Positions 1-64,000 of a DNA stretch of 64,000 nt are shown here, one piece after another. Under the pieces are notes generated by a model. It saw nothing but the letters and a program-made list of their open reading frames with translations. It ran no database searches and was not told the DNA's origin. The stretch spans positions 5,337 to 69,336 of the forward strand of contig CAKUUC010000010.1 in NCBI GenBank assembly GCA_934692625.1, written 5' to 3'. This DNA comes from an uncultured Candidatus Melainabacteria bacterium (GTDB lineage Bacteria > Cyanobacteriota > Vampirovibrionia > Gastranaerophilales > Gastranaerophilaceae). The position numbers and the translations under genes were made by a program. The number at the start of each line of letters is the position of its first letter. Positions within the stretch are counted from its first letter, which is position 1.

Positions 1-27
1 CATGATTTTGCTACATATAATACTTTT

Positions 28-1122
28 TTGAATAAGTTAAATCCTGATGAATGTATTGTTTGTGGCAAGTTGACTCAAGGTATTCCGTTTATTGTGGCGC
101 TTTCTGATTTGGAATTAGACTTAACAAAAGAAGATGTTTTGGGCGAAAGATATCAATTTATTCCTGTCGTAGAAGATTTACAGTTGGTTAAAGTTGATGA
201 ATTCGGTAATAAGATTCCTGTTGAAATGCCACATGCGGAAGAAAAAGTAGAAAAAACAGAAGAAAAAGTTGATACAGAAGTTGATGAATCTGTTGTTGCA
301 TCAATTCCTGTAATTGAGCAAGCGCCGATTGAAGTTGTAGATGAAGTTGAAGAACCTGAACAAAATGTTGAAATTCCGGAACCGGCTAATGTTACGGTTG
401 ACGAAACTCCATCTGGTGAAGTTTTGGATATTGAAGAAGACGATTTGAATTTGTCAGATTCCGAACCTGATTTTGTTGATTCTGATATGATTGTGGAAGA
501 TGATTATCAACAAGATTTGTCGCAACAACCTTCTCTTGACGATTTGCAAGAGCCTGTTGATTTGACACTAGATGCAAATGAACCTGATATTGAGTCATCT
601 ATTGTTGAACCTGTAGGAAATTTACTTGATGATGAACCACCTTTGGAAGAAGATGATTTGGATTCAATTTTGTCAGAAGAACCTCAGCCGGAAGATGATT
701 TTGTAACTGAACCAAGTGTGGAAGAACAAGGCTTACAACAAGGCTATCCGGCATATTCAGAAGATGCATTAACTGAAGATGATTTAAACTTTTTAGAAGA
801 AAATCAATCAAATGTTCCGGAAGAGCCATTTAATGTAGATAAAGCGGTAGATTCAATATTTGATGATGATGAAGAGTTTGAACAACCAATAGAAAACGAA
901 CCGCCGGTAGTTCCTGTTTATCCTGCTGAAGAAAATACAAACAGTGGTGAAAACTTTGAATATAAGCAAGGTGATAGAGTTACTCACCATAGATATGGCA
1001 GAGGGGTTGTTGAAAAGATTATCAAATATGGTAATAAAACTCTTTGTTCAATTTCTTTTGAAAATGTTGGACGACGTTTGCTTGACCCGACAATTACAGA
1101 TTTGAAAAAATTGTCATTTTAG
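28..1122 (+). CDS. Highly acidic low-complexity protein with N-terminal CxxC and a C-terminal PcrA/UvrD-tail-like (DUF3553-type) domain; possibly 5' truncated by the window edge
   Basis: The frame is open back to base 1, so the TTG at 28 is an arbitrary start. It has a long D/E/P/V-rich middle. The C-terminal YKQGDRVTHHRYGRGVVEKI...SISFENVGRRLL resembles the small tail domain of PcrA/UvrD helicases. Confidence 0.5.
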   Translation: MNKLNPDECIVCGKLTQGIPFIVALSDLELDLTKEDVLGERYQFIPVVEDLQLVKVDEFGNKIPVEMPHAEEKVEKTEEKVDTEVDESVVASIPVIEQAPIEVVDEVEEPEQNVEIPEPANVTVDETPSGEVLDIEEDDLNLSDSEPDFVDSDMIVEDDYQQDLSQQPSLDDLQEPVDLTLDANEPDIESSIVEPVGNLLDDEPPLEEDDLDSILSEEPQPEDDFVTEPSVEEQGLQQGYPAYSEDALTEDDLNFLEENQSNVPEEPFNVDKAVDSIFDDDEEFEQPIENEPPVVPVYPAEENTNSGENFEYKQGDRVTHHRYGRGVVEKIIKYGNKTLCSISFENVGRRLLDPTITDLKKLSF

Positions 1123-1181
1123 TTGAAAAATAATGCTATTTGTCAGGTTGATTTAAGGTAAATTTTATTCATTACAAAATG

Positions 1182-1205
1182 AGAGAAGGCTTTTGAGCCT
1201 TCTCT
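1182..1205. terminator. Hairpin between convergent genes (bidirectional terminator candidate)
   Basis: AGAGAAGGCT-TTTG-AGCCTTCTCT is a perfect 10-bp stem flanked by A/T runs. Confidence 0.5.
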
Positions 1206-1232
1206 TAAAAATATTATGCTGCTTATTTTTTG

Positions 1233-2534
1233 TTAAATTTTTCCTATTTGGAAGTATTCAAAACCTTTTTCTGCCAATCTTTTTGCATCGTATTGATTTC
1301 TACCGTCGAAAATAATTGGAGTTTTTAGAGAGTCTTTTAATTTGTCAAAATCAGGACGTCTGAATTCGTTCCATTCGGTTAAAAGAACTACACAGTCTGC
1401 ATTTTGTAATGTTTCGGCAGTAGATTTTGAATAAGTAATTTTGTCACCAAAGTGGAATTTTGCTTGTTCCATTGCTTTTGGGTCAAATGCTTGAACTTTT
1501 GCACCGTGTTCTAGTAGTGAATTAATTATTGTAATTGCAGGCGCTTCACGCATATCGTTAGTTTTTGGCTTGAAAGCAAGTCCCCAGATTGCAAAGGTTT
1601 TGCCTGTTAAATCTGTACCAAAACGGTCAAAGATTTTGTTTAGGAAAATTTTACGTTGTTGTTTGTTTACGTTGTCGGCAGATTGGATAATCGACATTTC
1701 GCAATTGTTGTCGTGACCGGTTTTAATCAATGCTTTTACGTCTTTAGGGAAACAACTTCCGCCATATCCAAGTCCGGGAAAGAGGAATTTGTTACCAATT
1801 CTTGAATCTGTAGACATGCCTATTCTGACCATTTCGGCATCAGCGCCGACTTTTTCGCAGAGGTTTGCAATTTCGTTCATGAACGATATTTTTGTAGCGA
1901 GGAATGAATTTGAGGCATATTTTGTCATTTCTGCTGATTTTACGTCCATTACGATAATTCTGTTACCTGTGCGGAAAAATGGTGAATAAATTTCTTGCAT
2001 AATTGCGGTTGCTTTGTCGGAATTTGAACCGATGATAACACGGTCAGGTTTTAGGAAATCGTCAACGGCATTACCTTGTTTTAAGAATTCAGGATTAGAA
2101 ACGACATCAAACTCGTGGGTTGTGTGTTGCTTGATGATTTCGGTAACTTTTTGAGCAGTGCCGACCGGAACGGTTGATTTGTCAACGATAACTTTGTAGC
2201 CGTTCATTGCTTTGGCGATAGATTTTGCAACTTGAAAAACGTATTGCAAATCAGCAGAACCATCTTCACCTTGTGGAGTTCCAACAGCAATAAAGCAGAC
2301 ATCAGAGGCTTTGACAGCGGAATCGATGTCTGTAGAGAAAGATAGCCGGTTTTCAAGAACATTAGATTTAACAAGTTCTTCAAGTCCTGGTTCGTAGATA
2401 GGAATGATACCGGCTTTTAGTTGGTTAACTTTGTCGATGTTGTTGTCGATACAGATAACATTGTTGCCCATATCCGCAAGACAAGCACCTGCAACCAATC
2501 CGACATATCCCGTTCCTACTACTGTTACTATCAT
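1233..2534 (-). CDS. ugd: UDP-glucose 6-dehydrogenase
   Basis: 433 aa with the N-terminal Rossmann motif VVGTGYVGLVAGACLA, the catalytic region GGSCFPKDV and a full-length family architecture. AAGGAG RBS. Confidence 0.95.
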   Translation of the reverse strand: MIVTVVGTGYVGLVAGACLADMGNNVICIDNNIDKVNQLKAGIIPIYEPGLEELVKSNVLENRLSFSTDIDSAVKASDVCFIAVGTPQGEDGSADLQYVFQVAKSIAKAMNGYKVIVDKSTVPVGTAQKVTEIIKQHTTHEFDVVSNPEFLKQGNAVDDFLKPDRVIIGSNSDKATAIMQEIYSPFFRTGNRIIVMDVKSAEMTKYASNSFLATKISFMNEIANLCEKVGADAEMVRIGMSTDSRIGNKFLFPGLGYGGSCFPKDVKALIKTGHDNNCEMSIIQSADNVNKQQRKIFLNKIFDRFGTDLTGKTFAIWGLAFKPKTNDMREAPAITIINSLLEHGAKVQAFDPKAMEQAKFHFGDKITYSKSTAETLQNADCVVLLTEWNEFRRPDFDKLKDSLKTPIIFDGRNQYDAKRLAEKGFEYFQIGKI

Positions 2535-2554
2535 TTTTTACTCCTTATATTTTC

Positions 2555-5500
2555 TTAAATCCATTCGTTTATATCTTTTTTACTAGTTGTCCATTCGTGG
2601 TTGAATGTTCTTTCTTTTACTTTGCAATATTTGCAAAATGGTATTGGTTTAGCCAAAAATTCAAGAATTTCTTCCATTGATTCTGCTTTGTAAATATCAA
2701 TGCCATCTCTATCAGTCAAAGGAAGATTGTATCCAAAATATTTGTTAAAATGTTCAATATTTGGTGCAATCGTGCATGTATAAAGCTTTCCATCTTTCAA
2801 CATAACGCACCAATTTGCGTGAAAACAGTTCATAAAACTTTCGCCTGCGTTTTGTTTTCCTTCGATATCTAAAGGAAGATGGTAGGTCGTCTTTATTACA
2901 TCTTCAGTATTGTTATAATATTCGTATTTTACTCCGTAACTTTTGGCGGTTTCCTTTGCCTTGTCGTAATCTATGTTTAACGGATATTTTGTTGGTACGA
3001 TTGTTATATCAAATTTGTTGCAGGCATTCCAAAAATCTTCATTTTGTTGATTAAGTAAAAGCCCATTTGTTACTATTTCAATTCTTGTTTTGGGAAAATA
3101 TTTTCGTGATATTTCCATAAATTTATTAATTTCAGGATGTAATAATGGTTCTCCACCCATGAGTTTAATTATTTCTAAATTTTGATTAGATAATTCAGAA
3201 AGTCGTTTTACATCATGCTCGAAACTTTCAATATTTGCTAATTTTTCAGTCGCTAATGGTGAAAAATGGTCGCAACTTTTACATTTTAAGTTGCAATGGT
3301 CGGCAAGATGATAAACAAAACTTCTAAGCGATTTTTGCGGGGTAAGACTTTTTAGAGCAGTTTTATGTTCATTTTCTAAGTTTTTTATTGTTCGTTTATA
3401 GTCATTAAGTGTGCAATTAAAATTTTTAATTTCATTTTTTTGTTGATTTAATTCTGCACTTATTTTTTCTAAAGTTTTAGAAATGGATTCTACTTGAGGA
3501 TTCAAAATTCCTGTTTGGTTTTTCATAAACTTTTCACAATTACTAAGTTTCGGAGTTATAGAACTTATACTTTGCAAGCAAGAATTGACTTTCTCGTATA
3601 ATTCTTTCTTTTTATTACGAAAAGACATTTTTATACCTAAAAAGCGTATAACTTTATAATACTTATTACACGATTCTTGATTTGTTATAGAAAATAGTTT
3701 TTTAGTTAATATAGATTTTGGTTGCAAGTTGTGTTCTAATTCTGCAATATAATCTGTTTTTCTTGCATAATCCCACCATATATAACCTAAATATGCTTCA
3801 ATATTATCCCAAGGTTTTATCTTATCAGCATAATGGATTATGTGTGGATTAGTAATGGCTTCTTCAATTTCTTTTATTCCATAGATTTCGTTAAAATATT
3901 CAATGTCTAAATTGGTGTCTTTTACATAATATTGGGAATATTTTGTCATTAAGTTATATTTTAATGGTAAGATTAAAATATTATTCCGAAAAGCAATGTT
4001 TATAATATCTTGATCTTGTGATTGGAAATTATTTTTTGTTAATTCTAATAACTTGGGAGTTAAATTATCTTTTCTAATTTTATCTAAATTCCAAAGGGTT
4101 ACACCTGCATTTATGTAATTGGAAAGGTCAGTTAATCCTAAAGAGTTATAATAATGTACGTTAGGATTTTTTAGATATCCGAATGCAACAACTCCAGCGA
4201 TATAGCTATTCGTCATATCAGTGTTATACAGATTTGCTAAATCTTGAAGTATTATAGTGTCTATGTCCAAGTAAATAGCTTTTTCAAAATTAGAAGGCAA
4301 TAATTCTGCTATTTTTAGTCGATAATAAGTTGGACTTGTAATATGAAAAATTCTCATTTCTAATGAATCGAAGTCCTCATTTATCATAATGAATTGGATA
4401 TCGGAGTTATAATATCTTTTTACAAGAGTTTCCAATTTATGCTTATTGCTTTCAGAAAATTTGCTATCACAAAGTACATAAACTTTATAATAAGTTTTGA
4501 AGTTTTTATTTTCTAGTAATGAAACTAATGCTGTACTAAGATATTTTGCGCCATTATCGTCGGTAGCAAAAACTACTGGCACGGTTGTGCATTTTTCGAT
4601 AGGTAAATTAGTTGCTTTTCCGTTTGAATATACCCATTGCATAATATTTTGCCATTCATTTCGATTAAAATTCTCTCTGAGAATTTTAGAATTTTTGTAC
4701 CCGTCCAAAAATTCTATACTTAACTTCTTGTAAAAAAGTGCTTTTAAATCGTCTGAAATTCTATTATAGTTCCACATACAAGAATTGTATTTTTTCTTAT
4801 ATACTAATGGATAAAATTTTTCTTTATCTTCTTTTTTATTTAGATATTCTTCGATTTTTTCATATTCATCAAAAATACAATAAATTTTATTTTTATTATT
4901 TACAGAAGATTGCATATTATCTTGTCTATAATAATAAAAAGGTTTATTTATATAGAACGCCTTTCGTGCGTTGAAAATAATTTGATAATAAAACCCTTGG
5001 TCTTGATATGAGGCGCCAGGAGTTGGTAAATGTCTAATATTATGTTGATTTATAAAATCTCTTTTATATATTCCAGCCCAATTTGCAATAGTGCCTGGTG
5101 ATAAATTGCGATTATAAAATTCTGTAATTACTTTATTATAAAGGCATTTATCAGTTATACAATTAGTATAAATAACGTTCCACTTTTTAGACCACCAATA
5201 ATAAAAATCAGCTTTGACAAAATCTACGTCGAATTCGGTGGCTTTGTTGTATAGAACTTCGTACATGTCTTTTGCAACAAAATCATCTGGTTCTACAATG
5301 CCGATATATTCACCTGTTGCCATGTCTAAACCTTTGTTCATCGAGTCGCCATAACCGGAATTCGGTTTGTCAATAATTTTGATACGATTATCTTTTTGTG
5401 CGTATTCTTTGATTATAGAAAGAGAGCTATCTGTAGAGCCATCGTTCACGCAGATTATTTCGATGTCTTGCAATGTTTGATTGATTACGCTGTCCAAACA

Positions 5501-5557
5501 CTCTCTCAAATATTGTTCGACATTGTAAATCGGTATGATTATACTAACCTTCGGCAT
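2555..5557 (-). CDS. Tri-modular glycosyltransferase: GT2 + GT8 + radical SAM domain fusion
   Basis: GT2 N-terminus: MPKVSIIIPIYNVEQYL...VNDGSTD, EPDD. GT8 middle: VVFATDDN, YLDIDTIILQDL, NAGVTLWNL, HYADKIKPW. After a coiled-coil linker comes HCNLKCKSC (CX3CX2C), GGEPLLHP, VTNG and a C-terminal CKYCK. GAAGGAG RBS. Confidence 0.85.
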   Translation of the reverse strand: MPKVSIIIPIYNVEQYLRECLDSVINQTLQDIEIICVNDGSTDSSLSIIKEYAQKDNRIKIIDKPNSGYGDSMNKGLDMATGEYIGIVEPDDFVAKDMYEVLYNKATEFDVDFVKADFYYWWSKKWNVIYTNCITDKCLYNKVITEFYNRNLSPGTIANWAGIYKRDFINQHNIRHLPTPGASYQDQGFYYQIIFNARKAFYINKPFYYYRQDNMQSSVNNKNKIYCIFDEYEKIEEYLNKKEDKEKFYPLVYKKKYNSCMWNYNRISDDLKALFYKKLSIEFLDGYKNSKILRENFNRNEWQNIMQWVYSNGKATNLPIEKCTTVPVVFATDDNGAKYLSTALVSLLENKNFKTYYKVYVLCDSKFSESNKHKLETLVKRYYNSDIQFIMINEDFDSLEMRIFHITSPTYYRLKIAELLPSNFEKAIYLDIDTIILQDLANLYNTDMTNSYIAGVVAFGYLKNPNVHYYNSLGLTDLSNYINAGVTLWNLDKIRKDNLTPKLLELTKNNFQSQDQDIINIAFRNNILILPLKYNLMTKYSQYYVKDTNLDIEYFNEIYGIKEIEEAITNPHIIHYADKIKPWDNIEAYLGYIWWDYARKTDYIAELEHNLQPKSILTKKLFSITNQESCNKYYKVIRFLGIKMSFRNKKKELYEKVNSCLQSISSITPKLSNCEKFMKNQTGILNPQVESISKTLEKISAELNQQKNEIKNFNCTLNDYKRTIKNLENEHKTALKSLTPQKSLRSFVYHLADHCNLKCKSCDHFSPLATEKLANIESFEHDVKRLSELSNQNLEIIKLMGGEPLLHPEINKFMEISRKYFPKTRIEIVTNGLLLNQQNEDFWNACNKFDITIVPTKYPLNIDYDKAKETAKSYGVKYEYYNNTEDVIKTTYHLPLDIEGKQNAGESFMNCFHANWCVMLKDGKLYTCTIAPNIEHFNKYFGYNLPLTDRDGIDIYKAESMEEILEFLAKPIPFCKYCKVKERTFNHEWTTSKKDINEWI

Positions 5558-6542
5558 TTTTTACTCTCCTTCTAAATTTTATTTTTATCCCTAAGATTGT
5601 TAAAATCTTATGTGTTCCATCGTCTGCATTTCGTATTGAGAAAATTGTTTTAAAAATACGTTTACTTAAATATAGGTTTTTATCTTTGATAAAATTTTTA
5701 ATATCTGGATTATATTTTTTCATTTGATATATTTTGATTATTTCATTTAGGGTCAATATATCTGCTATTCCGTTATAATGTTCATTTAATCTACTTAAAG
5801 AATAGTAATTAAGTTTATCCAAGGAATTTTGTTTTGCCATTCGCATATCATCTGATATGCCAGATAACAAATCATTTAACTTTTGTTTTGTCCAAGTTAC
5901 TTTGTTATGACCACATCGATATCCGTAAGTAATTTTATCTATAGCGTAAAAATATCTAGCAGTAATCATTGCCTTAACAAAGAATGGTGGGTCTTGAAAT
6001 CTTTTATAATTTGGATAATAAATATTATTTCTAATTAAAAATTCTCTGTTATATATAAATCTATGATAGCCGTAGTCAAATTGATAATCTTTGTAGCAAA
6101 TAATTTGATTGCTATCAAATAAATATCCACTTAATGTATTTGTATAGTTTTGAGTTATTTGTGGATTAGTATTGGTGAAGCATGCAAATTCACCACCACA
6201 AATTAGAACGTGGTTTTCTTGTGCATTGACATAAAGACTTTCAAGAATATCTTGTGTTGGATAAATATCATCAGGATCTATAAAACAAACAAATTCTCCA
6301 CTTGCTTTGTCTATACCAACGTTACGAGTTTTTCCTACCCCTTCATTCTCTTTATCAATCAAGACAATTCGGTTATCTTTTTGGGCATATTCTTTTAGGA
6401 TTTCAAGTGAATTGTCTGTGGAGCCGTCGTTTATACAAATTATTTCAATATCTCGCAAAGTCTGATTAATTACGCTGTCCAAACACTCCCTCAAATATTT
6501 CTCAACGTTATAAACAGGTATGATTACGCTAACCTTTGGCAT
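5544..6542 (-). CDS. Family 2 glycosyltransferase
   Basis: MPKVSVIIPVYNVEKYLRECLDSVINQTL...INDGSTD, DPDD. The start is moved to the internal ATG at 6542, which follows a GGAAAGGA RBS. The stop overlaps the next gene's start by 14 nt. Confidence 0.85.
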   Translation of the reverse strand: MPKVSVIIPVYNVEKYLRECLDSVINQTLRDIEIICINDGSTDNSLEILKEYAQKDNRIVLIDKENEGVGKTRNVGIDKASGEFVCFIDPDDIYPTQDILESLYVNAQENHVLICGGEFACFTNTNPQITQNYTNTLSGYLFDSNQIICYKDYQFDYGYHRFIYNREFLIRNNIYYPNYKRFQDPPFFVKAMITARYFYAIDKITYGYRCGHNKVTWTKQKLNDLLSGISDDMRMAKQNSLDKLNYYSLSRLNEHYNGIADILTLNEIIKIYQMKKYNPDIKNFIKDKNLYLSKRIFKTIFSIRNADDGTHKILTILGIKIKFRRRVKNAEG

Positions 6543-6710
6543 TACCAAATCCTTTCCGCTACTCTTTATTCTCAATTGCATAAACGAAATCTATGTATCG
6601 CTCTCTATCTTACATATTGCAAAATATGTTAAATAATCTGTTCCTATCCTATCATAAACAGAAATTTTTAGACATTCTATTTAACCTTTTGTGTAGTTTG
6701 TTAAGTTTTT

Positions 6711-6931
6711 AGATTGTCTGAAATGTTGCATAAGGTAAATTTGTTGAAGTTTTTAATCTTTTCAGAATGACGATAGCCTTGCTAGGTTGCCCCAACTTGT
6801 CACTCTGAACAGCACGAACGATAGTGAGTGCGTTGATTCAGAGTCTGTTTTATCTGAAGGTGTAGAACACTTAATATAGCTACGTCGATGGCGTTAATTT
6901 TACGTGTCAGGCAGTGCCTGACCTACGTTTT
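6711..6931 (+). repeat. Dispersed structured repeat, copy 1 (second copy at 61027-61191)
   Basis: Shares an identical 23-mer TTTTTAATCTTTTCAGAATGACG (6750-6772 = 61070-61092), a GTC-[8-bp hairpin]-CTGTTT module and the 3' block TTACGTGTCAGGC.GTGCC.TGACCTAC.TTTT with copy 2. Confidence 0.6.
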
Positions 6932-7150
6932 GCAAGGCAAAATGTTTTTACGTAAAACATTGTTAAATATTCTTGCGATTGTGCGTTTTTAATGCGAAAA
7001 TGTTTGGTAACAGAATGTCTGTTTTTTGAAAAATTTTTGTGTTTCAAATATGACGATTTTTCAAGAATAACGGGTGTATTGAGGGTTTTATTATACTGTT
7101 GTTACAGGCATGGCTGAAGTTGTACACTATTTATTTTATAGGATTATTTT

Positions 7151-8938
7151 ATGGAAAAAATAAAAAAACTAATCGAATTTTTAAAAAATCAACGTTTTGT
7201 GGTGAATTACTGCAGAATGTGGCCATACGTTCGTCCGGTTTGGTTTAGAGCGTTATGTTCAATGCTTATTTGTATTCCAATCGGTTCGCTTGATGCGGTT
7301 ATTGCACTTGCGTTAAAACCTTATATGGACTTGGTTATGGTCGAAAAATCCGTAACTTCTCCTTGGTATATTCCGTTGGGGATTGTTGCGTTTACGTCAA
7401 TTCAAGGTGGGTTAAAATACTTGTCAGCATACCTTTCAACTTGGGTTGGTGGTAGAATTACGAACGGCTTGAAGTTTGATATGTTCAAAAAACTTTTGAC
7501 ATTGCCGACTTCGTTCTATGACAAACGTAATTCCGGAGATATCGTTTTTCAGTTTAACAATCAGGCAGATACTGCGTGTTCAGGCTTGTTGGACAATTTG
7601 AGCGTTTTCACTCAGAGAATTTTCTCATCAATTTCTCTTGTTTGTGTTTTGTTTTACAACTCTTGGCAACTTGCGCTGATTGCGGTTGTAGTTTTGGGTT
7701 GTGCTTTTGCTCCGGTTGCAAAACTTCAAAAACGTATCAAATCAGTTATGGAAAAAACAGTTTTTGCAGATGCTTCGATTATCACGGAATATAACGAAGT
7801 TTTTGCGGGTAACAAGACAATTACTTCTTACAACTTGCAACAAAACGAAACTAATAAATTCTATAATATTTTGAAAAGTATTTTCACATTGAGAATAAAA
7901 ATGGTGCAAAAAACTCAATGGCTTTCTCCAATGATGCACGTAATTGTATCTGTCGGAATTGCGGCGGCTATCGGTTACGGTTCGCACTTGATTATGTCTA
8001 AGCAAATTACTTCCGGTAACTTTGTATCATTTATTACAGCGTTAATTTTGCTTTACACACCTGTTAAAAATATCGGCAATAACTTGAATGCGGTTCAATT
8101 CTCGTTCTTCTCTATCGAAAGAATTTTTGATATTTTGGATATGGTTCCTGCTATCAGAAATAAAGATAATGCAATTGAAATGGGTAGAGAACATACAAGC
8201 ATTCAATTTAACGATGTTTGTTTTGAATATGTGAAAAATGTTCCGGTGTTGAAACATATTAATCTTGATGTAAAACAAGGTGAAACTATTGCGTTTGTTG
8301 GTAATTCTGGCGGTGGAAAAACTACAATCGTAAATTTGTTACCGAGATTTTATGATATAAAATCAGGTTCAATAAAGATTGATGGCGTGGATATTAGAGA
8401 TTATACGTTGGAATCTTTAAGACAAAATATTGCAGTTGTATTTCAGGATAATTTTTTGTTTTCCGGAACGATTAAAGAAAATATTTTGCTAGGTAATGAA
8501 AATGCGACGGATGAACAGGTTCAAAAGGCCTTGAAGATGGCATATTTGGACGATTTCATTTCGACATTGAAAGACGGTATAAATACTCAAATTGGTGAAC
8601 GTGGTATATTGTTGTCAGGTGGTCAAAAACAACGTGTAGCAATTGCCAGAGCCTTTTTGAAAGATGCACCGATAATTATTTTGGACGAAGCAACAAGTGC
8701 ATTAGATAATAAAGCGGAAGCGATTGTTCAAAAAGCGATTGACAACCTAATGCAAGACAAAACGGTATTTGTAATCGCTCACAGATTGTCAACAATTAGA
8801 AATGCTAATAAAATTGTCGTAATCAATCAAGGTGAAGTTGCTGAAACCGGAACACACGAGGAATTGTTGCAAATCGAAAACGGCGCATACAAAACTCTTT
8901 ATGATATGCAGTTCAAAAAACAAGAAGTTAAGGCGTAA
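7151..8938 (+). CDS. ABC transporter, fused permease/ATPase (MsbA-like lipid/glycolipid exporter family)
   Basis: 595 aa. N-terminal six-TM domain, Walker A GNSGGGKTT, signature LSGGQKQRVAIARA and Walker B IIILDEATSALD. Confidence 0.9.
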   Translation: MEKIKKLIEFLKNQRFVVNYCRMWPYVRPVWFRALCSMLICIPIGSLDAVIALALKPYMDLVMVEKSVTSPWYIPLGIVAFTSIQGGLKYLSAYLSTWVGGRITNGLKFDMFKKLLTLPTSFYDKRNSGDIVFQFNNQADTACSGLLDNLSVFTQRIFSSISLVCVLFYNSWQLALIAVVVLGCAFAPVAKLQKRIKSVMEKTVFADASIITEYNEVFAGNKTITSYNLQQNETNKFYNILKSIFTLRIKMVQKTQWLSPMMHVIVSVGIAAAIGYGSHLIMSKQITSGNFVSFITALILLYTPVKNIGNNLNAVQFSFFSIERIFDILDMVPAIRNKDNAIEMGREHTSIQFNDVCFEYVKNVPVLKHINLDVKQGETIAFVGNSGGGKTTIVNLLPRFYDIKSGSIKIDGVDIRDYTLESLRQNIAVVFQDNFLFSGTIKENILLGNENATDEQVQKALKMAYLDDFISTLKDGINTQIGERGILLSGGQKQRVAIARAFLKDAPIIILDEATSALDNKAEAIVQKAIDNLMQDKTVFVIAHRLSTIRNANKIVVINQGEVAETGTHEELLQIENGAYKTLYDMQFKKQEVKA

Positions 8939-8955
8939 GAAAGATAACAAAAAAA

Positions 8956-8984
8956 ATACCCTCAATCTTGAGGGTATTTTTTTA
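8956..8984. terminator. Rho-independent terminator shared by convergent genes
   Basis: ATACCCTCA-ATCT-TGAGGGTAT followed by TTTTTT, with an A-run on the other side. Confidence 0.75.
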
Positions 8985-10067
8985 TGCTTCAGAATTATCT
9001 TTTCCTAAAATTGTTTTGCCAAATAGTTTCAAATATTTGCCTCTGCTATTAAATTTGAGTTGAATAAATCTGCGACGAATACTTTTGAATGCTGTTAAAT
9101 AATAATTTCCTTTTTCAATATTTTTTATGAATTTAGTTTCACAATCATAAAAATATTTATATTCAAATTTAGTATCATTATTTAAGTCTTGAAATAATAT
9201 TTTAAGTTTATCAAAATATTGTTTTCTATATTTTGGTTGAATATCATTATAAAATGAAAAATTTGCCAAGAAAAAGTGTTTATACATTGCTTCTTTTAAA
9301 TCTTCATATAAACCACATTTTTTTACAATATTTTTTACTTCTTCGCATTGGTCTGGCATAATTAATAATCGACTACCTTTTTGGTTTGTTGAGGAATTTT
9401 GACCTTCTTCAACTCTCCAGTGATATAAATAGTCGTGCAATACTGCAATTTTATCAGCCTTACACATTACTTCTGCCATAAATGGAAAGTCTTGATATGA
9501 TGCAGAACGTGTCCCATTAATTATAATATTATTTTTTTTCAAAAATTCTGCTTTATATATATTACTCCAAATTGATGCATGAAACATAAATAATCTTGGG
9601 AATTCTTTTATTTTGAAAGCTCTATCTTGTGGATATTCTTCAATATTTTGAATTTCATCTTGCCATTTTTGATTTTCAAGTTTTTTATTTATTGCTTTTG
9701 AATTATATCTGTAAAAACTTGCTTTGCACACATCAGCATCAAGTTTTTTTGCTTGGTTATAGAGTTTTTCATACATTTCAGGTTCAACCCAGTCGTCAGT
9801 TTCGACAATACCGATGTATTCCCCTGTTGCTGCTTCAATACCTGCGTTAACTGCACTTCCATATCCCCCGTTAGGTTTGTGAATTGGTTTTACTCGAGGG
9901 TCTTTTTGTGCATATTCATCCATAATTGCACCACAATTGTCCGGAGAACCATCATCTACCGGAATTATTTCGATATCTGTTAATGTTTGATTTATTACAC
10001 TTTCAATACATTGTCTAAAATATTTTTCAACATTATATGTTGGCATAACTATTGAAACTTTTGTCAT
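8982..10067 (-). CDS. Family 2 glycosyltransferase
   Basis: MTKVSIVMPTYNVEKYFRQCIESVINQTL...VDDGSPD, ETDD. Paralogous to the two GT2 N-termini upstream. GGAGGA RBS. Confidence 0.85.
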   Translation of the reverse strand: MTKVSIVMPTYNVEKYFRQCIESVINQTLTDIEIIPVDDGSPDNCGAIMDEYAQKDPRVKPIHKPNGGYGSAVNAGIEAATGEYIGIVETDDWVEPEMYEKLYNQAKKLDADVCKASFYRYNSKAINKKLENQKWQDEIQNIEEYPQDRAFKIKEFPRLFMFHASIWSNIYKAEFLKKNNIIINGTRSASYQDFPFMAEVMCKADKIAVLHDYLYHWRVEEGQNSSTNQKGSRLLIMPDQCEEVKNIVKKCGLYEDLKEAMYKHFFLANFSFYNDIQPKYRKQYFDKLKILFQDLNNDTKFEYKYFYDCETKFIKNIEKGNYYLTAFKSIRRRFIQLKFNSRGKYLKLFGKTILGKDNSEA

Positions 10068-10243
10068 TATATTCCTCCAATATCTATAAAATATGCCCCT
10101 TCTTATTGATTAACTCAGGTAAATCGTAGCATAAACAAGGTAAGAAGTTATACATATCATAAAATATGTTAAAATAAATTTAATAATTCTGCCCGCAAAA
10201 TAAATTTTTACAAAATTGTAACGCCAAGTGTAATTGAAAATAC

Positions 10244-10753
10244 TTAAACAGACTTCTTTTCTAACTGCAAAAGGTATTGTTTGATTTTTAGTCCGCCTGC
10301 ATAGCCTGTTAATTCCCCATTTTTCCCAACAACTCTATGACAAGGGATAATTATTGATATCGGATTATGTCCGACTGCTCTGCCAACCGCTTGGGCTGAC
10401 ATTCTTTCAAGCCCTTTTTGTTTAGCGACTTTTTCTGCAATTTCACCATAAGTTGTCGTTTCGCCGTAAGGTATTTCGCATAAAATTTTCCAAACAGATT
10501 GTTTAAATTCATTACCTAAAGGTTTTAGCGGTAAATCGCCAATTTCAATCGCTTCACCTTGAAAATATTTATCAAGCCAAATTTTTATATCTTGAAAAAG
10601 TTTTAAATCTTTTGTTTCAGCCTTTTGCATGTCATATTTGCCACCAAAATACTTTTGACCTTCAAACCATAAACCATTTAGTGCGGTTCCCTCTGAACTC
10701 ATTATTATTTTTCCTACCGGCGAAAGGTATTCAGTTTTGTATAATTTTTCCAT
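10244..10753 (-). CDS. ogt: Methylated-DNA--protein-cysteine methyltransferase
   Basis: 169 aa with the active-site motif IPCHRVV and YGEIA in the helix-turn-wing region. Confidence 0.9.
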   Translation of the reverse strand: MEKLYKTEYLSPVGKIIMSSEGTALNGLWFEGQKYFGGKYDMQKAETKDLKLFQDIKIWLDKYFQGEAIEIGDLPLKPLGNEFKQSVWKILCEIPYGETTTYGEIAEKVAKQKGLERMSAQAVGRAVGHNPISIIIPCHRVVGKNGELTGYAGGLKIKQYLLQLEKKSV

Positions 10754-10819
10754 TTGAATTTTCCAAAATATTTTCGAATAGTTTTATTATACTATGTTTA
10801 AAATATTTTGGCTCAAATT

Positions 10820-12289
10820 CTATAGCGCAACTTCGTTTAGCAAGGCTGAATGTTCGTTTATCAAAGGCAATTCAATAATGAAAGTGTTTTTGTTTCCGCT
10901 GTTATCTAACATAATTTTACCTTCGTGAATTTCAACGATTTTTCTGCAAAAATACAGTCCAAGTCCTACACCACTATTATTTCCAAGATTATCGCCACAA
11001 ACATATTTATCAAAAATATTTGCTTTCAATGTATCTGATATTTTTGCGCTTTCGTTTTGAAAACTAAATCTGTAACATTTGTCGGTTCTTTCGATTGTGA
11101 CGTTTACAACACTGTTGTCAAATGCATAGTTTACTGCATTGTTCAACATATTGGCAAATACTCGGCGCAATTGCATTTCATCACCGTAAATGAAATGTTC
11201 GCAATCTTTCAGTTTTGAATTGATTTTTATTGTCACTCCTTTTGTTTTGCCCAAGTAGTGCACTTCTTTTACGCATTTTTCGATTAAATATAATACGTCA
11301 AAATTCGAAAATTTAAGTTTGATAATTCCGCTATAATCCTTACAAGTTTTTAGTAATGTACAAAGCATATCGCGCATATATTTCGAAGATTCGATAATGA
11401 GTTCCATTATTTCCTGATGACCTTCATCAATTTTTCCGTAATATTCTTTGTACAACATTTCCAGTGAACTAATTTGTGCTTGTAGAGGATTTTTCAAATC
11501 GTGAGTTAAAGTTGCTAAAAATAGGTCACGTTGTTTTTCTAAATGTTTTTCCTTGTCAATATTTTTCGCAATTGAAACAAGTCCGTTAATCTCGTTTTTA
11601 TCAGTAATAATTGGCGCTTTGCTGATTTTATACCAGTGTAATTTTCCGTCTTTATCTATTGCTGCCTTTTCTTTCTTCAGTGGCTTTTTATTTTCCAAAA
11701 CATAATTGTCTTCATTTGCAACTTCTTGCTCTGCTTTTTCCATATCAATGATGATATTTTCAGAATATGTGTCAACTCCGTTAAAAACAAAATTTTTAGC
11801 ATTATCACTAGCAACAATGAGGTTTCGGTCTTTATCTTTCATATAAACTAACAATGGCAAGGTTTCCAAAAGGGTGTTCAATTGGTAGTTTTTCTCAATC
11901 AATCTTGCTTTTAGGTTCTCTTCTTTTGTTACATCAGATGATACAGTCAATAATCCTTCAAGTTTTCTGTTTTGAATAATTGGTGTAGTTGTTTGTTTAA
12001 TTATTTTGTTAATTCCCTCGTGGCGGAAAACATAACTGCGAGTTTCTAAGGTTTCGATAACTCTTTTAGAGTTTTCCATAATTATATCAACACAACTATC
12101 ACCTTTTAAAACTTTTGTTATATGGCTATTCGTGATTGACTTTGCCGTTTCATTGTCAAAATTCATCAACCTTAGAAATGCACGATTGTAAGCAACATAG
12201 TTAAAATTCAAATCTTTAACGGTTACTATATCTTCACAATACTCTAAAATTGCGTTTAATAAATATTCTTTACTCTTTAAATCAATCAT
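10820..12289 (-). CDS. Cytoplasmic PAS-domain sensor histidine kinase (no adjacent response regulator)
   Basis: H-box LATLTHDLKNPL, N box NMLNNAVNYA, G boxes GVGLGLYFCRKIV. Has N-terminal PAS-like repeats and no TM segment. Confidence 0.85.
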   Translation of the reverse strand: MIDLKSKEYLLNAILEYCEDIVTVKDLNFNYVAYNRAFLRLMNFDNETAKSITNSHITKVLKGDSCVDIIMENSKRVIETLETRSYVFRHEGINKIIKQTTTPIIQNRKLEGLLTVSSDVTKEENLKARLIEKNYQLNTLLETLPLLVYMKDKDRNLIVASDNAKNFVFNGVDTYSENIIIDMEKAEQEVANEDNYVLENKKPLKKEKAAIDKDGKLHWYKISKAPIITDKNEINGLVSIAKNIDKEKHLEKQRDLFLATLTHDLKNPLQAQISSLEMLYKEYYGKIDEGHQEIMELIIESSKYMRDMLCTLLKTCKDYSGIIKLKFSNFDVLYLIEKCVKEVHYLGKTKGVTIKINSKLKDCEHFIYGDEMQLRRVFANMLNNAVNYAFDNSVVNVTIERTDKCYRFSFQNESAKISDTLKANIFDKYVCGDNLGNNSGVGLGLYFCRKIVEIHEGKIMLDNSGNKNTFIIELPLINEHSALLNEVAL

Positions 12290-12389
12290 ATCCTAAAAAT
12301 CTGTAACTAATATAGTCATATTACTCTTCTTGTTTAGTGCTTACAATTAACCATTCGGGCAATCTTTTATTCTGACTGATTTTGAGCCA

Positions 12390-12668
12390 TTAACTGTTTT
12401 TTAGAAGTTTTTCCAAAATATTTGTCATTTCTTCAAGTTTCTCATCTTTTTCTTTTTCAGAACCAGATTCAAAAGATTTTTTTACACAATGTGAAAAATG
12501 CGCTTTTAAAATTTCCAAGTTTACTCGTTTTAACAATGATTGACTAGCCAAAACTTGGGTGCTTATATCGATGCAATATCTGTCATCTTCAACCATTTTT
12601 ATCAAACCTTCTATTTGCCCCTTGACGGTTTTTAATAGTCTTATAATTTTTGATTTGTCTGCTTGCAT
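12390..12668 (-). CDS. csoR: CsoR-family metal-sensing transcriptional repressor
   Basis: 92 aa with LKTVKGQIEGLIKMVEDDRYC. The C-x24-H-x3-C ligand pattern (YCID ... AHFSHC) fits the Cu(I)-sensing x-C-H-C fingerprint. AAGGAG RBS. Confidence 0.85.
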   Translation of the reverse strand: MQADKSKIIRLLKTVKGQIEGLIKMVEDDRYCIDISTQVLASQSLLKRVNLEILKAHFSHCVKKSFESGSEKEKDEKLEEMTNILEKLLKNS

Positions 12669-12689
12669 TTATTTCTCCTTAAATATTGC

Positions 12690-12717
12690 AATCCCTGATA
12701 GTATAATATCAGGGATT
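12690..12717 (-). promoter_or_regulatory. Intercistronic 11-bp inverted repeat between the Cys-rich gene and csoR
   Basis: AATCCCTGATA-GTATAA-TATCAGGGATT. There is no T-run after it on the coding strand, so it is more likely an RNA processing/attenuation hairpin or protein site than a full terminator. Confidence 0.4.
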
Positions 12718-12732
12718 GAATGTTTTGCCAAT

Positions 12733-12993
12733 TTATTTTGCACAATTGCACTGTTTTTTTCTAAAAATTCTAAATTTTTTAGTTTTGCAATTGCAGGTGT
12801 CATTTTTGCATTTTAGACAATTGCAATTTTCATCACAGTTATATTCTTGTCCGTTTTGACAACCGCAATCACATGTTTTTGCGCAGTTGCAAGTTACTTT
12901 TTCGCAGCCACAAACACAATCACAAGCAAATACGGAATTTGTTGTTAATAATAATGCACCTAGCATTAATAGTCCTAATGTTAATTTCTTCAT
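12733..12993 (-). CDS. Secreted Cys-rich (metallothionein-like) small protein
   Basis: 86 aa. Signal peptide MKKLTLGLLMLGALLLTTNSVFA, then 17 Cys in about 63 residues arranged as CxC/CxCxC motifs. AAGGAGG RBS. Directly upstream of csoR on the same strand. Confidence 0.7.
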   Translation of the reverse strand: MKKLTLGLLMLGALLLTTNSVFACDCVCGCEKVTCNCAKTCDCGCQNGQEYNCDENCNCLKCKNDTCNCKTKKFRIFRKKQCNCAK

Positions 12994-13016
12994 AGTTGCC
13001 TCCTTATATTCTTTTG

Positions 13017-13033
13017 ATACCCGTACGGGGTAT
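13017..13033. promoter_or_regulatory. Candidate CsoR operator
   Basis: The GC-rich pseudo-palindrome ATACCC-GTAC-GGGGTAT lies immediately downstream of the -10 box of the Cys-rich gene promoter. Confidence 0.55.
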
Positions 13034-13039
13034 GGGTAT

Positions 13040-13068
13040 ATAATAAAGTGGGATTTTTATTTTGTCAA
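13040..13068 (-). promoter_or_regulatory. Sigma-70-type promoter of the Cys-rich gene/csoR operon
   Basis: On the minus strand: TTGACA (13063-13068), a 17-nt spacer, then TATTAT (13040-13045). Confidence 0.55.
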
Positions 13069-13101
13069 GTGGTGATGTTAAAAATTTTGTATATAAACAA
13101 T

Positions 13102-13136
13102 AAAAATAGCCAATAGAAGTGCTTTTGGCTATTTTT
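13102..13136 (-). terminator. Rho-independent terminator of the 92-aa gene
   Basis: AAAAATAGCCAA / TTGGCTATTTTT stem with an 11-nt loop and T-runs on both strands. Confidence 0.6.
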
Positions 13137-13166
13137 ATAAAATATTTGAAAAGTTTTAAAAATTTC

Positions 13167-13445
13167 TTAACGAAGAATTTTATCAAGAATACCGCTTGTT
13201 GAAATACATATTTTTTTATTCAAATCTTCAATCATCAAGTTTTTCTTCAAATTCGCATCGTAAGCTCTTTTCCAATTTTTAACAATAGTTTTTGGGTTGT
13301 TTGAAGAATCGCCTGATTCTGCGGTTAATCTGCGATAGAAAACGTCTTCACTTTTCTTGACTCCACGAGAAGCACATCTTCTAACGTCCATTCTATCTAG
13401 CGTTGCTCCGATAACGGAATTCAATCTGGGGTATATTTTTAACAT
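13167..13445 (-). CDS. Hypothetical protein (92 aa)
   Basis: GAGGAA RBS 8 nt upstream of the ATG and its own terminator downstream. No recognisable motif. Confidence 0.5.
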   Translation of the reverse strand: MLKIYPRLNSVIGATLDRMDVRRCASRGVKKSEDVFYRRLTAESGDSSNNPKTIVKNWKRAYDANLKKNLMIEDLNKKICISTSGILDKILR

Positions 13446-13517
13446 AATTTTTTCCTCAATAAATGTATATCATTTCTTCTTATACAAAAAATTATAAATA
13501 AAAACATACGTCTGTCA

Positions 13518-13815
13518 ATGAGAAATTTGTCCAAAATTTTAATAGTTGAAGATGAAGAACATATTAACCTCTATTGATGATACTGTTGAAATTCGTGTAA
13601 AGGATTATGGTATCGGGATTGCAAAAGAATACCATGAAAAGATTTTTGAAAAATTCTATAGAATTGATAAGGCGCGAAGTCGTGCTAATGGCGGTTCCGG
13701 ATTGGGACTTGCTATTGTCAAAGATATTGTAGAATTGCATAATGGTAAAATTTCTATAGAGAGTGAACAAGGCAAAGGTGCAGAATTTATAATTAAATTG
13801 CCCGATCAATCTTGA
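13518..13815 (+). pseudogene. Remnant of a two-component system: response-regulator N-terminus fused by deletion to a histidine-kinase C-terminus
   Basis: ATG at 13518 encodes MRNLSKILIVEDEEHINLY-stop (receiver start). A shifted frame from 13546 encodes only the G1/G2 end of an HK (EIRVKDYGIGI...FYRID...GGSGLGLAIVK...GKGAEFIIKLP). Confidence 0.6.
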
Positions 13816-13861
13816 AATCGGTTGAATGGGCAATTGTGAAAATTTATAATGATTTTAATTC

Positions 13862-14359
13862 CTATTTATCTGCTTTTTGCGTTACTTCGTTTACCATAGA
13901 TTCAATATTTCTGTATAGGTTACGAAGGAAGGTATCTTCGGTTGTCCAATGTTTTTTAGGCACAAATGCAAGTCTGTCACCATCTTTGTAGCAGCGTATT
14001 CTTGCAGTATATATAGCGTTAGAATTTGTATATGTTTTGTCTGAATCTGCTGCAACAAGTCTACTTTGGTTTTTGCCGTTGTGTAAGTTTGTGACAACTA
14101 AATTTATTTTATCTGACAGTTCTGTACCTAATGATTTGTGTGTTGTCATTTTTTTAGCATCATAAATGTCAACTTTAACACCATTTTTCTTGGCAAATCG
14201 AGATATGGTTTCTCTTGCCAAATACATTTGGTTGAAAGAATCTCCAAATGTATTAGAATCATGAATTTTGAAAAATTTATCTATATTATTTTCGTGTCTA
14301 ACAGTTGCACGGTGTGCCAAATTTGTTTCTAATTTTGTAATCAAATTTCCTATAGCCAT
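13862..14359 (-). CDS. Hypothetical protein (165 aa)
   Basis: The start is moved to the ATG at 14359 (MAIGNLI...), preceded by GAGGT. No recognisable domain. Confidence 0.55.
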   Translation of the reverse strand: MAIGNLITKLETNLAHRATVRHENNIDKFFKIHDSNTFGDSFNQMYLARETISRFAKKNGVKVDIYDAKKMTTHKSLGTELSDKINLVVTNLHNGKNQSRLVAADSDKTYTNSNAIYTARIRCYKDGDRLAFVPKKHWTTEDTFLRNLYRNIESMVNEVTQKADK

Positions 14360-14462
14360 AATTTTTACCTCATTATTTTGTTTCAATTATATATTTATAA
14401 AACCGAAAAAATATTTTTTAAATATAATAATGAGATTATGTGAAGAAAATTGAAGAAAAATT

Positions 14463-15839
14463 TTAATCTTTGCCAAAGTTACGTGGATTTACACCGTGTA
14501 TCCAGTTAGATTCAATTTGTTCTAACGAGATTCCTTTAGTTTCCGGTACAAAGAAGTATACGAATAGTATGCAAAGGAATGATACGGCTGCAAAGCCCCA
14601 GAATGTGTACGCGCCACCGATTTTGTGGATTAAAACCGGAAAGCTTCCTACTACAAGGAAGTTAAATGCAAAGTTTGCAACAGTACAAATGCTCATTGCA
14701 ACCCCTCTGATTTTTAGTGGGAATACTTCTGAAACTAAAATCCAACCGATTGGACCTAAACTCATTGCAAAACATATTATGTATGTTACCAAACTTCCGA
14801 CTGCAACGATTTTTAAACCTGCGCCTAATACATCTTGGTATGCAAAAGCACAACCAAGAGCAGCCAAACTCAACATTACTCCGGTTAATCCGAAATACAA
14901 CAGAGGTTTTCTCCCTAATTTATCCGTGAAAAATACTGCAACAATTGTCATTAAGAAGTTTACAACCCCAATTCCTGTTGTTGCATAAATTGCGTTTAAA
15001 TTTGAATCAAACCCTGCTATTTTAAATATTGTCGGAGCATAGTAAATTATTGTGTTAATTCCTGTACAAATTTGTGCAAACATTATACCAATACCGACAA
15101 CAAACGGCATAATCATCCATTTTTTGAATTTGAATTTTTTGTCTAAGTTTTCGTTAAGCTTTAATGTATGTTTTATTTCTCGGATTTCTTTTTCTGTATC
15201 AACGTCCGGTTCGATTTTTTTCAATACTTTTTGGGCTTCTTCCTCTTTATTTTTAGAGATTAACCATCTTGGAGTATCGCTCATAAAACTCATACCAACT
15301 AGTAATACCAGCCCTGGGAATATTCCGGCAAGTAACATCCAGCGCCAACTGTAAGCAGCAGGTGCAAATGCCGCATTAATAAAGTATGAAAATAATATAC
15401 CTGCTGTAATTGCCCATTGATAAAGTGAAACGAGAGTGCCTCTCACTGCTTTTGGTGCAACTTCTGATAAGTATAGCGGGATTACAAAATTAACTATCCC
15501 AACGGCAAGCCCGACAAAAATTCTTGAAATTATTAGTACATAAACATTTGGTGCTAATCCGCAAAGAATTGAACCTAAAATGAATATGATTGCAGTTGCA
15601 ATGATTATCTTTTTGCGTCCGAATATATCAGCAAGAACTCCGTTTGTTGCAGCGCCAATTACCGCACCTATTAGAACGGCACTAACAACAATACCTTGCA
15701 AAGAAATTGATAAATCCCACGTTTCATTAATAAATAATAATGCACCTGAAATTACTCCGGTATCATAACCGGACAAAAGTCCGCCTAAAGATGCTACAAT
15801 TGCTACAATATATAGCCACAAAAATTTAATCTTATTCAT
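14463..15839 (-). CDS. MFS sugar porter family transporter
   Basis: 458 aa, 12 TM segments. Motifs GRKK, SDTPRWL (PESPRWL-like) and VPETKG. GAGGAG RBS. Confidence 0.9.
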   Translation of the reverse strand: MNKIKFLWLYIVAIVASLGGLLSGYDTGVISGALLFINETWDLSISLQGIVVSAVLIGAVIGAATNGVLADIFGRKKIIIATAIIFILGSILCGLAPNVYVLIISRIFVGLAVGIVNFVIPLYLSEVAPKAVRGTLVSLYQWAITAGILFSYFINAAFAPAAYSWRWMLLAGIFPGLVLLVGMSFMSDTPRWLISKNKEEEAQKVLKKIEPDVDTEKEIREIKHTLKLNENLDKKFKFKKWMIMPFVVGIGIMFAQICTGINTIIYYAPTIFKIAGFDSNLNAIYATTGIGVVNFLMTIVAVFFTDKLGRKPLLYFGLTGVMLSLAALGCAFAYQDVLGAGLKIVAVGSLVTYIICFAMSLGPIGWILVSEVFPLKIRGVAMSICTVANFAFNFLVVGSFPVLIHKIGGAYTFWGFAAVSFLCILFVYFFVPETKGISLEQIESNWIHGVNPRNFGKD

Positions 15840-16058
15840 ATAAACTCCTCGTACTTATATTTTAAAATATATTTCGTTAAACTACCAGTCTAACTTTAAG
15901 AAAATTTAAGAAATTTGAAAAATTTTGCAACATATCTTCACAAACTAGCAATTTGAGTGTACAAAAAACCTTTAATAACATGTAACTAAAGGGGAATAAA
16001 GATGGGAATATTTTTTGTTACGGTTCAAATTATTGCAATTGGTGCATTGTCTAAAAAT

Positions 16059-18329
16059 TTACTCTTTTAGAGCAAATGCAGACCTTGATACATATAATAG
16101 TGTTTCATTAGGAATATAGAAATCTTTTATGCCGTAATTCGCATTTACAAATAGAAATTCCAAGGTTTCTCCATCTTGTAAATCAAGTAGGCTAAAAGGT
16201 ATTTTTAAATCAAGAGTTTCACCATAAGCCGCTTCGATTGATTTTGTGTGCTCCAAGACCCACATATCTCCTGGGATTGACTTAATCAGCCTGATAAGTT
16301 GCAATGAATCCTTTTTTATCGCAATTTGAAGTTCGTTGTGGAATTTTTCCATTGATACCGGAGAAATATTTTCAGTCTTATTTATCAATCTGGCAGGTGA
16401 TAAATCTTGTTTCGGGTTAGATGTTCTAAAATAAACATACATTTGATATGTTCGTTTCAATAACTCAGAATTTTCTCTAATGTATTTATTCATATTGAAT
16501 TTTAAATAGAAATTGTTTTCATCGTTCCCAAATCGAATTTTATCAAATAATTTCGATTCTCTAAGTACCGGACCGTCAGGTATTTCGATGTATCCGGCAT
16601 TATTCCATTCATCATCAGGTGATGTAACAAGTTTACCGTCAATTTTAGGAGAAATAAGCGCTCTTGGATATTTTGAAGGTTTTGTTGCTGACAAATTAAC
16701 TAATGGCTCGTCTAAAAATTCAGGAATATCTAAATCTAAATATCGGTAAACATTTCTCAAATGGGTTCTGAAAAGATAATCAAAAATGTTATCTCTTCCG
16801 GAATCGTTTGGTTCGCCATACCACCAGTACCAATCACTACCTTCACAGATTAATAATTCACGTTGAGCAGCCCACAAATTAGGATTTTGTGGCTCTCTTT
16901 TTGAATACTGCATGAAGTCTTCTCGAACTCGTTTTAAATATGCCCAAGCCAAATCTTTGACAGGTTCATCAATCCAGAATTTGAAGTTTCTGTTTATCCA
17001 AGAGCCTGAAGCTATCTTGTTTAGCGGTTTGTATTCTTTTGCATTGTCTAAGTAGTCCGAGATTAGAACTGTTTCTAATGTTTCATCTTCAGAAATCAAA
17101 GAATATAAAATTTGTAAGAAAGAATCACTGTTTTGCGGATAATTTTCCCAACAATTTTCGCCATCTAATGCTATAGTGAGCAAATGTTCTTGGTCAGGTG
17201 AAGATAAAATCTTACTTTGAATAATTTTAATTCTGTCGTATAAATCATTTGCTGTCGCTTCTGGGTTGTGGTTTTGGTATTCAAAACTAATCAAATTCGG
17301 AATTGTAGATTCTCTGAATATCATTTTGATGTCAGAATTTTCAGTCTTAACTTTGTATGATTTTAACAAATGATAAGGTTCACTGATATAGCCCTTGAAA
17401 TCGTGTTCGAATTCAAAATTGATAGAATTTGCCAAAATTCCTTCGTCAGAAATTGTCCATTTAACTCCTAATTTGCTGAACATATCAAGAGTTTTAGGGC
17501 TTACACAGTGTTCTGACGGCCAAATCCCTTGAGGGCGTTTCCCAAATACTTCTTCAATTCTATCTAATGCCATTTTTGTTTGAAGTTCTGCATCAATTTG
17601 AGTGTTCATTTCAGGTGAATCACCGTTTGGCATTGGATTTTTCTTTACATTTTTAAAGTCCAACAATATCGGTAAAATTGGGTGAAAATACGGACTTGTT
17701 GTGATTTCTATTTTATTTTTTTTGATTAAACTTTTGATACTTGGTATGATTTTTTTTATTAGTTCTCGTTGAATTTCAAGAATATCAATTCTGTCTTCCA
17801 GCGTATAATTTTTACCTTTTTTTACAAGTCTTTTTAGTTTTGGATATTTTGAATAAAACGAGTAATCTATCCACGCTAAGTTGAAAAGTGCCATCAAGTC
17901 TGAATATTCTTGGTTTGATAGTACAGAAATATCATTTCCGCCACTTTCTTGCACAATTTTATATAACCTGTGGTATTCTTTGTTTGGAAGAATCATTGTT
18001 TGATAATTTGCATCAAAAAAATTAGTTATAATAAAAAGTTTATCTTCGTCATTTAATTGATTTTCAGGTTTTAGGGTTAACCTCGAATGAATGTCGTGCG
18101 CTCCGTTTTCTGCATAATTGATTATCGCATCAACTAAAACCGGAACAAAATTGAAATTTAGTTTTAACTTTTCAAATTTTTTAGCCCACAAAACCATCCC
18201 TAAATAATCTTTTACGGCATGCAATCTCACCCAAGGCATTAAAAAATCGCCATTTTCATTCAATTGATAAACCGGTTGGTGCATGTGCCAATAAAAGGCT
18301 ATTGATAATTTTTTGGACTGACTCATCAT
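16059..18329 (-). CDS. Glycoside hydrolase family 57 (alpha-amylase / branching-enzyme-like)
   Basis: FYWHMHQPVY N-terminal motif and GH57-type ALDGENCWE and WYWWYG regions. The start is set at the ATG at 18329 because AAAGGATAGAGT plus 5 nt precedes it, identical to the leader of the neighbouring symporter. Confidence 0.9.
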   Translation of the reverse strand: MMSQSKKLSIAFYWHMHQPVYQLNENGDFLMPWVRLHAVKDYLGMVLWAKKFEKLKLNFNFVPVLVDAIINYAENGAHDIHSRLTLKPENQLNDEDKLFIITNFFDANYQTMILPNKEYHRLYKIVQESGGNDISVLSNQEYSDLMALFNLAWIDYSFYSKYPKLKRLVKKGKNYTLEDRIDILEIQRELIKKIIPSIKSLIKKNKIEITTSPYFHPILPILLDFKNVKKNPMPNGDSPEMNTQIDAELQTKMALDRIEEVFGKRPQGIWPSEHCVSPKTLDMFSKLGVKWTISDEGILANSINFEFEHDFKGYISEPYHLLKSYKVKTENSDIKMIFRESTIPNLISFEYQNHNPEATANDLYDRIKIIQSKILSSPDQEHLLTIALDGENCWENYPQNSDSFLQILYSLISEDETLETVLISDYLDNAKEYKPLNKIASGSWINRNFKFWIDEPVKDLAWAYLKRVREDFMQYSKREPQNPNLWAAQRELLICEGSDWYWWYGEPNDSGRDNIFDYLFRTHLRNVYRYLDLDIPEFLDEPLVNLSATKPSKYPRALISPKIDGKLVTSPDDEWNNAGYIEIPDGPVLRESKLFDKIRFGNDENNFYLKFNMNKYIRENSELLKRTYQMYVYFRTSNPKQDLSPARLINKTENISPVSMEKFHNELQIAIKKDSLQLIRLIKSIPGDMWVLEHTKSIEAAYGETLDLKIPFSLLDLQDGETLEFLFVNANYGIKDFYIPNETLLYVSRSAFALKE

Positions 18330-18571
18330 ACTTAACTCTATCCTTTTCTTCATTGTAACATTTAAAAATTTATAAACAAGCGGTTTAAAATAACGAAAAA
18401 TAACAGGTTTGACTCAATATTAACAGTCATCAACTCCACTAAGTGTAACAGTTGGTAACAAGAATAATATAAATTTATATGTTTCTGCTATACTATTAGT
18501 AGTTAAAGCTGGTTATGGCTTTACCCTAAAGGGAACGGACCTTTTAAACGGCTGAAAGGATAGAGTATTAT

Positions 18572-20212
18572 ATGAAAAAATGGATGACTTTTTTGATGGT
18601 ATTATTATGCGGAATGCAAAGTGCAAGCGCAATGAATGTTGATGCATTTATGGATAAACATATTGCACCGGTATCCGATGTTGTAGCAAATTTAATATTT
18701 TTCCCGATATCGATTTTTGGTTCAAAAGTTCCTTTAATCATTTTTTGGATTTTATTTGCAGGTATATTTTTTACCATATACTACAAAGGAATTTCAATCT
18801 GGGGGTTTAAACACGCCATTGATGTAGTCGCAAAACCTGCCGAAAAATCTGAAGATGGTTGCGGTGAAGTTTCATCATTCCAAGCCTTGGCAACAGCATT
18901 GTCAGGAACTATCGGTATTGGTAGTATTGCCGGTGTTGCAATTTCTATTTCTATCGGAGGTCCGGGAGCTGCTTTTTGGATTTTTGTCGGTGCTATTTTA
19001 GGTATGTCAATCAAGTTTGTTGAAGCAACTTTGGCGGTAAAATATAGAAGATTTAACTTGGATGGCACAGTTTCAGGTGGTCCGATGCACTATATTGCAC
19101 ACGGTTTGACCAGAAAGAATATGCGTTGGTTAGGTCAACCTCTTTCTGTAATTTTCGCAATTCTATGTATTGGTGGCGGTATTACTGGTGGTAATATGAT
19201 TCAAATTAACCAAACGGCACACCAATTGATATTTATTACTGGCGGTGCTCATAGTTTCCTTCACGGTTATGCTTGGGTAATCGGTTTGGTTGTTGCAATT
19301 CTTATCGGATTGGTTGTTGTTGGTGGTATTAAAAGTATAGCTAAAGTTACTACTATTCTTACCCCTACAATGTGCTTGTTATATATTGTTTCAGGACTTA
19401 TCGTAATTGGTGCCAATATTACTCATATTCCGGCAGCAATTGTAGAAATTGTTACAGAAGCTTTCCACCCTACAGCAGTTGCCGGTGGTATCTTTGGTAC
19501 AATTATTATTGGGTTAAGACGTTCTGTTCAGTCAAACGAAGCGGGAACCGGAGCGGCTGCTATTGTTTATGCAACCTCTCAAACTAAAGAACCGGTATCA
19601 CAAGGTTTTGTTGCATTGCTAGAAACATTCTTGACTGGAGTTCTTTGTTTGTTCACATCTTTCGCTATCGTTATTACGAATGTTTTAAAAACAAGTGCAG
19701 TTGGACATATTTCAGGGATTGAACTTGCTTCTAATGCGTTCCAATCTGTTATATCATTCTTCCCGATTATCTTGTCTGTAATTGCTGTTTTGTTTGCAGT
19801 TTCAACTTTGATTTCTTGGGCATATTATGGTCAGAAAGCGTGGACATTCCTTCTTGGAGAAGGCAAAAAACGTGTTCTTACATTTAACCTTATTTATTGC
19901 TTGTTTATTGTAATTGGTTCTGCGATGAACGTTAAATCAATTATTGATATTACTGATGCAATGATGATTGCAATGTGCGTACCAAATATTATTGCACTTT
20001 ATATTTTAGCTCCGGAAATTAAAAAAGATTTGAAAAACTATTGCCAAAGATATAATGTTGGAAGATTAATTAATAGAGGCTGGATTAAAGAAGCTGAAAA
20101 TACAGTAAGTCCGGTTAAAGAAGTTATAATTTCTGAAGAAGCAATAAAAGAAGGAATTATAAAAGACGAAGAAAAAAGCATAGGAGAAGAAGACACATGG
20201 CAGACCAAATAA
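18572..20212 (+). CDS. Sodium:alanine (amino acid) symporter family protein (AGCS)
   Basis: 546 aa polytopic protein. GGPGAAFWIF and QSNEAGTGAAAI motifs are typical of AGCS. Confidence 0.9.
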   Translation: MKKWMTFLMVLLCGMQSASAMNVDAFMDKHIAPVSDVVANLIFFPISIFGSKVPLIIFWILFAGIFFTIYYKGISIWGFKHAIDVVAKPAEKSEDGCGEVSSFQALATALSGTIGIGSIAGVAISISIGGPGAAFWIFVGAILGMSIKFVEATLAVKYRRFNLDGTVSGGPMHYIAHGLTRKNMRWLGQPLSVIFAILCIGGGITGGNMIQINQTAHQLIFITGGAHSFLHGYAWVIGLVVAILIGLVVVGGIKSIAKVTTILTPTMCLLYIVSGLIVIGANITHIPAAIVEIVTEAFHPTAVAGGIFGTIIIGLRRSVQSNEAGTGAAAIVYATSQTKEPVSQGFVALLETFLTGVLCLFTSFAIVITNVLKTSAVGHISGIELASNAFQSVISFFPIILSVIAVLFAVSTLISWAYYGQKAWTFLLGEGKKRVLTFNLIYCLFIVIGSAMNVKSIIDITDAMMIAMCVPNIIALYILAPEIKKDLKNYCQRYNVGRLINRGWIKEAENTVSPVKEVIISEEAIKEGIIKDEEKSIGEEDTWQTK

Positions 20213-20472
20213 TAGTAACCGTTTCAGGAGTCGACAAAGTAGGTATTGTAGCCAAAGTGACAACGGTGTTGGCTGAATATGAAGTTAATATCGAAGATAT
20301 TAAACAAACTCTGATGCAAGGTCATTTTGTAATGTTCATGCTTTGTGATATAGAAAAATCAAAATATTCTTTTAAAGAAATCAAAGAAGCATTGACAGAA
20401 AGTGGAAAAGATTTTGGCATGGAAATTTGGGTTCAAAAAAAAGAAATTATTGATAATATGCACAAAATTTAG
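20197..20472 (+). CDS. ACT domain protein (UPF0237-like)
   Basis: 91 aa. IIVTVSGVDKVGIVAKVTTVLAEYEVNIEDI is a canonical ACT fold start. Overlaps the symporter stop by 16 nt. Confidence 0.8.
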   Translation: MADQIIVTVSGVDKVGIVAKVTTVLAEYEVNIEDIKQTLMQGHFVMFMLCDIEKSKYSFKEIKEALTESGKDFGMEIWVQKKEIIDNMHKI

Positions 20473-20497
20473 ATATTAGAAAAATGAATTTTGAAAG

Positions 20498-20534
20498 AAA
20501 AAGATATCGTGGCGATGTTGCGATATCTTTTTTT
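20498..20534 (+). terminator. Rho-independent terminator
   Basis: AAAAAGATATCG / CGATATCTTTTT stem followed by a T-run. Confidence 0.7.
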
Positions 20535-20907
20535 ATTAGCCGGTTGGATAGATATAATATAGCCGAAGTGTATAATATAATTATGATTATATTTTGTATT
20601 TAATGTATTTATAAATTGAAAATCTTTTTCATACTTCCAGCTATTCTTAAAATTATTGAGCCATAAATTACTTATCGGCTCATTTTTTTTATGATATTTT
20701 TCAAAATAATTAATAAAAAGAGGTACAAACTGGTAGTTGCAAAAGTATTTGAAAGATATTTTTAGGAAGAAATAAGAGAAAATTTTGTGTAAATTTTATG
20801 GAATTTTTCAAAGGAATAGGTAATAATTTTTGAATAGTTGAGTTAGGAATTTATAAAATATTAGTGTAAAGAAATGGATTTTGTGATATATTAAAGATGT
20901 TAAATAT

Positions 20908-20982
20908 GCGGGCATAGTTCAGTGGTAGAATGTCTCCTTCCCAAGGAGAAGATCGCGAGTTCGAGTCTCGTTGCCCGCTCCA
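20908..20982 (+). tRNA. tRNA-Gly (anticodon CCC)
   Basis: Cloverleaf read by hand. Acceptor GCGGGCA/TGCCCGC, D arm GTTC-AGTGGTA-GAAT, anticodon stem TCTCC/GGAGA with loop TTCCCAA, T arm GCGAG-TTCGAGT-CTCGT, discriminator T, encoded CCA. Confidence 0.9.
20938..20979 (+). repeat. attL core (direct repeat of 37149-37190)
   Basis: 42/42 nt identity with 37149-37190. Extends to 47 nt with one mismatch from 20933/37144. Confidence 0.85.
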
Positions 20983-20987
20983 TTAAA

Positions 20988-21013
20988 AAAGAGCCGTTTA
21001 GGCTCTTTATTTG
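20988..21013 (+). terminator. Island-borne terminator hairpin after the tRNA
   Basis: AAAGAGCC-GTTTA-GGCTCTTT followed by ATTTG. Confidence 0.6.
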
Positions 21014-21101
21014 TGTATTGCGGGATATTGAGTATTTTTATAGTTCTTTGGTTATATCAGTAATTTTTCTAAATTGTGCCATTTTGTGCCATGAATTTTC
21101 A

Positions 21102-21914
21102 TCATAGTTGGTACAAATTATTGAGTACCTCTCCTACTTTTTTATACGAAGTTTGTAATGAATGTGTATAAACATCTAAAGTTATAACAGATGAAGAATG
21201 CCCCATAAGTTTTTGTACCGTTTTGGGGTCAACACCATTGGTGACAAGAGAAGTTGAAAAAGTATGTCTTAAATCTTTGAATGTAAAATGACCAATTCCA
21301 CATGCATTTCTAACAGGGAGAAATAAACGATTAAATACATTATCTCCTAAGTACATTTCACCTTTACTATTTGGAAATACATATTTGCAACTACCAGTTT
21401 TTATTCTCTGTTCATTCAAAATCTTTTTTAAACGAGATGGTATAATAAATTTTCTATTAGAAGATTTTGTTTTAGGTGAGCATAAATTTTCTTTATATGC
21501 ACTATATTTTACGTTTATACAATTATTATCAAAATCTACATTTTCCCACATAAGAGCAACTAATTCCCCTCTGCGCATTCCTGTATAAACCGCAGTTGCA
21601 AGCATTGGGTAAAAATTAGGTTTAACTCTTTTGCATGTTTCAAATAGTTTTACTACTTCTTGTGGTGTTAATGCTCTTGCTTCTCTTGATACTACACTTT
21701 CGCAATGAACCTGTTTTACAACATTTTTAAAAATAGCTTCATTTTCAACTTGACGTTCAATTATAGAACCTAGCAAAATTTTATATTTTACCACACTGGC
21801 AGAACTCAAAAGTCTATCATTTTTGAGGTATAAAATAAAATCTTCTACATCTTTTTTACTTATTAAGTATAATTTTGCATTACCAAAGAATGGTAGACCA
21901 CTTAGATTAAACAT
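21102..21914 (-). CDS. int: Tyrosine site-specific recombinase (short, 270 aa)
   Basis: Catalytic signature GMRRGEL (R), KDLRHT (H/K-x-x-R), GHSS and VYTH (Y). The ORF is closed by an in-frame TAG 11 codons upstream, so no N-terminal arm-binding domain is present. Confidence 0.85.
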   Translation of the reverse strand: MFNLSGLPFFGNAKLYLISKKDVEDFILYLKNDRLLSSASVVKYKILLGSIIERQVENEAIFKNVVKQVHCESVVSREARALTPQEVVKLFETCKRVKPNFYPMLATAVYTGMRRGELVALMWENVDFDNNCINVKYSAYKENLCSPKTKSSNRKFIIPSRLKKILNEQRIKTGSCKYVFPNSKGEMYLGDNVFNRLFLPVRNACGIGHFTFKDLRHTFSTSLVTNGVDPKTVQKLMGHSSSVITLDVYTHSLQTSYKKVGEVLNNLYQL

Positions 21915-22097
21915 TGTAAAATTCGGTTGTATCCCTTTTATAATCTATATTTCAAATATTATTACAAATTTGTAACATTATGTGTTGTGATAAGGAGACT
22001 TGACAAAAACATGCCTGTAAACCACCTTATTTAGTGAAATATTATAAAATAATTAAGATTGAACGTTGAGTTATACCACTAATAATATAATTAATAT

Positions 22098-23087
22098 ATG
22101 AATAATAATTTAAAACACCTAATTAAAACATTCAAAGACGAGTTTGGAATTAAACTTGAAGATACAAACATTGATAATATCTTGGGTTTGAAAGAATTAC
22201 ATTTACAACCTTATATCTGGCGACCTTATTTAGAAAAGGAAGAACAATTTTTACAAACTCAGTTAAAAGCCTACTTATACAATGAACAACGTGCTAAGTA
22301 TAACAACCCTATAACAGAATGTGTATTTCAGGAGTATAAGAATAGATATATCCTTGTTTCATATTTGAGTGATTTTAGCAAAGTGAATAAACTATCCGAT
22401 TATACTGATATTATTATAACATTTTATGATGCTTATGAACCAAAGTGTAAAACAATTAGACGTACACTTTCAAAATGTGGTAAAAAGCCTAAACGTTATA
22501 CACGGTTTAGATTAAAACCTGATTCTATACCTGAAATATTTAGCCAAAAGTTCAATGAAATTGGACTATACTTAAACAGAACGAATGATTCACAACAGAT
22601 TTATACCCAAAGATTTTTACCAATGGTATATCTTATAAATAATAACCCTAAATTAACACCTAATATACAAGGACATCATACAAATTATGATACAAGTGTA
22701 GAAATTGGGTCTAAAACCTCTATTTTACCAATTCGTGAAGATTTGCATACAAAAGAGTTCCTCCCATCTAATATAATTGGTAGTGCAGGGTCTAATTTCA
22801 ATATTGCGAAAGGTATAATGTATTCTGATATGTTACAACTGAAGTATTTCAAGGTTAAACCAAAGAAGTATGACCACAAGGTACACGAGAATATTTTTGA
22901 TATTTTAGACCTCTATTTTATACAAAAACTTAGTATATCTGAGATTAAACGATATTTAGAACAGCATAAATCTAATTCTAAACTTGTGTATAACACCATT
23001 AAAAACATTGTAGAACACTTTAAACAATATACACCAGTTTTGACCAAAGAGAATATACAAAAGATAAAAAATAAGCAATTATCTTGA
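22098..23087 (+). CDS. Hypothetical island protein with C-terminal helix-turn-helix-like segment
   Basis: 329 aa. The C-terminal FDILDLYFIQKLSISEIKRYLEQ looks like a sigma-region-4/LuxR-type HTH. The rest is unrecognised. Confidence 0.5.
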   Translation: MNNNLKHLIKTFKDEFGIKLEDTNIDNILGLKELHLQPYIWRPYLEKEEQFLQTQLKAYLYNEQRAKYNNPITECVFQEYKNRYILVSYLSDFSKVNKLSDYTDIIITFYDAYEPKCKTIRRTLSKCGKKPKRYTRFRLKPDSIPEIFSQKFNEIGLYLNRTNDSQQIYTQRFLPMVYLINNNPKLTPNIQGHHTNYDTSVEIGSKTSILPIREDLHTKEFLPSNIIGSAGSNFNIAKGIMYSDMLQLKYFKVKPKKYDHKVHENIFDILDLYFIQKLSISEIKRYLEQHKSNSKLVYNTIKNIVEHFKQYTPVLTKENIQKIKNKQLS

Positions 23088-23230
23088 AAAATGGGGGCAG
23101 AAAACTAAGTATAAATCAGAGTTTGAAATAAGCCTAAAACTCTTTCTACACTTGCAATATACAGGCATGATTTTGGTGCAAAATTTGGTAAACTCGGAGA
23201 GGTAAAATTGTGATATGTAGCAAGGGGTAA

Positions 23231-23551
23231 TTATAAGTTTTTACCAATCAAATATAATATTTTTAATTTATCTTCTGGAAGCCTTTCTACCAATGTAGCT
23301 ATTTCAGTTTTCAGATTTTCAACATTCTCAATCGGTTCAAAATCAAACAAATCTTTCATTGAACAGTTAAACACTTTTATCATATTTGTAAGAGTTTCTG
23401 GATTTGGGAAACTACTACCCAATTCAATGAGTGAAACTTGACGTTGCGTTCGCTCAATCTTTTCACCTAGCTCTTCTTGGGTTAAACCTATTTGATTTCT
23501 ATAATGCTTTATTTTCAACCCTAAAAGGGTTTTCAATTCTATATCGTTCAT
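23231..23551 (-). CDS. XRE-family HTH transcriptional regulator
   Basis: LKIKHYRNQIGLTQEELGEKIERTQRQVSLIELG. The start is moved to the ATG at 23551, preceded by GAGG. Divergent from the defence operon. Confidence 0.8.
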   Translation of the reverse strand: MNDIELKTLLGLKIKHYRNQIGLTQEELGEKIERTQRQVSLIELGSSFPNPETLTNMIKVFNCSMKDLFDFEPIENVENLKTEIATLVERLPEDKLKILYLIGKNL

Positions 23552-23630
23552 TAAAACCTCAATTAAATTATACGTGTTTGCACATCTTAATTGAACGTAA
23601 CTATATCTTGTAAAATTTAACGTTTTATTA

Positions 23631-23687
23631 TATAACATGTTGTAAAATATGATATTATACAGCTTATTTACAACATAAGATGTTATA
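23631..23687. promoter_or_regulatory. Inverted repeat in the divergent XRE/SNF2 control region (candidate operator)
   Basis: TATAACATGTTGTAAA (23631-23646) versus TTTACAACAT-AAGAT-GTTATA (23667-23687). Confidence 0.35.
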
Positions 23688-23706
23688 TTTAAGAGGTAAA
23701 TAATAA

Positions 23707-26700
23707 TTGGAAGTAATAGACAATATAAATAATATTTTAAAAGATGATTTGGCTACTACCATAAAGCCCAATAGTAAAGTGTCTATCGCTTCAGCATGTT
23801 TTTCAATCTATGCCTATAAAGAATTAAAAAAGCAACTTGAAAGCATTGATGAACTACGTTTTATCTTTACATCTCCAGCATTTGTAAAAGAACGAACCCC
23901 TAAAACACAAAGAGAGTTCTACATTCCTAGATTATCAAGAGAAAAAAGTTTATACGGTACAGAATATGAAATAAAACTCCGCAACGAATTAACTCAACGT
24001 TCTATCGCCAAAGAATGTGCAGAATGGATTAAAAGAAAAGTAAAATTCAAGTCTAATATAACAAATGAACAAATGTCTGGTTTTATAAATGTAGAAAGTG
24101 ATGATACTTATACATATTTGCCTGTTAATGGATTTACAACAACTGATATTGGTTGTGAAAAAGGAAACACTCTAACCAATATTGTTACAAGATTTGAAAC
24201 CCCACAAAGTCAAACTTTTTTAAAAACATTTGACACTATTTGGAATGACAAAACAAAACTACAAGATGTTACAGAACAAATCATTGAAAGTATTTCCACC
24301 GTCTATAAAGAAAATTCTGGAGAATTTATATATTTCATAACCTTATACAACATTTTTAATGAATTTTTGCAAGATATTTCAGAAGACAATTTGCCAAATG
24401 ATGCAACTGGATATAAAAACAGTGTAATTTGGAATAAGTTATTTGATTTTCAGAAAGATGCTTGCCTCGCAATTATCAATAAATTAGAAACATATAATGG
24501 TTGTATATTAGCTGATAGCGTGGGCTTAGGTAAAACTTTTACAGCACTATCTGTTATTAAATATTACGAAAACAGAAATAAATCAGTATTAGTTTTATGC
24601 CCTAAAAAGTTAAGCAATAACTGGGTTATGTATAAAAGCAATTACTTAAATAATCCCCTTGCAAATGACAGGCTTAGATACGATGTACTTTATCATACAG
24701 ATTTGTCAAGAGAAAAAGGATTTTCTAACGGTTTAGACTTGTCTTTAATCAACTGGGGAAATTATGACCTTATTGTAATTGATGAATCTCACAATTTCCG
24801 TAACGGCGGAGATATAAAAGATGACAAAGAAAACAGATACCTTCGTTTAATGAATAGAGTCATAAGAAGTGGAGTTCAAACAAAAGTTCTTATGCTTTCT
24901 GCAACCCCAGTAAACAACCGATTTAATGACTTGAAAAATCAACTACAACTTGCCTATGAAGGCGATACTAGAAAAATAGACTCTAAATTAAATACTAAAA
25001 AACCTATTAATGTAATTTTCAGACAAGCACAACAAGCATTTAATGAATGGTCAAAACTCCCAGCAGATGAAAGGACTACTGAATGTTTATTGAATATGCT
25101 TGATTTTGATTTCTTTGAATTGTTAGACAGTGTAACGATTGCTCGGTCAAGAAAACATATTGAAAAATATTATGATACATCAAGTATTGGTAAATTTCCA
25201 ACTCGTCTACCTGTAATTTCGTTAAGACCACCACTAACAGAAAATACCGAAAGGATAAACTACAACCAAATTTATGAACATATAAGTGCTTTAAATCTAA
25301 AAATTTATATGCCTTCATTATTTATATTTCCAAGTAAAGAAGCGAAATATTATGATGTAGAAGCTAAACAAGCAAATATCAAATCTTCTAAAACTGGTCA
25401 AATTGGTCGTGAAGAAGGTATTCGCCGTTTAATGAGTATAAATTTATTAAAAAGGCTTGAAAGCTCTGTCTACTCATTCAAATTAACTCTTACACGAGTA
25501 CAACAACTTATTACATCTACTCTTCAAAATATTGAAAATTTCAAGACAAATGGCACAAATTCTAATATTGAGGTCGATGATTACATTCACCCAGAAAATG
25601 ATTTTGATGATGACGATTTGAATACAAATTTATTTTCAATTGGTAATAAGCTAAAAATAGACTTTAACGATATGGATTATATATCTTGGGAAAGTCAATT
25701 ACAAGCAGACTTAGAGATTTTAAATGATTTGATATTTGAAATTGAAAAAATATCACCTGAAGAAGATGCCAAACTTCAAAAACTTTTAACGTTGATAATA
25801 AACAAAATAGAACACCCTATAAATCCTGATAATAAAAAAGTCATTGTATTTTCGGCCTTTGCCGATACCGCAGAGTATTTATACAAACATATTAGCAAGT
25901 ATGTAAAAGAAAATTTTGGTATAGAAAGTGCAATGGTTACAGGTTCAAAAGACGGTGTTACAACTTTATCAAAAATCAAAACAGATTTGAATACGGTTCT
26001 AACATATTTTTCACCACGCTCCAAAGATAAAGATTTAATCTATCCAAATGATAATAGACAAATTGATATTTTAATTGCTACGGATTGTATTTCAGAAGGT
26101 CAAAACTTGCAAGACTGTGACTATCTGATAAACTATGATATTCATTGGAATCCTGTAAGAATTATCCAACGTTTTGGGCGTATTGACAGAATTGGCAGTA
26201 AAAACGATGTAATACAACTGGTTAATTTTTGGCCAGATTTAACGCTTGATGAATATATCAACTTAAAAGCTCGTGTTGAAACAAGAATGAAAGTTACAGT
26301 TATGACTTCAACTGGAACAGGTGCAGACAATGTTCTTGATGAAAGCGAAAAAGAAGACTTGGAATACAGAAAAAGACAGCTCCAAAAACTACAATCAGAA
26401 GTTGTTGATATTGAAGATATGAACTCAGGCATTAATATTATGGACTTGGGACTAAACGAATTTAGGTTAGATTTGTTGTCTTATATGAAAGATAACCCTG
26501 ATGTTGAAAATTCTCCGTCTGGTTTACACGCAATAGTAAAAGGTGATAAAGAGTTAAAATCTGGTGTCATTTATATCCTTAAAAATGTATCAAACACCAT
26601 AAATATAGATAATCAAAACAGATTACACCCATTTTATATGGTTTATATCGCAGATGATGGAGAAGTTATTTGTAATTACTTACAACCTAAAAGCCTACTT

Positions 26701-26961
26701 GATTTGATGCGCAAACTTGGCAAACAAAATCCAGAGCCAAATAGTGAATTATGCAAAATATTTAATCAAGAAACACAAGATGGCAAAAATATGGGTAAAT
26801 ATTCAAAACTTTTGGAAGAAACAATTTGCTCAATTATTGACGTAAAAGATGAAAGTGATTTTGAAAGTTTGTTTTCTACTGGCGAAAGTTCTTATATGAA
26901 AAACACTATTTCTGGACTTGATGACTTTGAACTCATTTGTTTTTTGGTAGTAAAGGAGTAA
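23707..26961 (+). CDS. SNF2-family helicase with extra N-terminal (PLD-like/unknown) region
   Basis: 1084 aa, TTG start after AAGAGG. Motif I ADSVGLGKT, motif II VIDESHNFRN, SATPVNN, and helicase-C motifs DCISEGQNLQ and HWNPVRIIQRFGRIDRIGS. Confidence 0.9.
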   Translation: MEVIDNINNILKDDLATTIKPNSKVSIASACFSIYAYKELKKQLESIDELRFIFTSPAFVKERTPKTQREFYIPRLSREKSLYGTEYEIKLRNELTQRSIAKECAEWIKRKVKFKSNITNEQMSGFINVESDDTYTYLPVNGFTTTDIGCEKGNTLTNIVTRFETPQSQTFLKTFDTIWNDKTKLQDVTEQIIESISTVYKENSGEFIYFITLYNIFNEFLQDISEDNLPNDATGYKNSVIWNKLFDFQKDACLAIINKLETYNGCILADSVGLGKTFTALSVIKYYENRNKSVLVLCPKKLSNNWVMYKSNYLNNPLANDRLRYDVLYHTDLSREKGFSNGLDLSLINWGNYDLIVIDESHNFRNGGDIKDDKENRYLRLMNRVIRSGVQTKVLMLSATPVNNRFNDLKNQLQLAYEGDTRKIDSKLNTKKPINVIFRQAQQAFNEWSKLPADERTTECLLNMLDFDFFELLDSVTIARSRKHIEKYYDTSSIGKFPTRLPVISLRPPLTENTERINYNQIYEHISALNLKIYMPSLFIFPSKEAKYYDVEAKQANIKSSKTGQIGREEGIRRLMSINLLKRLESSVYSFKLTLTRVQQLITSTLQNIENFKTNGTNSNIEVDDYIHPENDFDDDDLNTNLFSIGNKLKIDFNDMDYISWESQLQADLEILNDLIFEIEKISPEEDAKLQKLLTLIINKIEHPINPDNKKVIVFSAFADTAEYLYKHISKYVKENFGIESAMVTGSKDGVTTLSKIKTDLNTVLTYFSPRSKDKDLIYPNDNRQIDILIATDCISEGQNLQDCDYLINYDIHWNPVRIIQRFGRIDRIGSKNDVIQLVNFWPDLTLDEYINLKARVETRMKVTVMTSTGTGADNVLDESEKEDLEYRKRQLQKLQSEVVDIEDMNSGINIMDLGLNEFRLDLLSYMKDNPDVENSPSGLHAIVKGDKELKSGVIYILKNVSNTINIDNQNRLHPFYMVYIADDGEVICNYLQPKSLLDLMRKLGKQNPEPNSELCKIFNQETQDGKNMGKYSKLLEETICSIIDVKDESDFESLFSTGESSYMKNTISGLDDFELICFLVVKE

Positions 26962-26964
26962 AAA

Positions 26965-27615
26965 TTGCTATTTAGTGAAAAGACACAATTAAATAGAATT
27001 ATGCCAAAGGCAAAGTTTATGAAACTTGCAGAACTATCAACACCTGTAAGAGCGGAATTTCAAAACAATGTTGAAAGACTGATTTTGGCAAATATTTTAC
27101 GACAAGAAACTACTAATATCTCAAAAGGTAAAAATGTTCAGGAGATAGATGTTTTTGAATTTTTGCTTAAAGAAAAACATGTGTCTAACAATTTGATAAA
27201 AGAAATTGATGTTGCAATACCTAAATATATTCTTTTCGTTTTCAAGTGTAATAATGCCATTCAACTTGCAATTTCTTATAAAGAGCCTTCTATAAATGAC
27301 AATAAATATAAGGTTATAAAGACCTATAAAACAGAATGGCAAAAACAAGAGGATATAAAGCTTGAAATTACAGGGCTTGACTTAGATGCAGTATATAACA
27401 GTTTTATAACCCAAATAGCAAATGGACAAGTAGAAACAGATGAAACAACAGATATAAAAAGTGCGGTCGAAAAATCTATCAATGTAGAAAAACTTCAAAA
27501 GAAAATTGAAACACTAAAATCCAAAATCCGCAAAGAACCACAATTCAATAAACAACTGATAATGAAAAAAGAATTGAAAGAACTTCAAAAAACATTGGAG
27601 GAAGTACATGGTTAA
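26965..27615 (+). CDS. DUF4391-like protein
   Basis: 216 aa, TTG start after AAGGAG. The pattern IMPKAKF...ILANILRQETTNI...VQEIDVFEFLLKEK...IPKYILFVF matches my memory of DUF4391, which typically follows SNF2 helicases. Confidence 0.65.
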   Translation: MLFSEKTQLNRIMPKAKFMKLAELSTPVRAEFQNNVERLILANILRQETTNISKGKNVQEIDVFEFLLKEKHVSNNLIKEIDVAIPKYILFVFKCNNAIQLAISYKEPSINDNKYKVIKTYKTEWQKQEDIKLEITGLDLDAVYNSFITQIANGQVETDETTDIKSAVEKSINVEKLQKKIETLKSKIRKEPQFNKQLIMKKELKELQKTLEEVHG

Positions 27616-29803
27616 AGATATAGAATTTAAACAAATTCAAAATAATAGAATTTTTGATAGTTCTTTTGAAAAATTTGAAAATAATAATATAATTTCATTT
27701 TCTCCAAAAGGAATTATAGTAATTTATGCCCCTAATGGAACAGGTAAAACGAGTTTTATTGAAGCTTTATCTGGCTTAAAAGATACTAAACTTAAGTTTA
27801 AATATAATAATAAAGAATATGACACAGGTGAAAACATTTTCTCTACTATTCAAGATCAGAATGATAGAAATATTATTCAAGGTAATACTAAAGATTTTTA
27901 TCTTGGTAAAAATGTTCGAAAAGAATTTGAATTGGAAGAAAGTTTGGAAAATATTAGAAAAAATGTTGTTGATAAAATTATAGAAATAGCTACAACTCAT
28001 AAAATGAAAAATTTATCTTCTTTGTTGTTAGATTGCTTTACTGAGAATGAAAAAGATTTCTTATCAAAGGCTATAAATAACAAAAACAAACTAAATAGTG
28101 CAACAAATAAAGATATTATTTCATTTGTTAATAAAATACCTGAAATAACCGAGTTAAAATATGATACTAATAAATTTAACTTTTTAGAAAATGATTTATC
28201 ACAAAAAACTTCCACAATTAAATTACTTGAAAATTTAAAAAATGAAGAACTTAAACAAAATAAAGATATTATAAAATTTGAAGAAAATAATGATGCAATA
28301 AAAATCCTAAACAAATATTCCAACCACAATTGTATAATATGTGATAGTGAAATTGATAGAGAATTATTGTTAAAAGCAAAACAAGATAAGCAAATATCTA
28401 TAAAAAAGACATTAGATGATAATACTAAAAAAATTTTAGAAGAAGTATTAAACATTGACTTACAAAAAGACCCTTTTAACATCAAATCAATTATTTTAAA
28501 AGCGATTGAAACTGGAGATAAGACGGTCTTAAATCCACTAATAGATGACATTGAAAAATATAAAAACTTTTTTAAAGAACAAATTTTATATGATATTAAA
28601 AATATTGAAGGGTTTAAAACATTTGAAAAAATAGAAACTAAATATAGTGATTTAATTGCAAAACAACCAGATATTGAAAATGAAGATATCGAATTTATCC
28701 AACAATATATTAAAGATTGTATGAATAAAGACTTTCAAATAAGCCGAGCTGAAGGGAAAAAATACTTACAAATACAACTTGATGAGCAAGATTTTTTAGG
28801 AAAAGATAGAAAAGATTTACCTTTAAGCACAGGTGAACAAAATTTTCTATCACTTTTTATGGAATTTCTAAGGGTCAAAAACTCTGAAAATCCAATAGTT
28901 GTAATTGATGACCCTATATCCAGTTTTGATTCTATTTATAAGAATAAAATTATATATTCAATTGTAAAAGTATTACAAAACAAACAAATTATCCTTTTAA
29001 CACATAATACTGATGTTATAAGATTATTAAAATCACAAGCTGGAAAAACTTTTAATTTGTATATATTAAACAATACTAAAGGTTCTGATAATAATGGATT
29101 TATTTCTATAAATAATAAAGAACTTAAACTATTAACTGATTTAGCAGAATTAACCAAATTTTTTAGAGAAGATGTTTTTGAACAAATAAAAGATGTTAAT
29201 CTATTTTTATATTCAATGATTCCTTTTCTAAGAGGATATGCACATATAACAGGAAATGAAGATGCGTATGAACAATTAACTAAATTAATGCATGGTTATA
29301 TGGCTGAAAATATCGATATTGCCGCTATTTATAAAAGTATATTTGGAAATAAGAACAACAAAATCCCAACGGTGTTTTCAAAAAATATTACTGATATTTT
29401 AAATCTAAAGGACTTTGGAGAAATTATCAATCAAGACAACTATCCTTTATTAAACAAAACATTAAGACATACCCTAACATATCTATATTTAAGATTACTC
29501 GTAGAAAAAACGTTAGTTGAAAAATTTCAAATAGATCCCAATAAACATAAGACGTTAGGAAGTATCATATCTGTTGCATTTCCAAATGATAAGAACACTA
29601 TAATATTGAAAAATCGTATTCGTTTGACATCTAAGAAAACATTAATCAATGAATTTAATCATTTTGAAGGGAATTTAAGTATTTTTCAGCCAGCAATAGA
29701 TATAACTGATGCAACTTTAGAAAAAGAAAAAAAAGATATTGAAGATTTTGTAAAAAAGTTAAAGAAAGAGGTAAGTGGTGGAAAAGATGAGATTGGAAAG
29801 TAA
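27608..29803 (+). CDS. ABC/AAA_13-type ATPase with coiled-coil zinc hook, RloC/PrrC-like (candidate anticodon nuclease)
   Basis: 731 aa. Walker A APNGTGKTS, a roughly 360-aa K/E-rich insert with CIIC (28331-28342), signature LSTGEQ, Walker B VVIDDP, LLTHN, then a roughly 250-aa C-terminal domain (LRHTLTYLYLRLLVEK, LINEFNHFEG). Confidence 0.7.
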   Translation: MVKDIEFKQIQNNRIFDSSFEKFENNNIISFSPKGIIVIYAPNGTGKTSFIEALSGLKDTKLKFKYNNKEYDTGENIFSTIQDQNDRNIIQGNTKDFYLGKNVRKEFELEESLENIRKNVVDKIIEIATTHKMKNLSSLLLDCFTENEKDFLSKAINNKNKLNSATNKDIISFVNKIPEITELKYDTNKFNFLENDLSQKTSTIKLLENLKNEELKQNKDIIKFEENNDAIKILNKYSNHNCIICDSEIDRELLLKAKQDKQISIKKTLDDNTKKILEEVLNIDLQKDPFNIKSIILKAIETGDKTVLNPLIDDIEKYKNFFKEQILYDIKNIEGFKTFEKIETKYSDLIAKQPDIENEDIEFIQQYIKDCMNKDFQISRAEGKKYLQIQLDEQDFLGKDRKDLPLSTGEQNFLSLFMEFLRVKNSENPIVVIDDPISSFDSIYKNKIIYSIVKVLQNKQIILLTHNTDVIRLLKSQAGKTFNLYILNNTKGSDNNGFISINNKELKLLTDLAELTKFFREDVFEQIKDVNLFLYSMIPFLRGYAHITGNEDAYEQLTKLMHGYMAENIDIAAIYKSIFGNKNNKIPTVFSKNITDILNLKDFGEIINQDNYPLLNKTLRHTLTYLYLRLLVEKTLVEKFQIDPNKHKTLGSIISVAFPNDKNTIILKNRIRLTSKKTLINEFNHFEGNLSIFQPAIDITDATLEKEKKDIEDFVKKLKKEVSGGKDEIGK

Positions 29804-31640
29804 GGATATTACTGACGAAAATATAAAAAAGATTTTGGAGTTGTTTCCGAATGTTGCAACTGAGGCGAAAGATGAAAATGGTGAATTAAGAACAGCGATT
29901 GATTTTGATAAACTAAAACAGGAATTGTCAAAAGATGTTGTTGAAGGTGAAGAATGCTATGCTTTTACTTGGGTTGGCAAAAAAGAAGCGATGGTTGAAG
30001 CAAATAGACCAATCAGAAAAACATTGAGACCTTGTAGAGATAAATCATTAAATTGGGAAGATACTGAAAACATCTACATAGAAGGTGATAACCTTGAAGC
30101 TTTAAAACTCTTGCAAGAAAGTTATTTAGGTAAAATCAAAATGATTTATATAGATCCACCTTATAATACAGGAAATGACTTTGTTTATAAAGATAATTTT
30201 ACGCAAGATAAAGATAGTTATAATGAAGAACTCGGCATAAAAGATGAAGATGAAAATAGATTGTTCCAAAATACAGAATCTAACGGAAGATTTCATAGTG
30301 ATTGGTGTTCAATGATATATTCAAGGTTAAAACTTGCAAGGAATTTATTATCAGATGACGGTGTAATTTTTATTTCGATTGATGATAATGAAGTTAGAAA
30401 TTTGAAAAATATATGTGATGAAGTCTTTGGATATGAAAATATAATCTCACAATTTGTGTGGGAAAAGAAAACTTCTGGTGGGCAACACGCACACAATGTT
30501 TTAGATTTCCACGAATATATATTAGCTTATGCAAAATCAATATCTCAAATAATTGAATTTGCTGTGCCTAGAACGAAAAAACAACTAGCATCATTCACTC
30601 AAGAAGATGAATTTGTTAAAGCTAGGGGAAGGTATTTATTAAGTCCATTAAAGTCTTGGTTGGATTATAGAAAAACATTAATTTATGATATAGAATGCCC
30701 AGATGGTTCAATACTTAATACTCAATGGGTTTGTGCGAAAGATACTTTTGAAAAATTAAAATATGAAAATCGAATTGTTTTTAAAAAAAATAATAAAGGT
30801 GAATGGTCTGTTTATAAAAAGCAATATTCAAACGAAGAGGGTGGCTTTGTAAAACCAGCATCGATAATCACTGAGTATGGTCAAACAATGCATGGCAAAA
30901 AAGAAATTAAAGAATTATTTGAAAATAAAGACATAATAAGTTTTCCAAAACCAACCAAATTGATAAAATACCTTTTACAAATGCAAAGCGAGTCAGATAT
31001 AATTCTAGACTTCTTCTCTGGTTCAGCAACTACTGCTCATGCCTGTATGCAACTTAATGCAGAAGATGGCGGAAATCGAAAATTTATTATGGTTCAACTT
31101 CCTGAAAAAACTGATGAAAAATCTGAGGCTTTTAAAGCTGGTTATAAAAACATTTGTGAAATTGGGGAAGAACGTATTAGACGTGCAGGGCAACAGATTC
31201 TGAATCAAGTTCAGAATGACGGTAAAAAGATTGATGTTGGGTTCAGAGTTTTCAAAGTTGATGATACTAACATGAAAGATATATATTATTCACCTAATGA
31301 AACAAACCAAAAACAATTAGGCTTATACGAAAGCAATATCAAAGATGACAGAACTGACGAAGATTTGTTATATGGTTGTTTGTTAGATTGGGGTGTAGAA
31401 TTATCGCTTCCACACAGAGTTGAAATTATTGATGACAAACGTGTTCATATAGTAGATGAAGATGCTCTTGTTGCGTGTTTTGAAGAAAATATTCCAGAAA
31501 GTGTTATTCGTAAAATTGCAGGCATGAAACCATTAAGAGTTGTATTCAGAGATAGTTCATTCAATAGTGACGACAACAAAATCAATGTTGAAGAAATATT
31601 CAAACTTATCACTCCTGATACAAGGGTTAAGGTTATTTAG
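29787..31640 (+). CDS. mod: Type III-like DNA methyltransferase (Mod; beta-class N6A/N4C)
   Basis: DPPYNTG (motif IV) precedes DFFSGSATTAHA (motif I). ATG at 29787 preferred over GTG at 29775. Overlaps the upstream gene. Confidence 0.9.
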   Translation: MRLESKDITDENIKKILELFPNVATEAKDENGELRTAIDFDKLKQELSKDVVEGEECYAFTWVGKKEAMVEANRPIRKTLRPCRDKSLNWEDTENIYIEGDNLEALKLLQESYLGKIKMIYIDPPYNTGNDFVYKDNFTQDKDSYNEELGIKDEDENRLFQNTESNGRFHSDWCSMIYSRLKLARNLLSDDGVIFISIDDNEVRNLKNICDEVFGYENIISQFVWEKKTSGGQHAHNVLDFHEYILAYAKSISQIIEFAVPRTKKQLASFTQEDEFVKARGRYLLSPLKSWLDYRKTLIYDIECPDGSILNTQWVCAKDTFEKLKYENRIVFKKNNKGEWSVYKKQYSNEEGGFVKPASIITEYGQTMHGKKEIKELFENKDIISFPKPTKLIKYLLQMQSESDIILDFFSGSATTAHACMQLNAEDGGNRKFIMVQLPEKTDEKSEAFKAGYKNICEIGEERIRRAGQQILNQVQNDGKKIDVGFRVFKVDDTNMKDIYYSPNETNQKQLGLYESNIKDDRTDEDLLYGCLLDWGVELSLPHRVEIIDDKRVHIVDEDALVACFEENIPESVIRKIAGMKPLRVVFRDSSFNSDDNKINVEEIFKLITPDTRVKVI

Positions 31641-31652
31641 GGAGGCGGAATA

Positions 31653-34600
31653 ATGAAACTTAAATTTAAACATCAAAAATTCCAATCAGACGCAGCCAAA
31701 GCGGTTGTTGATATATTCGCAGGTCAACCTTGTTTTTCTCCAACATCTTATATGATGGATATGGGATTTACCAAATCAGGAGATAACCAAATTAGTCAAA
31801 CATCGTTGCTTAATTATACTGGTTTTTGTAATCACGCAATAGTTCCAAACTTAAACAGAAATATAATCATTGACAACATGCAAAAAATCCAACGATTAAA
31901 CCAACTTGAACCATCAAAAGAAGTTATCAGCGGATTTAACCTAACTGTTGAAATGGAAACAGGTACTGGTAAAACTTATACTTACATAAAAACAATGTTT
32001 GAACTAAACAAACACTACGGTTGGAGTAAATTTATTATCGTAGTTCCTAGTATTGCGATTAGAGAAGGGGTTTACAAATCCTTTAATATTACGCAAGAAC
32101 ATTTTGCGGAAGAATACGGCAAGAAAATAAAATTCTTTATCTACAATTCTAAAAGATTAAACGAAATAGAACAATTCGCAAACGACGGCGGACTTAATGT
32201 AATGATTATCAACTCTCAAGCCTTTAATGCTCGTGGAAAAGATGCTCGTAGAATTTATATGAAGTTAGATAGTTTCCGCAGTAGAAGACCTATTGATGTA
32301 ATTGCAAAAACTAACCCAATCCTTATCATTGATGAACCGCAATCAGTTGAGGGTAAAATAACTAAGGAAAAACTAATTGAGTTTAACCCACTTATTACAC
32401 TTCGATATTCTGCGACTCCAAAAGAAAAATATAATTTGGTTTACAGACTAGATGCGGTAGAAGCTTATAACAAAAAACTTGTCAAAAAAATTGCAGTAAA
32501 AGGTGTTACTATTCAAGGCAGCGATGCAACAAACGGCTATTTATACCTACAAAATATAAATTTGTACAAAGACAAAGCACCAATGGCAAACATTGAATTT
32601 GACCAAAAAGGTACAAACAAAATTCGTAAAAATAGTAAACTTTTAAAAGAAGGTGACAATCTTTATCCTTTATCTGGTGAATTAGACGAGTACAAAAACA
32701 ATTATATTATTACCAAAATTGACGGCAGAGATAACTCCGTAACATTTTTAAACGGAACAAAGATTTTTGTCGGCAATGTCTTAGGCGAAGAAAACGAAGA
32801 CCAAATAAGACGTATTCAAATCCGAGAAACTATACTTGCACATATAGAAAAAGAACGTAAATTGTTTTTCAAAGGTATAAAAGTTTTATCATTATTCTTT
32901 ATTGATGAAGTAGCAAAATATAAGCAATATGATGAATCAAACAACGAACTAAACGGAATTTATGCGGATATGTTTGAAGAAGAATATGAAAATATTATGA
33001 ATGAACTTCAAATAAAATTCGGCGAAGATGATTATATCAGATACCTAAAAGGAATTTCCGCAAAAAGTACACATGCAGGTTATTTCTCAATCGATAAAAA
33101 AAGTAAAAAAATAATCAATTCAACCGAAGATAAAAAAGAAGGTGGTTCAAATGCTGTTGATGCTTTTGATTTAATCATGAGGAACAAAGAAAGATTACTT
33201 AGTTTTGACGAACCTGTTAGATTTATCTTTTCACATTCTGCACTTAGAGAAGGTTGGGATAATCCAAACGTATTCCAAATTTGTACACTTAGAAAAACAA
33301 ACAGCACAGATAAAAAACGTCAAGAAATTGGGCGAGGTTTAAGACTTTGCGTAAACCAAAACGGAGAAAGAATGGATTCTAGCAAACTAGGTGAAACCGT
33401 TCACGATATAAATATTTTAACCGTAATTGCTAATGAAAGTTATGCTAGCTTTACAGAAAAATTACAATCAGAAATTGCTGAAATCACAACCGATAGACCG
33501 CAAGAGGTTAATGAAAAACTATTTGAAGGTAAATTGATTACAAATGCGAATGGCGAAGAACAAACTATTGACATCAATTTAGCGAAAAGAATACACAATT
33601 TATTTATTCGAAACAATTATATTGATGACGATAATAAACTTACAGAAGTTTACTATGAAGCTCAAAAAACAGGAAATATTGCTCTCCCTGAAAACCTTGT
33701 AGGTTATGAAGATTCTATTATAAAAATTGTAGATATGATTTACAACCCAAATACAATGGCTCCTGAAAATTTGAACGAAAGCAAACCTAAACTTGAAATT
33801 GATAAAGAGAAATTAAACAAAAAAGAATTTCAAGAATTGTGGAAAAGAATTAACACAAAAACCGCTTATGTCGTGAATTTTGAAACAAATGAGTTGATAG
33901 AAAAATCAATAAAATCTATTGATAAAAACTTAGCCGTAACAAGGTTGTATTCAGTAATACAAACAGGTTCTATGGATAAAATCGATTCAAAAGAAGCTTT
34001 AGAAAAAGGAACAGCTTTTGATAACGGGAAAATTTACAAAGAAGATATAAAAACCTTACATTGTGGAATTAAATATGACTTAATTGGCAAAATCGTTGAA
34101 GAAACAAAACTTACTCGTAAATCCGTTGTAAAAATTTTACAAGGTATTCACTCAGAAACATTCAACCAATTTAAAATAAACCCAGAAGATTTTATCATTA
34201 AGGTTTCTAATTTGATAAATGAAGAAAAAGCAACTGTTATTATAGAACATATCACATATAACAAGCTGGAAGAAGCTTATCAGACGGATATATTTGCAGA
34301 ACCTGAGATGAAAACAATTACAAACAAAAATTCACTTCCTGTTGAAAAGAATTTGTACAATTATCTTGTATATGATTCTGAAGTTGAAAAAGAATTTGGT
34401 GAAGATTTGGATAAAAACACAGATGTTTCAGTCTATGTAAAACTTCCAAAAGGTTTTTATATTAACACTCCTGTTGGGCATTACAACCCAGATTGGGCAA
34501 TCGCATTTAATGAAGGCTCAGTAAAGCATGTTTATTTTGTTGCAGAAACAAAAGGCTCAATGAGTTCACTACAACTAAAACCTATTGAACAAGCCAAAAT

Positions 34601-34700
34601 AAATTGTGCAAGAGAGCATTTTAAAACGATTAGTTCAGATAGTGTTCAGTATGATGTTGTAGATAATTATCAGGCACTACTTGATAAGGTTATGAGGTAG
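31653..34700 (+). CDS. res: Type III-like restriction enzyme Res subunit (helicase + PD-(D/E)xK nuclease)
   Basis: 1015 aa. METGTGKTYT, IIDEPQ, YSATP, SHSALREGWDNPNVF and the C-terminal YNPDW...FVAETKG nuclease motif. GGGAGG RBS. Confidence 0.9.
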   Translation: MKLKFKHQKFQSDAAKAVVDIFAGQPCFSPTSYMMDMGFTKSGDNQISQTSLLNYTGFCNHAIVPNLNRNIIIDNMQKIQRLNQLEPSKEVISGFNLTVEMETGTGKTYTYIKTMFELNKHYGWSKFIIVVPSIAIREGVYKSFNITQEHFAEEYGKKIKFFIYNSKRLNEIEQFANDGGLNVMIINSQAFNARGKDARRIYMKLDSFRSRRPIDVIAKTNPILIIDEPQSVEGKITKEKLIEFNPLITLRYSATPKEKYNLVYRLDAVEAYNKKLVKKIAVKGVTIQGSDATNGYLYLQNINLYKDKAPMANIEFDQKGTNKIRKNSKLLKEGDNLYPLSGELDEYKNNYIITKIDGRDNSVTFLNGTKIFVGNVLGEENEDQIRRIQIRETILAHIEKERKLFFKGIKVLSLFFIDEVAKYKQYDESNNELNGIYADMFEEEYENIMNELQIKFGEDDYIRYLKGISAKSTHAGYFSIDKKSKKIINSTEDKKEGGSNAVDAFDLIMRNKERLLSFDEPVRFIFSHSALREGWDNPNVFQICTLRKTNSTDKKRQEIGRGLRLCVNQNGERMDSSKLGETVHDINILTVIANESYASFTEKLQSEIAEITTDRPQEVNEKLFEGKLITNANGEEQTIDINLAKRIHNLFIRNNYIDDDNKLTEVYYEAQKTGNIALPENLVGYEDSIIKIVDMIYNPNTMAPENLNESKPKLEIDKEKLNKKEFQELWKRINTKTAYVVNFETNELIEKSIKSIDKNLAVTRLYSVIQTGSMDKIDSKEALEKGTAFDNGKIYKEDIKTLHCGIKYDLIGKIVEETKLTRKSVVKILQGIHSETFNQFKINPEDFIIKVSNLINEEKATVIIEHITYNKLEEAYQTDIFAEPEMKTITNKNSLPVEKNLYNYLVYDSEVEKEFGEDLDKNTDVSVYVKLPKGFYINTPVGHYNPDWAIAFNEGSVKHVYFVAETKGSMSSLQLKPIEQAKINCAREHFKTISSDSVQYDVVDNYQALLDKVMR

Positions 34701-34802
34701 AAGAAAAGAGGTAAAAAATAAAAGGGTATAGCTATTCTTATATTCTTTTGGATTGGAATGAACTTTTTTAAATCCAAATCGTTCTAATATTAGGAGAAAA
34801 TT

Positions 34803-35216
34803 ATGAAAAAACTTTTTGCAATTATATTTGTATCTTTGTTATTAACTGGTAGTGCATTTGCTGGTAACACCTACAACCAATACGGTAGTAAAACAGGTTC
34901 GTACAGAACAAATGGCTCTACAACCACAACTTATGATAGATACGGTTCGCGCACAGGCTCTTACAAAACTAACGGCAACACAACCACAAAATACGACCAG
35001 TACGGTTCAAGACAAGGCACAATCAAAAAGACAACATCTGGTTACACCACATACGATAAATATGGGAGTCGAACAGGTAGTTATAAGACAAACTCTAACG
35101 GTACAACCACATCTTATGACAAATACGGTAGAAAAACAGGCTCGTTCAAAACAGATTCCACAGGTAGAACAACTCAATACGACCGCTACGGCAGAAAAGT
35201 TGGAAGTTTTAAGTAA
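34803..35216 (+). CDS. Secreted tandem-repeat protein (six roughly 20-aa YD-x-YG-x-x-TGSYKT repeats)
   Basis: Signal peptide MKKLFAIIFVSLLLTGSAFA, then YDRYGSRTGSYKTNGNTTTK-type units six times. AGGAG RBS. Confidence 0.7.
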   Translation: MKKLFAIIFVSLLLTGSAFAGNTYNQYGSKTGSYRTNGSTTTTYDRYGSRTGSYKTNGNTTTKYDQYGSRQGTIKKTTSGYTTYDKYGSRTGSYKTNSNGTTTSYDKYGRKTGSFKTDSTGRTTQYDRYGRKVGSFK

Positions 35217-35346
35217 TAATGCATATATTCACTTTTGCAAAAATTTTAAACAAATTTAATCTGTTTTTCACTGGCTCATTACTGGCTCATAAAATTTAAA
35301 CAAAATAGTAAAAAAAACAATATTTATAATACTTTTCGCACAATAT

Positions 35347-36687
35347 TTACTGGCTCATTACTGGCTCACTGATATTCAATTTGTAAATAATGTTTTTATT
35401 TTCTCCAGCCGAAACAAAAATATTTCTATCACATAAAGTCGTAATATCCCTTTTCGCTTGTGCTCGTGAAGCCTCTGTAATTTCTTGGTAGATTTTTGTT
35501 GTAATATACCCTTGTTCTACTACATATTTGATAGCCTTATTTTGTCTTTCATTTAAGCCATTGTATTGTTTGTACATCTGTAGAATAAAACCACCTTGAG
35601 ATGTTTCAAATATTGGAGCTGGAATCCCTTGTTTCAGGCATGCCGTAATCATACGTTTTATACCTGTGCCAAATTGTTCAACATAACCCGCCATATAGAT
35701 AATTTTCATAATCAATGGATTTCTTGACTTTGATGTATGAGATACGGTTAATTTATCAAGAGTTAAACCTCCAAATAAATCCCCAGAGTTATAAATCCAA
35801 ATACTATCTCCGAAAATTTTAATCTGTATTGCTGAACTAAAATCAAAGTAGTCTTTGTGAATAATAGCATTTAAAACAGCTTCTCTCAATGCTGGCAACG
35901 GATAATCCCAAATATCTTCTCTTTGAAATCCTTTAATTTCTGCTCTCATATTTATAAACAATTTCAAAACAGAGTCAACATCTTCAATTTGTTCAAATAA
36001 ATTACCTGTGATATTTTTGTCACTTATAATTACGGATTCATCATCACCCTTAAATAAACCAACCCTAATAGTTGCTGTCGATAGTAATTTTTGTGGATTC
36101 TTGCCAAATAATAAAATTGCTCCATTTGTAAGTTTATTATCAATAATAAGTTCTAATTGAGTCAAAAGGTCGGTTATACTTAACTCTTTTGCTTCTTCTG
36201 GCAATCTTCCCTTATTTGTCGCAAGTTTAACAAATTTTTGAACTGTTTTCTCATCTATATCATCAAGCGTAAAACTATTAGTTATAGAGTCCCAACTTAT
36301 ATCTTTTAATAATAATTTCTTTAGTTCTTCTTTATTTGCTTCTCTTGTCGTGTTTCCAACTCTTTTGTAATACTTATTTTTATAAGCAATAGGCACAGAT
36401 GATTTTTCAACCGTGATTTTTAGAATGTCTTTATCTTCAATATGTAAAAGTTCAACATTTGGTTGAATGCCTGTTAAATCAATAATTTTGTTAGTTAGTG
36501 CCTCTTGTTTTCCATTAGACAAATCAATACCTACAATATTTTTTGTTTCATCTTCAACACCAAGAATAATGCAACCCCCATCAGTATTTGAAAAGGCAGA
36601 AATAGACTTGAATAATCCTTCACTTACTTCTTGTTTATATTCAATAACATTGCATTCATCTAACAAATTTTCTAAATCTTTATTCAT
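35347..36687 (-). CDS. AlbA_2 (Schlafen-like) + HATPase_c_4 + C-terminal wHTH protein (often mis-annotated as RecG-like)
   Basis: VIEYKQEVSEGLFKSISAFSNTDGGCIILGVED is AlbA_2-like. REAVLNAIIHKDY is HATPase_c_4-like. The C-terminal NERQNKAIKYVVEQGYITTKIYQEI is a wHTH. Confidence 0.75.
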   Translation of the reverse strand: MNKDLENLLDECNVIEYKQEVSEGLFKSISAFSNTDGGCIILGVEDETKNIVGIDLSNGKQEALTNKIIDLTGIQPNVELLHIEDKDILKITVEKSSVPIAYKNKYYKRVGNTTREANKEELKKLLLKDISWDSITNSFTLDDIDEKTVQKFVKLATNKGRLPEEAKELSITDLLTQLELIIDNKLTNGAILLFGKNPQKLLSTATIRVGLFKGDDESVIISDKNITGNLFEQIEDVDSVLKLFINMRAEIKGFQREDIWDYPLPALREAVLNAIIHKDYFDFSSAIQIKIFGDSIWIYNSGDLFGGLTLDKLTVSHTSKSRNPLIMKIIYMAGYVEQFGTGIKRMITACLKQGIPAPIFETSQGGFILQMYKQYNGLNERQNKAIKYVVEQGYITTKIYQEITEASRAQAKRDITTLCDRNIFVSAGENKNIIYKLNISEPVMSQ

Positions 36688-36693
36688 ACCTGT

Positions 36694-36722
36694 ATTATAC
36701 CAAAGATTTTAGCCGCAAGCAA
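36694..36722 (-). promoter_or_regulatory. Promoter giving a leaderless or near-leaderless AlbA_2 mRNA
   Basis: Minus strand: TTGCTT, 17 nt, TATAAT, then only 6 nt (ACAGGT) before the ATG at 36687. No RBS. Confidence 0.45.
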
Positions 36723-37148
36723 TTTTTAACTATAGAATATAAAGCATGGGTCATACCTTATGATATAGTTTTTCTCGTGTCACTAATATCAAGAGTATAA
36801 AAGCCTTTGCGGATTTGTCTAACTTAAAAATGGTGGGGCATGCATGGGGCATTCATAGACTACACACAACTAGCATATACAAAATATTGGAACTAGGTAT
36901 TTAATAAAAGTAGGGAGGGTATAGCTAAAAAAAATACTAATCTAAGTATAACAGTTTGGTTGAAATGCGCATCATAGTACAAACATAGTTCTATAATTTT
37001 TGTGCCATTTTGTGACATAAATGTATAATAATGGGTATAAATCTATCTAAATTTAAAAACTTAAAACTTGTCTGAAATGCTTTATCCATCTAACTTTATA
37101 CCAGATTGTATCAAAATAGTAAAATATATCAAAATTGGCTTTATCTCT

Positions 37149-37190
37149 TTCCCAAGGAGAAGATCGCGAGTTCGAGTCTCGTTGCCCGCT
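37149..37190 (+). repeat. attR core (displaced native 3' part of tRNA-Gly, no CCA)
   Basis: Identical to 20938-20979 but followed by AAT instead of CCA. Confidence 0.85.
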
Positions 37191-37204
37191 AATCTTTGCA
37201 TTAT

Positions 37205-37325
37205 GGGGGCAACGACGAGAACTCCTATTGGGTTTGAGCGACCTGTGAGCAGAGTGCGAAGGCCTTTTGCGAAAGAACGAAGTTCTGCAAGCAAAATTCG
37301 AAGACACGTTTAAGGCGAAGCGGTC
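37205..37325 (+). other. GC-rich segment of unknown nature (candidate structured RNA or relic)
   Basis: About 52% G+C by hand count in an AT-rich context. Open in three frames at once (ORFs 37053-37307, 37068-37313, 37082-37294). Lies between the native tRNA trailer and a strong terminator. Confidence 0.25.
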
Positions 37326-37330
37326 AAGAC

Positions 37331-37386
37331 AAAAAAGATATAAAACAAAGACCAGAACTATCTAGTCTTTGTTTTATATCTTTTTT
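37331..37386. terminator. Strong bidirectional terminator
   Basis: 22-bp perfect stem AAAAAAGATATAAAACAAAGAC / GTCTTTGTTTTATATCTTTTTT with a 12-nt loop. Confidence 0.8.
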
Positions 37387-37399
37387 AGCATCACGTAAT

Positions 37400-40393
37400 T
37401 TATGCAGACAGTGTGAAGATTTCGTAAATCTCTTCGTCTGTAAGTTCTGTAATAATCTTTTCACCTTCGTAAACTGCCAAGTCTGCAAGTTCTTTTTTAG
37501 ACTTAAGCATTTCATCAATTTTTTCTTCAAAGGTTCCAAGTGTTATCATACGGTGTACCATTACGTTTTTATCTTGTCCAATACGATATGTACGGTCTGT
37601 TGCTTGATCTTCAACTGCAGGGTTCCACCACAAGTCGTAGTGAATAACGTTTGTTGCGCTGGTTAAGTTCAAACCTGTTCCACCTGCTTTTAGTGACAAT
37701 ATCATAACCTTGTATTGGTCTTCTGTTTGAAATTTTTCAATAAGTTCTTCACGTTGAGCAACTGTCAAACTTCCATGGAAGAACAATGGTTCAGTGTTGC
37801 ATTCTTGTGAAATTACTTTGCACAATATATCGCCCATTTCCTTGTATTGTGTGAAAATAAGCGTTTTTTCGTCATTATCGATAATGTTTTGAACCAAATC
37901 CAAACATTTTTCCATTTTACCGGACAATTCTCTGCCCATATCGCCTGATTTTAGGAATTGATAAGGGTGGTTACAAATTTGTTTAAGTGCTGTAATAAGT
38001 TTGAAGATGTTTCCACGTCTGTTAACTCCGGTAAATCCGCTAATTTTGGTCATCATTTCATTAAGAGTTTTTTCATAAAGAACTGCTTGAACCTTAGACA
38101 AGTAGCAGTATTCGTTGAGTACCATTTTTTCCGGCAAGTCGGAAATTACGTTTTTATCAGTTTTCAAACGTCTTAAGACAAACGGAGAGATTGACATTCT
38201 CAATTTGCCGGCTCTTGAATGTTCTTTAAATCTTTCGATAGGAATTGCATAACTTTTTTGGAATTCTCTCAATGAGCCCAAGTAACCTTTGTTGATAAAG
38301 TCGAAAATGCTCCACAATTCTGTTAATCTGTTTTCAACCGGTGTACCTGTCATTGCAATTTTTACATCTGATTTTAACATTTTGATAGCCAAAGTTTGTG
38401 CTGTGTCAGGGTTTTTGATGTTTTGGGCTTCATCAACAATAATCATACTCCAACCCTGTTTTTTGAGTTCTTCGACATCTATTCTCATTATTGCGTAAGT
38501 TGTTAAAATTACATCGTGATTAACATCGAGTTTTCTGTCTGCTCCGTGATAAATTACTGCATCAATTTCAGGGGCAAAAAGTTGAAGTTCTTTCATCCAG
38601 TTCCCCATAAGAGTTGTTGGACAAATTACTAAAACCGGTTTTTTCAAGCGGTTTTCTTCCTTCATTTTTAGGATTAAACTTATAACCTGAATTGTTTTAC
38701 CTAATCCCATATCATCGGCAATACATGCACCAAAACCTTTGACTATATTTGTCCATAACCATCTCAAACCGATTTCTTGATAAGGTCTTAATTCACCTTT
38801 CAGGCCTTTTGGTAATGTCATTTCTACAGGTTTTGTAAAGTCAGAGAGAACTCTTGCAAATGCTGCATCGTAGTCAAATTCATATTGATCAAGTTGACCT
38901 GATAATGATGCATGGATAAGTTCCATTCGTGACATAGATTTAAGGTTAGATTTTGCAATTTGTTCAAAAATCTTTTTGCCTTCTTCTTTGTCAACCAAAA
39001 CGTATTTATTTTTGTATTTGATTAGACCGTTGTTATTATCAAGTAATTTTTGGTATTCTTCCAAAGAAATTTTTTCATTTCCAATGGCAATTTCATAAGA
39101 AAATTCCAAGATATCGTCTAGTGATACTTTTGATGCGGAAGTATTGTTATTGATTAAGTTTGCTAAATCTTCCGAGCGGGATTCTTTTACTTTTGCATTG
39201 ATAGAAGCTCTCGGGATAACAATATTTTGCAATGCTTCTGGCAAAATAACTTCAATTTGTGCTTTTTGAAGATAGTATGTAGTTTGAGTAATGATTTTAT
39301 ATACTTCATTCAAATTCAAATCTAAGTATAATTTGTCTTCATCTTCAAAAACTTGTTCAAGTTCCGGCATATAGCGCAAAGCGTAATTCAATTGTTTTTC
39401 AACAATTCTTGAAATATCAGATGCTTTTGCTCCAAATACTTCATCTTCTGTATACAGACTGTCAATTAAGACACTTTCGTCAGTTTTTCTATTTTTGATA
39501 TAGACTTTTAGTCTAAACATATCATCATCTGCGTTTTCAATTTTGAAAAACGGAATTACGTCGTATTTACCCAAATATAGTTCATCAAACCACTGAGCGA
39601 AACTTTCTGCGTAATCTTTACCTTTGATAACTGCTTTTTGTTCTAAATCTTTTAATAAGTATTGACCAGATTTTACATCTTTAAATCTATACATTTTTAT
39701 GCCTAAAAATTTATAAATTACATAATTTAAGTATGTATAAATAAATTCATAGACAAAGTTTTTAGGAATTTCACCATCGATAAACAAATCTTCCGGCATG
39801 CATTCTTCAAATTGGTTGACAATTCTTGCCATTTTTGAATTGTTGATAATTGGTTCATAAACAATTCGGAACATTTGTCCGTAACGTTTGACTGTTGGAA
39901 TGAAATACAATTTTTCAATCAATTTCATAACAAAGTATGTCAATTTATTCAAATAGATAAATGTTGGTGATAAATCGGCTAAATCTACAATGTTTCCAAA
40001 TCCGCCAAAGTAGTCCATAATAATGTCCCAAGCCATAAAGTATCCGACTTCATCTTTGAAAACTTCTGACTTAAATCTGAATAATGAGCCTTTTGATTTT
40101 AAATAATATTGAAAATTGTTTGTTGGAGTAACAAAAAAGGATAGGTTATTTTTGTATGATAATTTAGAAGGTTTGTTTATCAAATAGAAATTTGTGTTAC
40201 GAGTAGGAGCGTTTGGGCTCAAAAATACACCGGCAAATTCGTCTTCAATGATTTGGTATATCATACTCAACGTGTAACGAAAATCTTTGTTTTTGAAATG
40301 TTCCGGATTTTCACTCAGGTTAAAAAATAACTCATCTACGTTGTTCTTTTTGAACGAAAAATCAATGTTTAAATCTTCTATTTTGTTACTCAT
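37400..40393 (-). CDS. SNF2-family helicase (chromosomal, RapA/YwqA-like)
   Basis: 997 aa. ADDMGLGKT, IVDEAQNIKN, MTGTPVEN, helicase-C LKAGGTGLNLT and WWNPAVEDQATDRTYRIGQ. Confidence 0.9.
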   Translation of the reverse strand: MSNKIEDLNIDFSFKKNNVDELFFNLSENPEHFKNKDFRYTLSMIYQIIEDEFAGVFLSPNAPTRNTNFYLINKPSKLSYKNNLSFFVTPTNNFQYYLKSKGSLFRFKSEVFKDEVGYFMAWDIIMDYFGGFGNIVDLADLSPTFIYLNKLTYFVMKLIEKLYFIPTVKRYGQMFRIVYEPIINNSKMARIVNQFEECMPEDLFIDGEIPKNFVYEFIYTYLNYVIYKFLGIKMYRFKDVKSGQYLLKDLEQKAVIKGKDYAESFAQWFDELYLGKYDVIPFFKIENADDDMFRLKVYIKNRKTDESVLIDSLYTEDEVFGAKASDISRIVEKQLNYALRYMPELEQVFEDEDKLYLDLNLNEVYKIITQTTYYLQKAQIEVILPEALQNIVIPRASINAKVKESRSEDLANLINNNTSASKVSLDDILEFSYEIAIGNEKISLEEYQKLLDNNNGLIKYKNKYVLVDKEEGKKIFEQIAKSNLKSMSRMELIHASLSGQLDQYEFDYDAAFARVLSDFTKPVEMTLPKGLKGELRPYQEIGLRWLWTNIVKGFGACIADDMGLGKTIQVISLILKMKEENRLKKPVLVICPTTLMGNWMKELQLFAPEIDAVIYHGADRKLDVNHDVILTTYAIMRIDVEELKKQGWSMIIVDEAQNIKNPDTAQTLAIKMLKSDVKIAMTGTPVENRLTELWSIFDFINKGYLGSLREFQKSYAIPIERFKEHSRAGKLRMSISPFVLRRLKTDKNVISDLPEKMVLNEYCYLSKVQAVLYEKTLNEMMTKISGFTGVNRRGNIFKLITALKQICNHPYQFLKSGDMGRELSGKMEKCLDLVQNIIDNDEKTLIFTQYKEMGDILCKVISQECNTEPLFFHGSLTVAQREELIEKFQTEDQYKVMILSLKAGGTGLNLTSATNVIHYDLWWNPAVEDQATDRTYRIGQDKNVMVHRMITLGTFEEKIDEMLKSKKELADLAVYEGEKIITELTDEEIYEIFTLSA

Positions 40394-40473
40394 ATTTTTA
40401 CCTTTATAAAGTTTGTTTGGGTGATAAATTTAATAAGCGGATAGATTAAAAAATCTATCCGCTTTTAGTATAT

Positions 40474-42000
40474 TTATTTAATTAATGATTTACCTGTCAT
40501 TTCTGCAGGTTGCTTAATATCAAGCAGTTGCAACACTGTTGGAGCAACATCACAAAGAGCACCTGTTGGTCTTAATTCAGCATCTTTTGGACCATTGATT
40601 AAGACAAATGGAACTTCATTTGTTGTGTGTGCAGTTTGAGGTTTTCCGGTTGATTCATCAACCATAACTTCTGAATTACCGTGGTCTGCTGTTAATAGCA
40701 TTGTGATGTCGTGTTCTTTACAAGCAGCAGCAATTTTACCGACACATTCATCAACAACTTTGCACGCTTTTGTTGCGGCTTCAATAACACCGGTATGACC
40801 AACCATATCAGGGTTTGCAAAGTTTACTAGAATGAATTGATATTTAGGGGCATTGATTGCATTCAAAACGTTGTCACAAACTTCGTAAGCGCTCATTTCA
40901 GGTTGCATATCATAAGTTGCAACTTTGGGAGAAGCAACAAGAACACGAGTTTCGTGAGGTTGAGGTTCATCAATTCCGCCGTTGAAGAAGAATGTAACGT
41001 GTGCATATTTTTCGGTTTCTGCTGTTCTGAATTGGTTAATTCCGTTTGCTTCCAAAACATCACCTAAAATATTTACAAGTTTTTCTTTCGGGAATGCAAC
41101 TGGGAATGTGAAAGTTGCTTCGTAACTTGTCATTGTTGTGTACAAAATATTTTTAAGAACTTTTTTACGTTTGAATCCGTCGAAATCTGCAAAATTGATA
41201 GCTTTTGTTATTTCTCTTGCTCTATCAGGACGATAGTTGAAGAAAATTATTGAATCGTTATCGTGAATTCTTGATTCTTCACCACCAATAACGGTTGGCA
41301 ATACAAATTCATCGGTTTCGCCTTTAGCGTAAGATTGTTTAACTCCTTCAATAGCAGATGGAGCGTGTTCACCTTCGCCTAATAGCAATGCGTTGTAACC
41401 TTTTTCAACTCTGTCCCAACGATTATCCCTGTCCATGATGTAGTAACGTCCGATAATTGTTGCAATAGGAGGAAAATTGTATTTTTTCAATTCATCTTCA
41501 ACAACTTGCAAGTATTCACAAGCACTTGAAGGTGGTGTGTCACGACCATCTAAGAATGCGTGAACGTAAACTTTTTTCAAACCTGAATCTGCTGCCATTT
41601 TGATTAATGCTAGAACGTGGTCGAGTGATGAGTGAACACCACCAGTTGAAACTAATCCATAGATATGAAGTGCAGAGTTGTGTTTTTTAGCATGTTCAAT
41701 TGCATTCAAAAATCTTTCGTTTTTGAAGAAAGAACCATCTTTGATTGCGTTGTTAATTTTTGACAAATCTTGGTAAACAATTCTTCCAGCGCCCAAATTC
41801 AAGTGGCCGACTTCTGAATTACCCATTTGACCGTGCGGTAAACCTACGTTTTCGCCATCAGCTTTGATTTGAATAAATTTTTCTTCGTTTTCCAATTTCG
41901 GAACATTAACAGGGTGTGCCAATTTTGTAGCATCGTACTTTTCAGAACCTGTTGAAATGCCCCAACCGTCCATTATACATAATAAAACTCGTTTAGTCAT
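40474..42000 (-). CDS. gpmI: 2,3-bisphosphoglycerate-independent phosphoglycerate mutase
   Basis: 508 aa. ILDGWG-like CIMDGWG, MGNSEVGHLNLGAGR and ADHGN motifs. Confidence 0.95.
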   Translation of the reverse strand: MTKRVLLCIMDGWGISTGSEKYDATKLAHPVNVPKLENEEKFIQIKADGENVGLPHGQMGNSEVGHLNLGAGRIVYQDLSKINNAIKDGSFFKNERFLNAIEHAKKHNSALHIYGLVSTGGVHSSLDHVLALIKMAADSGLKKVYVHAFLDGRDTPPSSACEYLQVVEDELKKYNFPPIATIIGRYYIMDRDNRWDRVEKGYNALLLGEGEHAPSAIEGVKQSYAKGETDEFVLPTVIGGEESRIHDNDSIIFFNYRPDRAREITKAINFADFDGFKRKKVLKNILYTTMTSYEATFTFPVAFPKEKLVNILGDVLEANGINQFRTAETEKYAHVTFFFNGGIDEPQPHETRVLVASPKVATYDMQPEMSAYEVCDNVLNAINAPKYQFILVNFANPDMVGHTGVIEAATKACKVVDECVGKIAAACKEHDITMLLTADHGNSEVMVDESTGKPQTAHTTNEVPFVLINGPKDAELRPTGALCDVAPTVLQLLDIKQPAEMTGKSLIK

Positions 42001-42092
42001 TTTGAAATCCCTTCTTTCCAGTGTACGCTAGCAAGAGTTTATCAAAAACATGTTTTTTTTTCAATGATAAATTTTAAAGCCCAAAACGCGCT

Positions 42093-43376
42093 CTAGTTCG
42101 GGATTTTTACGCAAAATTCTGTTCGTACACCCTCTTCGCTTGTTGCAATTATTTCTCCACCATGAGCCATTGCGATTTGTTGAGATAAATAGAGCCCTAA
42201 ACCTGTTCCGACTTTGCGGAGTTTTTTTGCTGCTGAGTAGTATTTATTAAATATCATTTTTAATTCGTCTTTTGAAATTCCTTGTCCGTAATCAATGACA
42301 GAAATCGTTATGCCTTCTTGATATTTGCCAATTTTTATGTCGATAAATTTTTGGGTATTACTGTGGTCAATGGCATTCGAGATGAGATTTTTAATTACTC
42401 TGCGAAGTTGCATCGCGTCAGCGTTTATCAAATTTATTGATTCTGATGGAATGTATTTGATTTCGATTTTATTTTCAGCAGCAATCGGTTGCATTTCTGT
42501 AATGATTTCTTCAATAAACGGATTGATTTCAATGTCGCTTCGTATAAGTTTTATTCCTTGTTCTCGTAATTTGTATGTTTCCAAGAGGATTTGTACAAGT
42601 TCAAGTAGGTTTTGATTAGATGTTTTCATACTGTCAAGTGCGTATTTCTGTTTGTCAGAAATTTCTCCAAACTTGTTTGCTAAAAATAAATCAATAATGT
42701 TCGAGGCTGCAACGATAGGAACTTTCAAGTCATGAGTAAGTGTTGCTACAAAATCATCTTTCAACGTTTCAATTTCTTTTTCTGTTGTAATGTCTTTTAT
42801 AATTAAGACAAATCTTTTTTTCTCAAGTGAGGTCAAAGGTTGAGAGTTTATTATAAAATTGTTTGTCGGAGTATGCTTGATGAATATTTCTGTATTGTTT
42901 AGGCCTGAAATGTCAAAATCTTCGTCTTTTACCGGTTGGATAAATTCAAAAACATTTTTGCCGATAATATCTCGCCCTTTAATTCCAAACCAATTCAAAA
43001 TTTTTGGTGTTGCTCGTAAAATTTCAAATTTTTCATTGATAATCAAAATTCCATCAGATAAGGAATTAATAACTGATTCCAAAAGTTTGTTTTGCCTCAT
43101 CAATTCTGTTTGATATTCAATAATCATTTTTTCTCTGTCATTAAGGGTTTCAACCATTCTATTGATACTATCGGTAACATTTTGATAGGTTGGGTGTTCT
43201 ACTTTTTCGATTTTAGTTGATAAATTTCCGTATCTGATAGAGTCAACTGTTGTTGTGACTTTGCCTAAATAATCATTTATTTTTGACCATCTTTTATTCG
43301 TTCTTCTGGTAATGAAAAATAGGCTGATAAATACCAGAATTACGCAAATATTGACTAAATAAAAATATGAAAACAT
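42093..43376 (-). CDS. Membrane sensor histidine kinase (TM + HAMP-like + PAS + HisKA/HATPase)
   Basis: N-terminal TM, H-box VATLTHDLKVPI, N box LISNAIDHS and GTGLGLYLSQQIA. Confidence 0.85.
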   Translation of the reverse strand: MFSYFYLVNICVILVFISLFFITRRTNKRWSKINDYLGKVTTTVDSIRYGNLSTKIEKVEHPTYQNVTDSINRMVETLNDREKMIIEYQTELMRQNKLLESVINSLSDGILIINEKFEILRATPKILNWFGIKGRDIIGKNVFEFIQPVKDEDFDISGLNNTEIFIKHTPTNNFIINSQPLTSLEKKRFVLIIKDITTEKEIETLKDDFVATLTHDLKVPIVAASNIIDLFLANKFGEISDKQKYALDSMKTSNQNLLELVQILLETYKLREQGIKLIRSDIEINPFIEEIITEMQPIAAENKIEIKYIPSESINLINADAMQLRRVIKNLISNAIDHSNTQKFIDIKIGKYQEGITISVIDYGQGISKDELKMIFNKYYSAAKKLRKVGTGLGLYLSQQIAMAHGGEIIATSEEGVRTEFCVKIPN

Positions 43377-43468
43377 GTATGACTTTTTATCTTTCTTTTT
43401 TTGAAATTCTCTCTTTATGCTATAATTATACCAGACAGATTGATATTTGTTAAGATGTTGAGGTTTTT

Positions 43469-43951
43469 ATGTCAGGAATTAAGCTTCCAAAAACAGTAAA
43501 AATGGTTATAACCGATTTTGATGGTATAGTTACAGATAATTGCGTTTATATTAACGAAGATTTTTCAATGAGTAGAAAACTAAATTTTAAAGATGTTATG
43601 GGCTTTTCAATTTTAAGAAAGAATGGATATGAAATAGCGATTATTTCCGGAGAAAAGAATTCTGCAATTGAAACAATGGCTAAGAAATTTAAAATTGATG
43701 AAATTCATCAAAATATAAGAAATAAAATTGAAGTTTTGAAAATGATTATTGAAAAATATAATTTGAGTCAAGAAGAATACGTTTATCTGGGCGATGATGT
43801 AAACGATTTGGAATGTTTAAAGTTTGCAAAGTATAAAATTTCCGTGCCACATGCTGTTGACAAAGTTAAAAAAGTTGATAATATACAAATAACGCAAAGT
43901 CAGGCTGGTGATGGAGCATTTAGAGAGGTAGCAGATTGTTTGGTTGGTTAG
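43469..43951 (+). CDS. kdsC: KdsC-family HAD phosphatase (KDO-8-phosphate phosphatase-like)
   Basis: ITDFDGIVTDN, GDDVNDL and GDGAFREVADCL. Confidence 0.7.
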   Translation: MSGIKLPKTVKMVITDFDGIVTDNCVYINEDFSMSRKLNFKDVMGFSILRKNGYEIAIISGEKNSAIETMAKKFKIDEIHQNIRNKIEVLKMIIEKYNLSQEEYVYLGDDVNDLECLKFAKYKISVPHAVDKVKKVDNIQITQSQAGDGAFREVADCLVG

Positions 43952-45423
43952 AAAAAATCAGGTCAGAAATTAAAAACCTTAACTTGTCGATAACTTCATA
44001 TCAAAAAGATACGGTAATTCAATCCTTACCAACGATTGCTTATGTTAACAAAGCCAAAAAATATATAGATAAGAAACAACTTGATGAAGCCGAACGTTTG
44101 TTACATCGTGCATTGGATATTTCGGAACAAGATGCCTTGGTTTATAAATATCTTGGTAAAATTCGAGAACGTAAAAATGATTTTGAAAATGCAATAAAAT
44201 ACTATGACAAATCCGCAAAATTGAATGCTAATGACAAAGAAATTTGGCTACGTTTAGGGATGTGTCAACTCAATACAAAACTGTTGGATGAAGCTATAAT
44301 TTCTTTTGAAAAGGCAAACAAGGTTTCTCCGATGAATACAGATGTTTATACCGGTTGGGGTATGACATTGATGAGATTGAAAAAGTATAAAAATGCCAAA
44401 GATAAATTTGTAATGGCGACCAAAATCAATAAGTACAATTATACAGCAATTCTTTTATCTGCGGTAATGGAAGTCAGATTGGGCGAGTATGAACCTGCAG
44501 AAATGAAGTTGGCATTTTTGACAAAAATAGCACCAAATGAGAGTAGCACTTATGAATATGCGAATTTGATGCTTATCAAGTCAAATTATCAGGAAGCGGA
44601 ATTATATGCAAATAAGTCAATAAATATTAATCCGCAAATGTTGCCGTCGTATTTCATATTGGGTGAAATTTATTCGACACAAAAAGATATTGCCAAGACA
44701 GAAAAAGTGTTCAGAACTGCGATTAGTAACGATTTGGAAAACTCAACTCTTCACTTTGAGTGGGGAAAAGCTTATATGCGACTTTTGGAATTTGAAAAAG
44801 CGCACGAACAGTTTGCTGTCGCTTTGCAAGAAGAACCAAATTTTATGGAAGCGAAAATCGGAATTGCTTTAACAAGTGCGTATAATGGTGATTTTTCAAT
44901 TTTGGATGAGATTGAAGAAAAATATTCCGAAAATGTGTACGTGCAAGAGGCAATGGGTTTTGAAAAATATTCAAAGGGTGAATATGCCGAATCAATTGAT
45001 TTATTTAAAAAGGCTTTGAAGTTTGACCCTCAAGAGTATTACAATGTTTTGAATATTGCAAGGGCTTATCGGCAACTTGGTGACAAAACAAAAACAAAAG
45101 AGTATTTTGAAAAATTTACAACGGAGAATCCACAATATTTACCGGCACTTGTAGAATATTCAAAATGGCTGATGTCGCTTGAAGATTATGCAGATGCACA
45201 ACGTAAACTTCGTAAAGCAGAAAAGATTAATGAAAAAAATGTCGAAGTGTTAAATTTGTTATTTTATTGCGCTTATAAACTTGTAAAAGATAATGTTTGC
45301 GAATATAATATAAAGGAAGCAATTTCGGTTGCTAACAAAATAAAAAATTTGGGTTCTTTTGAATATGAAAATGAAGAAAAGGAACTTGAAGCAATTCTAG
45401 ATAATTTGCAGGGGAATAACTAA
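43936..45423 (+). CDS. Tetratricopeptide repeat protein
   Basis: 495 aa of TPR-like A-x-x-Y/F-x-K-A-L repeats. TTG start after GAGAGG. Confidence 0.8.
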   Translation: MFGWLEKIRSEIKNLNLSITSYQKDTVIQSLPTIAYVNKAKKYIDKKQLDEAERLLHRALDISEQDALVYKYLGKIRERKNDFENAIKYYDKSAKLNANDKEIWLRLGMCQLNTKLLDEAIISFEKANKVSPMNTDVYTGWGMTLMRLKKYKNAKDKFVMATKINKYNYTAILLSAVMEVRLGEYEPAEMKLAFLTKIAPNESSTYEYANLMLIKSNYQEAELYANKSININPQMLPSYFILGEIYSTQKDIAKTEKVFRTAISNDLENSTLHFEWGKAYMRLLEFEKAHEQFAVALQEEPNFMEAKIGIALTSAYNGDFSILDEIEEKYSENVYVQEAMGFEKYSKGEYAESIDLFKKALKFDPQEYYNVLNIARAYRQLGDKTKTKEYFEKFTTENPQYLPALVEYSKWLMSLEDYADAQRKLRKAEKINEKNVEVLNLLFYCAYKLVKDNVCEYNIKEAISVANKIKNLGSFEYENEEKELEAILDNLQGNN

Positions 45424-45424
45424 A

Positions 45425-46690
45425 TTGAAAAAGATTATCGTACAAAAATTTGGCGGAACTTCAGTTGCCGATACAGACAAAATCAAGAATGTAGCAAAAA
45501 CAGTTATCCGTGAAAAAAATAACGGGAATGATGTAGTTGTAGTTGTTTCAGCAATGGGACATACGACAGACCATCTTGTAAAAATGGCTTATGATATCAA
45601 TGCAAATCCTTCAAGCAGAGAGATGGATATGCTTTTGTCTACAGGGGAATGTGTTTCTATTGCTCTTTTGACTATGGCTATTCAAGCGCAAGGATATAAG
45701 GCAGTTAGTTTCAATGCTACACAAATTGGTATTTTGACAGAAAATGTGCACTCAAAGGCAAGAATTATTGATATAAAAACCGAAAAACTTAAAAAGAATT
45801 TGAATGAAGGTAATATCATTGTTGTTGCAGGATTTCAAGGTGTTACAGAAGATGGCGAAATTACTACATTAGGTCGTGGTGGTTCAGATACGTCTGCCGT
45901 TGCTTTGGCTGCCGCTTTGAACGCTGAAAGATGCGATATTTATACAGATGTTGAAGGTGTTTATACGACAGATCCGAGAGTTGTTCCAAATGCTTCCAGA
46001 TTAGATATTGTATCTTATGAAGAAATGCTTGAATTGGCTCATGCAGGAGCAAATGTACTTCACCCGAGAAGTGTAGAAACCGCAAAACAATATTCTGTTC
46101 CACTTAGGGTACGTAGCAGTTTTAATTTAGATAATATGGGAACTTTAATAGTAGGAGTTGACAAAATGGAAATAAACAAACCGGTTACAGGAGTTGCAGC
46201 GGATTCATCACAAGTAAGAGTAGTTGTCTGTGAAGTTCCGGACACTCCGGGGGAAGCGGCAACATTATTTAGCAGTCTTGCTGAAAAAAATGTTTCAGTT
46301 GATATGATTATTCAATCTTATGCTCGCAAAACCTCAAAAACTAATGATATTGCGTTCACTATTTCAAAAGAAGATTTGCCAAAAGCACTTGATGTTTTGG
46401 AAGAAGTAAAGCGTAAATTGGGTGCTGCAGATGTTCGGATTGATGAAAATATTTCAAAGGTTTCAATTATTGGTGCAGGCATGATTGATAGACCCGGGAT
46501 TGCATCAACAATGTTTGAAACACTTGCAAATGCCGGTATTAACATCAAGATGATTTCAACAAGTGAAATCAAAATCAGTTGTTTGATTAACAAAGAAGAT
46601 GCTAATGCGGCAGTAAAAGCGTTGCACGAAGTATTCAATCTTGGTTGTGACGAGATTGCTGATGTTAAAGGCACTTTGCCTGACGTATAA
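45425..46690 (+). CDS. lysC: Aspartate kinase
   Basis: VQKFGGTSV, GRGGSDT and two C-terminal ACT domains. TTG start. Confidence 0.95.
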   Translation: MKKIIVQKFGGTSVADTDKIKNVAKTVIREKNNGNDVVVVVSAMGHTTDHLVKMAYDINANPSSREMDMLLSTGECVSIALLTMAIQAQGYKAVSFNATQIGILTENVHSKARIIDIKTEKLKKNLNEGNIIVVAGFQGVTEDGEITTLGRGGSDTSAVALAAALNAERCDIYTDVEGVYTTDPRVVPNASRLDIVSYEEMLELAHAGANVLHPRSVETAKQYSVPLRVRSSFNLDNMGTLIVGVDKMEINKPVTGVAADSSQVRVVVCEVPDTPGEAATLFSSLAEKNVSVDMIIQSYARKTSKTNDIAFTISKEDLPKALDVLEEVKRKLGAADVRIDENISKVSIIGAGMIDRPGIASTMFETLANAGINIKMISTSEIKISCLINKEDANAAVKALHEVFNLGCDEIADVKGTLPDV

Positions 46691-46803
46691 CAAGTTTTTA
46701 TTATTCAAACAGGGAATTTTTGTAAAAATTCTCTGTTTGAACTAGCAAATTAATTATTTTCTGTATTTATATATGTGTAGTGTTTAAAAAATAGGAAAAA
46801 CTA

Positions 46804-48213
46804 ATGGGTATATTATTAGATGACGGGTTTACGACAAAGGGTATACGAAAATCTGACTATGTAGGTTTTGGTAGTAAAAAAACGTTAAAAGAAGTTAAAA
46901 ATTACAATACTTCTCAGGATAATTCGTTAAAAAAACTAGGTACAACAGCCGCTGCAGTTGGGGCACTAGGTAGTGGTGCTATATTGTTGTATATGGGAGT
47001 TAAGGGTATAGATTACCCAAAAGCAATTCATAAAATATACCAAGGTAGAGTGTCTGATATTGCACAGATTGTTGTGAAATTCAAAGATGAAACATTAGAG
47101 GTTTTTGAGCAACATTATAAAAAGCTTACGCCTTATGTTAAAAATTATGTTCAATTAGGAATGTTTAATTCTGAAAAGGCAGAAAAAGGCATAAACTCAG
47201 CAACAGAAACAAATGGCGTTTTGAAAACTTTAGACGAAGCATTAGGGCAGGTAAGAGATATTAGACACCGGAAAGATAGGGTACATTCAGAAGTTGACAA
47301 CTTCCGTTCTGCTATTTATGAAATTAATGACCCTGCATATAAAGCCGTTAGCCAATTGAGAAACGGACGAGGTTTTGACGTTCTGGACAAATCTATAATG
47401 CCGAAATCACAAAATGCTAAATATCAGGCTATTATTGATGAATATGAATCAAAACTCGGTAAGATGAAACGAAATACCGATAAAACTCTGTTCACGATAC
47501 AAAACCAGATTACGGACGAATATTTACATAATGCATCTGACAAGATGGTACAAGCTATTTTAAAAGTTCGTCGTAACCACATCAATAGTGAAGAAAAATT
47601 GATGGAAACTTCTTTTGCAAAAGTCGCAGAATTGTTGAATTTGCAAGGAGATTTTTTGCCGTTGTTTAAAAAAGGTTTGACTTTGAAAGATATAAAACAA
47701 CTTCCTTCAGAAAATTTAAAGCCTAAAACTCTTTCTGCTAGGGCTAAAAATTTGATACCGGAACCGTTTGTTCAAAAAGTTCTTGAAAAGACTGATTTCA
47801 CAGATATTTCAAGAAAAGAATTGCAAGATATTTATAATAGTATTCCTATTGATTTTGATATTCGCCAACTCAATTTGGTGACGGATAGGATAAGATTACA
47901 ACAAGCAGTTTTGAATGCTGAAGGCAATAATACTTCTGAATATCGAACAATTGCGGCAAAACTTGAATTTTTGTCAGCGAGTTTAAAAGATTTTGGAACA
48001 GAACAGTTGTTGCAAAAATGTGACAAAGACTTTTCAGGTTTGAATAAAGAGCAACTAAAAGCAAAAATGTATTATGTAAATAAAGAAGCCAGAAAACTCG
48101 GAATGGCTTATGTTGGAGAAATCGAAGACTTTTTGACCTATAAAACTGTAAATCCGACATTTCAAACTGCATTAAAAACTGTCAAATCAAATCCTGAATA
48201 TTACTTTATGTAG
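46804..48213 (+). CDS. Hypothetical membrane-anchored protein (469 aa)
   Basis: One TM (LGTTAAAVGALGSGAILLYMGV) followed by a helical K/E-rich region. No known motif. Confidence 0.6.
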   Translation: MGILLDDGFTTKGIRKSDYVGFGSKKTLKEVKNYNTSQDNSLKKLGTTAAAVGALGSGAILLYMGVKGIDYPKAIHKIYQGRVSDIAQIVVKFKDETLEVFEQHYKKLTPYVKNYVQLGMFNSEKAEKGINSATETNGVLKTLDEALGQVRDIRHRKDRVHSEVDNFRSAIYEINDPAYKAVSQLRNGRGFDVLDKSIMPKSQNAKYQAIIDEYESKLGKMKRNTDKTLFTIQNQITDEYLHNASDKMVQAILKVRRNHINSEEKLMETSFAKVAELLNLQGDFLPLFKKGLTLKDIKQLPSENLKPKTLSARAKNLIPEPFVQKVLEKTDFTDISRKELQDIYNSIPIDFDIRQLNLVTDRIRLQQAVLNAEGNNTSEYRTIAAKLEFLSASLKDFGTEQLLQKCDKDFSGLNKEQLKAKMYYVNKEARKLGMAYVGEIEDFLTYKTVNPTFQTALKTVKSNPEYYFM

Positions 48214-48367
48214 GATGATTTTGTTGATTATTTATTTTTTCTTGAATTGTTACGAAATGTAAATAGTATATAAAATATAGATACATTTTAGGCAATTTTT
48301 CAAGATAAAAATACTTTATATATATGTAAGGGAAATGAATAAAAGACAAATCAAGGGGGATTATAAA

Positions 48368-48538
48368 ATGGGAAAAAATTATGAAATGGTTACTTTGAAA
48401 GCATATATCGAAAACTTAGAAGATAAAAATGTTGTTTCATTGAATGATAAATCAATCGAATTGGCAGTAGAAAAATATTTAATCAGTCAAAAACGTGCCG
48501 AATCAAATGCTAAAACACTTGAAGCATTGTTGGCATAG
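48368..48538 (+). CDS. Small hypothetical protein (56 aa)
   Basis: ATG at 48368 follows AAGGGGGA. A terminator follows the stop. Confidence 0.45.
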   Translation: MGKNYEMVTLKAYIENLEDKNVVSLNDKSIELAVEKYLISQKRAESNAKTLEALLA

Positions 48539-48550
48539 AAAAAAGATATA

Positions 48551-48587
48551 AGGGATTAGGGCAAAGGTTCTAATCCCTTTTGATTTT
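48551..48587 (+). terminator. Rho-independent terminator
   Basis: AGGGATTAG / CTAATCCCT stem followed by a T-rich tail. Confidence 0.6.
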
Positions 48588-48649
48588 CTGTTTTTTGTAA
48601 ATTTTAGTAATATGTGTGAAGTTTGATTATTTTTGAGTATAATTGTCTT

Positions 48650-49648
48650 ATGGCTGAGAGTAAAAAAATACTTGCAATAAATTTCGGTGGAATTGGGGAC
48701 GAAATATTTTTTCTTCCGACTTTGATTTCGCTAAAAAAAGAATTTCCTAATTCAGAAATTACTTTAGCACTTGAACCTAGAAGCAAAAGTGTTAAAGATT
48801 TAACATCAATAATTGATAATTTGTTACTTGTTGATGTTAAGGGTAAAAATAAGTATTTGGAGATGCTAAAGCTTTTGTTTTGGGCAAGATGCGGCAAGTA
48901 TGATATTGTTGTATCTTCCGGCGGAAATAAATTAATTAGTATTTTGTTATTTTTAACAGGTATAAAAGTTCGTTGTGGTTACAATACCGGCAAATTGAGT
49001 GAGTTATTGCTTACACATGCTGTTCCGCTAAATAAAAATCAATATGCTTGCAAAATGTATCACGACTTAATTCGAGATTTGACATCTTTTAATACAGAAC
49101 TTCCTGAAATAGATATTGTAAGACGTGAAAAGAATGCAAATTCTGTACTTATTCACCCAGGGGTGAGCAAGTTGAGTGTCCAAAAGGGTTGTATTAAAAC
49201 AATTACTCCGGAAGTTTGGGCTAAAACTATAGATTTACTTGTTGCAGAAGGTAAAAAAGTTCAACTTGTCGGTGGCCCAGATGATAAAGAATGTATTGAA
49301 AAAATTCTACAAAATGTAAGAACTCAAAATTTTACAAATTTATATGGAACTACTAAAAGTCTGAAAGATTTAGCAGAATTGATTTCATCGGCGGATAAGT
49401 TTTTATGTTCTGATTCAGCACCGTTACATGTTGCTGTGGCACTACATACCAAAACGTATGTGATTTTTGGACCGACGGATGTAAACGCTCTCATTCCAAA
49501 AAATAACAATGTAATTCCGATTTTGGCAGATGACAATTGTCCGCTAAAACCGTGTTTATGGGCAAGACGCCAAACAACTTGTGATGATTTGAAATGTTTA
49601 AATATTACACCTGCTCAAATTGTTAAAAAAGTTTGTGAAAATAATTAA
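48650..49648 (+). CDS. GT9 family ADP-heptose:LPS heptosyltransferase
   Basis: KKILAINFGGIGDEIFFLPTL and LCSDSAPLHVAVAL...IFGPT motifs. Start taken at the internal ATG at 48650 (uncertain). Confidence 0.8.
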   Translation: MAESKKILAINFGGIGDEIFFLPTLISLKKEFPNSEITLALEPRSKSVKDLTSIIDNLLLVDVKGKNKYLEMLKLLFWARCGKYDIVVSSGGNKLISILLFLTGIKVRCGYNTGKLSELLLTHAVPLNKNQYACKMYHDLIRDLTSFNTELPEIDIVRREKNANSVLIHPGVSKLSVQKGCIKTITPEVWAKTIDLLVAEGKKVQLVGGPDDKECIEKILQNVRTQNFTNLYGTTKSLKDLAELISSADKFLCSDSAPLHVAVALHTKTYVIFGPTDVNALIPKNNNVIPILADDNCPLKPCLWARRQTTCDDLKCLNITPAQIVKKVCENN

Positions 49649-49738
49649 GTTATGTAACAATATGCGTGTTTTTTGCAAAAACGTCAAAAAAAAATACTTT
49701 ATATAGATGTGATATGTAGTGTAGTATAGGTATTTTTC

Positions 49739-50362
49739 ATGGCATTTAGTCCTTTAGCAACATACGCATTTGTAGGTACAAATTATGACAAAGTCGCAAG
49801 CGGTGACTGGACACGTTACCCTGTGCTTGGCGGTCAATGTGTCAATGCGCTTCAAGCAACTGTTGAAACTGCTGCAAAACACAGCACAAAAGCGGCTCAT
49901 GTTGCAGATGAAGCAACCTCAATATTTTCAAAATGGGCAAAATCAGACAAAGTGTTTAATGGTTTATCAAAAACCGTAAAATTTGTTAAAAATAATATTA
50001 ACCCGTTGATTGTAGCATCAGGTGCAACAAAAGTTATTCTTGCTAAAAAAGAAGATAGAGAAAAAACTCTATTTTCAGAAGGTGCAATGATTTTGGGTAT
50101 GTTTGCTGGTGAAGGCTGGATGAAGAAAAATCTTGATACAAAAGTCTTGAGTAAACTTCCTATTGATAAAAAATGGGCACCGATAGTTAAAGGTATATTG
50201 TTTGTTACAGGGTCTATAACTGCATCAACAATTGGTCAAAAAATCGGGGAAGCTGTTTTTGCCAAACTTGATAAGAGTAGGCACAAAAATGCTGAAGTTC
50301 GAAAAATGTTCCAGCTCGACCCAAAGACAAATACTTATCAACTGAAAGAAATGAAAGCATAA
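49739..50362 (+). CDS. Hypothetical protein (207 aa)
   Basis: Clean ORF with hydrophobic segments (ILFVTGSITASTIG). No recognised domain. Confidence 0.55.
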   Translation: MAFSPLATYAFVGTNYDKVASGDWTRYPVLGGQCVNALQATVETAAKHSTKAAHVADEATSIFSKWAKSDKVFNGLSKTVKFVKNNINPLIVASGATKVILAKKEDREKTLFSEGAMILGMFAGEGWMKKNLDTKVLSKLPIDKKWAPIVKGILFVTGSITASTIGQKIGEAVFAKLDKSRHKNAEVRKMFQLDPKTNTYQLKEMKA

Positions 50363-50415
50363 ATTTGCAATTTCCCTTTTGATTACGTTATAATTTCATC
50401 AAAAGAGGTGAAATT

Positions 50416-51252
50416 ATGGCTGAAATAAAAATTACAAAAATGCAGGGTTGCGGAAACGATTTCGTAATCTTAGATTATTCTGAATATCAAAAGACAGGAT
50501 TGCCAATGAACGAATTGGCGCAAAGACTTTGCGACAGACACTTTGGAATTGGGGCTGACGGAATGATTATTCCTGATTTGTCAAAGAATTATGACACTGA
50601 TATAGCGTGGTATTTCTACAATTCTGACGGGTCAATTGCGCAGATGTGCGGAAATGGAATGAGATGTTTTGCAAAATATGTTTATGACAAAAAATTAGTT
50701 AATAAAAAGTGTTTCAGTGTTCAAACTTTGGCAGGAGTAATAAAGCCGGAAATTCAAGATGATGGCAATGTCAGAGTGGATATGGGAATTCCTGAGTTTG
50801 AGCATTCCAAAATCCCATTCAAAGGTGAAACAACAGTGAAAATAAAAGATAAAACTTTTGAAATCACGCCGGTATCAATGGGTAATCCTCACTGCGTTAT
50901 ATTTTCAGAAGAAAATCCTATGGAATTGGCGGAAAATTACGGACCAATTATGGAAAAGCACCCGTATTTCCCTGAGAAAACTAACACTGAATTCGTAAAA
51001 ATCATTTCTAAAAACGAAATAGAAATGCGAGTTTATGAACGTGGTTGTGGAATTACTTTAGCGTGCGGAACGGGGGCATGTGCTTGTATTGCAGCAGGAG
51101 TTTTAAATAACTTAACAGATGAAAAAGTCAAAGTGAATCTGCTTGGGGGCGTTGTAAACGTTGAATGGTGCAGAAATTCAGAATTCCATAAAAATCATAT
51201 TTTTCTCATTGGACCTGCAGAATACAGTTTTGTCGCAAATTACATGTTGTAA
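50416..51252 (+). CDS. dapF: Diaminopimelate epimerase
   Basis: MQGCGNDFVILD, GNGMRCF and ACGTGACA catalytic Cys motifs. Confidence 0.95.
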   Translation: MAEIKITKMQGCGNDFVILDYSEYQKTGLPMNELAQRLCDRHFGIGADGMIIPDLSKNYDTDIAWYFYNSDGSIAQMCGNGMRCFAKYVYDKKLVNKKCFSVQTLAGVIKPEIQDDGNVRVDMGIPEFEHSKIPFKGETTVKIKDKTFEITPVSMGNPHCVIFSEENPMELAENYGPIMEKHPYFPEKTNTEFVKIISKNEIEMRVYERGCGITLACGTGACACIAAGVLNNLTDEKVKVNLLGGVVNVEWCRNSEFHKNHIFLIGPAEYSFVANYML

Positions 51253-51317
51253 AATTTAATTTTTTCATGATACTATAAGGATATAAACTGAAAAATAGTA
51301 CAAAAGGAGAATTATAA

Positions 51318-51617
51318 ATGAAAAATTATGAATTGATGGTTATATTCAAACCTAATCTAGATGCTGAAGAAGTTGATAAAGCAATTGAAAAAATTGAATC
51401 AACAGTTAACGAATTCGGTGGAAACGTTGTTTCTACAGAAAAAAGTGGCAGAAAAAAATTGGCTTATGATATCCAAAATTTCAGAGATGGTTTCTTCTCT
51501 ACAATGGTTTTGGCTTTGCCGGCAGACAAAGTTGCTGAATTCAAAAGACAATTAAGATTGACTGACAGCATTTTGAGAACAATGTTTGTTGAAACAAAAG
51601 CTAAAGCTTCAGTATAG
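51318..51617 (+). CDS. rpsF: 30S ribosomal protein S6
   Basis: MKNYELMVIFKPNL...GRKKLAYDI. Part of the rpsF-ssb-rpsR arrangement. Confidence 0.95.
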   Translation: MKNYELMVIFKPNLDAEEVDKAIEKIESTVNEFGGNVVSTEKSGRKKLAYDIQNFRDGFFSTMVLALPADKVAEFKRQLRLTDSILRTMFVETKAKASV

Positions 51618-51639
51618 TAAAATAATTAAGGAAGAATAA

Positions 51640-52050
51640 ATGACATTAGCAAAAGCAGTAGTAACAGGTATAGTTTACAAAACTCCTAAAACAGGTTTCA
51701 CCTCAAACAATGTTGCAGTTTCGTCTTTCGTATTGAATATCGGAACTCAAGATGAAATTTTGGTGAGAGTTATTTCTAAAAGAAATTCTTTAGAATCTGT
51801 TGTGCAAGGACTTTCTAAAAATCAAAAAGTTTTGGTTGAAGGTCGTTTGCAAAATGGAATTAGCAAAATGGATGATGGAACTGAAAAAAGAGTTTTTGAA
51901 ATTGAAGCCTCTACTATTGAGTTGATGGGCGGAAGTTCATCTTCATCAGACAGTTCATCTTCTGACGGTGATATAATTACTTTTGGAGATATGGATAGCG
52001 CTGATTCTAACACTGATGTGTTGATGGATGATGAAGAAGTTCCGTTCTAA
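51640..52050 (+). CDS. ssb: Single-stranded DNA-binding protein (divergent OB fold, acidic tip)
   Basis: Sits between rpsF and rpsR. Has a Ser-rich linker and a C-terminal DDEEVPF tip. Confidence 0.85.
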   Translation: MTLAKAVVTGIVYKTPKTGFTSNNVAVSSFVLNIGTQDEILVRVISKRNSLESVVQGLSKNQKVLVEGRLQNGISKMDDGTEKRVFEIEASTIELMGGSSSSSDSSSSDGDIITFGDMDSADSNTDVLMDDEEVPF

Positions 52051-52103
52051 GGAAAAATAAATTTTAGTAAAAGTAACTACAAGGCTAGAAAGGCAAGATA
52101 AAA

Positions 52104-52331
52104 ATGGCAAGACAAGACGATAAAAAGAAACGTAAAAATTGCAGTCTTTGTGCAGATAAAGTTGAAGCTATCGATTACAAGGACGCAGCAAAATTAAGAA
52201 GATACTTAACAGAAGCTGGAAAAATTATTCCTAGAAGAATTACCGGCAACTGTGCTGAACACCAAAGAATGATTGCAAGAGCAATCAAAAAAGCAAGAGA
52301 AGCAGCAATTATTAGCTACACTTTTGACTAA
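52104..52331 (+). CDS. rpsR: 30S ribosomal protein S18
   Basis: C-x-x-C...IDYKD...LRRYLTEAGKIIPRRITG. Confidence 0.95.
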   Translation: MARQDDKKKRKNCSLCADKVEAIDYKDAAKLRRYLTEAGKIIPRRITGNCAEHQRMIARAIKKAREAAIISYTFD

Positions 52332-52372
52332 TTATTGGTTAATATTAGTAGGTCAGTATTCACACTGACAGT

Positions 52373-52416
52373 AAAAAAAGAACCTTGTCAATATTTGGGC
52401 GAGGTTCTTTTTTTTA
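52373..52416. terminator. Bidirectional terminator between rpsR and rnhB
   Basis: AAAAAAAGAACCT / AGGTTCTTTTTTT stem. Confidence 0.75.
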
Positions 52417-52418
52417 TT

Positions 52419-53057
52419 TTAAAATAGACTTAATTGTTTTTGTTTTTCAAAGTGTTTTTTTAAAAAAGAGGCTCTATGATACTTTGTTAATCCGTATTTA
52501 TCAATGGCAGCAAGGTGTTCTGCTGTTAAATAACCTGCATTTTTACTCCAGTTGTATTCAGGAAATTCTTGAGCCAATTCTTGCATGTACCTGTCACGAG
52601 AAACTTTTGCCAAAATACTTGCGGCAGCAATTGATGCCGATTTTCCATCTCCTTTAATAATAAATTTTTGTGGAAATTGATAATTTTTTATCAATTTGTT
52701 GCCATCTACAAGTGTTACAAATTCTTTTAAATTCGCTTGTTTAATGACATTTTCGCACGCAAGTTTCATTGCTTTAAGCGAGGAATTCAAAATGTTAATT
52801 CGTTCAATTTCTTCAACTTCAACGTTTACGATAGAATTTATTGTATTATTCAATATTGTGTCATATAGATTGTTGCGAACTTTTGCGGATAATTTTTTAG
52901 AATCGTTCAAACGTGCTAAATCAGCCATTAAAGACTCCGTAATTTCAGGAAAGTACACAGCTGCTGAAAAAACACCGCCTGCGGCAGGTCCTCTGCCGGC
53001 TTCATCTGTCCCGATTACGGCTTTAAAGTTTTTATCAAATTCAAACAATTCATTCAT
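52419..53057 (-). CDS. rnhB: Ribonuclease HII
   Basis: IGTDEAGRGPAAGGV and ASILAKVSRD. Confidence 0.95.
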   Translation of the reverse strand: MNELFEFDKNFKAVIGTDEAGRGPAAGGVFSAAVYFPEITESLMADLARLNDSKKLSAKVRNNLYDTILNNTINSIVNVEVEEIERINILNSSLKAMKLACENVIKQANLKEFVTLVDGNKLIKNYQFPQKFIIKGDGKSASIAAASILAKVSRDRYMQELAQEFPEYNWSKNAGYLTAEHLAAIDKYGLTKYHRASFLKKHFEKQKQLSLF

Positions 53058-53060
53058 AAA

Positions 53061-54341
53061 TTATGCCTTTTTTACCTGTTCAAACAATTTTTCAAAAGTC
53101 GGAAAAGAAATATTTACCCATTCAAATTCATTAATAGTAATTTCTTTTTCTGTGATTAGTCCTGCTACATATAGACTCATTGCAAGTCTGTGGTCATTGT
53201 ATGTGTCAACTGTACAGTCGCCTTTTAACAACGTTTTACCTTTAATAATCATTCCATCTTGCGTTTCTTCGATGTTTGCCCCGAGTTTTTTCAATTCAGT
53301 GACAACTGTTGTAATTCGGTCGGATTCTTTGTTGCGTAAATCTGTCGCATCAGTGATAACGGTTTCACCTTGTGCTTGAGTTGCAAGTACTGCTATTATA
53401 GGGATTTCATCTATCAGACGAGGAATTATTTCGCCTGAAATTTTGCAACCTTTTAGTTGTGAATATTTGACTTTTATATCTCCTACAATTTCACCGCAAA
53501 CTTCTTTTTTATCTAGAATTGTGATTTGTCCGCCCATTTTGGTAACGATTTCTAGTATTCCTGTGCGAGTCGGATTTAATCCGATATTTTTCAAAATTAA
53601 ACAAGAATTTGGAATAATTAACGCTGCTGCAATAAAATATGCAGCAGATGAAATATCACCGCATATCTCCATATTAATAGGTTTTAGTTCAGATTTTTCG
53701 ATAGTTACGGTGTTTTTATCGCTTGTAATATTTGCCCCCATATATTTTAGTAAAATTTCACTGTGGTTACGTGACAAATATGGTTCAGAAACGGTTGTTT
53801 TGCCTTGAGCGAAAAGACCGGCAAGTAAAAGACATGATTTAACTTGTGCAGAGGCTATTTTTGAAGAATAAGAAATTCCATAAAGTTGAGAGCCGGTTAT
53901 ATTTAGTGGTGCTTTGTCGTTATTTGAAGTGATTTTTGCACCCATTTGAGTTAATGGCGCAATAATTCGTTTCATTGGACGTTTGGAAAGGCTTTCGTCG
54001 CCACACAAAACTGATGAAAAGTTTTGACCTGCTAAAACTCCTGTTACAAGACGCATTGTTGTTCCGGAATTTCCACAGTATAAAGTTTGTGTCGGTTGGA
54101 TAAGTTTTCCTGAGGAATTTATAACGACCGTACCTTGTTCAATTTCTTCAATCTCAACACCAAGATTTTTGAAAAGATGGAGAGTTGAATGCGGGTCTTG
54201 TCCATCAGAAAAATTTTTTATTATTGAACGACCTTTAGCAAGAGATGAAAAAATTATCGCTCTGTGTGAGAGTGATTTGTCAGAAGGAATTTCAATTTCG
54301 CCTTTCAAATATTTGAAATTTTTGGTGATATTTTTTTGCAT
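53061..54341 (-). CDS. aroA: 3-phosphoshikimate 1-carboxyvinyltransferase (EPSP synthase)
   Basis: PSDKSLSHRA, GNSGTTMRL and DHRLAMS. Confidence 0.95.
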   Translation of the reverse strand: MQKNITKNFKYLKGEIEIPSDKSLSHRAIIFSSLAKGRSIIKNFSDGQDPHSTLHLFKNLGVEIEEIEQGTVVINSSGKLIQPTQTLYCGNSGTTMRLVTGVLAGQNFSSVLCGDESLSKRPMKRIIAPLTQMGAKITSNNDKAPLNITGSQLYGISYSSKIASAQVKSCLLLAGLFAQGKTTVSEPYLSRNHSEILLKYMGANITSDKNTVTIEKSELKPINMEICGDISSAAYFIAAALIIPNSCLILKNIGLNPTRTGILEIVTKMGGQITILDKKEVCGEIVGDIKVKYSQLKGCKISGEIIPRLIDEIPIIAVLATQAQGETVITDATDLRNKESDRITTVVTELKKLGANIEETQDGMIIKGKTLLKGDCTVDTYNDHRLAMSLYVAGLITEKEITINEFEWVNISFPTFEKLFEQVKKA

Positions 54342-54413
54342 AAAACAATGTTAGCATAAAATCCTCTGTTTATATCATTTAAAAATAATAATATATGATA
54401 CGATAGTACTGTT

Positions 54414-55331
54414 ATGAATAAGAATTATATTTTTATAGGAATTGCTGGAATAATTTCTCTTTATGCTGTTTTATGTTTGGTATCTCAACCGTTTGCAAAT
54501 GTTGTGTTGTCAACTATTATTGTTTTGGGTGGCATATTAGGTACGTTATTTTTTGTATTCCAAAGACAACTTTATCAGTTTAGTATAAATTTTACGCCGG
54601 TAGAATTTAGACTTGGTCAAAATGCCTTGAGAAATCAAAATTGTATGGTTCAATATTTCCCAAATGAAAAGCTTATTGTTATGGATAATCTCGGAGATAA
54701 TACTATTGGAAAAAGAACTTTTACGGTAAAAAAAGCAACTGTAGATGTTGATAAATATTGGTTTAAAATTTGCAGAATTTTCAATAAGTATGCTACACTT
54801 GATTCTCTAGCGGCATTTTGCAGACGTGGCACTCCAGTTGATATTATAACCTTGTCACCGGCGAAAAAAGTGCAAGAAGCGGCTCCAAAGAAGAAAGTTG
54901 TTGATAGTTCTCTTTATAACAAAATTCCTGAAGCGAACAGACCTCAAGTAAAAATGCCTGAGATTGCAAGCTTTAATGAATTATCTCAACCTCAACATGT
55001 TACAAAGGCTGAAGATGAAGCAACATATAATGAAGACTTCTTGAATTTGAGTGATATTATGCAGCAATCAACTGCAAAAATAAATATTAATACAGCAACC
55101 GCCAGTGAAATCTCCGTTTTACCTGGTATCAATATTGCGATTGCTAAAAGAGTTGTTGAATATAGAGATTTGAACGGTGGGTTTAAATCTATTGATGAAT
55201 TTTTACAAGTTGCCGAAGTTAAAGAACATTTCATTCCAAAGATAAAGGAAATGATTGCTATTGACGGAGCATCTCAAAACAACAATTCTGCCATTGAAAA
55301 ACAGAATGAAGGTCGACTTTTGGATTGGTAA
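54414..55331 (+). CDS. ComEA-like membrane protein with C-terminal helix-hairpin-helix DNA-binding domain
   Basis: Two N-terminal TM segments. C-terminal ININTATASEISVLPGINIAIAKRVVEYRDLNGGFKSIDEF. Confidence 0.75.
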   Translation: MNKNYIFIGIAGIISLYAVLCLVSQPFANVVLSTIIVLGGILGTLFFVFQRQLYQFSINFTPVEFRLGQNALRNQNCMVQYFPNEKLIVMDNLGDNTIGKRTFTVKKATVDVDKYWFKICRIFNKYATLDSLAAFCRRGTPVDIITLSPAKKVQEAAPKKKVVDSSLYNKIPEANRPQVKMPEIASFNELSQPQHVTKAEDEATYNEDFLNLSDIMQQSTAKININTATASEISVLPGINIAIAKRVVEYRDLNGGFKSIDEFLQVAEVKEHFIPKIKEMIAIDGASQNNNSAIEKQNEGRLLDW

Positions 55332-55936
55332 TGCTAGACCTGTATAAAATAATTCCGCAAACTGAAGTTGAAGGACCGAATAAACGATTTTGCATTTGGG
55401 TACAAGGATGTAAAAAGCATTGTGTAGGGTGTTGGGCAAAAGAAACTTGGGAGTTTGGAATTGGTAAAAATTACTCGGTTGAAGAACTTTTTCAGCTTAT
55501 AAAGGCGCAAAAAGATATTGAAGGTGTAACTTTTCTTGGTGGAGAACCGTTTGAACAAGCCGAAAACCTTTCAAAACTTGCGCAAAAAGTAAAAGAAATT
55601 GGCTTGTCAGTTGTTTGTTTTACCGGTTATACAATAGAGGAGTTACGAAATAAAAATTCTTCTGCAATAACAGCACTTTTAGAAAATATTGATTTACTTA
55701 TTGATGGCGGATTTGAAAAAGAAAACTTTGACCTCTCAAGACCTTGGGTTGGCTCATCTAATCAACGTTATATCTTTTTGAGCGATGTTTATTCGCCTGA
55801 TACAATTAAAAAATATACTAACAAGGTAGAGGTTAGAATTTCTCGAGGTGGAAAGTTGGAAATTAACGGTATGGGTGACTTTGAGAAGATTAAAAAAGAT
55901 TTTTATTTACAACTCGGAAAAAATAATGTAGAATAG
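55331..55936 (+). CDS. nrdG: NrdG-family radical SAM activase (anaerobic RNR activating protein-like), no nrdD nearby
   Basis: VEGPNKRFCIWVQGCKKHCVGCWAKETW (CX3CX2C), LGGEPF, FTGYTIEEL and LIDGGF...RPWVGSSNQ all parallel E. coli NrdG. The ATG overlaps the comEA-like stop as TAATG. Confidence 0.75.
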   Translation: MLDLYKIIPQTEVEGPNKRFCIWVQGCKKHCVGCWAKETWEFGIGKNYSVEELFQLIKAQKDIEGVTFLGGEPFEQAENLSKLAQKVKEIGLSVVCFTGYTIEELRNKNSSAITALLENIDLLIDGGFEKENFDLSRPWVGSSNQRYIFLSDVYSPDTIKKYTNKVEVRISRGGKLEINGMGDFEKIKKDFYLQLGKNNVE

Positions 55937-55961
55937 ATACGGAAAAAGAGAGTTTACAACT

Positions 55962-57581
55962 ATGGATAATAAAATTGTAATGCAGTTATCAAGACTGTTC
56001 AGGGCAAGATTTCCTTATGTTTACATTACAACATGGGAAGAAGAACGTGCAATAAATTTAATCAAGAAAATTGCGAGTTCACAAAATCTTATAAAAGTTA
56101 CTCGAGATGTATATATTTGGACACAAACAAAAGGTTTTACATTAAACGGTAACCTTATCGAAGGCACAACCAGTCCTGACAAAGCATTGGATTTTATCAG
56201 AAATTGCAATAAAAATGCTATTTTTATAATGTGTGATTTTCATGTTTATTTTGGTGTCAAAGGTCGACAGGTAGATTATAATGTCGTGAGAAAAATTCGT
56301 GACAGTATTTCTGATATTAAAACCAGTTCCTTCAGAAAGAATGTTATATTTATGGCTCCGGAACTAATTATTCCCGAAACAATGCAAAAAGAAGTTTCGA
56401 TTATTGATTTGCCATTGCCAACGCTTGACGAAATTAAAGCCAAATTAGAAAAAATGATTGCGCAAAATAGTCAAATTGATACGTCAGGACTTAACGAAGA
56501 AGTCAAAGAAAAACTTTGCAAAGCGGCATTGGGTTTGACATTGCAAGAGGCTGAAAATGCTTTTGCGCTAGCGATGGTAAATGATGGTTGTATTGATGAA
56601 AGAGATTTGAGTGTAATATTGGAACAAAAAATTCAGGTTATCAGAAAAACAGGAATTTTGGATTACATAAACACAAATATTCAGATTAGTGATGTTGGTG
56701 GACTTGAAAATTTGAAAAATTGGCTCAATAAAAGAAATAATTCTTGGTCTGAATCGGCTAAAAAATATTGTCTTCCGGCGCCGAAAGGTGTTCTGATTAC
56801 AGGGGTTCCTGGATGTGGTAAAAGTTTGACAGCAAAGGCAATGAGTGCTGCGTGGCAATTACCGTTGCTTAAACTCGATTTTGGTAAGATTTTCTCAGGA
56901 ATTGTTGGTAGTTCTGAGGAAAATATGCGAAAAGCAATCAAAACTGCAGAAGCGGTTTCCCCATCAATTCTTTGGGTCGATGAAATTGAAAAAAGTTTGA
57001 GCGGATTAAATTCAAACGGTGATAGTGGGACTTCTTCAAGAATTTTTGGAACATTTTTAACTTGGATGCAAGAAAAAACTGCACCGGTATTTGTAATTGC
57101 AACTGCGAATAATATCGAAGGTTTGCCGCCTGAACTCCTTAGAAAAGGGCGTTTTGATGAAATTTTCTTTGTTGATTTACCGACAAAAAAAGAACGTATT
57201 GAAATCTTTAAACTTCACCTTTCAAAACGTTTGAAAGATAAAGAAGTTGCAAGCAAACTGGAATTGAATGACGAATTGTTTGAAAAACTTGCAGATTTAA
57301 CAGAAGGTTTTGTGGGTGCAGAAATTGAACAGGCTGTTATAAGTGCGTTATATGAGGCATTTTTCCAAAAGAAACCGTTAGAATTTCAAGATTTGGAAAA
57401 TGTAATAAAAACAATTGTTCCACTTACAAAAACTCAAAAAGAAAAAATCCTACAATTAAGACAGTGGGCAAATATTCGTGCAGTTACGGCAACAAAACGA
57501 GATGATATGGAACAGTACAATCTCGGCGATGATAACAAAGATATAAACAGCTCTCGAGGTGGCAGAGCGCTAGATGTATAA
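55962..57581 (+). CDS. AAA+ ATPase, Ycf46-like architecture
   Basis: N-terminal roughly 250-aa non-ATPase domain (FPYVYITTWEEERA, IFIMCDFHVYF, IIDLPLPTLDEI) plus one AAA module (GVPGCGKS, ILWVDEIEK, ATANNIEGLPPELLRKGRFDE). Confidence 0.85.
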   Translation: MDNKIVMQLSRLFRARFPYVYITTWEEERAINLIKKIASSQNLIKVTRDVYIWTQTKGFTLNGNLIEGTTSPDKALDFIRNCNKNAIFIMCDFHVYFGVKGRQVDYNVVRKIRDSISDIKTSSFRKNVIFMAPELIIPETMQKEVSIIDLPLPTLDEIKAKLEKMIAQNSQIDTSGLNEEVKEKLCKAALGLTLQEAENAFALAMVNDGCIDERDLSVILEQKIQVIRKTGILDYINTNIQISDVGGLENLKNWLNKRNNSWSESAKKYCLPAPKGVLITGVPGCGKSLTAKAMSAAWQLPLLKLDFGKIFSGIVGSSEENMRKAIKTAEAVSPSILWVDEIEKSLSGLNSNGDSGTSSRIFGTFLTWMQEKTAPVFVIATANNIEGLPPELLRKGRFDEIFFVDLPTKKERIEIFKLHLSKRLKDKEVASKLELNDELFEKLADLTEGFVGAEIEQAVISALYEAFFQKKPLEFQDLENVIKTIVPLTKTQKEKILQLRQWANIRAVTATKRDDMEQYNLGDDNKDINSSRGGRALDV

Positions 57582-57596
57582 GAAAGGTAAAATTCA

Positions 57597-58856
57597 ATGT
57601 CAATAACACTGATGGCATATCCTATGGCATTTTTGATAGCACCGGAAAAGGCTCCAAAAGAACACCTTAGAGAAAAAAAAGGCTCCTGCAATAATAATTC
57701 AAAGTTGGCAATGAAAAATCTTAAATTTATAAGAGTTTTGTCTAATATTACTTTTAATGAATTTAGAATTATTGTATCAAGACTTGATGTAAAACCATTA
57801 CATGACAATTGTTTGTATGAGATTAATACAGGGTTAGAAATTGAACCGCTTGTTGAAGGTAAGTTTGTAACATTCAAGCTTTCTGGAACTGCGAATGCTC
57901 ATTCTTTACAAACATCTTCTGAAAATTTTTTTAAAGAATTAGATGCCATAACAGGTAGAAATGTTCGTCTGCTCGGTGGACAGGAAATTTTTTATTATAA
58001 CTATACGACTGATTATCAAAAAGCGTCTGATATTTACAAGAGTTTAAAAGACGGGAATGCAAGTCAAATTTTCACGACTGAGAATGACGAAATTGTTGCA
58101 AATTTGAATAATCAGAGCGTAAAATATTACAAAAATGAATTTAGTCCATTTTATTTTTTGGAAGTTGAACAAAAAATTAGTATTATGAATATCGGAATGG
58201 ACGATGCTTCTGGGCAGTATGCAACTTACGGACTTACCAATTTAAAAATTCAAACCAATATTAAAGTTGCAGAATTGAAAAAACTTTTGCTCAAAGCAGG
58301 TTATGATTTATATTTGGCAAACGGGCAAACTCCGCTAAAAAATAATTATGTAACATTGAATTGGGTTGACCAAGATGGGTATTATGTTGCAGAGTTTTCC
58401 GGACAAAATAATAATGCTATAACTCGAGAAGCAGAAGAAATTTTTAGAAAATTGAATATTGCTGCAGGTAGGGATTTGCGTTCGATAAACGACACAACGA
58501 CAACTATTTATACATACAATACCAATTATACTGATAAAGGTGTTCTGTTAAATACTCTATATGAACACGGGGCAGAAGAAATGGTTGAAGAAGGCGAAAC
58601 TATCACTTGTAAATTGTTTGGTATGGAAATGAAGTATTATAAACAAGATTCAGGCGCTTATGCTCTTGATATAACACAAATTTCTGATACTACACAGTGC
58701 GAAGGAGTTTTGAATGATTTGAATCAAGAATATGGAATGAACTTGCAAGAAATAACTTATAACAAAATTAAAGAACGTTTAGAACAAGAAAATTTGCACC
58801 TTGAAAGTGAAACTGTACTTGATGATAATTCGATAGTTTTGACGATTGAGATTTAA
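57597..58856 (+). CDS. Uncharacterised protein made of two tandem roughly 150-aa repeats (possibly DUF1257/Ycf35-related)
   Basis: Residues 41-192 align with 215-361 (FKLSG/AEFSG, ENFFKELDAITGRNVR/EEIFRKLNIAAGRDLR, VKYYKNEFSPFYFLEVEQ/MKYYKQDSGAYALDITQ). GAAAGG RBS. Confidence 0.6.
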   Translation: MSITLMAYPMAFLIAPEKAPKEHLREKKGSCNNNSKLAMKNLKFIRVLSNITFNEFRIIVSRLDVKPLHDNCLYEINTGLEIEPLVEGKFVTFKLSGTANAHSLQTSSENFFKELDAITGRNVRLLGGQEIFYYNYTTDYQKASDIYKSLKDGNASQIFTTENDEIVANLNNQSVKYYKNEFSPFYFLEVEQKISIMNIGMDDASGQYATYGLTNLKIQTNIKVAELKKLLLKAGYDLYLANGQTPLKNNYVTLNWVDQDGYYVAEFSGQNNNAITREAEEIFRKLNIAAGRDLRSINDTTTTIYTYNTNYTDKGVLLNTLYEHGAEEMVEEGETITCKLFGMEMKYYKQDSGAYALDITQISDTTQCEGVLNDLNQEYGMNLQEITYNKIKERLEQENLHLESETVLDDNSIVLTIEI

Positions 58857-58866
58857 GAGGATTTGA

Positions 58867-59076
58867 ATGGGCAAGATTAAAATAAAATTACTTCCTGATG
58901 GAACGATACAAATGGATACAGAAGGCATTAAAGGTGCAAAATGCGCAGATTATGCCAAAGTTTTTCAGCGCTTGACTGATGCAAAGATTTACCAACTGAA
59001 AAAAACAGAAGAGTACTACCAACAAGAAATTCTTGAGGCAGAAGAAACAGAAGAGTTGAAAAATACAGAGTATTAA
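58867..59076 (+). CDS. DUF2997-like small protein
   Basis: 69 aa. MGKIKIKLLPDGTIQMDTEGIKGAKCADYAKVFQ...TEEYY matches my memory of the DUF2997 consensus. GAGGA RBS. Confidence 0.6.
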   Translation: MGKIKIKLLPDGTIQMDTEGIKGAKCADYAKVFQRLTDAKIYQLKKTEEYYQQEILEAEETEELKNTEY

Positions 59077-59170
59077 GGTTTTCTAATACTTTTCATTTCA
59101 TTGATAATATCTGTGATTTATAGTAAACTCTTATTATAAACATAAAATTTACGCAGAAAGGCTGGAATAT

Positions 59171-59737
59171 ATGGCGATAAGAAAAGTTTTAAGATATGGT
59201 GAACCTTCATTAAGAGAACCATCAAAAGAAGTTCATAAAGTTTCTAAAAAAATCTCTGATTTGGTTAGAGATTTGCTAGATACAATGTATGCTCAAAATG
59301 GTGTTGGGCTTGCTGCGCCACAAATTGGTGAAAATTTGAGAGTATTCGTAATTGATGTTGCAACCGGCAATGAACCTCTTAATCCTATTGTATTTATTAA
59401 TCCTAAAATTATTAAAAAAAGTGGAGCAATAAAAAGCAATGAGGGTTGTTTGAGTTTTCCGGAAGCGTATACAGATGTTAAACGTTATAAAAATATTATG
59501 GTCAAAGCGACAAATGAACACGGAAAGCCATTTGTTATGGAAGCAAAAGATGGTACATTGTTGGCTCGTGCAATACAACACGAAAACGATCACTTGGACG
59601 GAATTTTGTTTATTGACCATTGTATAAATAGATTTGAAACAGAAGAAATCTTAAAAAAATACAATCTGCCGGATATTGACCTCGACAGATTGATTGACGA
59701 AAAAGACTTAGAGGAAGAATTGAATAAAAATGATTAA
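59171..59737 (+). CDS. def: Peptide deformylase
   Basis: GVGLAAPQIG, EGCLSFP and QHENDHLDG. Confidence 0.95.
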   Translation: MAIRKVLRYGEPSLREPSKEVHKVSKKISDLVRDLLDTMYAQNGVGLAAPQIGENLRVFVIDVATGNEPLNPIVFINPKIIKKSGAIKSNEGCLSFPEAYTDVKRYKNIMVKATNEHGKPFVMEAKDGTLLARAIQHENDHLDGILFIDHCINRFETEEILKKYNLPDIDLDRLIDEKDLEEELNKND

Positions 59738-60641
59738 AATTGTATTTTTCGGAACTCCTGATATTGGGTTAAAATCTTTGGAATACTTGTATAATTCAAA
59801 CAAAATAGATGTGTTGGCGGTCGTGACACAACCTGACAAACCTGCAGGTAGAGGTCATAAGTTGCAAATGTCACCAATCAAAAAGTTTGCAGTAGAACAC
59901 AATTTGCCGGTGTTTCAACCAAAATCAATAAGAAAAGAACCTGAAATTCAAGAAGAGTTGAGAAAATTACAACCTGATTTTTTTGTCACATTTGCTTTTG
60001 GACAAATCTTATCTCAAGAAGTTTTGGATATCCCGAAATATGAAACGATAAATTTACACGCTTCTCTTCTTCCAAAATATAGAGGCGCTAACCCTATTCA
60101 AAGAGCAATTATTAATGGTGACAAAGAAACAGGCATCTGCACAATGATAACAGAATTAGGACTTGATTGCGGTGATATTTGTCAAAAACTTGTTATTCCG
60201 ATTTCTGCAACAATGAATTGTGAAGAGTTGTGGAATGAAATTGCAGAAAAATCCCCTAAAATGATTGAAGAAACATTGATATGGTTGAAAAATAAGACTC
60301 TTATACCTGTCAAACAGTGTGAAGATGGTGTTTGTATGGCGAACAAATTAAAGAAAGAAGAATGTTTGATTGACTGGTCAAATAGTAATACAGATATTCA
60401 TAATTTGGTGAGAGGAATTTGTCGCTGTCCGAGTGCATATTTTATGTTTAATGACAAAATTATTAAAGTGCTGGAAACTGAACCTGTTGATGGTTCTGGA
60501 GAAGAAGGAAAAATTGTAAATTCTGATAAAACGGGGATTTTTGTTGGTTGTGGAAGCGGACTTTTGAAAATTATCAAAGTAAAACCTGAAGGAAAAGGTG
60601 AAATGCTTGCCAGAGATTGGTATAATGGAGTTAAAAAATAA
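59730..60641 (+). CDS. fmt: Methionyl-tRNA formyltransferase
   Basis: IVFFGTPD, NLHASLLPKYRGANPIQ. Overlaps the def stop. Confidence 0.95.
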   Translation: MIKIVFFGTPDIGLKSLEYLYNSNKIDVLAVVTQPDKPAGRGHKLQMSPIKKFAVEHNLPVFQPKSIRKEPEIQEELRKLQPDFFVTFAFGQILSQEVLDIPKYETINLHASLLPKYRGANPIQRAIINGDKETGICTMITELGLDCGDICQKLVIPISATMNCEELWNEIAEKSPKMIEETLIWLKNKTLIPVKQCEDGVCMANKLKKEECLIDWSNSNTDIHNLVRGICRCPSAYFMFNDKIIKVLETEPVDGSGEEGKIVNSDKTGIFVGCGSGLLKIIKVKPEGKGEMLARDWYNGVKK

Positions 60642-60994
60642 TGATAACAAAGGGTATTCGTGGAGCGATAACTGTCGAGAACAATACTAAAGAAGCATTA
60701 GAAAACGCAACTTTAGAATTGTTGTGTGAAATGTTTGAAAAAAACGGACTTGAAGGAACTTCAAAGATTTCGCATGTGATATTTACAACAACGAAAGACT
60801 TAGATGCTGCGTTCCCTGCTATGTTTCCTCGATTGGCATTTGGTTGGAAAGATGTTGCGATGATGTGTTTTCACGAACTTGATGTCCCGAATTCACTAAA
60901 GATGTGTTTGCGAATTTTGCTTGTAGTAAATTGTGATGAAGACTTTAAACCTCAATTTGTTTACCTCAAAGGTGCAAAAGATTTAAGAAAATAA
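60641..60994 (+). CDS. aroH: Chorismate mutase, AroH type
   Basis: IRGAITVENNTKE...FTTTKDLDAAFPA...GW. TAATG overlap with fmt. Confidence 0.9.
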   Translation: MITKGIRGAITVENNTKEALENATLELLCEMFEKNGLEGTSKISHVIFTTTKDLDAAFPAMFPRLAFGWKDVAMMCFHELDVPNSLKMCLRILLVVNCDEDFKPQFVYLKGAKDLRK

Positions 60995-61026
60995 TTTTAA
61001 CGAACAAAGATAGCAGCAAGTTGTCC

Positions 61027-61191
61027 AGATTCTGAATAAGATAAAATCTACGCAATTAGAATTGCTTGATTTTTAATCTTTTCAGAATGACGTCCAATCA
61101 GTCATTCCGGCCTCCGAGCCGGAATCTGTTTCTTATGCTGATGTTTAATGGTATAATGTTACGTGTCAGGCGGTGCCGTGACCTACATTTT
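61027..61191 (+). repeat. Dispersed structured repeat, copy 2
   Basis: See copy 1. Here the central hairpin is ATTCCGGC-CTCCGA-GCCGGAAT (61104-61125). Confidence 0.6.
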
Positions 61192-61546
61192 ATAATTTTG
61201 CTATCGAATTTTGCATAAAAAAAACAGACAAGTCGCCCTGTCCGCTTATTTCATTTCTGAAACAAAAAAGGATTCACATTAACCTAAAATTTTTTAAACC
61301 CGTAAACCCTGTTTATTATTAAAAACAAAAGGAGTATCTATTTTCAAGTCGTTGATTGTTTTGGCAATCTCGTTTCTTATAATTTCATAATACTATAAAG
61401 TATATATTTTTTCTAACATTTTTATATACTCTTTCAAAAGATTTACAATTATTTTAGGTATAATTGTGAAAAGCGTTAGTAGGCAAAGGTTTTGAATAGA
61501 ATCTTATCTTATAAAAAAATTTACATAATATTTTTTCAAGAACTAT

Positions 61547-61592
61547 AAAAAACACTTGCCATAACCTAAAAGGGTAACAGACAAGTGTTTTT
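61547..61592. terminator. Terminator hairpin downstream of the TPR gene
   Basis: AAAAAACACTTG / CAAGTGTTTTT stem with a 23-nt loop. Confidence 0.65.
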
Positions 61593-61636
61593 GAACGATT
61601 TTTATTCGAAATATTTATAAATATTAATCACAAAAA

Positions 61637-63409
61637 TTAAGATAATCTTCGGATAATTTCGTGCGCTTCTTCGCACTCTTCAAAGGTTTCGGTAATTTTT
61701 TCGGCGTATTTTAGTGCTTCGTCATTATTGCCAAGTTTTTCATTACATTTTGCCAAATTTAACAAAATATTGATATTCATTGGTGCTTTTTCAAGCATAC
61801 TTTCAAATATTGATTTTGCTTGTTCATAGTTGCCCAATTCGTAATAGCACAAGCCTAGCAGATTTTGCGCATCAGGCAATTTTTCTAACTCATAAGCCTT
61901 AACCAAGTATGTTTTAGCCTGTTCGTAATCTCCTATCAAATGATAAATTCGTCCAGCAATGAATAGTAAAAATGCAGATTCTGAACATTTTGGCAAGACT
62001 GCATCAATTTGTTGTTTTGCTTGTTCATACTGTTTTAAGTGTGTTTTATTCAATGCTGAAAAAGCAAGAGCCGTTGGTATTTCTGGGTCAATTTCGATTG
62101 CTTTTTGATACATTTTGTCCGCTAGTTCGAATTGTGAGGTTGAATGCAAATAATTTGCGTATTCGACAACAATTGAATAATTATCAGGTTCTAGTGAATA
62201 AGCTTTTTCAAACTCTTCTTTTGCATAATCAAACAATCTTTTGTTCAAATAAATTACACCCAAATCCTTGTGTGCTGCTGCATATTCAGGGTTTAGTCCG
62301 CAAACTTTTTTCAAAATTTGTTCTGCTCTATCTGTGTCAGAAGATTTTTGGCAAAGAACCGCAAGTTCATAATATGTTTCAAAAGAAACAGTGCCTTGCT
62401 TTATTATTCGTTCATAAACTTCTTTTGCATTGCCATATTGACCTGTTTGGATATAAATCCCTGCAAGTTTTTTCAAGATATTTGTTGCTTTTGGTGTTAA
62501 CATAATCAACTGTTTGAGCAATTCAATCGCAATTTCAAATTCTCCAAGAACTTGATAGCAACACGCTAAATTATATTTATAACTAGGCTTTTGCGGATAT
62601 GTTGCTGATAAATATTTGTAATGTTCAATTGCTTCTTTGAACTTTCCTGCTTTAACTTCTGATAAAGCCCAAGCCGTTATATAACTGTCTTCATCAGGTT
62701 CGCATTCGTGCGCTTTGGCAAAATATTCACACGCTTCTTTATGTTTATTTTTCAATTGCAAAATTGTTGCCATATTGAAATATGTTAAACCGTCTGTTTC
62801 GTCTAGTTTTGACGCTTTTTCATAAGTTTCGTAGGCTTTGTCCAAATTTCCGATTGTCAAATAACAAGTTCCTAAATTGTTATACAATTGAAAATTATCC
62901 GGATTCATTGAAATTGCTTTTTCAATATATTCAACGCTTTCTTCAAATCTTTTTGCAGCCATACAAGCGGTACCAAGAATATAATAAATCGAATAATCTT
63001 CGGTATTTACCAATTCCAATGCTTTTTTGCCTGTTTCGATTGCTTTGTCGTATTCTTCTAATTTAATATAAATAATAGTCAAGCTTTTGTAGGCATCAAT
63101 ATATTCTGGTCGAAGTTCCAAAACTTGTTTGTAAGCGTGTTTTGCTGCAATCAAGTCGGATAAATTATCATAACAACACCCTAAATAGTACCAACATAGC
63201 GCATCATCAGGACGATATTTTACAACATCTTCCAATATAGAACGTGCAGAATCATATTGTTCCATATTCACGTCGCACAAGGCAAGTAGGCGCTGTGCAT
63301 CATAATCTTTTGGGTCATTTTTAACTATTTCCGACAATTCAGATTTTGCCTTGTCGAATTCTCCTGAGTCAATCAACTCATATAATCTATCAATTTCTTT
63401 ATCTTCCAT
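61637..63409 (-). CDS. Tetratricopeptide repeat protein (590 aa)
   Basis: About 15 consecutive TPR units (A..Y..AL.L.P). GAGGTG RBS. Confidence 0.85.
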   Translation of the reverse strand: MEDKEIDRLYELIDSGEFDKAKSELSEIVKNDPKDYDAQRLLALCDVNMEQYDSARSILEDVVKYRPDDALCWYYLGCCYDNLSDLIAAKHAYKQVLELRPEYIDAYKSLTIIYIKLEEYDKAIETGKKALELVNTEDYSIYYILGTACMAAKRFEESVEYIEKAISMNPDNFQLYNNLGTCYLTIGNLDKAYETYEKASKLDETDGLTYFNMATILQLKNKHKEACEYFAKAHECEPDEDSYITAWALSEVKAGKFKEAIEHYKYLSATYPQKPSYKYNLACCYQVLGEFEIAIELLKQLIMLTPKATNILKKLAGIYIQTGQYGNAKEVYERIIKQGTVSFETYYELAVLCQKSSDTDRAEQILKKVCGLNPEYAAAHKDLGVIYLNKRLFDYAKEEFEKAYSLEPDNYSIVVEYANYLHSTSQFELADKMYQKAIEIDPEIPTALAFSALNKTHLKQYEQAKQQIDAVLPKCSESAFLLFIAGRIYHLIGDYEQAKTYLVKAYELEKLPDAQNLLGLCYYELGNYEQAKSIFESMLEKAPMNINILLNLAKCNEKLGNNDEALKYAEKITETFEECEEAHEIIRRLS

Positions 63410-63447
63410 AACACCTCAATTATATCACAAATTTGTCTTATAGCACG

Positions 63448-64000
63448 CTATTTTGTACATTTTGCTATTTTTATTGTCATTGCTTTTTTTACCAATTTAT
63501 TTAGTATTTCTTGTGGTAAATGCGACAAAATGCCTGCAATCACAGAATCTTTTCCAATTAAATATGAAGGTTTGACTTTCTTTTTCAGTGCAATTTCTTT
63601 GATTTTTTGTGCTGCAACAGTGACATTTAAACCTTTATTAGTATTTTTAAGTGCATTATTTTTCAAAAATTCTAATTCTTTTTCATATTCTTTATTATTT
63701 TCTAGTGTTTCAGTATTGCTTTTTACAGATTTTTCCCAGATTGGAGTTGAAATTACTCCTGGTTTTACGGAAACGATTTCAAGTTTTTTGTGAGTTTCTA
63801 GTGATAATGCATTGAAAAATATATCTAGGCTTCTTTTAGAGGCACAGTAAGGGCTGATAAACGGAAAATGTCCAAAACTTGACATTGAACTTATATTTAT
63901 AATTCTTGTATTGTCTAGTATTGGTAATAATTCTTGTGTAAATTTGATATGTGCAAAAGTGTTCACTTGAAACTGTTTGCGCAGTTTATCTATATCTAAA
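63448..64000 (-). CDS. Short-chain dehydrogenase/reductase, 5' end beyond the window
   Basis: IINISSMSS...YCASK (Ser and YxxxK catalytic residues). The reading frame stays open from 63966 to base 64000. Confidence 0.8.
   Translation of the reverse strand, partial: LDIDKLRKQFQVNTFAHIKFTQELLPILDNTRIINISSMSSFGHFPFISPYCASKRSLDIFFNALSLETHKKLEIVSVKPGVISTPIWEKSVKSNTETLENNKEYEKELEFLKNNALKNTNKGLNVTVAAQKIKEIALKKKVKPSYLIGKDSVIAGILSHLPQEILNKLVKKAMTIKIAKCTK

Follow-up and report, generated by a model that had tools for sequence, protein, structure and literature searches.

Our analysis indicated that a five-gene operon within a 64,000-nt stretch of DNA (the window) probably has two layers: a four-gene restriction-modification (R-M) system, SNF2-DUF4391-Mod-Res, and an ABC-type ATPase carried inside it as embedded cargo. 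We regard the four-gene core as a widespread form of Type III R-M that has yet to be characterised and bears slots for embedded defence genes, and a literature search found no paper describing or naming either SNF2-DUF4391-Mod-Res or the five-gene set. A Type III pair almost always accompanied by a helicase and a small protein is a widespread, unstudied design for a mobile restriction locus, and the ATPase would be a swappable fifth defence gene dropped into its middle. The operon sits on a 16.2-kb island integrated at tRNA-Gly in the genome of a gut member of the Melainabacteria (Gastranaerophilales-like); the island has the following features:

20908-20982, + strand: tRNA-Gly(ccc), the integration target (ARAGORN; Rfam tRNA 69.5 bits)
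20933-20979, + strand: attL, left direct repeat, the 3' part of tRNA-Gly (repeat family D1)
21102-21914, - strand: tyrosine recombinase/integrase (Pfam Phage_integrase E 1e-27; PHROG integrase E 9e-52)
22098-23087, + strand: 329-aa protein, present in Melainabacteria loci L006, L007, L008 and L083
23231-23551, - strand: XRE-type HTH regulator, divergent from the operon (Pfam HTH_3 E 3e-9)
23707-26961, + strand: core gene 1, SNF2-family ATPase, 1084 aa (SNF2-rel_dom, Helicase_C, ResIII)
26965-27615, + strand: core gene 2, DUF4391, 216 aa (Pfam PF14335 E 1e-37)
27608-29803, + strand: putative embedded cargo, ABC/AAA_13 ATPase, 731 aa (AAA_13 45.7 bits, gathering score 36)
29787-31640, + strand: core gene 3, Type III Mod, beta-class N6-adenine methyltransferase (N6_N4_Mtase)
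31653-34700, + strand: core gene 4, Type III Res, 1015 aa, SF2 ATPase with a C-terminal PD-(D/E)xK endonuclease
34803-35216, + strand: small secreted repeat protein (signal peptide and about seven YDxYGSxTGSYKTNG repeats in the translation)
35347-36687, - strand: Schlafen AlbA_2/HATPase_c_4 protein (Pfam; PHROG 12156)
37144-37190, + strand: attR, right 47-nt direct repeat, right end of the ~16.2-kb island

The original prediction had placed the genes on a tRNA-integrated island under a divergent XRE regulator, and both features were recovered. The right repeat matched the 3' part of tRNA-Gly over 47 nt with 98% identity, two matches to the repeat occurred in 0/100 shuffles, and the integrase gene lies next to the tRNA. 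The HTH ORF extends to 23638, and an internal Met is the likely start, giving a protein of 106 aa, the length at which the gene is called in an identical Logan contig. HTH genes were also located upstream of the four-gene core in several other lineages.

The five genes are co-directional and tightly packed, with coordinates and overlaps exactly as predicted. The SNF2 ORF begins with a TTG start with AAGAGG in front and is separated from DUF4391 by 3 nt; DUF4391 overlaps the ATPase gene by 8 nt, the ATPase gene overlaps mod (start at 29775 or 29787) by 17 nt, and a 12-nt gap separates mod from res. No credible candidate for a + strand terminator was found inside the block. Pfam and PADLOC matches agreed with the predicted identities and domains of all five proteins, and the motifs quoted for Mod (DPPY before FxGxG), Res (ETGTGKT, DEPQ and PD..ExK) and the ATPase (CxxC) were present.

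A neighbourhood survey of 71 DUF4391-anchored loci from more than 10 phyla was performed with a simple ORF caller and HMMs built from the window proteins; because it was anchored on DUF4391, it is blind to the frequency of lone Mod-Res of this clade. SNF2 lay directly upstream of DUF4391 in 68/71 loci (missing despite room in 2), and the SNF2/DUF4391 junction was uninterrupted in 63 of those 68. Mod lay downstream in 63/71 (missing despite room in none) and Res in 50/71 (missing despite room in one). The earlier statement that SNF2 and DUF4391 pairs recur beside methyltransferases was borne out, the partner being specifically, and virtually without exception, a Type III-like Mod-Res pair (63/63 loci with room). 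Co-inheritance of all five genes had been proposed as a test: SNF2 and DUF4391 were inherited with Mod-Res, whereas the ATPase accompanied them in just 4/63 loci. The four genes SNF2-DUF4391-Mod-Res form a core with tight co-inheritance, and plasmids from E. coli, Acinetobacter, Listeria, Enterococcus and Vibrio carry it in the same arrangement. The median pairwise identity among 35 loci was 62% for SNF2, 53% for Res, 48% for Mod and 32% for DUF4391.

Mod and Res are homologues of the EcoP15I subunits, with every catalytic motif intact, yet of a distinct clade. PADLOC MTase_III spanned the full length of Mod (E 1e-227), Res carried the Pfam domains ResIII and RE_endonuc and matched PADLOC REase_III (E 9e-296), and both proteins aligned over their full length with EcoP15I Mod (E 4e-62) and Res (E 4e-66). 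DPPY and FxGxG were conserved across relatives of Mod, and the catalytic motifs of Mod and Res were kept in at least 90% of 35 loci. The central target-recognition region of Mod (about 30431-30998) is hypervariable and was swapped among otherwise ~90-96%-identical islands, and the block in the window was non-homologous to that of all related islands compared. The classical Type III systems EcoP15I, EcoP1I and StyLTI share the order of mod then res, a beta-class N6-adenine Mod with a variable central target-recognition region, and a Res that joins an SF2 ATPase to a C-terminal PD-(D/E)xK nuclease. They differ in that Res here forms a separate clade (~28-29% identity to plasmid EcoP1-type Res), that SNF2 and DUF4391, which classical systems do not have, almost always precede the pair, and that two intergenic slots gather unrelated defence genes.

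The SNF2 protein has an intact motor at aa ~240-880 (DSVGLGKT, DESH and QRFGRIDRIGS) and was covered over its full length by the PADLOC model PDLC01075 'HKD+Snf2' (E 7e-125). Its C-terminal domain (aa ~880-1084) was conserved and had no detectable relatives in our searches. The N-terminus, described earlier as a non-helicase region of roughly 230 aa, was read by profile alignment as a PLD-fold domain that has lost HxK. In hhalign, the N-terminal profile aligned with a PLDc_2-SNF2 helicase that retains HAK...GSSN (probability 79%, E 1.6e-5, 205 columns), and no conserved His was found in aa 1-240 among 56 homologues. The region (aa 1-240) is predicted to be a nuclease-dead PLD fold without the catalytic HxK, an assignment that rests on the 79%-probability profile alignment because the AF2 model reached a pLDDT of only 37. 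An intact motor combined with a PLD domain without HxK suggests that the protein most likely performs ATP-driven DNA translocation or remodelling and not cleavage. The second protein, originally called DUF4391-like, is a true family member, as indicated by its match to PF14335. Its AF2 model (pLDDT 89.6) comprised an alpha/beta domain (aa 1-155) followed by a long helical hairpin (aa 164-215), and a search of PDB and BFVD returned no structural neighbour. The sole family-invariant motif, E191-x-Q-F-N-x-Q197, lies at the tip of the hairpin.

If the enzyme works as known Type III systems do, a Mod dimer would recognise a short asymmetric site and methylate one strand, ATP would let Res enter a sliding state, and the PD-(D/E)xK domain of Res would cleave unmodified DNA. 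DUF4391 is most likely an adaptor whose conserved hairpin tip would couple the SNF2 motor to the Mod-Res complex. Tentatively, SNF2-DUF4391 may serve as a dependent accessory motor. The pair might broaden restriction, through directed long-range communication or roadblock clearing, or it might act as a gate on methylation and restriction while the system is becoming established in a new host, an option analogous to the second ATPase and small co-factor of MANTIS.

The core could instead be a methylation-based system of the DISARM/BREX/MANTIS type and not a true Type III enzyme, in which SNF2-DUF4391 loads or activates the methyltransferase using ATP and restriction follows rules other than the classical collision between two inverted sites; we regard this as unlikely, though it is the alternative that fares best. 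Its composition parallels MANTIS (Gao_RL), a DUF499-centred BREX-related type 2 system (bioRxiv 10.64898/2026.09.23.753747; Rakesh & Krishnan, PMC12839542). MANTIS likewise has four genes, two ATPases, a small protein, an N6-adenine methyltransferase and a protein with PLD-fold and SF2/SNF2 parts, and it hemimethylates asymmetric sites, as the core would with the expected one-strand methylation. The DUF499 AAA+ ATPase of MANTIS is, however, absent here; the methyltransferase is a Type III Mod, cleavage would presumably fall to the Type III Res and not to a PLD domain without HxK, and DUF4391 was unrelated to DUF3780/DUF3870 by the tools used. The homology of the SNF2 protein to HKD-SNF2 effectors also favours the methylation-based reading, as does the score of Res against the NCBIfam Type III model PRK15483 (357 bits, below the cut-off of 564), and PGAP does not label Res as Type III. 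In Class 1 DISARM (DrmD, DrmMI, DrmA/B/C), an SNF2 helicase gene likewise adjoins an adenine methyltransferase gene, and the SNF2 C-terminal lobe matched DrmD (PADLOC E 4e-36; NCBIfam 154 bits, far under the cut-off of 610). On Bacillus cereus plasmids, the core directly follows DrmA and a DUF1998 (DrmB-like) gene. Nevertheless, DUF499, DrmA, DrmB, DrmC, PglZ and BrxC were absent from the window and from most loci, DISARM includes neither Res nor DUF4391, and the full-length alignments with EcoP15I retained every motif. A Staphylococcus epidermidis plasmid carries Mod-Res of this clade (Res 50% identical) without SNF2 or DUF4391, and on a Lactococcus plasmid IS712 splits SNF2 while Mod and Res are intact. 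These plasmids suggest that Mod-Res can persist, and probably work and methylate, without SNF2-DUF4391, which argues against the pair as an obligatory methyltransferase loader.

The same two plasmids are compatible with SNF2-DUF4391 being a separate two-gene defence system, merely sited upstream of Type III operons through defence-island neighbourhood or shared regulation and uncoupled from them, and SNF2 relatives are indeed spread over many unrelated defence systems (DrmD, ZorD, DpdE, BrxH and HmaA). We consider this reading rather improbable, since Mod was missing from 0/63 DUF4391-anchored loci with enough sequence, and the genes adjoin one another in a constant order and orientation. SNF2 and Res identities also fell in two matching divergence tiers (54%/49% and 43%/35%), and no SNF2 neighbours were found for plasmid EcoP1/EcoP15-type Res (28-29% identity) among the matches listed. 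The SNF2 protein, predicted to be without an active nuclease or other recognisable effector, would have no obvious way to act alone.

Unlike the co-inherited core genes, the ATPase appears to be an independently mobile single-gene cassette in the cargo slot between DUF4391 and Mod. The original prediction of one composite five-gene system was not supported on this point, and an obligate system with the ATPase as a structural or regulatory subunit, now highly improbable, is already largely refuted by the sequence comparisons. Such a system would fit the tight co-directional packing, where stop and start codons overlap at each end of the ATPase gene, and the recurrence of the five-gene order in other Melainabacteria (L009, L011, L083), Syntrophomonadaceae (L032) and Synergistaceae (L055), as well as in about 19 of 80 metagenomic loci with an ATPase homologue. 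However, the ATPase was absent from the slot in 59/63 species-level loci, and the cassette body (27618-29756), a clean 2.1-kb indel, was precisely missing from the ~90%-identical sister island L006. Sister islands L007 and L008 held other genes in the slot, a trypsin-like/PDC-S45 gene or a 188-aa gene. The GC content of the ATPase gene was 23.5%, compared to 29-31% for its neighbours, 6-7 points lower. Among 80 metagenomic loci with ATPase homologues, 23 homologues followed AlwI-type REases, ~19 occupied the DUF4391/Mod slot, and further ones followed BrxL, Res or C5-MTase systems; most belonged to AlwI-type, C5-MTase or BREX loci without SNF2 and DUF4391.

The ATPase had been called RloC-like, and its architecture agreed: an ABC head (Walker A PNGTGKTS, LSTGEQ signature and Walker B VVIDDP), an insert of ~350 aa in which a CxxC (C242/C245) is conserved at the position of the RloC zinc hook, and a place in an R-M operon. 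The implied anticodon-nuclease homology was not found in a comparison with a curated anticodon-nuclease model. PADLOC PDC-S06 matched the window ATPase only over the ABC signature region, and PDC-S46 was matched only by ATPase relatives, weakly. As in PrrC/RloC, the C-terminal domain (aa ~500-731) is distinct and very conserved, and the gene is found within various R-M operons or at their 3' ends. It differs in that its C-terminal domain had no detectable similarity to Pfam, NCBIfam or PDB entries, and in that PrrC/RloC sit in Type I R-M, whereas the ATPase hosts are Type III-like, AlwI-type Type II, C5-MTase and BREX systems. By analogy, there is about an even chance that the ATPase acts as a back-up effector linked to R-M, much as PrrC/RloC do, with the conserved C-terminal domain as effector or sensor.

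The two intergenic cargo slots of the core held 84 genes in 61 clusters, including RhuM, TIR, Fic, Abi_2, Shedu SduA_C, PIN and KAP NTPase genes and the PADLOC candidates PDC-S05, S23 and S45. Defence genes embedded within multi-gene systems are a documented pattern, and the available portion of the 'guilt by embedding' study describes embedding in Hma, BREX, DISARM and Type I R-M (bioRxiv 10.1101/2024.01.29.577857). As here, diverse co-directional cargo is nested there between the genes of a multi-gene host, and ABC ATPases, PDC-S05, S23, S45, TIR, PIN and Abi_2 are shared; a Type III-like four-gene core is not among the hosts named in that portion.

Type III mod genes of some pathogens are known as phase-variable regulators, and the target-recognition region varies between islands here, but a mainly epigenetic (phasevarion-like) regulator or a decaying remnant in place of an active defence is scarcely credible, as mod and res contain no simple-sequence repeats, each of the five ORFs is intact and the catalytic motifs are conserved, and the system lies on an integrative island and plasmids alongside other defence-type genes.

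The 329-aa gene (22098-23087) accompanies the island in related Melainabacteria loci, and its product had no Pfam, PADLOC or PHROG match. The AlbA_2/HATPase_c_4 gene, with weak pAgo-associated matches in PADLOC, is a second, separate defence-type gene within the island. The small repeat protein gene was kept 3' of Res in the Melainabacteria islands L006-L011, L013 and L083.

ORF calling reproduced the positions of all five genes that the original prediction had joined into a composite defence operon at 23707-34700, and profile searches agreed with the domain identity proposed for each of the five proteins. The features of the island and of its right border were as follows.

20908-20982, tRNA-Gly(ccc), left end of the island
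23707-26961, forward strand, SNF2 gene (TTG start; AAGAGG ribosome-binding site; SNF2-rel_dom, Helicase_C and ResIII profile matches)
26965-27615, forward strand, DUF4391 gene (PF14335, E 1e-37)
27608-29803, forward strand, ABC ATPase gene (AAA_13, score above the Pfam gathering threshold)
29787-31640, forward strand, Mod gene, reading frame open from 29775 (Pfam N6_N4_Mtase, E 2e-32; PADLOC MTase_III, E 1e-227)
31653-34700, forward strand, Res gene (Pfam ResIII and RE_endonuc; PADLOC REase_III, E 9e-296)
34803-35216, forward strand, small secreted repeat protein (signal peptide, about seven tandem YDxYGSxTGSYKTNG repeats)
35347-36687, reverse strand, Schlafen AlbA_2/HATPase_c_4 protein, within the island (weak PADLOC matches to pAgo-associated proteins)
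37144-37190, 47-nt copy of the 3' part of tRNA-Gly, 98% identity, right end of the island
37400-40393, reverse strand, second SNF2 helicase of 997 aa (SNF2-rel_dom and DUF3670), unrelated to the core SNF2

SNF2 and DUF4391 were 3 nt apart and Mod and Res 12 nt apart, the ATPase gene overlapped DUF4391 by 8 nt and Mod by 17 nt, and a terminator scan found no credible terminator inside the block. The sigma-70 promoter scan was without signal, with 74 sites against 78 expected. The tRNA-Gly gene and its 47-nt copy enclosed a 16.2-kb element containing a tyrosine integrase, a 329-aa unknown protein, a divergent XRE-type HTH gene, the five genes, the secreted repeat protein and the Schlafen/AlbA_2 gene; the flanks outside the island were housekeeping genes (GH57, alanine symporter, iPGM). 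The repeat, the integrase and the HTH gene support the proposed setting of a tRNA-integrated island under a divergent XRE regulator. The nearest relatives were gut Melainabacteria/Gastranaerophilales MAGs, and further copies of the island were present in a Logan assembly (identical) and in the metagenome contig L083 (96-97% identical).

A scan with the DUF4391 alignment, using one genome per species, yielded 77 loci spread over more than 10 phyla, and 71 of these loci contained a DUF4391 gene. The neighbourhood counts in this DUF4391-anchored sample come from a simple ORF caller and from HMMs for which the window proteins were the seed. A SNF2 gene encoding approximately 1080 aa lay directly 5' of DUF4391 in 68 of the 71 loci and was absent with room for it in 2. 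Mod was located 3' of DUF4391 in 63/71 loci and was never absent where there was room, in line with the suggestion that SNF2-DUF4391 pairs recur beside methyltransferases, and Res was located 3' in 50/71, with a single absence despite room. The junction between SNF2 and DUF4391 was free of inserts in 63 of 68 loci; one to three extra genes occupied the DUF4391-Mod junction in 36 of 63 loci and the Mod-Res junction in 26 of 50. An ATPase resembling that of the window was detected at the DUF4391-Mod junction in only 4/63 species-level loci. Co-inheritance, which the prediction had put up as its test for all five genes, thus holds for a core of SNF2, DUF4391, Mod and Res, but not for the ATPase.

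Over 35 complete loci, the median pairwise identity was 62% for SNF2, 53% for Res, 48% for Mod and 32% for DUF4391. The divergence tiers of SNF2 and Res on plasmids matched each other (54%/49% and 43%/35% identity to the window proteins), and classical EcoP1-type plasmid Res proteins were 28-29% identical to the window Res. No case of the SNF2-DUF4391 pair without Mod-Res was found in the DUF4391-anchored sample. Mod-Res of the same clade was present alone, without the pair, on a Staphylococcus epidermidis plasmid, and persisted in Lactococcus though SNF2 was broken by an IS. At the level of gene content, the evidence shows an apparently one-way dependence, of the pair on Mod-Res and not of Mod-Res on the pair. 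In PLSDB, about 110 records carried a SNF2 gene of the family and about 135 a Res of the clade, both figures being extrapolated from evenly spaced rows; because the species-level sample was anchored on DUF4391, the share of the Res clade without the pair is only a rough estimate. An extra Mod-like gene was observed 5' of SNF2, besides the usual Mod, in the metagenome contigs L102 and L113, and two Mod genes stood in tandem in locus L047.

The ATPase had been counted as a member of the composite system. It does sit between DUF4391 and Mod, but its rarity there, a clean indel and its low GC content mark it as cargo and not as part of the core. The window and the sister island L006 (approximately 90% DNA identity) were colinear over 22010-27617 and again from 29757, and what lay between, the ATPase gene body at 27618-29756, corresponded to 75 nt in L006. 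The sister islands L007 and L008 (92-94% identity) carried 1.5 kb and 0.6 kb, respectively, of other genes at this position. The GC content of the ATPase gene was 23.5%, compared with 29-31% in its neighbours. The five-gene composite is one case of the four-gene core with an embedded cargo gene.

A metagenome scan for homologues of the ATPase yielded 80 loci with 37-50% identity. The homologues were located directly after AlwI-type REases (with D12 or C5 methyltransferases) in 23 loci, within the DUF4391-Mod slot in about 19, after BREX BrxL in 2, after Type III Res in 2 and after C5-MTase systems with unidentified endonucleases in several; no Type I locus was seen among the 80, and PLSDB plasmids almost entirely lack the family. 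In the protein, Walker A of the ABC head lies at 42-49 and the signature and Walker B at 406-436; within an insert of approximately 350 aa, at least 90% of 64 homologues kept a CxxC (C242/C245). An ABC head with a CxxC-bearing insert, a putative zinc hook, is the arrangement of the anticodon nuclease RloC, in which the insert is a coiled coil, and the attachment of the homologues to restriction-modification (R-M) loci is that of RloC and PrrC; in predicted architecture and R-M association the ATPase resembles both. At their C-termini these two nucleases have an anticodon-nuclease domain with an Arg-Glu-His catalytic set. The C-terminal 230 aa of the ATPase were extremely conserved, with RIRLTSKKTLINEFNHFEGNLSIFQPAIDIT invariant across 41 sequences and R, E, H, N and K residues invariant in the domain, for which profile searches of relaxed Pfam, relaxed NCBIfam and the PDB returned no relatives. 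The PADLOC candidate PDC-S46 matched two homologues weakly; PDC-S06 and LmuB were rejected as the family, their matches being limited to the ABC signature or the P-loop. The R-M or BREX systems that the family accompanies are of four kinds or more, which makes it a candidate for a general sensor of failed restriction.

The two slots together held 84 inserted genes in 61 sequence clusters. The families included RhuM, AAA_13 and AAA_21 ATPases, YhcG/DUF1016 nucleases, TIR, Fic, Abi_2, Shedu SduA_C, PIN, KAP NTPase, a trypsin-like protease and the PADLOC candidates PDC-S05, S23 and S45, which are typical defence or abortive-infection cargo. Embedded defence genes have been described in Hma, in BREX, in DISARM and in R-M systems of Type I (bioRxiv 10.1101/2024.01.29.577857), and the slots of the core share this pattern. 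They offer a new "guilt-by-embedding" handle for the discovery of defence genes.

Type III enzymes are textbook two-subunit machines, and Mod and Res of the core are, judged by their motifs, complete enzymes of this type with conserved catalytic residues. Both are homologous to the crystallised subunits of EcoP15I (Mod, E 4e-62; Res, E 4e-66). Mod is a beta-class adenine MTase with DPPY N-terminal to FxGxG, and its motifs IYIDPPYNTG and DFF.GS.TTAHA were kept in the 35 loci. Res demonstrated SF2 motifs and a C-terminal PD-(D/E)xK domain, with ETG.GKT, IIDEPQ, KRQE.GRG.R and YNPDW...ETKG kept across the 35 loci, and its gene directly follows mod. The score of Res against the NCBI Type III equivalog PRK15483 was 357.3 bits, under the cut-off of 564, and PGAP names members of the clade "DEAD/DEAH box helicase family protein", not Type III; by sequence, Res belongs to a distinct clade outside the EcoP1/StyLTI equivalog. 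The central block of Mod, at 30431-30998, was non-homologous in every close relative (L006-L011 and L083), and the remainder of the island was 75-97% identical among them. A non-homologous block in near-identical islands points to a target-recognition domain, and hence a specificity, that is frequently swapped. Phase variation of the locus was also considered and dropped, as simple-sequence repeats are absent.

The motor motifs of the SNF2 protein (DSVGLGKT, DESH and QRFGRIDRIGS) were intact and conserved, and its N-terminal 240 aa and C-terminal 200 aa showed equal conservation. The top PDB relatives were ISWI/SMARCA5-type SNF2 ATPases and RapA. The PADLOC model PDLC01075, "HKD+Snf2", matched across the whole length (E 7e-125); the origin of the model name "C3a139 HKD+Snf2" was not found in the literature. 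A Brasilonema homologue has a real PLDc_2 domain, of the HKD nuclease fold (PLD), with FLHAKAYIFD...GSSN, and hhalign matched the N-terminal profile of the window family to it with a probability of 79% (205 columns, E 1.6e-5). At the HxK and GSxN positions, the window family reads F-K-S-N and N-G-F-T-T where Brasilonema reads F-L-H-A-K and G-S-S-N-F-T, and residues 1-240 contained no conserved His or HxK in 56 homologues. The order of an N-terminal PLD followed by a SNF2 motor is thus predicted for the window protein, with the catalytic HxK(x)4D...GSxN lacking. Given the missing His and the alignment to the Brasilonema domain, we read the N-terminus as a probable PLD fold that has lost catalysis. 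AF2 gave no confident model of this domain (pLDDT 37; the alignment contained 45 sequences with about 60-67% identity to the window protein), and searches of PDB sequences and of relaxed Pfam and NCBIfam profiles found nothing meaningful for either terminus. The N-terminal domain family comprised 3,152 clusters at 90% identity (E < 1e-5).

The second protein matched PF14335 over residues 5-211 of 216 aa with 130.6 bits (gathering score 29.9), so that "DUF4391-like" can be taken as DUF4391 proper. Its AF2 model (pLDDT 89.6) consisted of an alpha/beta domain at aa 1-155 and a long helical hairpin at aa 164-215, and the only residues invariant in 61 diverse members, E191, Q193, F194, N195 and Q197, were at the hairpin tip. 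Foldseek of the model against the PDB and BFVD returned nothing better than E 0.1 (TM 0.2-0.26), and profile searches of PDB sequences, relaxed Pfam and relaxed NCBIfam gave nothing meaningful. A reading as a degenerate PD-(D/E)xK domain (E60, D82, K106) was dropped because D82 is unconserved in the wider family. At 50% identity the family contained 3,181 clusters with E < 1e-3 and 1,839 with E < 1e-10, and DUF4391 was a stand-alone protein of about 200-225 aa in nearly all of the best-scoring 150 representatives.

The four-gene core was annotated on plasmids of Escherichia coli (IncFIB), Acinetobacter, Listeria, Enterococcus, Lactococcus and Vibrio, and in Desulforapulum, for which the PLSDB gene table, a table with known gaps, lists no Res gene. 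On E. coli plasmids of about 70-180 kb, among them pJH51-3 (CP095457.1, 3193-12220; typed IncFIB), the core was free of cargo and adjoined repA. There were 14 matching E. coli plasmid records, and the GenBank annotation of the E. coli plasmid core nowhere indicates an R-M nature. Among 15 Bacillus plasmid records matching the SNF2 protein, pJ75_1 of Bacillus cereus (NZ_AP022971.1, 50789-64531) had the core directly behind genes for DrmA and a DUF1998 (DrmB-like) protein that share its orientation, and a large AAA ATPase was encoded there as well. This locus may be a DISARM/Type III hybrid, and its gene order hints at a kinship of the core with class 1 DISARM. On the Brasilonema plasmid pBOCT2 (CP030123.1), the distant SNF2 homologue is flanked by a gene for a 2289-aa sigma-70-domain/AAA protein and one for a relaxase. 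DUF4391, Mod and Res are all missing from the annotated stretch around it; this looks like another use of the same helicase lineage.

The window island differs from class 1 DISARM, which has DrmA, DrmB (DUF1998) and DrmC with DrmD and DrmMI, in lacking all such genes; its SNF2 protein scored 153.7 bits against NCBIfam DrmD (cut-off 610), and DrmA and DUF1998 adjoin the core only in the B. cereus plasmids. It differs from MANTIS/BREX-related type 2, a DUF499-centred, methylation-based system with a DUF499 AAA+ ATPase (MtsA) and an active-HKD SF2 helicase (MtsD), in that DUF499 is missing and the HKD is seemingly dead. MANTIS governs its methyltransferase and its PLD-SF2 effector through a second ATPase and a small co-factor (bioRxiv 10.64898/2026.09.23.753747), and by analogy this would be the closest mechanistic counterpart of the pair with Mod-Res. 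PADLOC has subfamily HMMs for the core helicase, Mod and Res, and the probable outcome of an automated run would be Type III R-M, which might bear a mixed "DNA-modification" label. In the literature, no paper describing the SNF2-DUF4391-Mod-Res set was found, including among papers on BREX-related systems, MANTIS, Hma, embedded genes and lactococcal R-M and among R-M reviews; in full texts, "DUF4391" occurred only in a gene-enrichment table and as a typing slip for DUF7941, and "PF14335" did not occur. We rate the core as a new, uncharacterised and widespread variant of Type III R-M that is not described in the literature searched.

Following Type III biology, Mod would methylate an asymmetric site on one strand, ATP would trigger a switch of Res to sliding on DNA, and unmodified DNA would be cut by the PD-(D/E)xK domain of Res. 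For ATP-dependent cleavage, Type III enzymes need two unmodified sites in inverse orientation. With its motor intact and its nuclease seemingly dead, the pair would most plausibly serve the Mod-Res complex by ATP-driven translocation or remodelling of DNA, and DUF4391 may be the adaptor that couples the SNF2 motor to Mod-Res. The pair might extend restriction, or it might gate restriction while the system becomes established in a new host; the plasmids with Mod-Res only argue against an obligatory loader. It is possible, although we lean against it, that the core forms a distinct and very widespread four-component, ATP-dependent restriction class, in which the dead-PLD SNF2 and the orphan-fold DUF4391 change the self/non-self rules of Type III enzymes and the slots dock back-up genes. 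Such a change could come about if the methyltransferase is loaded or gated in an ATP-dependent way, as in MANTIS, or if directed translocation takes the place of passive sliding, and the cargo of a four-component class would include a new family of R-M-guarding ABC ATPases. What stands out is a large Type III clade that is nearly always joined to a conserved SNF2 motor and a small protein of no known fold. The same four genes are found in gut Melainabacteria and also on E. coli, Listeria, Enterococcus and Acinetobacter plasmids. The role of the pair, once known, would tell whether the dual-ATPase logic of MANTIS reaches classical R-M and would give DUF4391 a function; as an E. coli plasmid version exists, direct testing is possible in a genetically tractable form.

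Several minor observations were made on the island itself. The repeat-protein gene at 34803-35216 has a GC content of 38.6%, compared with 29% for the island, and was kept just 3' of Res in the Melainabacteria islands L006-L011, L013 and L083; its product had no database match and no obvious tie to restriction. The 997-aa SNF2 helicase lies directly beyond the right island end and looks chromosomal, not island-borne. A second short direct repeat, TTGTGCCATTTTGTGCCATGAAT, occurs at 21074-21096, just within the left island end, and at 37000-37022, some 120-190 bp inward of the right att copy, with 91% identity; possible explanations are a recombinase arm-type site and the trace of a tandem integration. 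The sister island L007 (CAVAPR010000005.1) belongs to a MAG labelled "Candidatus Methanomethylophilaceae archaeon", and its DNA identity to the window island extends to the tRNA end; a mis-binned Melainabacteria contig seems more likely than a recent inter-domain transfer. The Schlafen AlbA_2 protein is probably a separate defence-type gene, and similar genes adjoin or sit within the core in four comparison loci (L019, L029, L049 and L051). An 11-nt unit, TTACTGGCTCA, is present in three copies, in doublets, at 35267-35368, flanking the intergenic region between the repeat-protein and Schlafen-like genes.

Follow-up and report, generated by a model that had tools for sequence, protein, structure and literature searches.

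An RloC-like ABC/SMC-type ATPase gene as an optional cassette in a type III restriction-modification operon, and a candidate back-up anti-phage toxin

Does the ATPase gene nested in a type III restriction-modification (R-M) operon of an uncultured Candidatus Melainabacteria bacterium encode a suicidal anticodon nuclease of the RloC/PrrC kind, as an initial annotation had proposed? The stretch of contig CAKUUC010000010.1 that was analysed (64,000 nucleotides) is referred to as the window, and all coordinates are positions in it. The gene (27608..29803, + strand) is an ORF with an ATG start and a product of 731 aa. The first gene of the operon, also on the + strand like all genes described here, encodes an SNF2-family helicase (23707..26961; Pfam SNF2-rel_dom, Helicase_C and ResIII) that matched the PADLOC C3a139 'HKD+Snf2' model (E=7e-125), and is followed by a gene for a DUF4391 protein (26965..27615; Pfam PF14335, E=1e-37). 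Downstream of the ATPase gene lie genes for a type III Mod methyltransferase (29775..31640; PADLOC MTase_III, E=1e-227; Pfam N6_N4_Mtase) and a type III Res endonuclease/helicase (31653..34700; PADLOC REase_III, E=9e-296; NCBIfam PRK15483, E=2e-107; Pfam RE_endonuc), which are adjacent and co-oriented, so that the host operon classes as type III R-M. The ATPase gene was found inside this operon between DUF4391 and Mod, as first described, and it overlaps both: its start codon is overlapped by the DUF4391 stop codon (ATGGTTAA) and its stop codon (29801–29803) by the 5′ end of the Mod gene, which starts at a GTG at 29775 or an ATG at 29787. The gene appears to be translationally coupled to these two neighbours.

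All motifs named in the initial annotation (Walker A, CIIC, LSTGEQ, VVIDDP and LLTHN) were confirmed in the translation. The Walker A/P-loop APNGTGKTS, with K47, covers residues 41–49 (27728..27754, +), and P42, N43, G44, G46 and K47 were at least 90% conserved among 71 family sequences. The signature LSTGEQ (residues 406–411), the Walker B/D-loop VVIDDPISSFD (VVIDDP at residues 431–436) and the H-loop LLTHN (residues 463–467) lie together in residues 406–467 (28823..29008, +), where S407, G409, D434, D435, P436, S438, S439, D441 and H466 were invariant in the 71 sequences. The RloC-type order was also borne out, with a split ABC head, a CxxC-bearing insert, the signature, Walker B and H-loop, and then an extra C-terminal domain. 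Over the block from signature to H-loop, the family profile aligned by hhalign to a single RloC with 41% identity in 79 columns (prob 94%, E=1.4e-7), and a profile-profile comparison of the family alignment with an RloC alignment gave a match of 160 columns (prob 96%, E=1e-9). A bona fide RloC, the protein from a Shewanella ANA-3 plasmid, was used as a control and matched both Pfam AAA_13 and PADLOC PDC-S06 end to end, which identifies these two as RloC models. For AAA_13, the control covered model positions 1–713, whereas the match of the window protein (E=5e-12) was limited to residues 359–504 and to positions 458–598 of 713, and those of family members to positions ~394–609 of 713. The best profile relative of the window protein in the PDB was Rad50 (E=6e-7), and a Foldseek search with the whole AF2 model (pLDDT 87.7) found SMC, Rad50 and RecN heads with coiled-coil stumps (E~1e-5), as well as PtuA and AriA heads. 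On sequence comparison, the protein is an ABC/SMC-type ATPase with a C-lobe homologous to that of RloC.

The insert that splits the head had been described as coiled-coil-like and roughly 360 aa long. The distance between Walker A and the signature is indeed ~355 aa, but the helical part takes up just residues ~101–372 (27908..28723, +; DSSP of the AF2 model). It is all-helical with a central CxxC, and it was modelled as ~13 short helices (the longest of 30 aa, block pLDDT mostly 78–93) and not as two long ones. The CxxC motif, C242-I-I-C245 (28331..28342, +), stands at the midpoint of the insert on a short beta knuckle in the AF2 model and is a candidate zinc hook, with C242 kept in 71/71 sequences and C245 in 66/71. 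Apart from these two residues the insert has no conserved Cys or His in the 71 sequences, and four-ligand Zn binding would therefore need two chains. The candidate hook reads C-I-I-C-D in the window protein and C-I-V-C-D in the family consensus; the hook of Rad50 is C-P-V-C-G.

The C-terminal domain (residues 503–723; 29114..29776, +) is the presumed effector. Modelled alone it was predicted to be all-alpha and compact (AF2, pLDDT 90, pTM 0.89), and R542, M561, H562, R629, E633, N681, F683, H685, P695 and D698 were invariant in it across the 71 sequences. These residues include R542...M561-H562 (IPFxRGY...LMHGY; 29231..29293, +), R629-x3-E633 (29492..29506, +) on a long helix of residues 613–640, and the segment SKKTLINEFNHFEGNLSIFQPAIDI (residues 675–699; 29630..29704, +) with N681, H685, P695 and D698 next to the conserved E687. 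Residues 681–700 form the best-conserved stretch of the protein, with a mean column conservation of 0.86 compared to 0.72–0.76 for the ATPase motifs. Two segments had been suggested as parts of an anticodon nuclease active site, LRHTLTYLYLRLLVEK (residues 619–634) and LINEFNHFEG (residues 679–688), and both are present in the domain. Conservation of the Arg-Glu-His triad, R629-x3-E633-x51-H685, was complete within the family for each residue (71/71). The triad fits the published rule for RloC screening, a C-proximal R-x3-E-x36-52-H (Davidov and Kaufmann, 2008), as a pattern match alone and with Asn, not Ser, before the His. A further pattern, h-h-N-[DE]-x-x-H, is common to RloC (WINDGSH), a prophage/plasmid ATPase group (FINETYH) and the window protein (LINEFNH).

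The window protein resembles RloC in its size class (731 aa compared to 658–897 aa), in the split ABC head with a helical insert and central CxxC, in a near-identical VVIDDPISSxD...LLTHN block, in the extra all-alpha C-terminal domain with R-x3-E...N-x3-H, and in constituting a one-gene system with occasional links to type I/III R-M. It differs from RloC in its shorter insert (~270 aa), with 360 aa from the Walker A Lys to the signature Ser compared to 468 aa in the Shewanella control, in the residue before the His, and in a C-terminal domain of ~230 aa that is not alignable to the ~150 aa domain of RloC. It is also not annotated as RloC (COG4694) by JGI/COG: RloC relatives carry the JGI label 'wobble nucleotide-excising tRNase', and the family of the window protein is labelled as ABC-transporter ATPases. 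RloC has a tRNase activity that excises the wobble nucleotide and is switched on by ATP together with DNA.

The ATPase most probably acts as a toxin that backs up restriction against phage. We give about an even chance to the fuller reading, in which the optional cassette in the SNF2/DUF4391/type III Mod/Res operon encodes an RloC-like defence protein that is complete in itself and acts by an RloC-style abortive mechanism. By analogy with RloC biochemistry (PMC3458546), the zinc hook would hold ATPase dimers silent. The ATPase might then be driven to hydrolyse ATP and release its C-terminal domain when it binds DNA or a DNA end, or when the adjacent restriction complex is altered; in a single-gene system, this domain would be the only candidate effector. 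As an RNase without a metal requirement, perhaps one that cuts tRNA anticodon loops, it could halt translation and abort the infection once restriction has failed. The least secure part of the proposal is what the effector does chemically: judged by analogy, the C-terminal domain is likely to be a toxic effector and may plausibly be an RNase, and the more specific role of tRNA anticodon nuclease is no more than a possibility.

The check proposed in the initial annotation, to align the C-terminal domain with the anticodon nuclease domain of RloC/PrrC, gave no homology by Pfam, PADLOC, hhalign or Foldseek, whereas the RloC control matched the RloC models over its full length. Comparison of the domain with RloC by hhalign gave prob 0.2%, and in a full-length alignment of the family with RloC the triads were out of register. 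A permissive alignment did pair R629-x3-E633 with R651-x3-E655 of RloC, at a non-significant E=0.4–0.5. The isolated domain was not matched by the PADLOC PrrC and PDC-S06 models, and searches of Pfam, NCBIfam, PHROGs and PDB sequences gave nothing meaningful for it; tblastn found nothing in plasmid and phage records. With its AF2 model, Foldseek found a best PDB hit at E=1.1 and two HEPN chains just at E~6.6, and BFVD gave no match, with no hit below E=0.4 in PDB and BFVD; by this search neither the PDB nor the predicted viral structures of BFVD contain a relative of the fold. An internal duplication, as in a tandem HEPN-like arrangement, was sought in the domain and not accepted (E=0.14). The HEPN domains of PrrC and RloC have been described as atypical (PMC3710099). 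By sequence and fold comparison, it could not be demonstrated that the C-terminal domain is the one with which RloC/PrrC cut tRNA. The RloC/PrrC-type reading of the gene as a whole is partly supported.

Relatives of the C-terminal domain were found just in PADLOC candidate PDC-S46 and in the group of ~700–730 aa ATPases from prophages and plasmids. PDC-S46, a phage-defence candidate that resembles the C-terminal half of some family members, is a 719-position model (PDLC05023) that matched 9 of 40 members. In two of them (E=7e-19 and 1e-16) the match covered residues ~407–710 and thus the whole C-terminal domain, and it was the sole PADLOC model to match the isolated domain of family members; the window protein itself gave nothing against it at E<=1. 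In the literature searched, PDC-S46 was not mentioned, and PDC-S06 appeared in annotation lists only, without functional description or test. The prophage/plasmid group, which occurs in ~15% of complete E. coli genomes, is the nearest outside group sharing the His motif. It keeps R542 (in all), H562 (in most) and N-E-x-x-H685-x-E, and R629/E633 are not conserved in it; its C-terminus aligned weakly with the family C-terminal alignment (hhalign E=0.03), with the R542...H562 stretch aligned. A bridge from the family to RloC through this group was rejected, as its C-terminus compared to RloC gave E=0.07 in an inconsistent register.

It is possible, though on the doubtful side, that the domain, with its N-E-x-x-H-x-E core and R542/H562, would be a new effector fold common to the family, PDC-S46 and the prophage/plasmid group. 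These would then make up a large branch of Rad50-like sensor-effector defence proteins with a zinc hook, so far unrecognised, distinct from RloC and serving as a movable fail-safe in R-M operons (types III, ISP and II). An alternative that we regard as unlikely keeps the same sensor and abortive logic and replaces the RNase with a new toxic domain of another kind, for example a DNase, the R-x3-E...H pattern being coincidental. It is favoured by the lack of a sequence or structure link from the C-terminal domain to RloC, PrrC or HEPN, by a domain common to PDC-S46 and the prophage/plasmid group alone, and by the latter conserving R542, H562, N681, H685 and E687 and not R629/E633. However, an all-alpha domain with invariant His, Arg, Glu and Asn and no obvious acidic metal cluster is typical of metal-independent RNases such as HEPN, and both the h-h-N-[DE]-x-x-H pattern in common with RloC and an ATPase part closest to RloC argue for the RloC-like effector.

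The distribution of the gene bears on whether the protein acts on its own. Homologues were found in many phyla: of the candidates scored, 1,110 database clusters reached E<=1e-3, and the 50%-identity representatives gave 502 matches, of which 137 had E<=1e-30. The spread is patchy and HGT-like, with presence/absence polymorphism, and in the tree embedded copies are intermingled with solitary ones. Such a polymorphism was seen against an empty allele of the same operon (L054), with a left flank 93.5% identical in DNA to that of the window: homology (blastn) ends at 27617 and restarts at 29757, with 75 bp in place of the cassette, which gives approximate cassette limits of 27623..29756 (+). AAAG is present at both junctions. 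An occupied allele (L055) was 95.7% identical across the region. The GC content of the cassette is 23.5% compared to 29–31% in its neighbours. This comparison shows that the gene has been gained or lost from otherwise near-identical operons and is optional and movable. It is also shown to be a real and conserved gene without a conserved partner gene: ~26 of 32 family loci contain no SNF2, DUF4391, Mod or Res homologues and no other conserved neighbour. Other copies adjoin Type ISP, Res-like, HNH/AlwI-type or EcoRI methylase genes, some in defence islands, and some sit beside housekeeping genes.

A different role, which we consider improbable, is that of an accessory subunit of the SNF2/DUF4391/type III system, an SMC-like ATPase for DNA tethering or loading (cf. 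DndD/PbeC and HmaC) without an independent toxin. The overlaps with both operon neighbours would fit such a subunit, as would the occupation of the same DUF4391-Mod slot in four operons ~45% diverged and the weak matches to PADLOC PbeC and LmuB within the ATPase part. On the other hand, the gene is absent from 12 of 13 DUF4391-anchored operons, including the one with the near-identical left flank, most family loci lack the supposed partners, and copies lie beside unrelated R-M types or housekeeping genes. No HmaC match was found; an Hma system was rejected, the HmaA match also being weak. That the protein is a housekeeping Rad50/RecN-like DNA-repair ATPase and a chance neighbour of R-M genes is highly improbable, as its Rad50, SMC and RecN structural relatives, SMC-type head and C-x-x-C hook centring a helical insert are outweighed by a much shorter and segmented insert than in Rad50/SbcC, an operon without a metallophosphoesterase (Mre11/SbcD-type) gene, a conserved C-terminal domain missing from Rad50, low GC, a patchy defence-type distribution with presence/absence polymorphism, and defence-island and R-M neighbours.

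The reading as a self-contained RloC-like defence protein was further compared to known embedded systems. In PrrC, the EcoprrI-linked tRNA-Lys anticodon nuclease, an ABC ATPase likewise precedes a C-terminal effector with R-x3-E...H, and its gene lies within an R-M operon, presumably as a fail-safe. The likeness to PrrC put forward initially did not hold beyond this: PrrC, with 341–416 aa, has a PrrC box and an ABC domain that no coiled-coil or hook insert interrupts, and it is always found in a type Ic hsd locus, by which it is kept silent, whereas the window protein has 731 aa with an insert and a type III context and members of its family mostly stand alone. The window protein gave no match at E<=1 to the PADLOC model of PrrC, which matched relatives in the ATPase part alone. 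The suggestion of a new host context is likewise weak, because RloC orthologues linked to type III R-M were already listed in 2008 (Davidov and Kaufmann, 2008) and the cassette is optional, with most of its copies lying outside this operon. Among genes embedded in multi-gene defence systems, ABC ATPases were the most frequent family in a survey with Hma, BREX, DISARM and type I R-M as host systems (Payne et al., 2024, bioRxiv 10.1101/2024.01.29.577857). The gene described here resembles those genes in being optional, nested among restriction-type core genes and far commoner outside them; it differs in that the SNF2/DUF4391/type III operon was not a host system in that survey and that its family was not among the tested systems.

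Should the protein be no more than a divergent RloC, the gain is one of annotation, with no new mechanism. The highly conserved and unclassified C-terminal domain is a defined target, as a divergent HEPN-type tRNase or as a new effector, and the two states of one operon, occupied and empty, amount to a natural experiment in how such a fail-safe is gained and lost. If the proposed reading is true, the RloC/PrrC principle, in which restriction is paired with a suicidal translation blocker under a DNA-sensing ATPase, would reach beyond its current recognition and extend to a large and broad family, mostly of uncultured anaerobes, whose members are now labelled 'AAA family ATPase'.

Translation of the window confirmed a 731-aa ORF at 27608–29803 (+), with every motif of the initial annotation in its place: Walker A APNGTGKTS (residues 41–49), CIIC (242–245; nt 28331–28342), the signature LSTGEQ (406–411), Walker B VVIDDP (431–436), LLTHN (463–467), LRHTLTYLYLRLLVEK (619–634) and LINEFNHFEG (679–688), all on the (+) strand. 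The operon neighbours were also as described: an SNF2 helicase (23707–26961) and a DUF4391 protein (26965–27615) directly before the ATPase gene, type III Mod (29775–31640) directly after it, and then type III Res (31653–34700). The stop codon of the DUF4391 gene and the ATPase start codon overlap (ATGGTTAA), and the ATPase stop codon (29801–29803) falls within the 5′ end of mod; the ATPase gene is thus embedded and probably translationally coupled.

The order SNF2-DUF4391-ATPase-Mod-Res was found at 6 of 32 distinct ATPase loci (L001, L007, L008, L010, L014 and L040), and the remaining loci had no conserved neighbour. Five of ten flanking proteins sampled from solitary ATPase loci were R-M related, namely a Type ISP enzyme (L011), Res-like helicases (L016, L021), an HNH/AlwI-type nuclease (L015) and an EcoRI methylase (L037); other copies were present in defence islands or amid housekeeping genes. 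Conversely, 12 of 13 metagenomic operons anchored on DUF4391 contained SNF2-DUF4391-Mod-Res without the ATPase. One such empty operon, L054, showed 93.5% DNA identity to the window in the left flank and 96–98% identity in the SNF2, DUF4391 and Res proteins, with 75 bp (L054:5846–5920) replacing approximately 2.1 kb of the window (27623–29756), and an occupied operon, L055, was 95.7% identical to the window. Compared with window 27618–29756, L054 keeps a six-codon mini-ORF, ATGGATAAAGTGTTTTAA, exactly at the ATPase start, and AAAG is present at both cassette junctions; these could be a deletion scar, microhomology used in recombination, or a coincidence in AT-rich sequence. The cassette has a GC content of 23.5%, compared to 29–31% in its neighbours, and embedded and non-embedded copies were interleaved in a neighbour-joining tree. 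The empty and occupied alleles, low GC, interleaved tree and scattered loci together show the ATPase gene to be a self-contained, mobile and optional module, which recurs in association with several types of restriction system and fits the pattern of embedded defence genes described by Payne et al. (2024). No homologue of its C-terminal domain was found in collections of plasmid or phage records.

Other parts of the operon were also variable. The centre of mod (window 30446–30940) had no nucleotide homology to L054 or L055 (Mod 66–67% identical overall), within flanks of 91–96% DNA identity and neighbouring proteins of 96–100% identity, suggestive of an exchanged target-recognition domain, which is predicted to give near-identical operons different methylation specificities. 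The occupied, 45%-diverged L001 operon contained a second Mod-like methyltransferase and an HTH gene upstream of SNF2 (L001:3833–5677), and directly downstream of Res an OLD-family ATPase/TOPRIM nuclease and a UvrD-like helicase, a Gabija-like pair (L001:17213–19965). Other ORFs were found at other junctions of this operon type in L010, L040, L014 and L058–L065 (339–381 aa between Mod and Res; 115–216 aa around DUF4391), and Mod-Res gaps were approximately 310–550 bp in L058–L060 and L062–L065. In general, the SNF2/DUF4391/Mod/Res operon seems to act as a hotspot in which genes become embedded.

Immediately ahead of the SNF2 gene lie a tyrosine integrase (21102–21914, −), a 329-aa ORF without family match (22098–23087, +) and an HTH_3 regulator (23231–23638, −), followed further out by GH57 and Na/Ala symporter housekeeping genes; the entire R-M cluster may ride on an integrative element. 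The top PADLOC model for the SNF2 protein was C3a139 "HKD+Snf2" (E=7e-125, full length); Pfam detected no PLD/HKD domain in its N-terminal ~240 aa (window 23707–24430), which may represent a nuclease domain that has degenerated or diverged. Downstream of Res, a Schlafen AlbA_2 + HATPase_c_4 protein (35347–36687, −) with weak PADLOC matches to pAgo-associated models and a 997-aa SNF2 + DUF3670 helicase (37400–40393, −; ZorD-like in PADLOC, E=1.5e-135) were present, and this region may belong to a larger defence island.

The window protein is not an orphan. Among the candidates scored, 1,110 clusters matched at E≤1e-3, and a search without filter gave 502 matches among 50%-identity representatives, 137 of them at E≤1e-30. 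Members are ~715–760 aa; the closest (74 and 65% identity) are from Melainabacteria/Gastranaerophilales, and further hosts include Clostridia, Synergistaceae, Elusimicrobia, Sphaerochaeta, Saccharibacteria, Dehalococcoidales, Desulfovibrionaceae and Margulisbacteria. JGI annotates the family as ABC-transporter ATPases, without the RloC name, and RloC relatives as "wobble nucleotide-excising tRNase". In an alignment of 71 members (identity down to 26%), C242 was conserved in 71/71 and C245 in 66/71, and R87, the signature motif, Walker B, the D-loop and H466 were invariant or nearly so, as were R542, M561, H562, R629, E633, N681, F683, H685, P695 and D698 in the C-terminal domain. Conservation of the whole protein peaked at residues 681–700 (mean 0.86 versus 0.72–0.76 in the ATPase motifs).

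The AlphaFold2 model built with this alignment (pLDDT 87.7, pTM 0.71) predicted an ABC head (residues 1–100 and 373–500), an all-helical insert of ~13 helices (101–372), in the middle of which a small beta knuckle bears the CxxC, and an all-alpha C-terminal domain (503–723; pLDDT 90, pTM 0.89 when modelled alone). Foldseek against PDB matched SMC, condensin, cohesin, Rad50 and RecN heads and the defence ATPases PtuA (retron Ec83/Eco7) and AriA (E~1e-5 to 1e-3), and Rad50 was the top PDB relative by sequence profile (E=6e-7). Since the CxxC is the sole conserved Cys/His pair of the insert, tetrahedral Zn binding by the candidate hook would take two chains, bridged as by the Rad50 hook.

RloC proteins are 658–897 aa and were screened for by ABC motifs, CXXC and R-x3-E-x36-52-H (Davidov and Kaufmann, 2008; PMC2610378), a rule that the window protein follows (R629-x3-E633-x51-H685). 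A bona fide RloC from Table S1 of that paper (Shewanella sp. ANA-3 plasmid NC_008573, 110255–112495, −, 746 aa) matched Pfam AAA_13 (1–713/713, E=4e-178) and PADLOC PDC-S06 (E=3e-266) end to end, which identifies both as RloC models, and its match to the PADLOC PrrC model extended through the catalytic His. In contrast, the window protein matched AAA_13 only at profile positions 458–598, and four relatives scanned one by one only at ~394–609. Using hhalign, the family matched a 40-sequence RloC alignment (probability 96%, E=1e-9) only over the signature-to-H-loop block and a low-confidence tail, where the triads did not coincide. The RloC-type architecture proposed initially thus held for the ATPase and hook module, which is RloC-like by homology, but not for the putative effector domain, whose likeness is limited to short motifs. 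The expected alignment of this domain to an RloC/PrrC anticodon nuclease domain was not obtained: hhalign against RloC gave a probability of 0.2%, a permissive alignment placed R629-x3-E633 onto RloC R651-x3-E655 at E=0.4–0.5 but did not bring the His motifs into register, and no Pfam family, PDB sequence or PADLOC RloC or PrrC model matched. Foldseek gave no structural neighbour in PDB (best E=1.1; two HEPN chains at E~6.6) or BFVD.

The only PADLOC model matching the isolated domain was PDC-S46 (719 positions), which matched 9/40 family members and covered residues ~407–710 of two of them, P0133 and P0200 (E=7e-19 and 1e-16); the window protein itself was below threshold, and PDC-S46 was not mentioned in the full-text literature searched. 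In an IMG/VR scan, three members of the family were found at full length, along with a third group of ~700–730 aa prophage/plasmid ABC ATPases with C-termini colinear with those of the family (hhalign against the family's C-terminal domain, E=0.03); this group keeps R542, mostly H562, and the core N681-E-x-x-H685-x-E687-N, without conserved R629/E633. With the RloC catalytic His context W-I-N-D-G-S-H, this gives a pattern h-h-N-[DE]-x-x-H common to the three groups, a lead and not proof. From the proposed Arg-Glu-His triad, H685 therefore stands as the strongest catalytic candidate, but R629/E633 are specific to the family, and a role in the putative activity is no less likely for R542, H562 and E687. 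A third-group "AAA family ATPase" of ~712 aa was present in 799/5,426 complete genomes of E. coli and was predominantly plasmid-borne (L140:6738–8879; E. coli hits H1–H8, e.g., NZ_CP100904.1 33360–35498), carrying N-E-x-x-H-x-E-N and R542/H562 equivalents. It adjoins a type II R-M pair in one plasmid, lies near an integrase in one chromosome, and appears uncharacterised.

The family thus combines an RloC-related ATPase with a single conserved CxxC and one additional conserved domain; it lacks a partner gene, and its embedding in an R-M operon is optional. By analogy with RloC biochemistry (PMC3458546), a zinc-hook-locked dimer would be silent until DNA or DNA ends and ATP hydrolysis unlock the C-terminal domain, which would have to be the effector because this is a one-gene system. 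A metal-independent RNase would best fit its invariant His/Arg/Glu/Asn set in a predicted all-alpha fold, and anticodon loops of tRNA as target would be a guess by analogy. We consider the overall model evenly poised, and an anticodon nuclease specifically rather doubtful.

ABC-ATPase fail-safes within R-M loci (PrrC, RloC) are already known, as are HEPN-R-M linkage (PMC3710099) and RloC linkage to type I or III R-M (8/73 cases; PMC2610378), and relatives of the family are on record as a PADLOC candidate. The new host context proposed initially is therefore weakened by a type III link known since 2008, but the embedding between DUF4391 and Mod is new in being precise and polymorphic. Also new are a large RloC-related family with an unclassified putative effector domain, and the motif connecting it with a plasmid/prophage ATPase group that is widespread in E. 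coli.

Follow-up and report, generated by a model that had tools for sequence, protein, structure and literature searches.

A five-gene operon around a Ycf46-family AAA+ ATPase in Gastranaerophilales and other bacterial phyla

The operon and its products

The window, that is, the whole stretch of 64,000 nucleotides analysed from a Gastranaerophilales genome, carries four genes that a first-pass annotation had described as an uncharacterised module, and the open reading frame listing places them at the positions claimed, all on the plus strand, with spacers of 25, 15, and 10 nt. The span given for that module, 55331-59076, does hold the four genes, but the true unit has one more gene at its upstream end and begins at 54414; together the five genes make up an operon that is conserved across several bacterial phyla (Table 1). 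The stop codon TAA of the first gene, F2, overlaps the ATG at which the radical-SAM gene (rSAM) starts, as TAATG; an in-frame TTG is also present at 55325. Across Gastranaerophilales species the context is stable, with aroA upstream and def-fmt downstream, and the module lies outside a separate low-GC restriction island, flanked by integrase, about 20 kb off in the window. The operon in the window is best explained as vertically inherited in this Gastranaerophilales (Melainabacteria) genome.

Table 1. Features of the five-gene operon, in positions of the window.
Feature	Position	Strand	Basis
F2 (fifth module gene), 305 aa	54414..55331	+	HHH_3, helix-hairpin-helix (HhH) protein of ComEA type
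HHH_3 domain of F2, residues 220-279	55071..55250	+	Pfam; PGAP names of plasmid homologues
F2 C-terminal tail R-L-L-D-W	55314..55328	+	Tail statistics of F2 proteins
rSAM, glycyl-radical-activase (NrdG/PflA) type, 201 aa from ATG	55331..55936	+	Fer4_12, TIGR02491
Family-specific rSAM C-terminal extension, ~residues 149-201	55775..55933	+	Outside NrdG model
Ycf46-family AAA+ ATPase, 539 aa	55962..57581	+	Pfam AAA, phrog_8638, fold comparison
Predicted ATPase D1-like pseudo-ATPase domain, residues 1-233	55962..56660	+	AlphaFold2 model; Walker A absent
ATPase active classical AAA module with lid	56661..57518	+	Pfam, invariant motifs
ATPase C-terminal tail RGGRALDV	57555..57578	+	Tail logo, low pLDDT
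X (duplicated protein), 419 aa	57597..58856	+	BLASTP, AlphaFold2 model, profile search
X repeat 1, residues 42-195, two beta-alpha-beta4 units	57720..58181	+	AlphaFold2 secondary structure, BLASTP
X repeat 2, residues 213-419	58233..58853	+	Profile match to 240-260-aa relatives
X putative divergent DUF1257/Ycf35-like unit, ~residues 300-419	58494..58853	+	Short relatives, hhalign
DUF2997 protein, 69 aa	58867..59076	+	PF11211

F2, which lies outside the coordinates of the first-pass annotation and was missed there, has N-terminal hydrophobic (membrane) segments, a ComEA-type HhH domain (Pfam HHH_3, 1.6e-17), and the ending ...NEGRLLDW, and it scores below both ComEA model cut-offs (50.4 vs 152.35; 43.9 vs 53.1). 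By clustering, its family adjoins the ATPase in 46 genome loci, with further loci recognized by the tail motif. The N-termini of this family vary between membrane segments, TPR/zinc ribbon, GYF, or none, its paralogues are multiplied, and PGAP names its plasmid homologues helix-hairpin-helix domain-containing proteins.

The rSAM protein matches Fer4_12 at 9e-37 and belongs to a family in which 62/62 members carry the CxxxCxxC and GGE motifs. Its best NCBIfam match, TIGR02491 (NrdG), reaches 124.5 bits, 1.6 bits under the cut-off of 126.1, and three module rSAMs fall below this cut-off (124.5, 118.6, and 73.7). A C-terminal extension with the consensus FLTDRY...NK[IV]E[IV]R[IV]..DG.[IV].[IV]NGMGDF is common to all bacterial module rSAMs and missing in the canonical phage NrdGs of loci L008 and L010; it weakly resembles the DUF2997 N-terminal hairpin by hhalign (84% probability, E = 7.5e-6, 19 columns only). 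A search of the window for nrdD or a glycyl-radical motif found none, as the first-pass annotation had stated for nrdD, and no plausible glycyl-radical enzyme was found in the flanks of about 120 related loci. Module hosts include Microbacterium, Arthrobacter, and Dactylosporangium, aerobes in which a class III ribonucleotide reductase is not expected. We infer that the rSAM protein is an integral subunit of the module and not a ribonucleotide-reductase activase.

The ATPase is matched end to end by phrog_8638 (1.8e-142), and Pfam AAA covers residues 277-405, together with AAA_lid_3. Its N-terminal part (residues 1-233) is an alpha/beta core with a helical lid in the AlphaFold2 secondary structure, and a P-loop was sought in residues 1-235 and not found. 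The active module carries Walker A (GVPGCGKS, from residue 281), Walker B (LWVDE, from 337), ATAN (from 380), and the GRFD arginines (from 396); across 61 homologues there is no variation in Walker A, Walker B, sensor-1, or the arginine fingers. Against VAT and p97 D2 this module gives phmmer E values of about 1e-48 to 1e-53, and the whole model superposes on D1-D2 of p97, Cdc48, Rix7, and Afg2 over ~560 columns at TM 0.62-0.66 (Foldseek). As modelled, the protein combines an inactive D1-like domain with a D2 AAA module predicted to be catalytically intact, in the D1-D2 fold of p97/Cdc48, an architecture missed in the first-pass annotation. Pore loop 1 reads G-I-V-G and is without the usual aromatic residue, and processive threading is therefore uncertain.

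Identity between ATPases of different species is 80-86%, and full-length identity with homologues from Cyanobacteria and Sericytochromatia is 43-46%. These cyanobacterial homologues bear out the earlier placement in the Ycf46 family, a kinship by family rather than by alignment to Synechocystis slr0374 itself. Homologous ATPases also occur in phages and a satellite. The family is tightly conserved and has a specific N-terminal domain.

The 419-aa protein, X, had been labelled a duplicated-domain protein, and BLASTP of half against half (residues 100-192 vs 272-362, E = 0.007) agrees with the AlphaFold2 model, in which two repeats have an identical order of strands and helices. At its N-terminus stands a conserved peptide (MSITLMAYPMAFLIAPE), followed by two repeats in tandem, each of two units, and then by a helix and a hairpin at the C-terminus; confidence in the model is moderate (pLDDT 68), and the TM scores of its Foldseek matches are low. 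Searches of Pfam, NCBIfam, PHROG, and PADLOC gave no match. In profile searches, repeat 2 is the region common to relatives of 240-260 aa, which match profile positions 215-420, and many short proteins (150-190 aa) match positions ~300-420. When an alignment of these short relatives (A2) was compared by hhalign with one of 13 DUF1257 proteins (A3; 13/13 Pfam-verified), a probability of 95.3% was obtained (E = 2.4e-8, 106 columns, the whole domain), and intermediate proteins give weak direct DUF1257 matches; the direct A3-A1 comparison for the assignment of X gave only 31% probability. The suggestion that the tail of X is DUF1257/Ycf35-like holds through the short relatives, but not as a direct Pfam match of X. 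X is internally duplicated, and its last unit is, by this indirect assignment, a putative remote and divergent DUF1257/Ycf35 domain.

The naming of the 69-aa protein as DUF2997 is confirmed by PF11211 (35.7 bits, gathering score 24.1). A cysteine is present in 68/68 members of its family, exactly one in 56 of them, and the exact G..G..C pattern in 60/68 (GIKGAKC in the window protein).

The ATPase (RGGRALDV) and F2 (EGRLLDW) end in a common tail, R-x-h-[D/E]-Φ-COOH, which the first-pass annotation had missed. In the window, only these two of 219 open reading frame segments carry the motif, and over all loci it ends 154 of 9733 open reading frames, namely 65 ATPases, 60 F2 proteins, and 29 others, the last mostly further HhH or neighbouring proteins. 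The ATPase logo (n = 59) reads R 89%, G 96%, G 96%, R 96%, T/A, L/I/V, D/E 97%, and F/V/L; the tail is found in 60/62 F2 proteins, with R at -5 and D at -2 (each 100%) and an aromatic last residue. Residues 521-539 of the ATPase have pLDDT < 50, and the tail is predicted to be disordered in the monomer model.

Recurrence across genomes

Co-occurrence was counted in 54 related genome loci whose flanks are 4 kb or longer in both directions, a set that contains many close relatives and was counted without phylogenetic correction. All five features are present in 38/54 of these full-flank loci and tail-bearing ATPases in 41/54; among the latter, rSAM accompanies the ATPase in 39, another tail-bearing protein in 38, and the DUF1257-like and DUF2997 proteins in 40 each. 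Five-feature loci occur in Gastranaerophilales, Firmicutes, Actinobacteria, and other phyla, gene order differs between the three named groups, and PGAP lists the same five products on Bacillus cereus and Paenarthrobacter plasmids. Near some tail-bearing ATPases (L065, L112), rSAM or F2 was sought within 6 kb and was missing.

The gene arrangement is far beyond chance. The comparison of neighbourhoods across phyla that the first-pass annotation had proposed finds the same genes recurring beside the ATPase in dozens of genomes, and the membership of rSAM, which had been left open, is settled in its favour by the 39/41 loci and their varied gene order. Because rSAM and F2 are found with the tail-bearing ATPase across phyla and gene orders, both are regarded as module members. 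The ATPase tail correlates with the presence of the partner genes, and in a crude neighbour-joining tree, which has no bootstrap support, the tail-bearing five-gene forms cluster in a single clade that excludes the tail-less solo and three-gene forms. The five-gene unit is best explained as a derived form of a Ycf46-type AAA+ module.

Likeness to known systems

The cyanobacterial ycf46 operon (Synechocystis slr0373-slr0374-slr0376; Synechococcus Synpcc7942_0416-0418) consists of three genes and is stress- and ppGpp-dependent (PMC7496141; bioRxiv 10.1101/2025.07.21.665879). In red-algal plastids, ycf35 and ycf46 have the same presence/absence pattern, both being missing in most freshwater species (PMC5940233). 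The window ATPase belongs to the same family as that of the ycf46 operon, both having a single AAA module behind a conserved N-terminal domain, and cyanobacterial plasmid copies have genes on their flanks that PGAP annotates as DUF1257 and DUF2997. However, the window module adds two genes, for an activase-like rSAM and an HhH protein, its ATPase bears the RGGRxh[D/E]Φ tail, its relative of Ycf35 (DUF1257) is too divergent for Pfam and duplicated to 419 aa, and its host is non-photosynthetic.

In its active-module sequence and predicted D1-D2 fold, the ATPase is similar to the type II classical AAA+ unfoldases p97/VCP/Cdc48, Rix7/NVL, and Afg2, and it shares with p97 a flexible C-terminal tail, which in p97 is a cofactor-docking motif. 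Unlike p97, Rix7, and Afg2, it is without an N-domain, has lost the D1 Walker A, and has the G-I-V-G pore loop; its putative cofactors DUF1257 and DUF2997 are unrelated to UBX, Ufd1, and Npl4, and its tail differs from HbYX. The rSAM protein resembles the NrdG/PflA activases in its Fer4_12 and radical-SAM core, CxxxCxxC, and GGE, but differs from canonical NrdG in the extra conserved extension of about 55 aa and in its genetic tie to an AAA+ ATPase. F2 is similar to the competence DNA receptor ComEA in its N-terminal membrane anchor and C-terminal HHH_3, although it scores below both cut-offs, belongs to a family with a variable N-terminal part, and has an invariant R-x-h-D-Φ tail. The PADLOC IetA and NCBIfam IteA models match the window AAA module, but the likeness to IetAS/SgiAT (AAA+ ATPase plus subtilase, a defence or toxin-antitoxin pair) is restricted to ATPase residues 264-504, a protease partner is missing, and both the other partners and the N-terminal domain are different.

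A putative protein remodeller and its alternatives

By analogy with these systems, we somewhat favour the reading of the module as a Cdc48-like remodeller operon that comprises an ATPase with its cofactors, tail docking, and an integral radical-SAM subunit. The ATPase would assemble as a hexameric protein remodeller with the DUF1257-like and DUF2997 proteins as cofactors, and the shared tail would be a short linear motif through which the tail-bearing proteins, the ATPase included, engage one common binding site. This engagement may tether the ATPase to membrane or DNA, or may regulate it, and rSAM may modify a module component, the tails being the best candidates, or may link activity to the redox or SAM state. 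It is by analogy that we propose the hexamer, the roles of the cofactors, and docking through the tails.

The spread outside Melainabacteria is patchy, on megaplasmids beside IS elements, toxin-antitoxin, and RloB-type genes, and together with the variable gene order, the multiplied F2 paralogues with their varied N-termini (membrane segments, TPR plus zinc ribbons, GYF), the phage and satellite homologues of the ATPase, and the PADLOC matches (IetA for the AAA module and, weakly, pVip for rSAM), this might suggest an anti-phage or conflict system in which the HhH protein senses foreign DNA, the ATPase transduces the signal, and rSAM is an effector that might, like viperins, produce a toxic or modified nucleotide. 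We consider such a system unlikely, as there is no system-level PADLOC match, the IetA likeness is confined to a generic AAA module, the IetS protease is absent, and conservation at 80-86% identity between species would be unusual for a defence gene. The housekeeping context of the Gastranaerophilales operon and its distance from the restriction island also argue against defence, as does the action of cyanobacterial ycf46 relatives as a core stress operon (PMC7496141). Also improbable is a reading of the ATPase, DUF1257, and DUF2997 as a chaperone that matures or repairs iron-sulfur or radical enzymes, in the manner of MoxR/CbbQ-type activases, with rSAM as client and not partner enzyme; in cyanobacteria the client would be the ferredoxin Fed7, whose gene lies beside the DUF2997-DUF1257 pair in a conserved DUF2997-DUF1257(ycf35)-fed7 cluster (PMC4284462). 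The retained, mostly single cysteine of DUF2997, the weak likeness of the rSAM extension to the DUF2997 hairpin, variant loci with just rSAM and ATPase (Limnofasciculus L106, a Treponema plasmid), and the response of the ycf46 operon to iron limitation and oxidative stress (PMC7496141; bioRxiv 10.1101/2025.07.21.665879) are consistent with this chaperone, but it leaves the HhH protein and the shared tail unexplained, three-gene modules without a nearby Fe-S protein are common (phages, Omnitrophota, cyanobacterial plasmids), and the ATPase is of the classical p97-like clade, not MoxR-type.

That only the ATPase, the 419-aa protein, and DUF2997 form a module, with an ordinary nrdG and comEA merely adjacent, is very improbable. 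The rSAM score just below the cut-off of the NrdG equivalog model, the match of F2 to ComEA HhH models, and the canonical NrdG near the ATPase in phage loci L008 and L010, probably within nucleotide-metabolism clusters, would fit simple adjacency. However, 38-39 of the 41 tail-positive loci have rSAM and a tail-bearing HhH protein together with the ATPase, no nrdD neighbour is present at any locus examined, the hosts include the aerobes named above, the rSAM extension is module-specific, and F2 occurs without the rest of ComEA, under both of its cut-offs, and with the tail of the ATPase.

For the favoured Cdc48-like remodeller, the ycf46 operon of cyanobacteria serves as the analogy for a physiological role that is probably stress-linked protein remodelling and not photosynthetic. 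The first-pass annotation had argued for a general, non-photosynthetic role, which is consistent with the spread in Firmicutes, Actinobacteria, candidate phyla, and phages. The five-gene operon is apparently new to the literature and offers a handle for studying the long-mysterious Ycf46 family.

Gene layout and neighbourhoods of a five-gene module

The first-pass annotation described four co-directional genes separated by spacers of 25, 15 and 10 nt, and the ORF table agrees exactly with both their coordinates and these gaps. They encode an NrdG-like radical-SAM enzyme (rSAM), an AAA ATPase, a 419-aa duplicated protein (X) and a 69-aa protein, and are preceded by a gene for an HhH protein (F2), whose TAA stop overlaps the ATG start of the rSAM gene as TAATG. 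The 69-aa protein, suspected earlier of being a DUF2997 protein, is one, as it scores 35.7 bits with PF11211 against a Pfam gathering score of 24.1, its residues 4-51 corresponding to model positions 1-47, that is, to the whole 47-residue model. A promoter and terminator scan gave counts near the shuffled expectation and was hence uninformative.

Genes of the module, of the low-GC stretch and of its flank (window coordinates, nt)
Feature	Coordinates	Strand	Remarks
F2, 305 aa	54414-55331	+	fifth family; variable N-terminus, then ComEA-type HhH domain
rSAM, 201 aa	55331-55936	+	ORF table: ATG start, in-frame TTG at 55325
ATPase, 539 aa	55962-57581	+	Pfam AAA at residues 277-405, and AAA_lid_3
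X, 419 aa	57597-58856	+	from the ORF table; no domain-model match
DUF2997 protein, 69 aa	58867-59076	+	Pfam PF11211
SNF2-like helicase	23707-26958		in low-GC stretch
DUF4391	26962-27612		in low-GC stretch
AAA_13 protein	27578-29800		in low-GC stretch
N6/N4 DNA methylase	29775-31637		in low-GC stretch
Type III Res-like endonuclease	31641-34697		in low-GC stretch
Schlafen/AlbA_2 + HATPase_c_4 protein	35350-36708	-	just past low-GC stretch
SNF2 helicase with DUF3670	37403-40429	-	just past low-GC stretch

Species-representative genomes, scanned with the ATPase, gave at least 592 relatives, the best 80 of which were kept. Among these best 80, the closest (80-85%) come from Candidatus Gastranaerophilales MAGs, which argues that the window very probably derives from that order. 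Other Gastranaerophilales/Melainabacteria follow (62-65%), then Firmicutes (56-62%; Neobacillus, Paenibacillus, Clostridium botulinum, Romboutsia) and Actinobacteria (46-53%); Absconditabacterales, a Tannerellaceae MAG, Omnitrophota, Sericytochromatia and one cyanobacterium (46%) are also represented.

ORFs were called in all loci, HMMs were built for the partners and the neighbours were clustered. The families found beside the ATPase are DUF2997, rSAM, a DUF1257-like protein (the family of X) and, as a fifth, F2. The partners thus recur with the ATPase across several phyla, and the proposed four-gene module is conserved with one gene added to it. Gene order varies between phyla, F2-rSAM-AAA-X-DUF2997 being one of four arrangements (the others are AAA-X-DUF2997-F2-rSAM, rSAM-X-F2-AAA-DUF2997 and DUF2997-F2-rSAM-AAA-X), whereas gene content is constant, which argues for functional linkage rather than inherited synteny alone. 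In addition, the same five products appear, independently annotated by PGAP, on a B. cereus megaplasmid and on a Paenarthrobacter plasmid.

Among 54 loci with full flanks, 41 have an ATPase carrying the C-terminal tail R-x-h-[D/E]-Φ that it shares with F2, and all five features are present in 38. The tail-positive loci have rSAM in 39 of 41 cases, another tail-bearing protein in 38, the DUF1257-like protein in 40 and DUF2997 in 40, while tail-less ATPases are mostly solo or of a three-gene type; Fisher p values for co-occurrence, which ignore the kinship of loci, range from 2e-3 to 5e-5. A neighbour-joining tree, a crude one with no support values, groups the five-gene ATPases in a single clade that excludes the solo and three-gene forms, with the phage forms more distant still.

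Four loci (L054, L075, L103 and L082), 53-80% identical to the bacterial module, occur in MAGs labelled archaeal (Methanomethylophilaceae, Methanobacteriaceae, 'archaeon'), L054 with the same synteny as the window; these labels are probably due to mis-binning. Apparent DUF2997 'fusions' (233-235 aa) and an X of 362 aa in Actinobacteria were discarded as ORF-calling artefacts of high-GC DNA; because the real Actinobacterial proteins start at internal M(S)… positions, they provide no Rosetta-stone evidence. Elsewhere in the window, a low-GC stretch (down to 25% GC) at 21105-34697, with a phage-type integrase at its flank (21105-21944, - strand), looks like a mobile restriction/defence island that is separate from the five-gene module.

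The ATPase, its small partners and the ycf46 module

The ATPase matches Pfam AAA (4e-29) and, over its full length, phrog_8638 (1.8e-142), and its Walker A (GVPGCGKS), Walker B (LWVDE), sensor-1 (ATAN) and arginine-finger (GRFD) motifs are invariant in 61 homologues; it is predicted from these motifs to have one catalytically intact classical AAA module with an AAA_lid_3 lid. It is a strikingly conserved protein, at 81-86% identity in relatives whose X partner is only 56-66% identical. The AAA module resembles the D2 domain of VAT/p97 (E ~1e-53). An AlphaFold2 model (61 homologues, pLDDT 78.9) consists of an alpha/beta domain with a helical lid (residues 1-230), the AAA module (233-519) and a disordered tail (521-539), and Foldseek superposes the whole of it onto the D1-D2 tandems of p97, Cdc48, Rix7, Afg2 and NVL (TM 0.62-0.66, E ~1e-23, ~560 columns). 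No Walker A/P-loop occurs in residues 1-235. We offer as a reading of the model, and of that model's likeness to p97/Cdc48, a degenerate D1 followed by an active D2. Unlike p97/Cdc48, the ATPase would have neither a nucleotide-binding D1 nor a double-psi-barrel N-domain and would start directly with the D1-like domain; the NCBIfam CDC48 model gives it 114.7 against a cut-off of 802.65. An IetAS-type system was rejected, the PADLOC IetA match being confined to the generic AAA part (residues 264-504) and no IetS serine protease partner being found in the operon or its neighbours. Matches to IncC/SGI1 plasmids are SgiA/IetA-type ATPases and irrelevant.

X has no match in Pfam, NCBIfam, PHROGs or PADLOC, and its 228 close homologues, all of ~420 aa, likewise contain no Pfam domain. 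The duplication noted on first reading is borne out both by BLASTP of one half against the other (E = 0.007, residues 100-192 against 272-362) and by the AlphaFold2 model (pLDDT 68), in which four beta-alpha-beta4(-alpha) units form two repeats, residues 42-195 and 213-364, the second followed by a long helix and then a hairpin. Conservation is highest in the C-terminal half. A profile of X, searched against 1.84 billion representative proteins, gave 397 relatives, with only ~5 clusters of full length; many relatives of 150-190 aa align to positions ~300-420, and those of 240-260 aa to positions 215-420. Because full-length clusters are few and the many short relatives cover the C-terminal part, the last unit is taken to be the ancestral core and the 419-aa form a lineage-specific expansion. 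When the X model was searched by Foldseek in the PDB and viral libraries, the only matches were TBP-like and AdoMetDC-like folds of beta-alpha-beta4 repeats at low TM, which suggest a fold class only, not a function.

The C-terminal part of X had also been called weakly DUF1257-like, and this suggestion stands for the family as a remote relationship but not as a Pfam assignment. PF06868 (DUF1257) does not match X at E <= 0.1 or any of 117 short X relatives at E <= 0.01, and two intermediate proteins reach 15-17 bits, the threshold being 22.2. Homologous ATPases also occur in phage-like contigs, where small neighbouring proteins are genuine DUF1257 members by Pfam (13 of 13), and an hhalign comparison of their alignment with that of the short X relatives gives 95.3% probability (E = 2.4e-8, 106 columns, the whole domain); the short relatives are in turn tied to the window X family by HMMER, with E values down to ~1e-27. 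The assignment rests on this hhalign comparison and not on an iterative search, one seed of which (L016, 128 aa) was ill-suited. Since the genuine DUF1257 proteins, compared directly with just the window family, match it weakly (31% probability), X is best filed as a divergent, remote DUF1257 homologue rather than a Pfam member. Ycf35 proteins have an N-terminal 'MSH' signature (PMC13060386). X starts with MSI, with ~60 residues between its N-terminus and the DUF1257-like unit, and M1 and S2 are kept in at least 90% of the 117 short relatives; together with the conserved hydrophobic N-terminal peptide of the family (MSITLMAYPMAFLIAPE in the window X, 57597-57650), this recalls the Ycf35 start (PMC13060386).

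Full-length homologues of the ATPase from Limnofasciculus (46%), Sericytochromatia (46%) and cyanobacterial plasmids (36-43%) have in common with it the N-terminal motifs RARYP.IY..[ST]WEE.R and DFH. Neither Pfam nor NCBIfam has a Ycf46 model, and membership of the Ycf46 family is indicated indirectly. The cyanobacterial plasmid copies comprise DUF1257, DUF2997 and AAA genes without an rSAM or HhH gene; the window has both small partners, DUF2997 and the DUF1257-like protein, but adds the rSAM and HhH genes. On one Pseudanabaena galeata plasmid, pPg_01 (L133:1-5012), an Hsp70-family gene and one for an 'ATP-binding protein' lie interspersed among the DUF1257, DUF2997 and AAA genes, an arrangement that hints at further module variants.

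In the literature, ycf46 belongs to an operon of three genes whose strong induction by many stresses depends on ppGpp and whose mechanism is not known (PMC7496141; bioRxiv 10.1101/2025.07.21.665879), and this operon has been described without naming the partner domains (PMC7496141). Cyanobacteria conserve a cluster of DUF2997, ycf35 and fed7 (PMC4284462), and four plastid genes, ycf35 and ycf46 among them, are missing from most freshwater red algae (PMC5940233). No description of the five-gene module was found in the literature on DUF2997 and DUF1257 that was searched. A search for named cyanobacterial Ycf46 proteins, started from a Sericytochromatia homologue, gave generic names only and two neighbourhoods without DUF1257 or DUF2997.

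The shared C-terminal tail and the radical-SAM enzyme

F2 matches both ComEA models over its HhH region only and falls below their cut-offs (50.4 vs 152.35 for TIGR01259; 43.9 vs 53.1 for TIGR00426). The N-terminus of its family members often contains membrane segments ahead of the HhH domain; a hydropathy count, too crude to fix topology, finds none in 9 of 62 members, and at least in these nine the HhH domain and the tail are predicted to be cytoplasmic.

In module loci the ATPase tails read R-G-G-R-x-[LIV]-[D/E]-Φ, the four RGGR positions being kept in 89%, 96%, 96% and 96% and D/E in 97% of 59 tails, while F2 ends in R-h-h-D-Φ in 60 of 62 members, with R(-5) and D(-2) invariant. Ends of the form R-x-[LIVM]-[DE]-Φ occur in 154 of the 9733 ORFs of all loci (65 ATPases, 60 F2 and 29 others, mostly further HhH proteins or ATPase neighbours), against a chance expectation of about two or three by a rough residue-frequency estimate. 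Within the window, only F2 and the ATPase have the tail among 219 ORF segments.

A portable tag would fit two further arrangements. In a sheep-rumen MAG (RGIG6874; L060:1-8000), six tandem F2 paralogues of 87-233 aa, all ending ERxhD[LI], lie ahead of rSAM, and in a phage-like IMG/VR contig (3300034196_000067; L030, 1339-9161) three unrelated proteins near the homologous ATPase end KRIVE[LV], which suggests that phage versions may have their own variant of the tag. F2 is also present in duplicate or triplicate at several other loci. An RGG in the extension of the window rSAM (RISRGGKLEI) was considered as a third copy of the tail and rejected, as it is not conserved in the family, where DG is mostly found.

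The rSAM matches Pfam Fer4_12 (9e-37) and Radical_SAM, and its best NCBIfam model is TIGR02491 (NrdG), at 124.5 against a cut-off of 126.1; two further module rSAMs score 118.6 and 73.7, so that all three tested lie below this cut-off. In the PGAP annotation, the homologues on plasmids are called only '4Fe-4S single cluster domain-containing protein'. The CxxxCxxC and GGE motifs shared with NrdG are kept by all 62 family members, the window protein having them as GCKKHCVGC and FLGGEPF. Unlike the canonical NrdGs of phage loci L008 and L010, which have canonical C-termini and were not counted as module members, the bacterial module rSAMs have an extension of ~55 residues after a GSxNQR motif. 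By hhalign, this extension (NKVEVRISRGGKLEING in the window, 55775-55933) weakly resembles the start of the DUF2997 protein (KIKIKLLPDGTIQMDTEG, 58867-58960) at 84% probability over 19 columns; a hairpin-like pattern possibly shared with the DUF2997 N-terminal hairpin is a lead only.

The lack of an nrdD partner reported from the first reading is confirmed for the 64-kb window, in which no R[VIT]xG[YFW] motif in ORFs of at least 200 aa and no NrdD-like ORF, and hence no glycyl-radical RNR, was found; nor was nrdD or a plausible glycyl-radical enzyme found in the flanks of related loci. In the cyanobacterium Limnofasciculus (L106:7387-9569) and on a Treponema succinifaciens plasmid (L135:3869-6024), rSAM immediately precedes a tail-less ATPase, and no DUF1257-like protein was detected next to the pair; the former has a DUF2997-like region, by HMM, in a nearby 153-aa ORF, and the latter has no annotated DUF2997, its next gene being annotated 'phage baseplate assembly protein V'. 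Whether the rSAM belongs to the module had been left open. Its extension, the sub-cut-off scores, the absence of a glycyl-radical enzyme from window and flanks, and these rSAM-ATPase variants argue that it is a module component, as its presence in nearly all tail-positive loci would also have it, and not a stray nrdG.

Possible roles and meaning of the module

The module might be thought of as a defence system, since its distribution outside Melainabacteria is patchy and plasmid-borne. However, in Gastranaerophilales it sits in a housekeeping context and is very highly conserved, and this, together with the lack of any PADLOC system match, speaks against such a role, which we consider rather improbable. 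We are equally doubtful of a chaperone for the maturation of Fe-S or radical enzymes, and a merely coincidental adjacency of nrdG and comEA genes to the ATPase is unlikely. Instead, we propose that the ATPase would be a hexameric Cdc48-like remodeller with the DUF1257-like and DUF2997 proteins as its cofactors, that the tails may serve as a shared docking or recognition peptide, and that rSAM would be an integral subunit, possibly with the tails as its substrate or with a role in redox sensing.

One specific form of this proposal, to which we give quite a low probability, is that the activase-like rSAM acts on the conserved tails, for example on the near-invariant Gly-Gly of the ATPase RGGR, abstracting a C-alpha hydrogen so that the site becomes a glycyl radical, is epimerised or is opened to cleavage. 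If this were true, radical chemistry would act as the switch for a p97-like unfoldase and the clients that bear the tail. We know of no precedent for an AAA+ machine under such post-translational control, sensitive to oxygen or redox state, and the control might explain how Ycf46 behaves under stress.

Overall, the gene content, its conservation, the shared tail and the catalytic motifs are directly observed, and the five-gene module is best taken as a variant of the mechanistically obscure ycf46 module; the original interpretation is supported and is extended by the fifth gene, the tail and the p97-like fold predicted for the ATPase. The tight link of an AAA+ unfoldase to an enzyme of glycyl-radical-activase type, no glycyl-radical enzyme having been found nearby, is unusual and suggests a new job for this rSAM subfamily; this link, the shared C-terminal tag and the experimentally tractable hosts to which the module points make it notable.

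Finally, Ycf46 and Ycf35 have for decades been among the conserved plastid and cyanobacterial ORFs without a mechanism, and the module gives three handles on them. The modelled p97-like D1(inactive)-D2 architecture of the ATPase points to protein remodelling. Its relatives in non-photosynthetic bacteria, among them culturable strains of Bacillus, Paenibacillus, Clostridium and Arthrobacter and their plasmids, have the module in a defined five-gene form. In addition, the portable C-terminal motif would mark proteins that work with the ATPase, so that its clients or adaptors may be listed from sequence.
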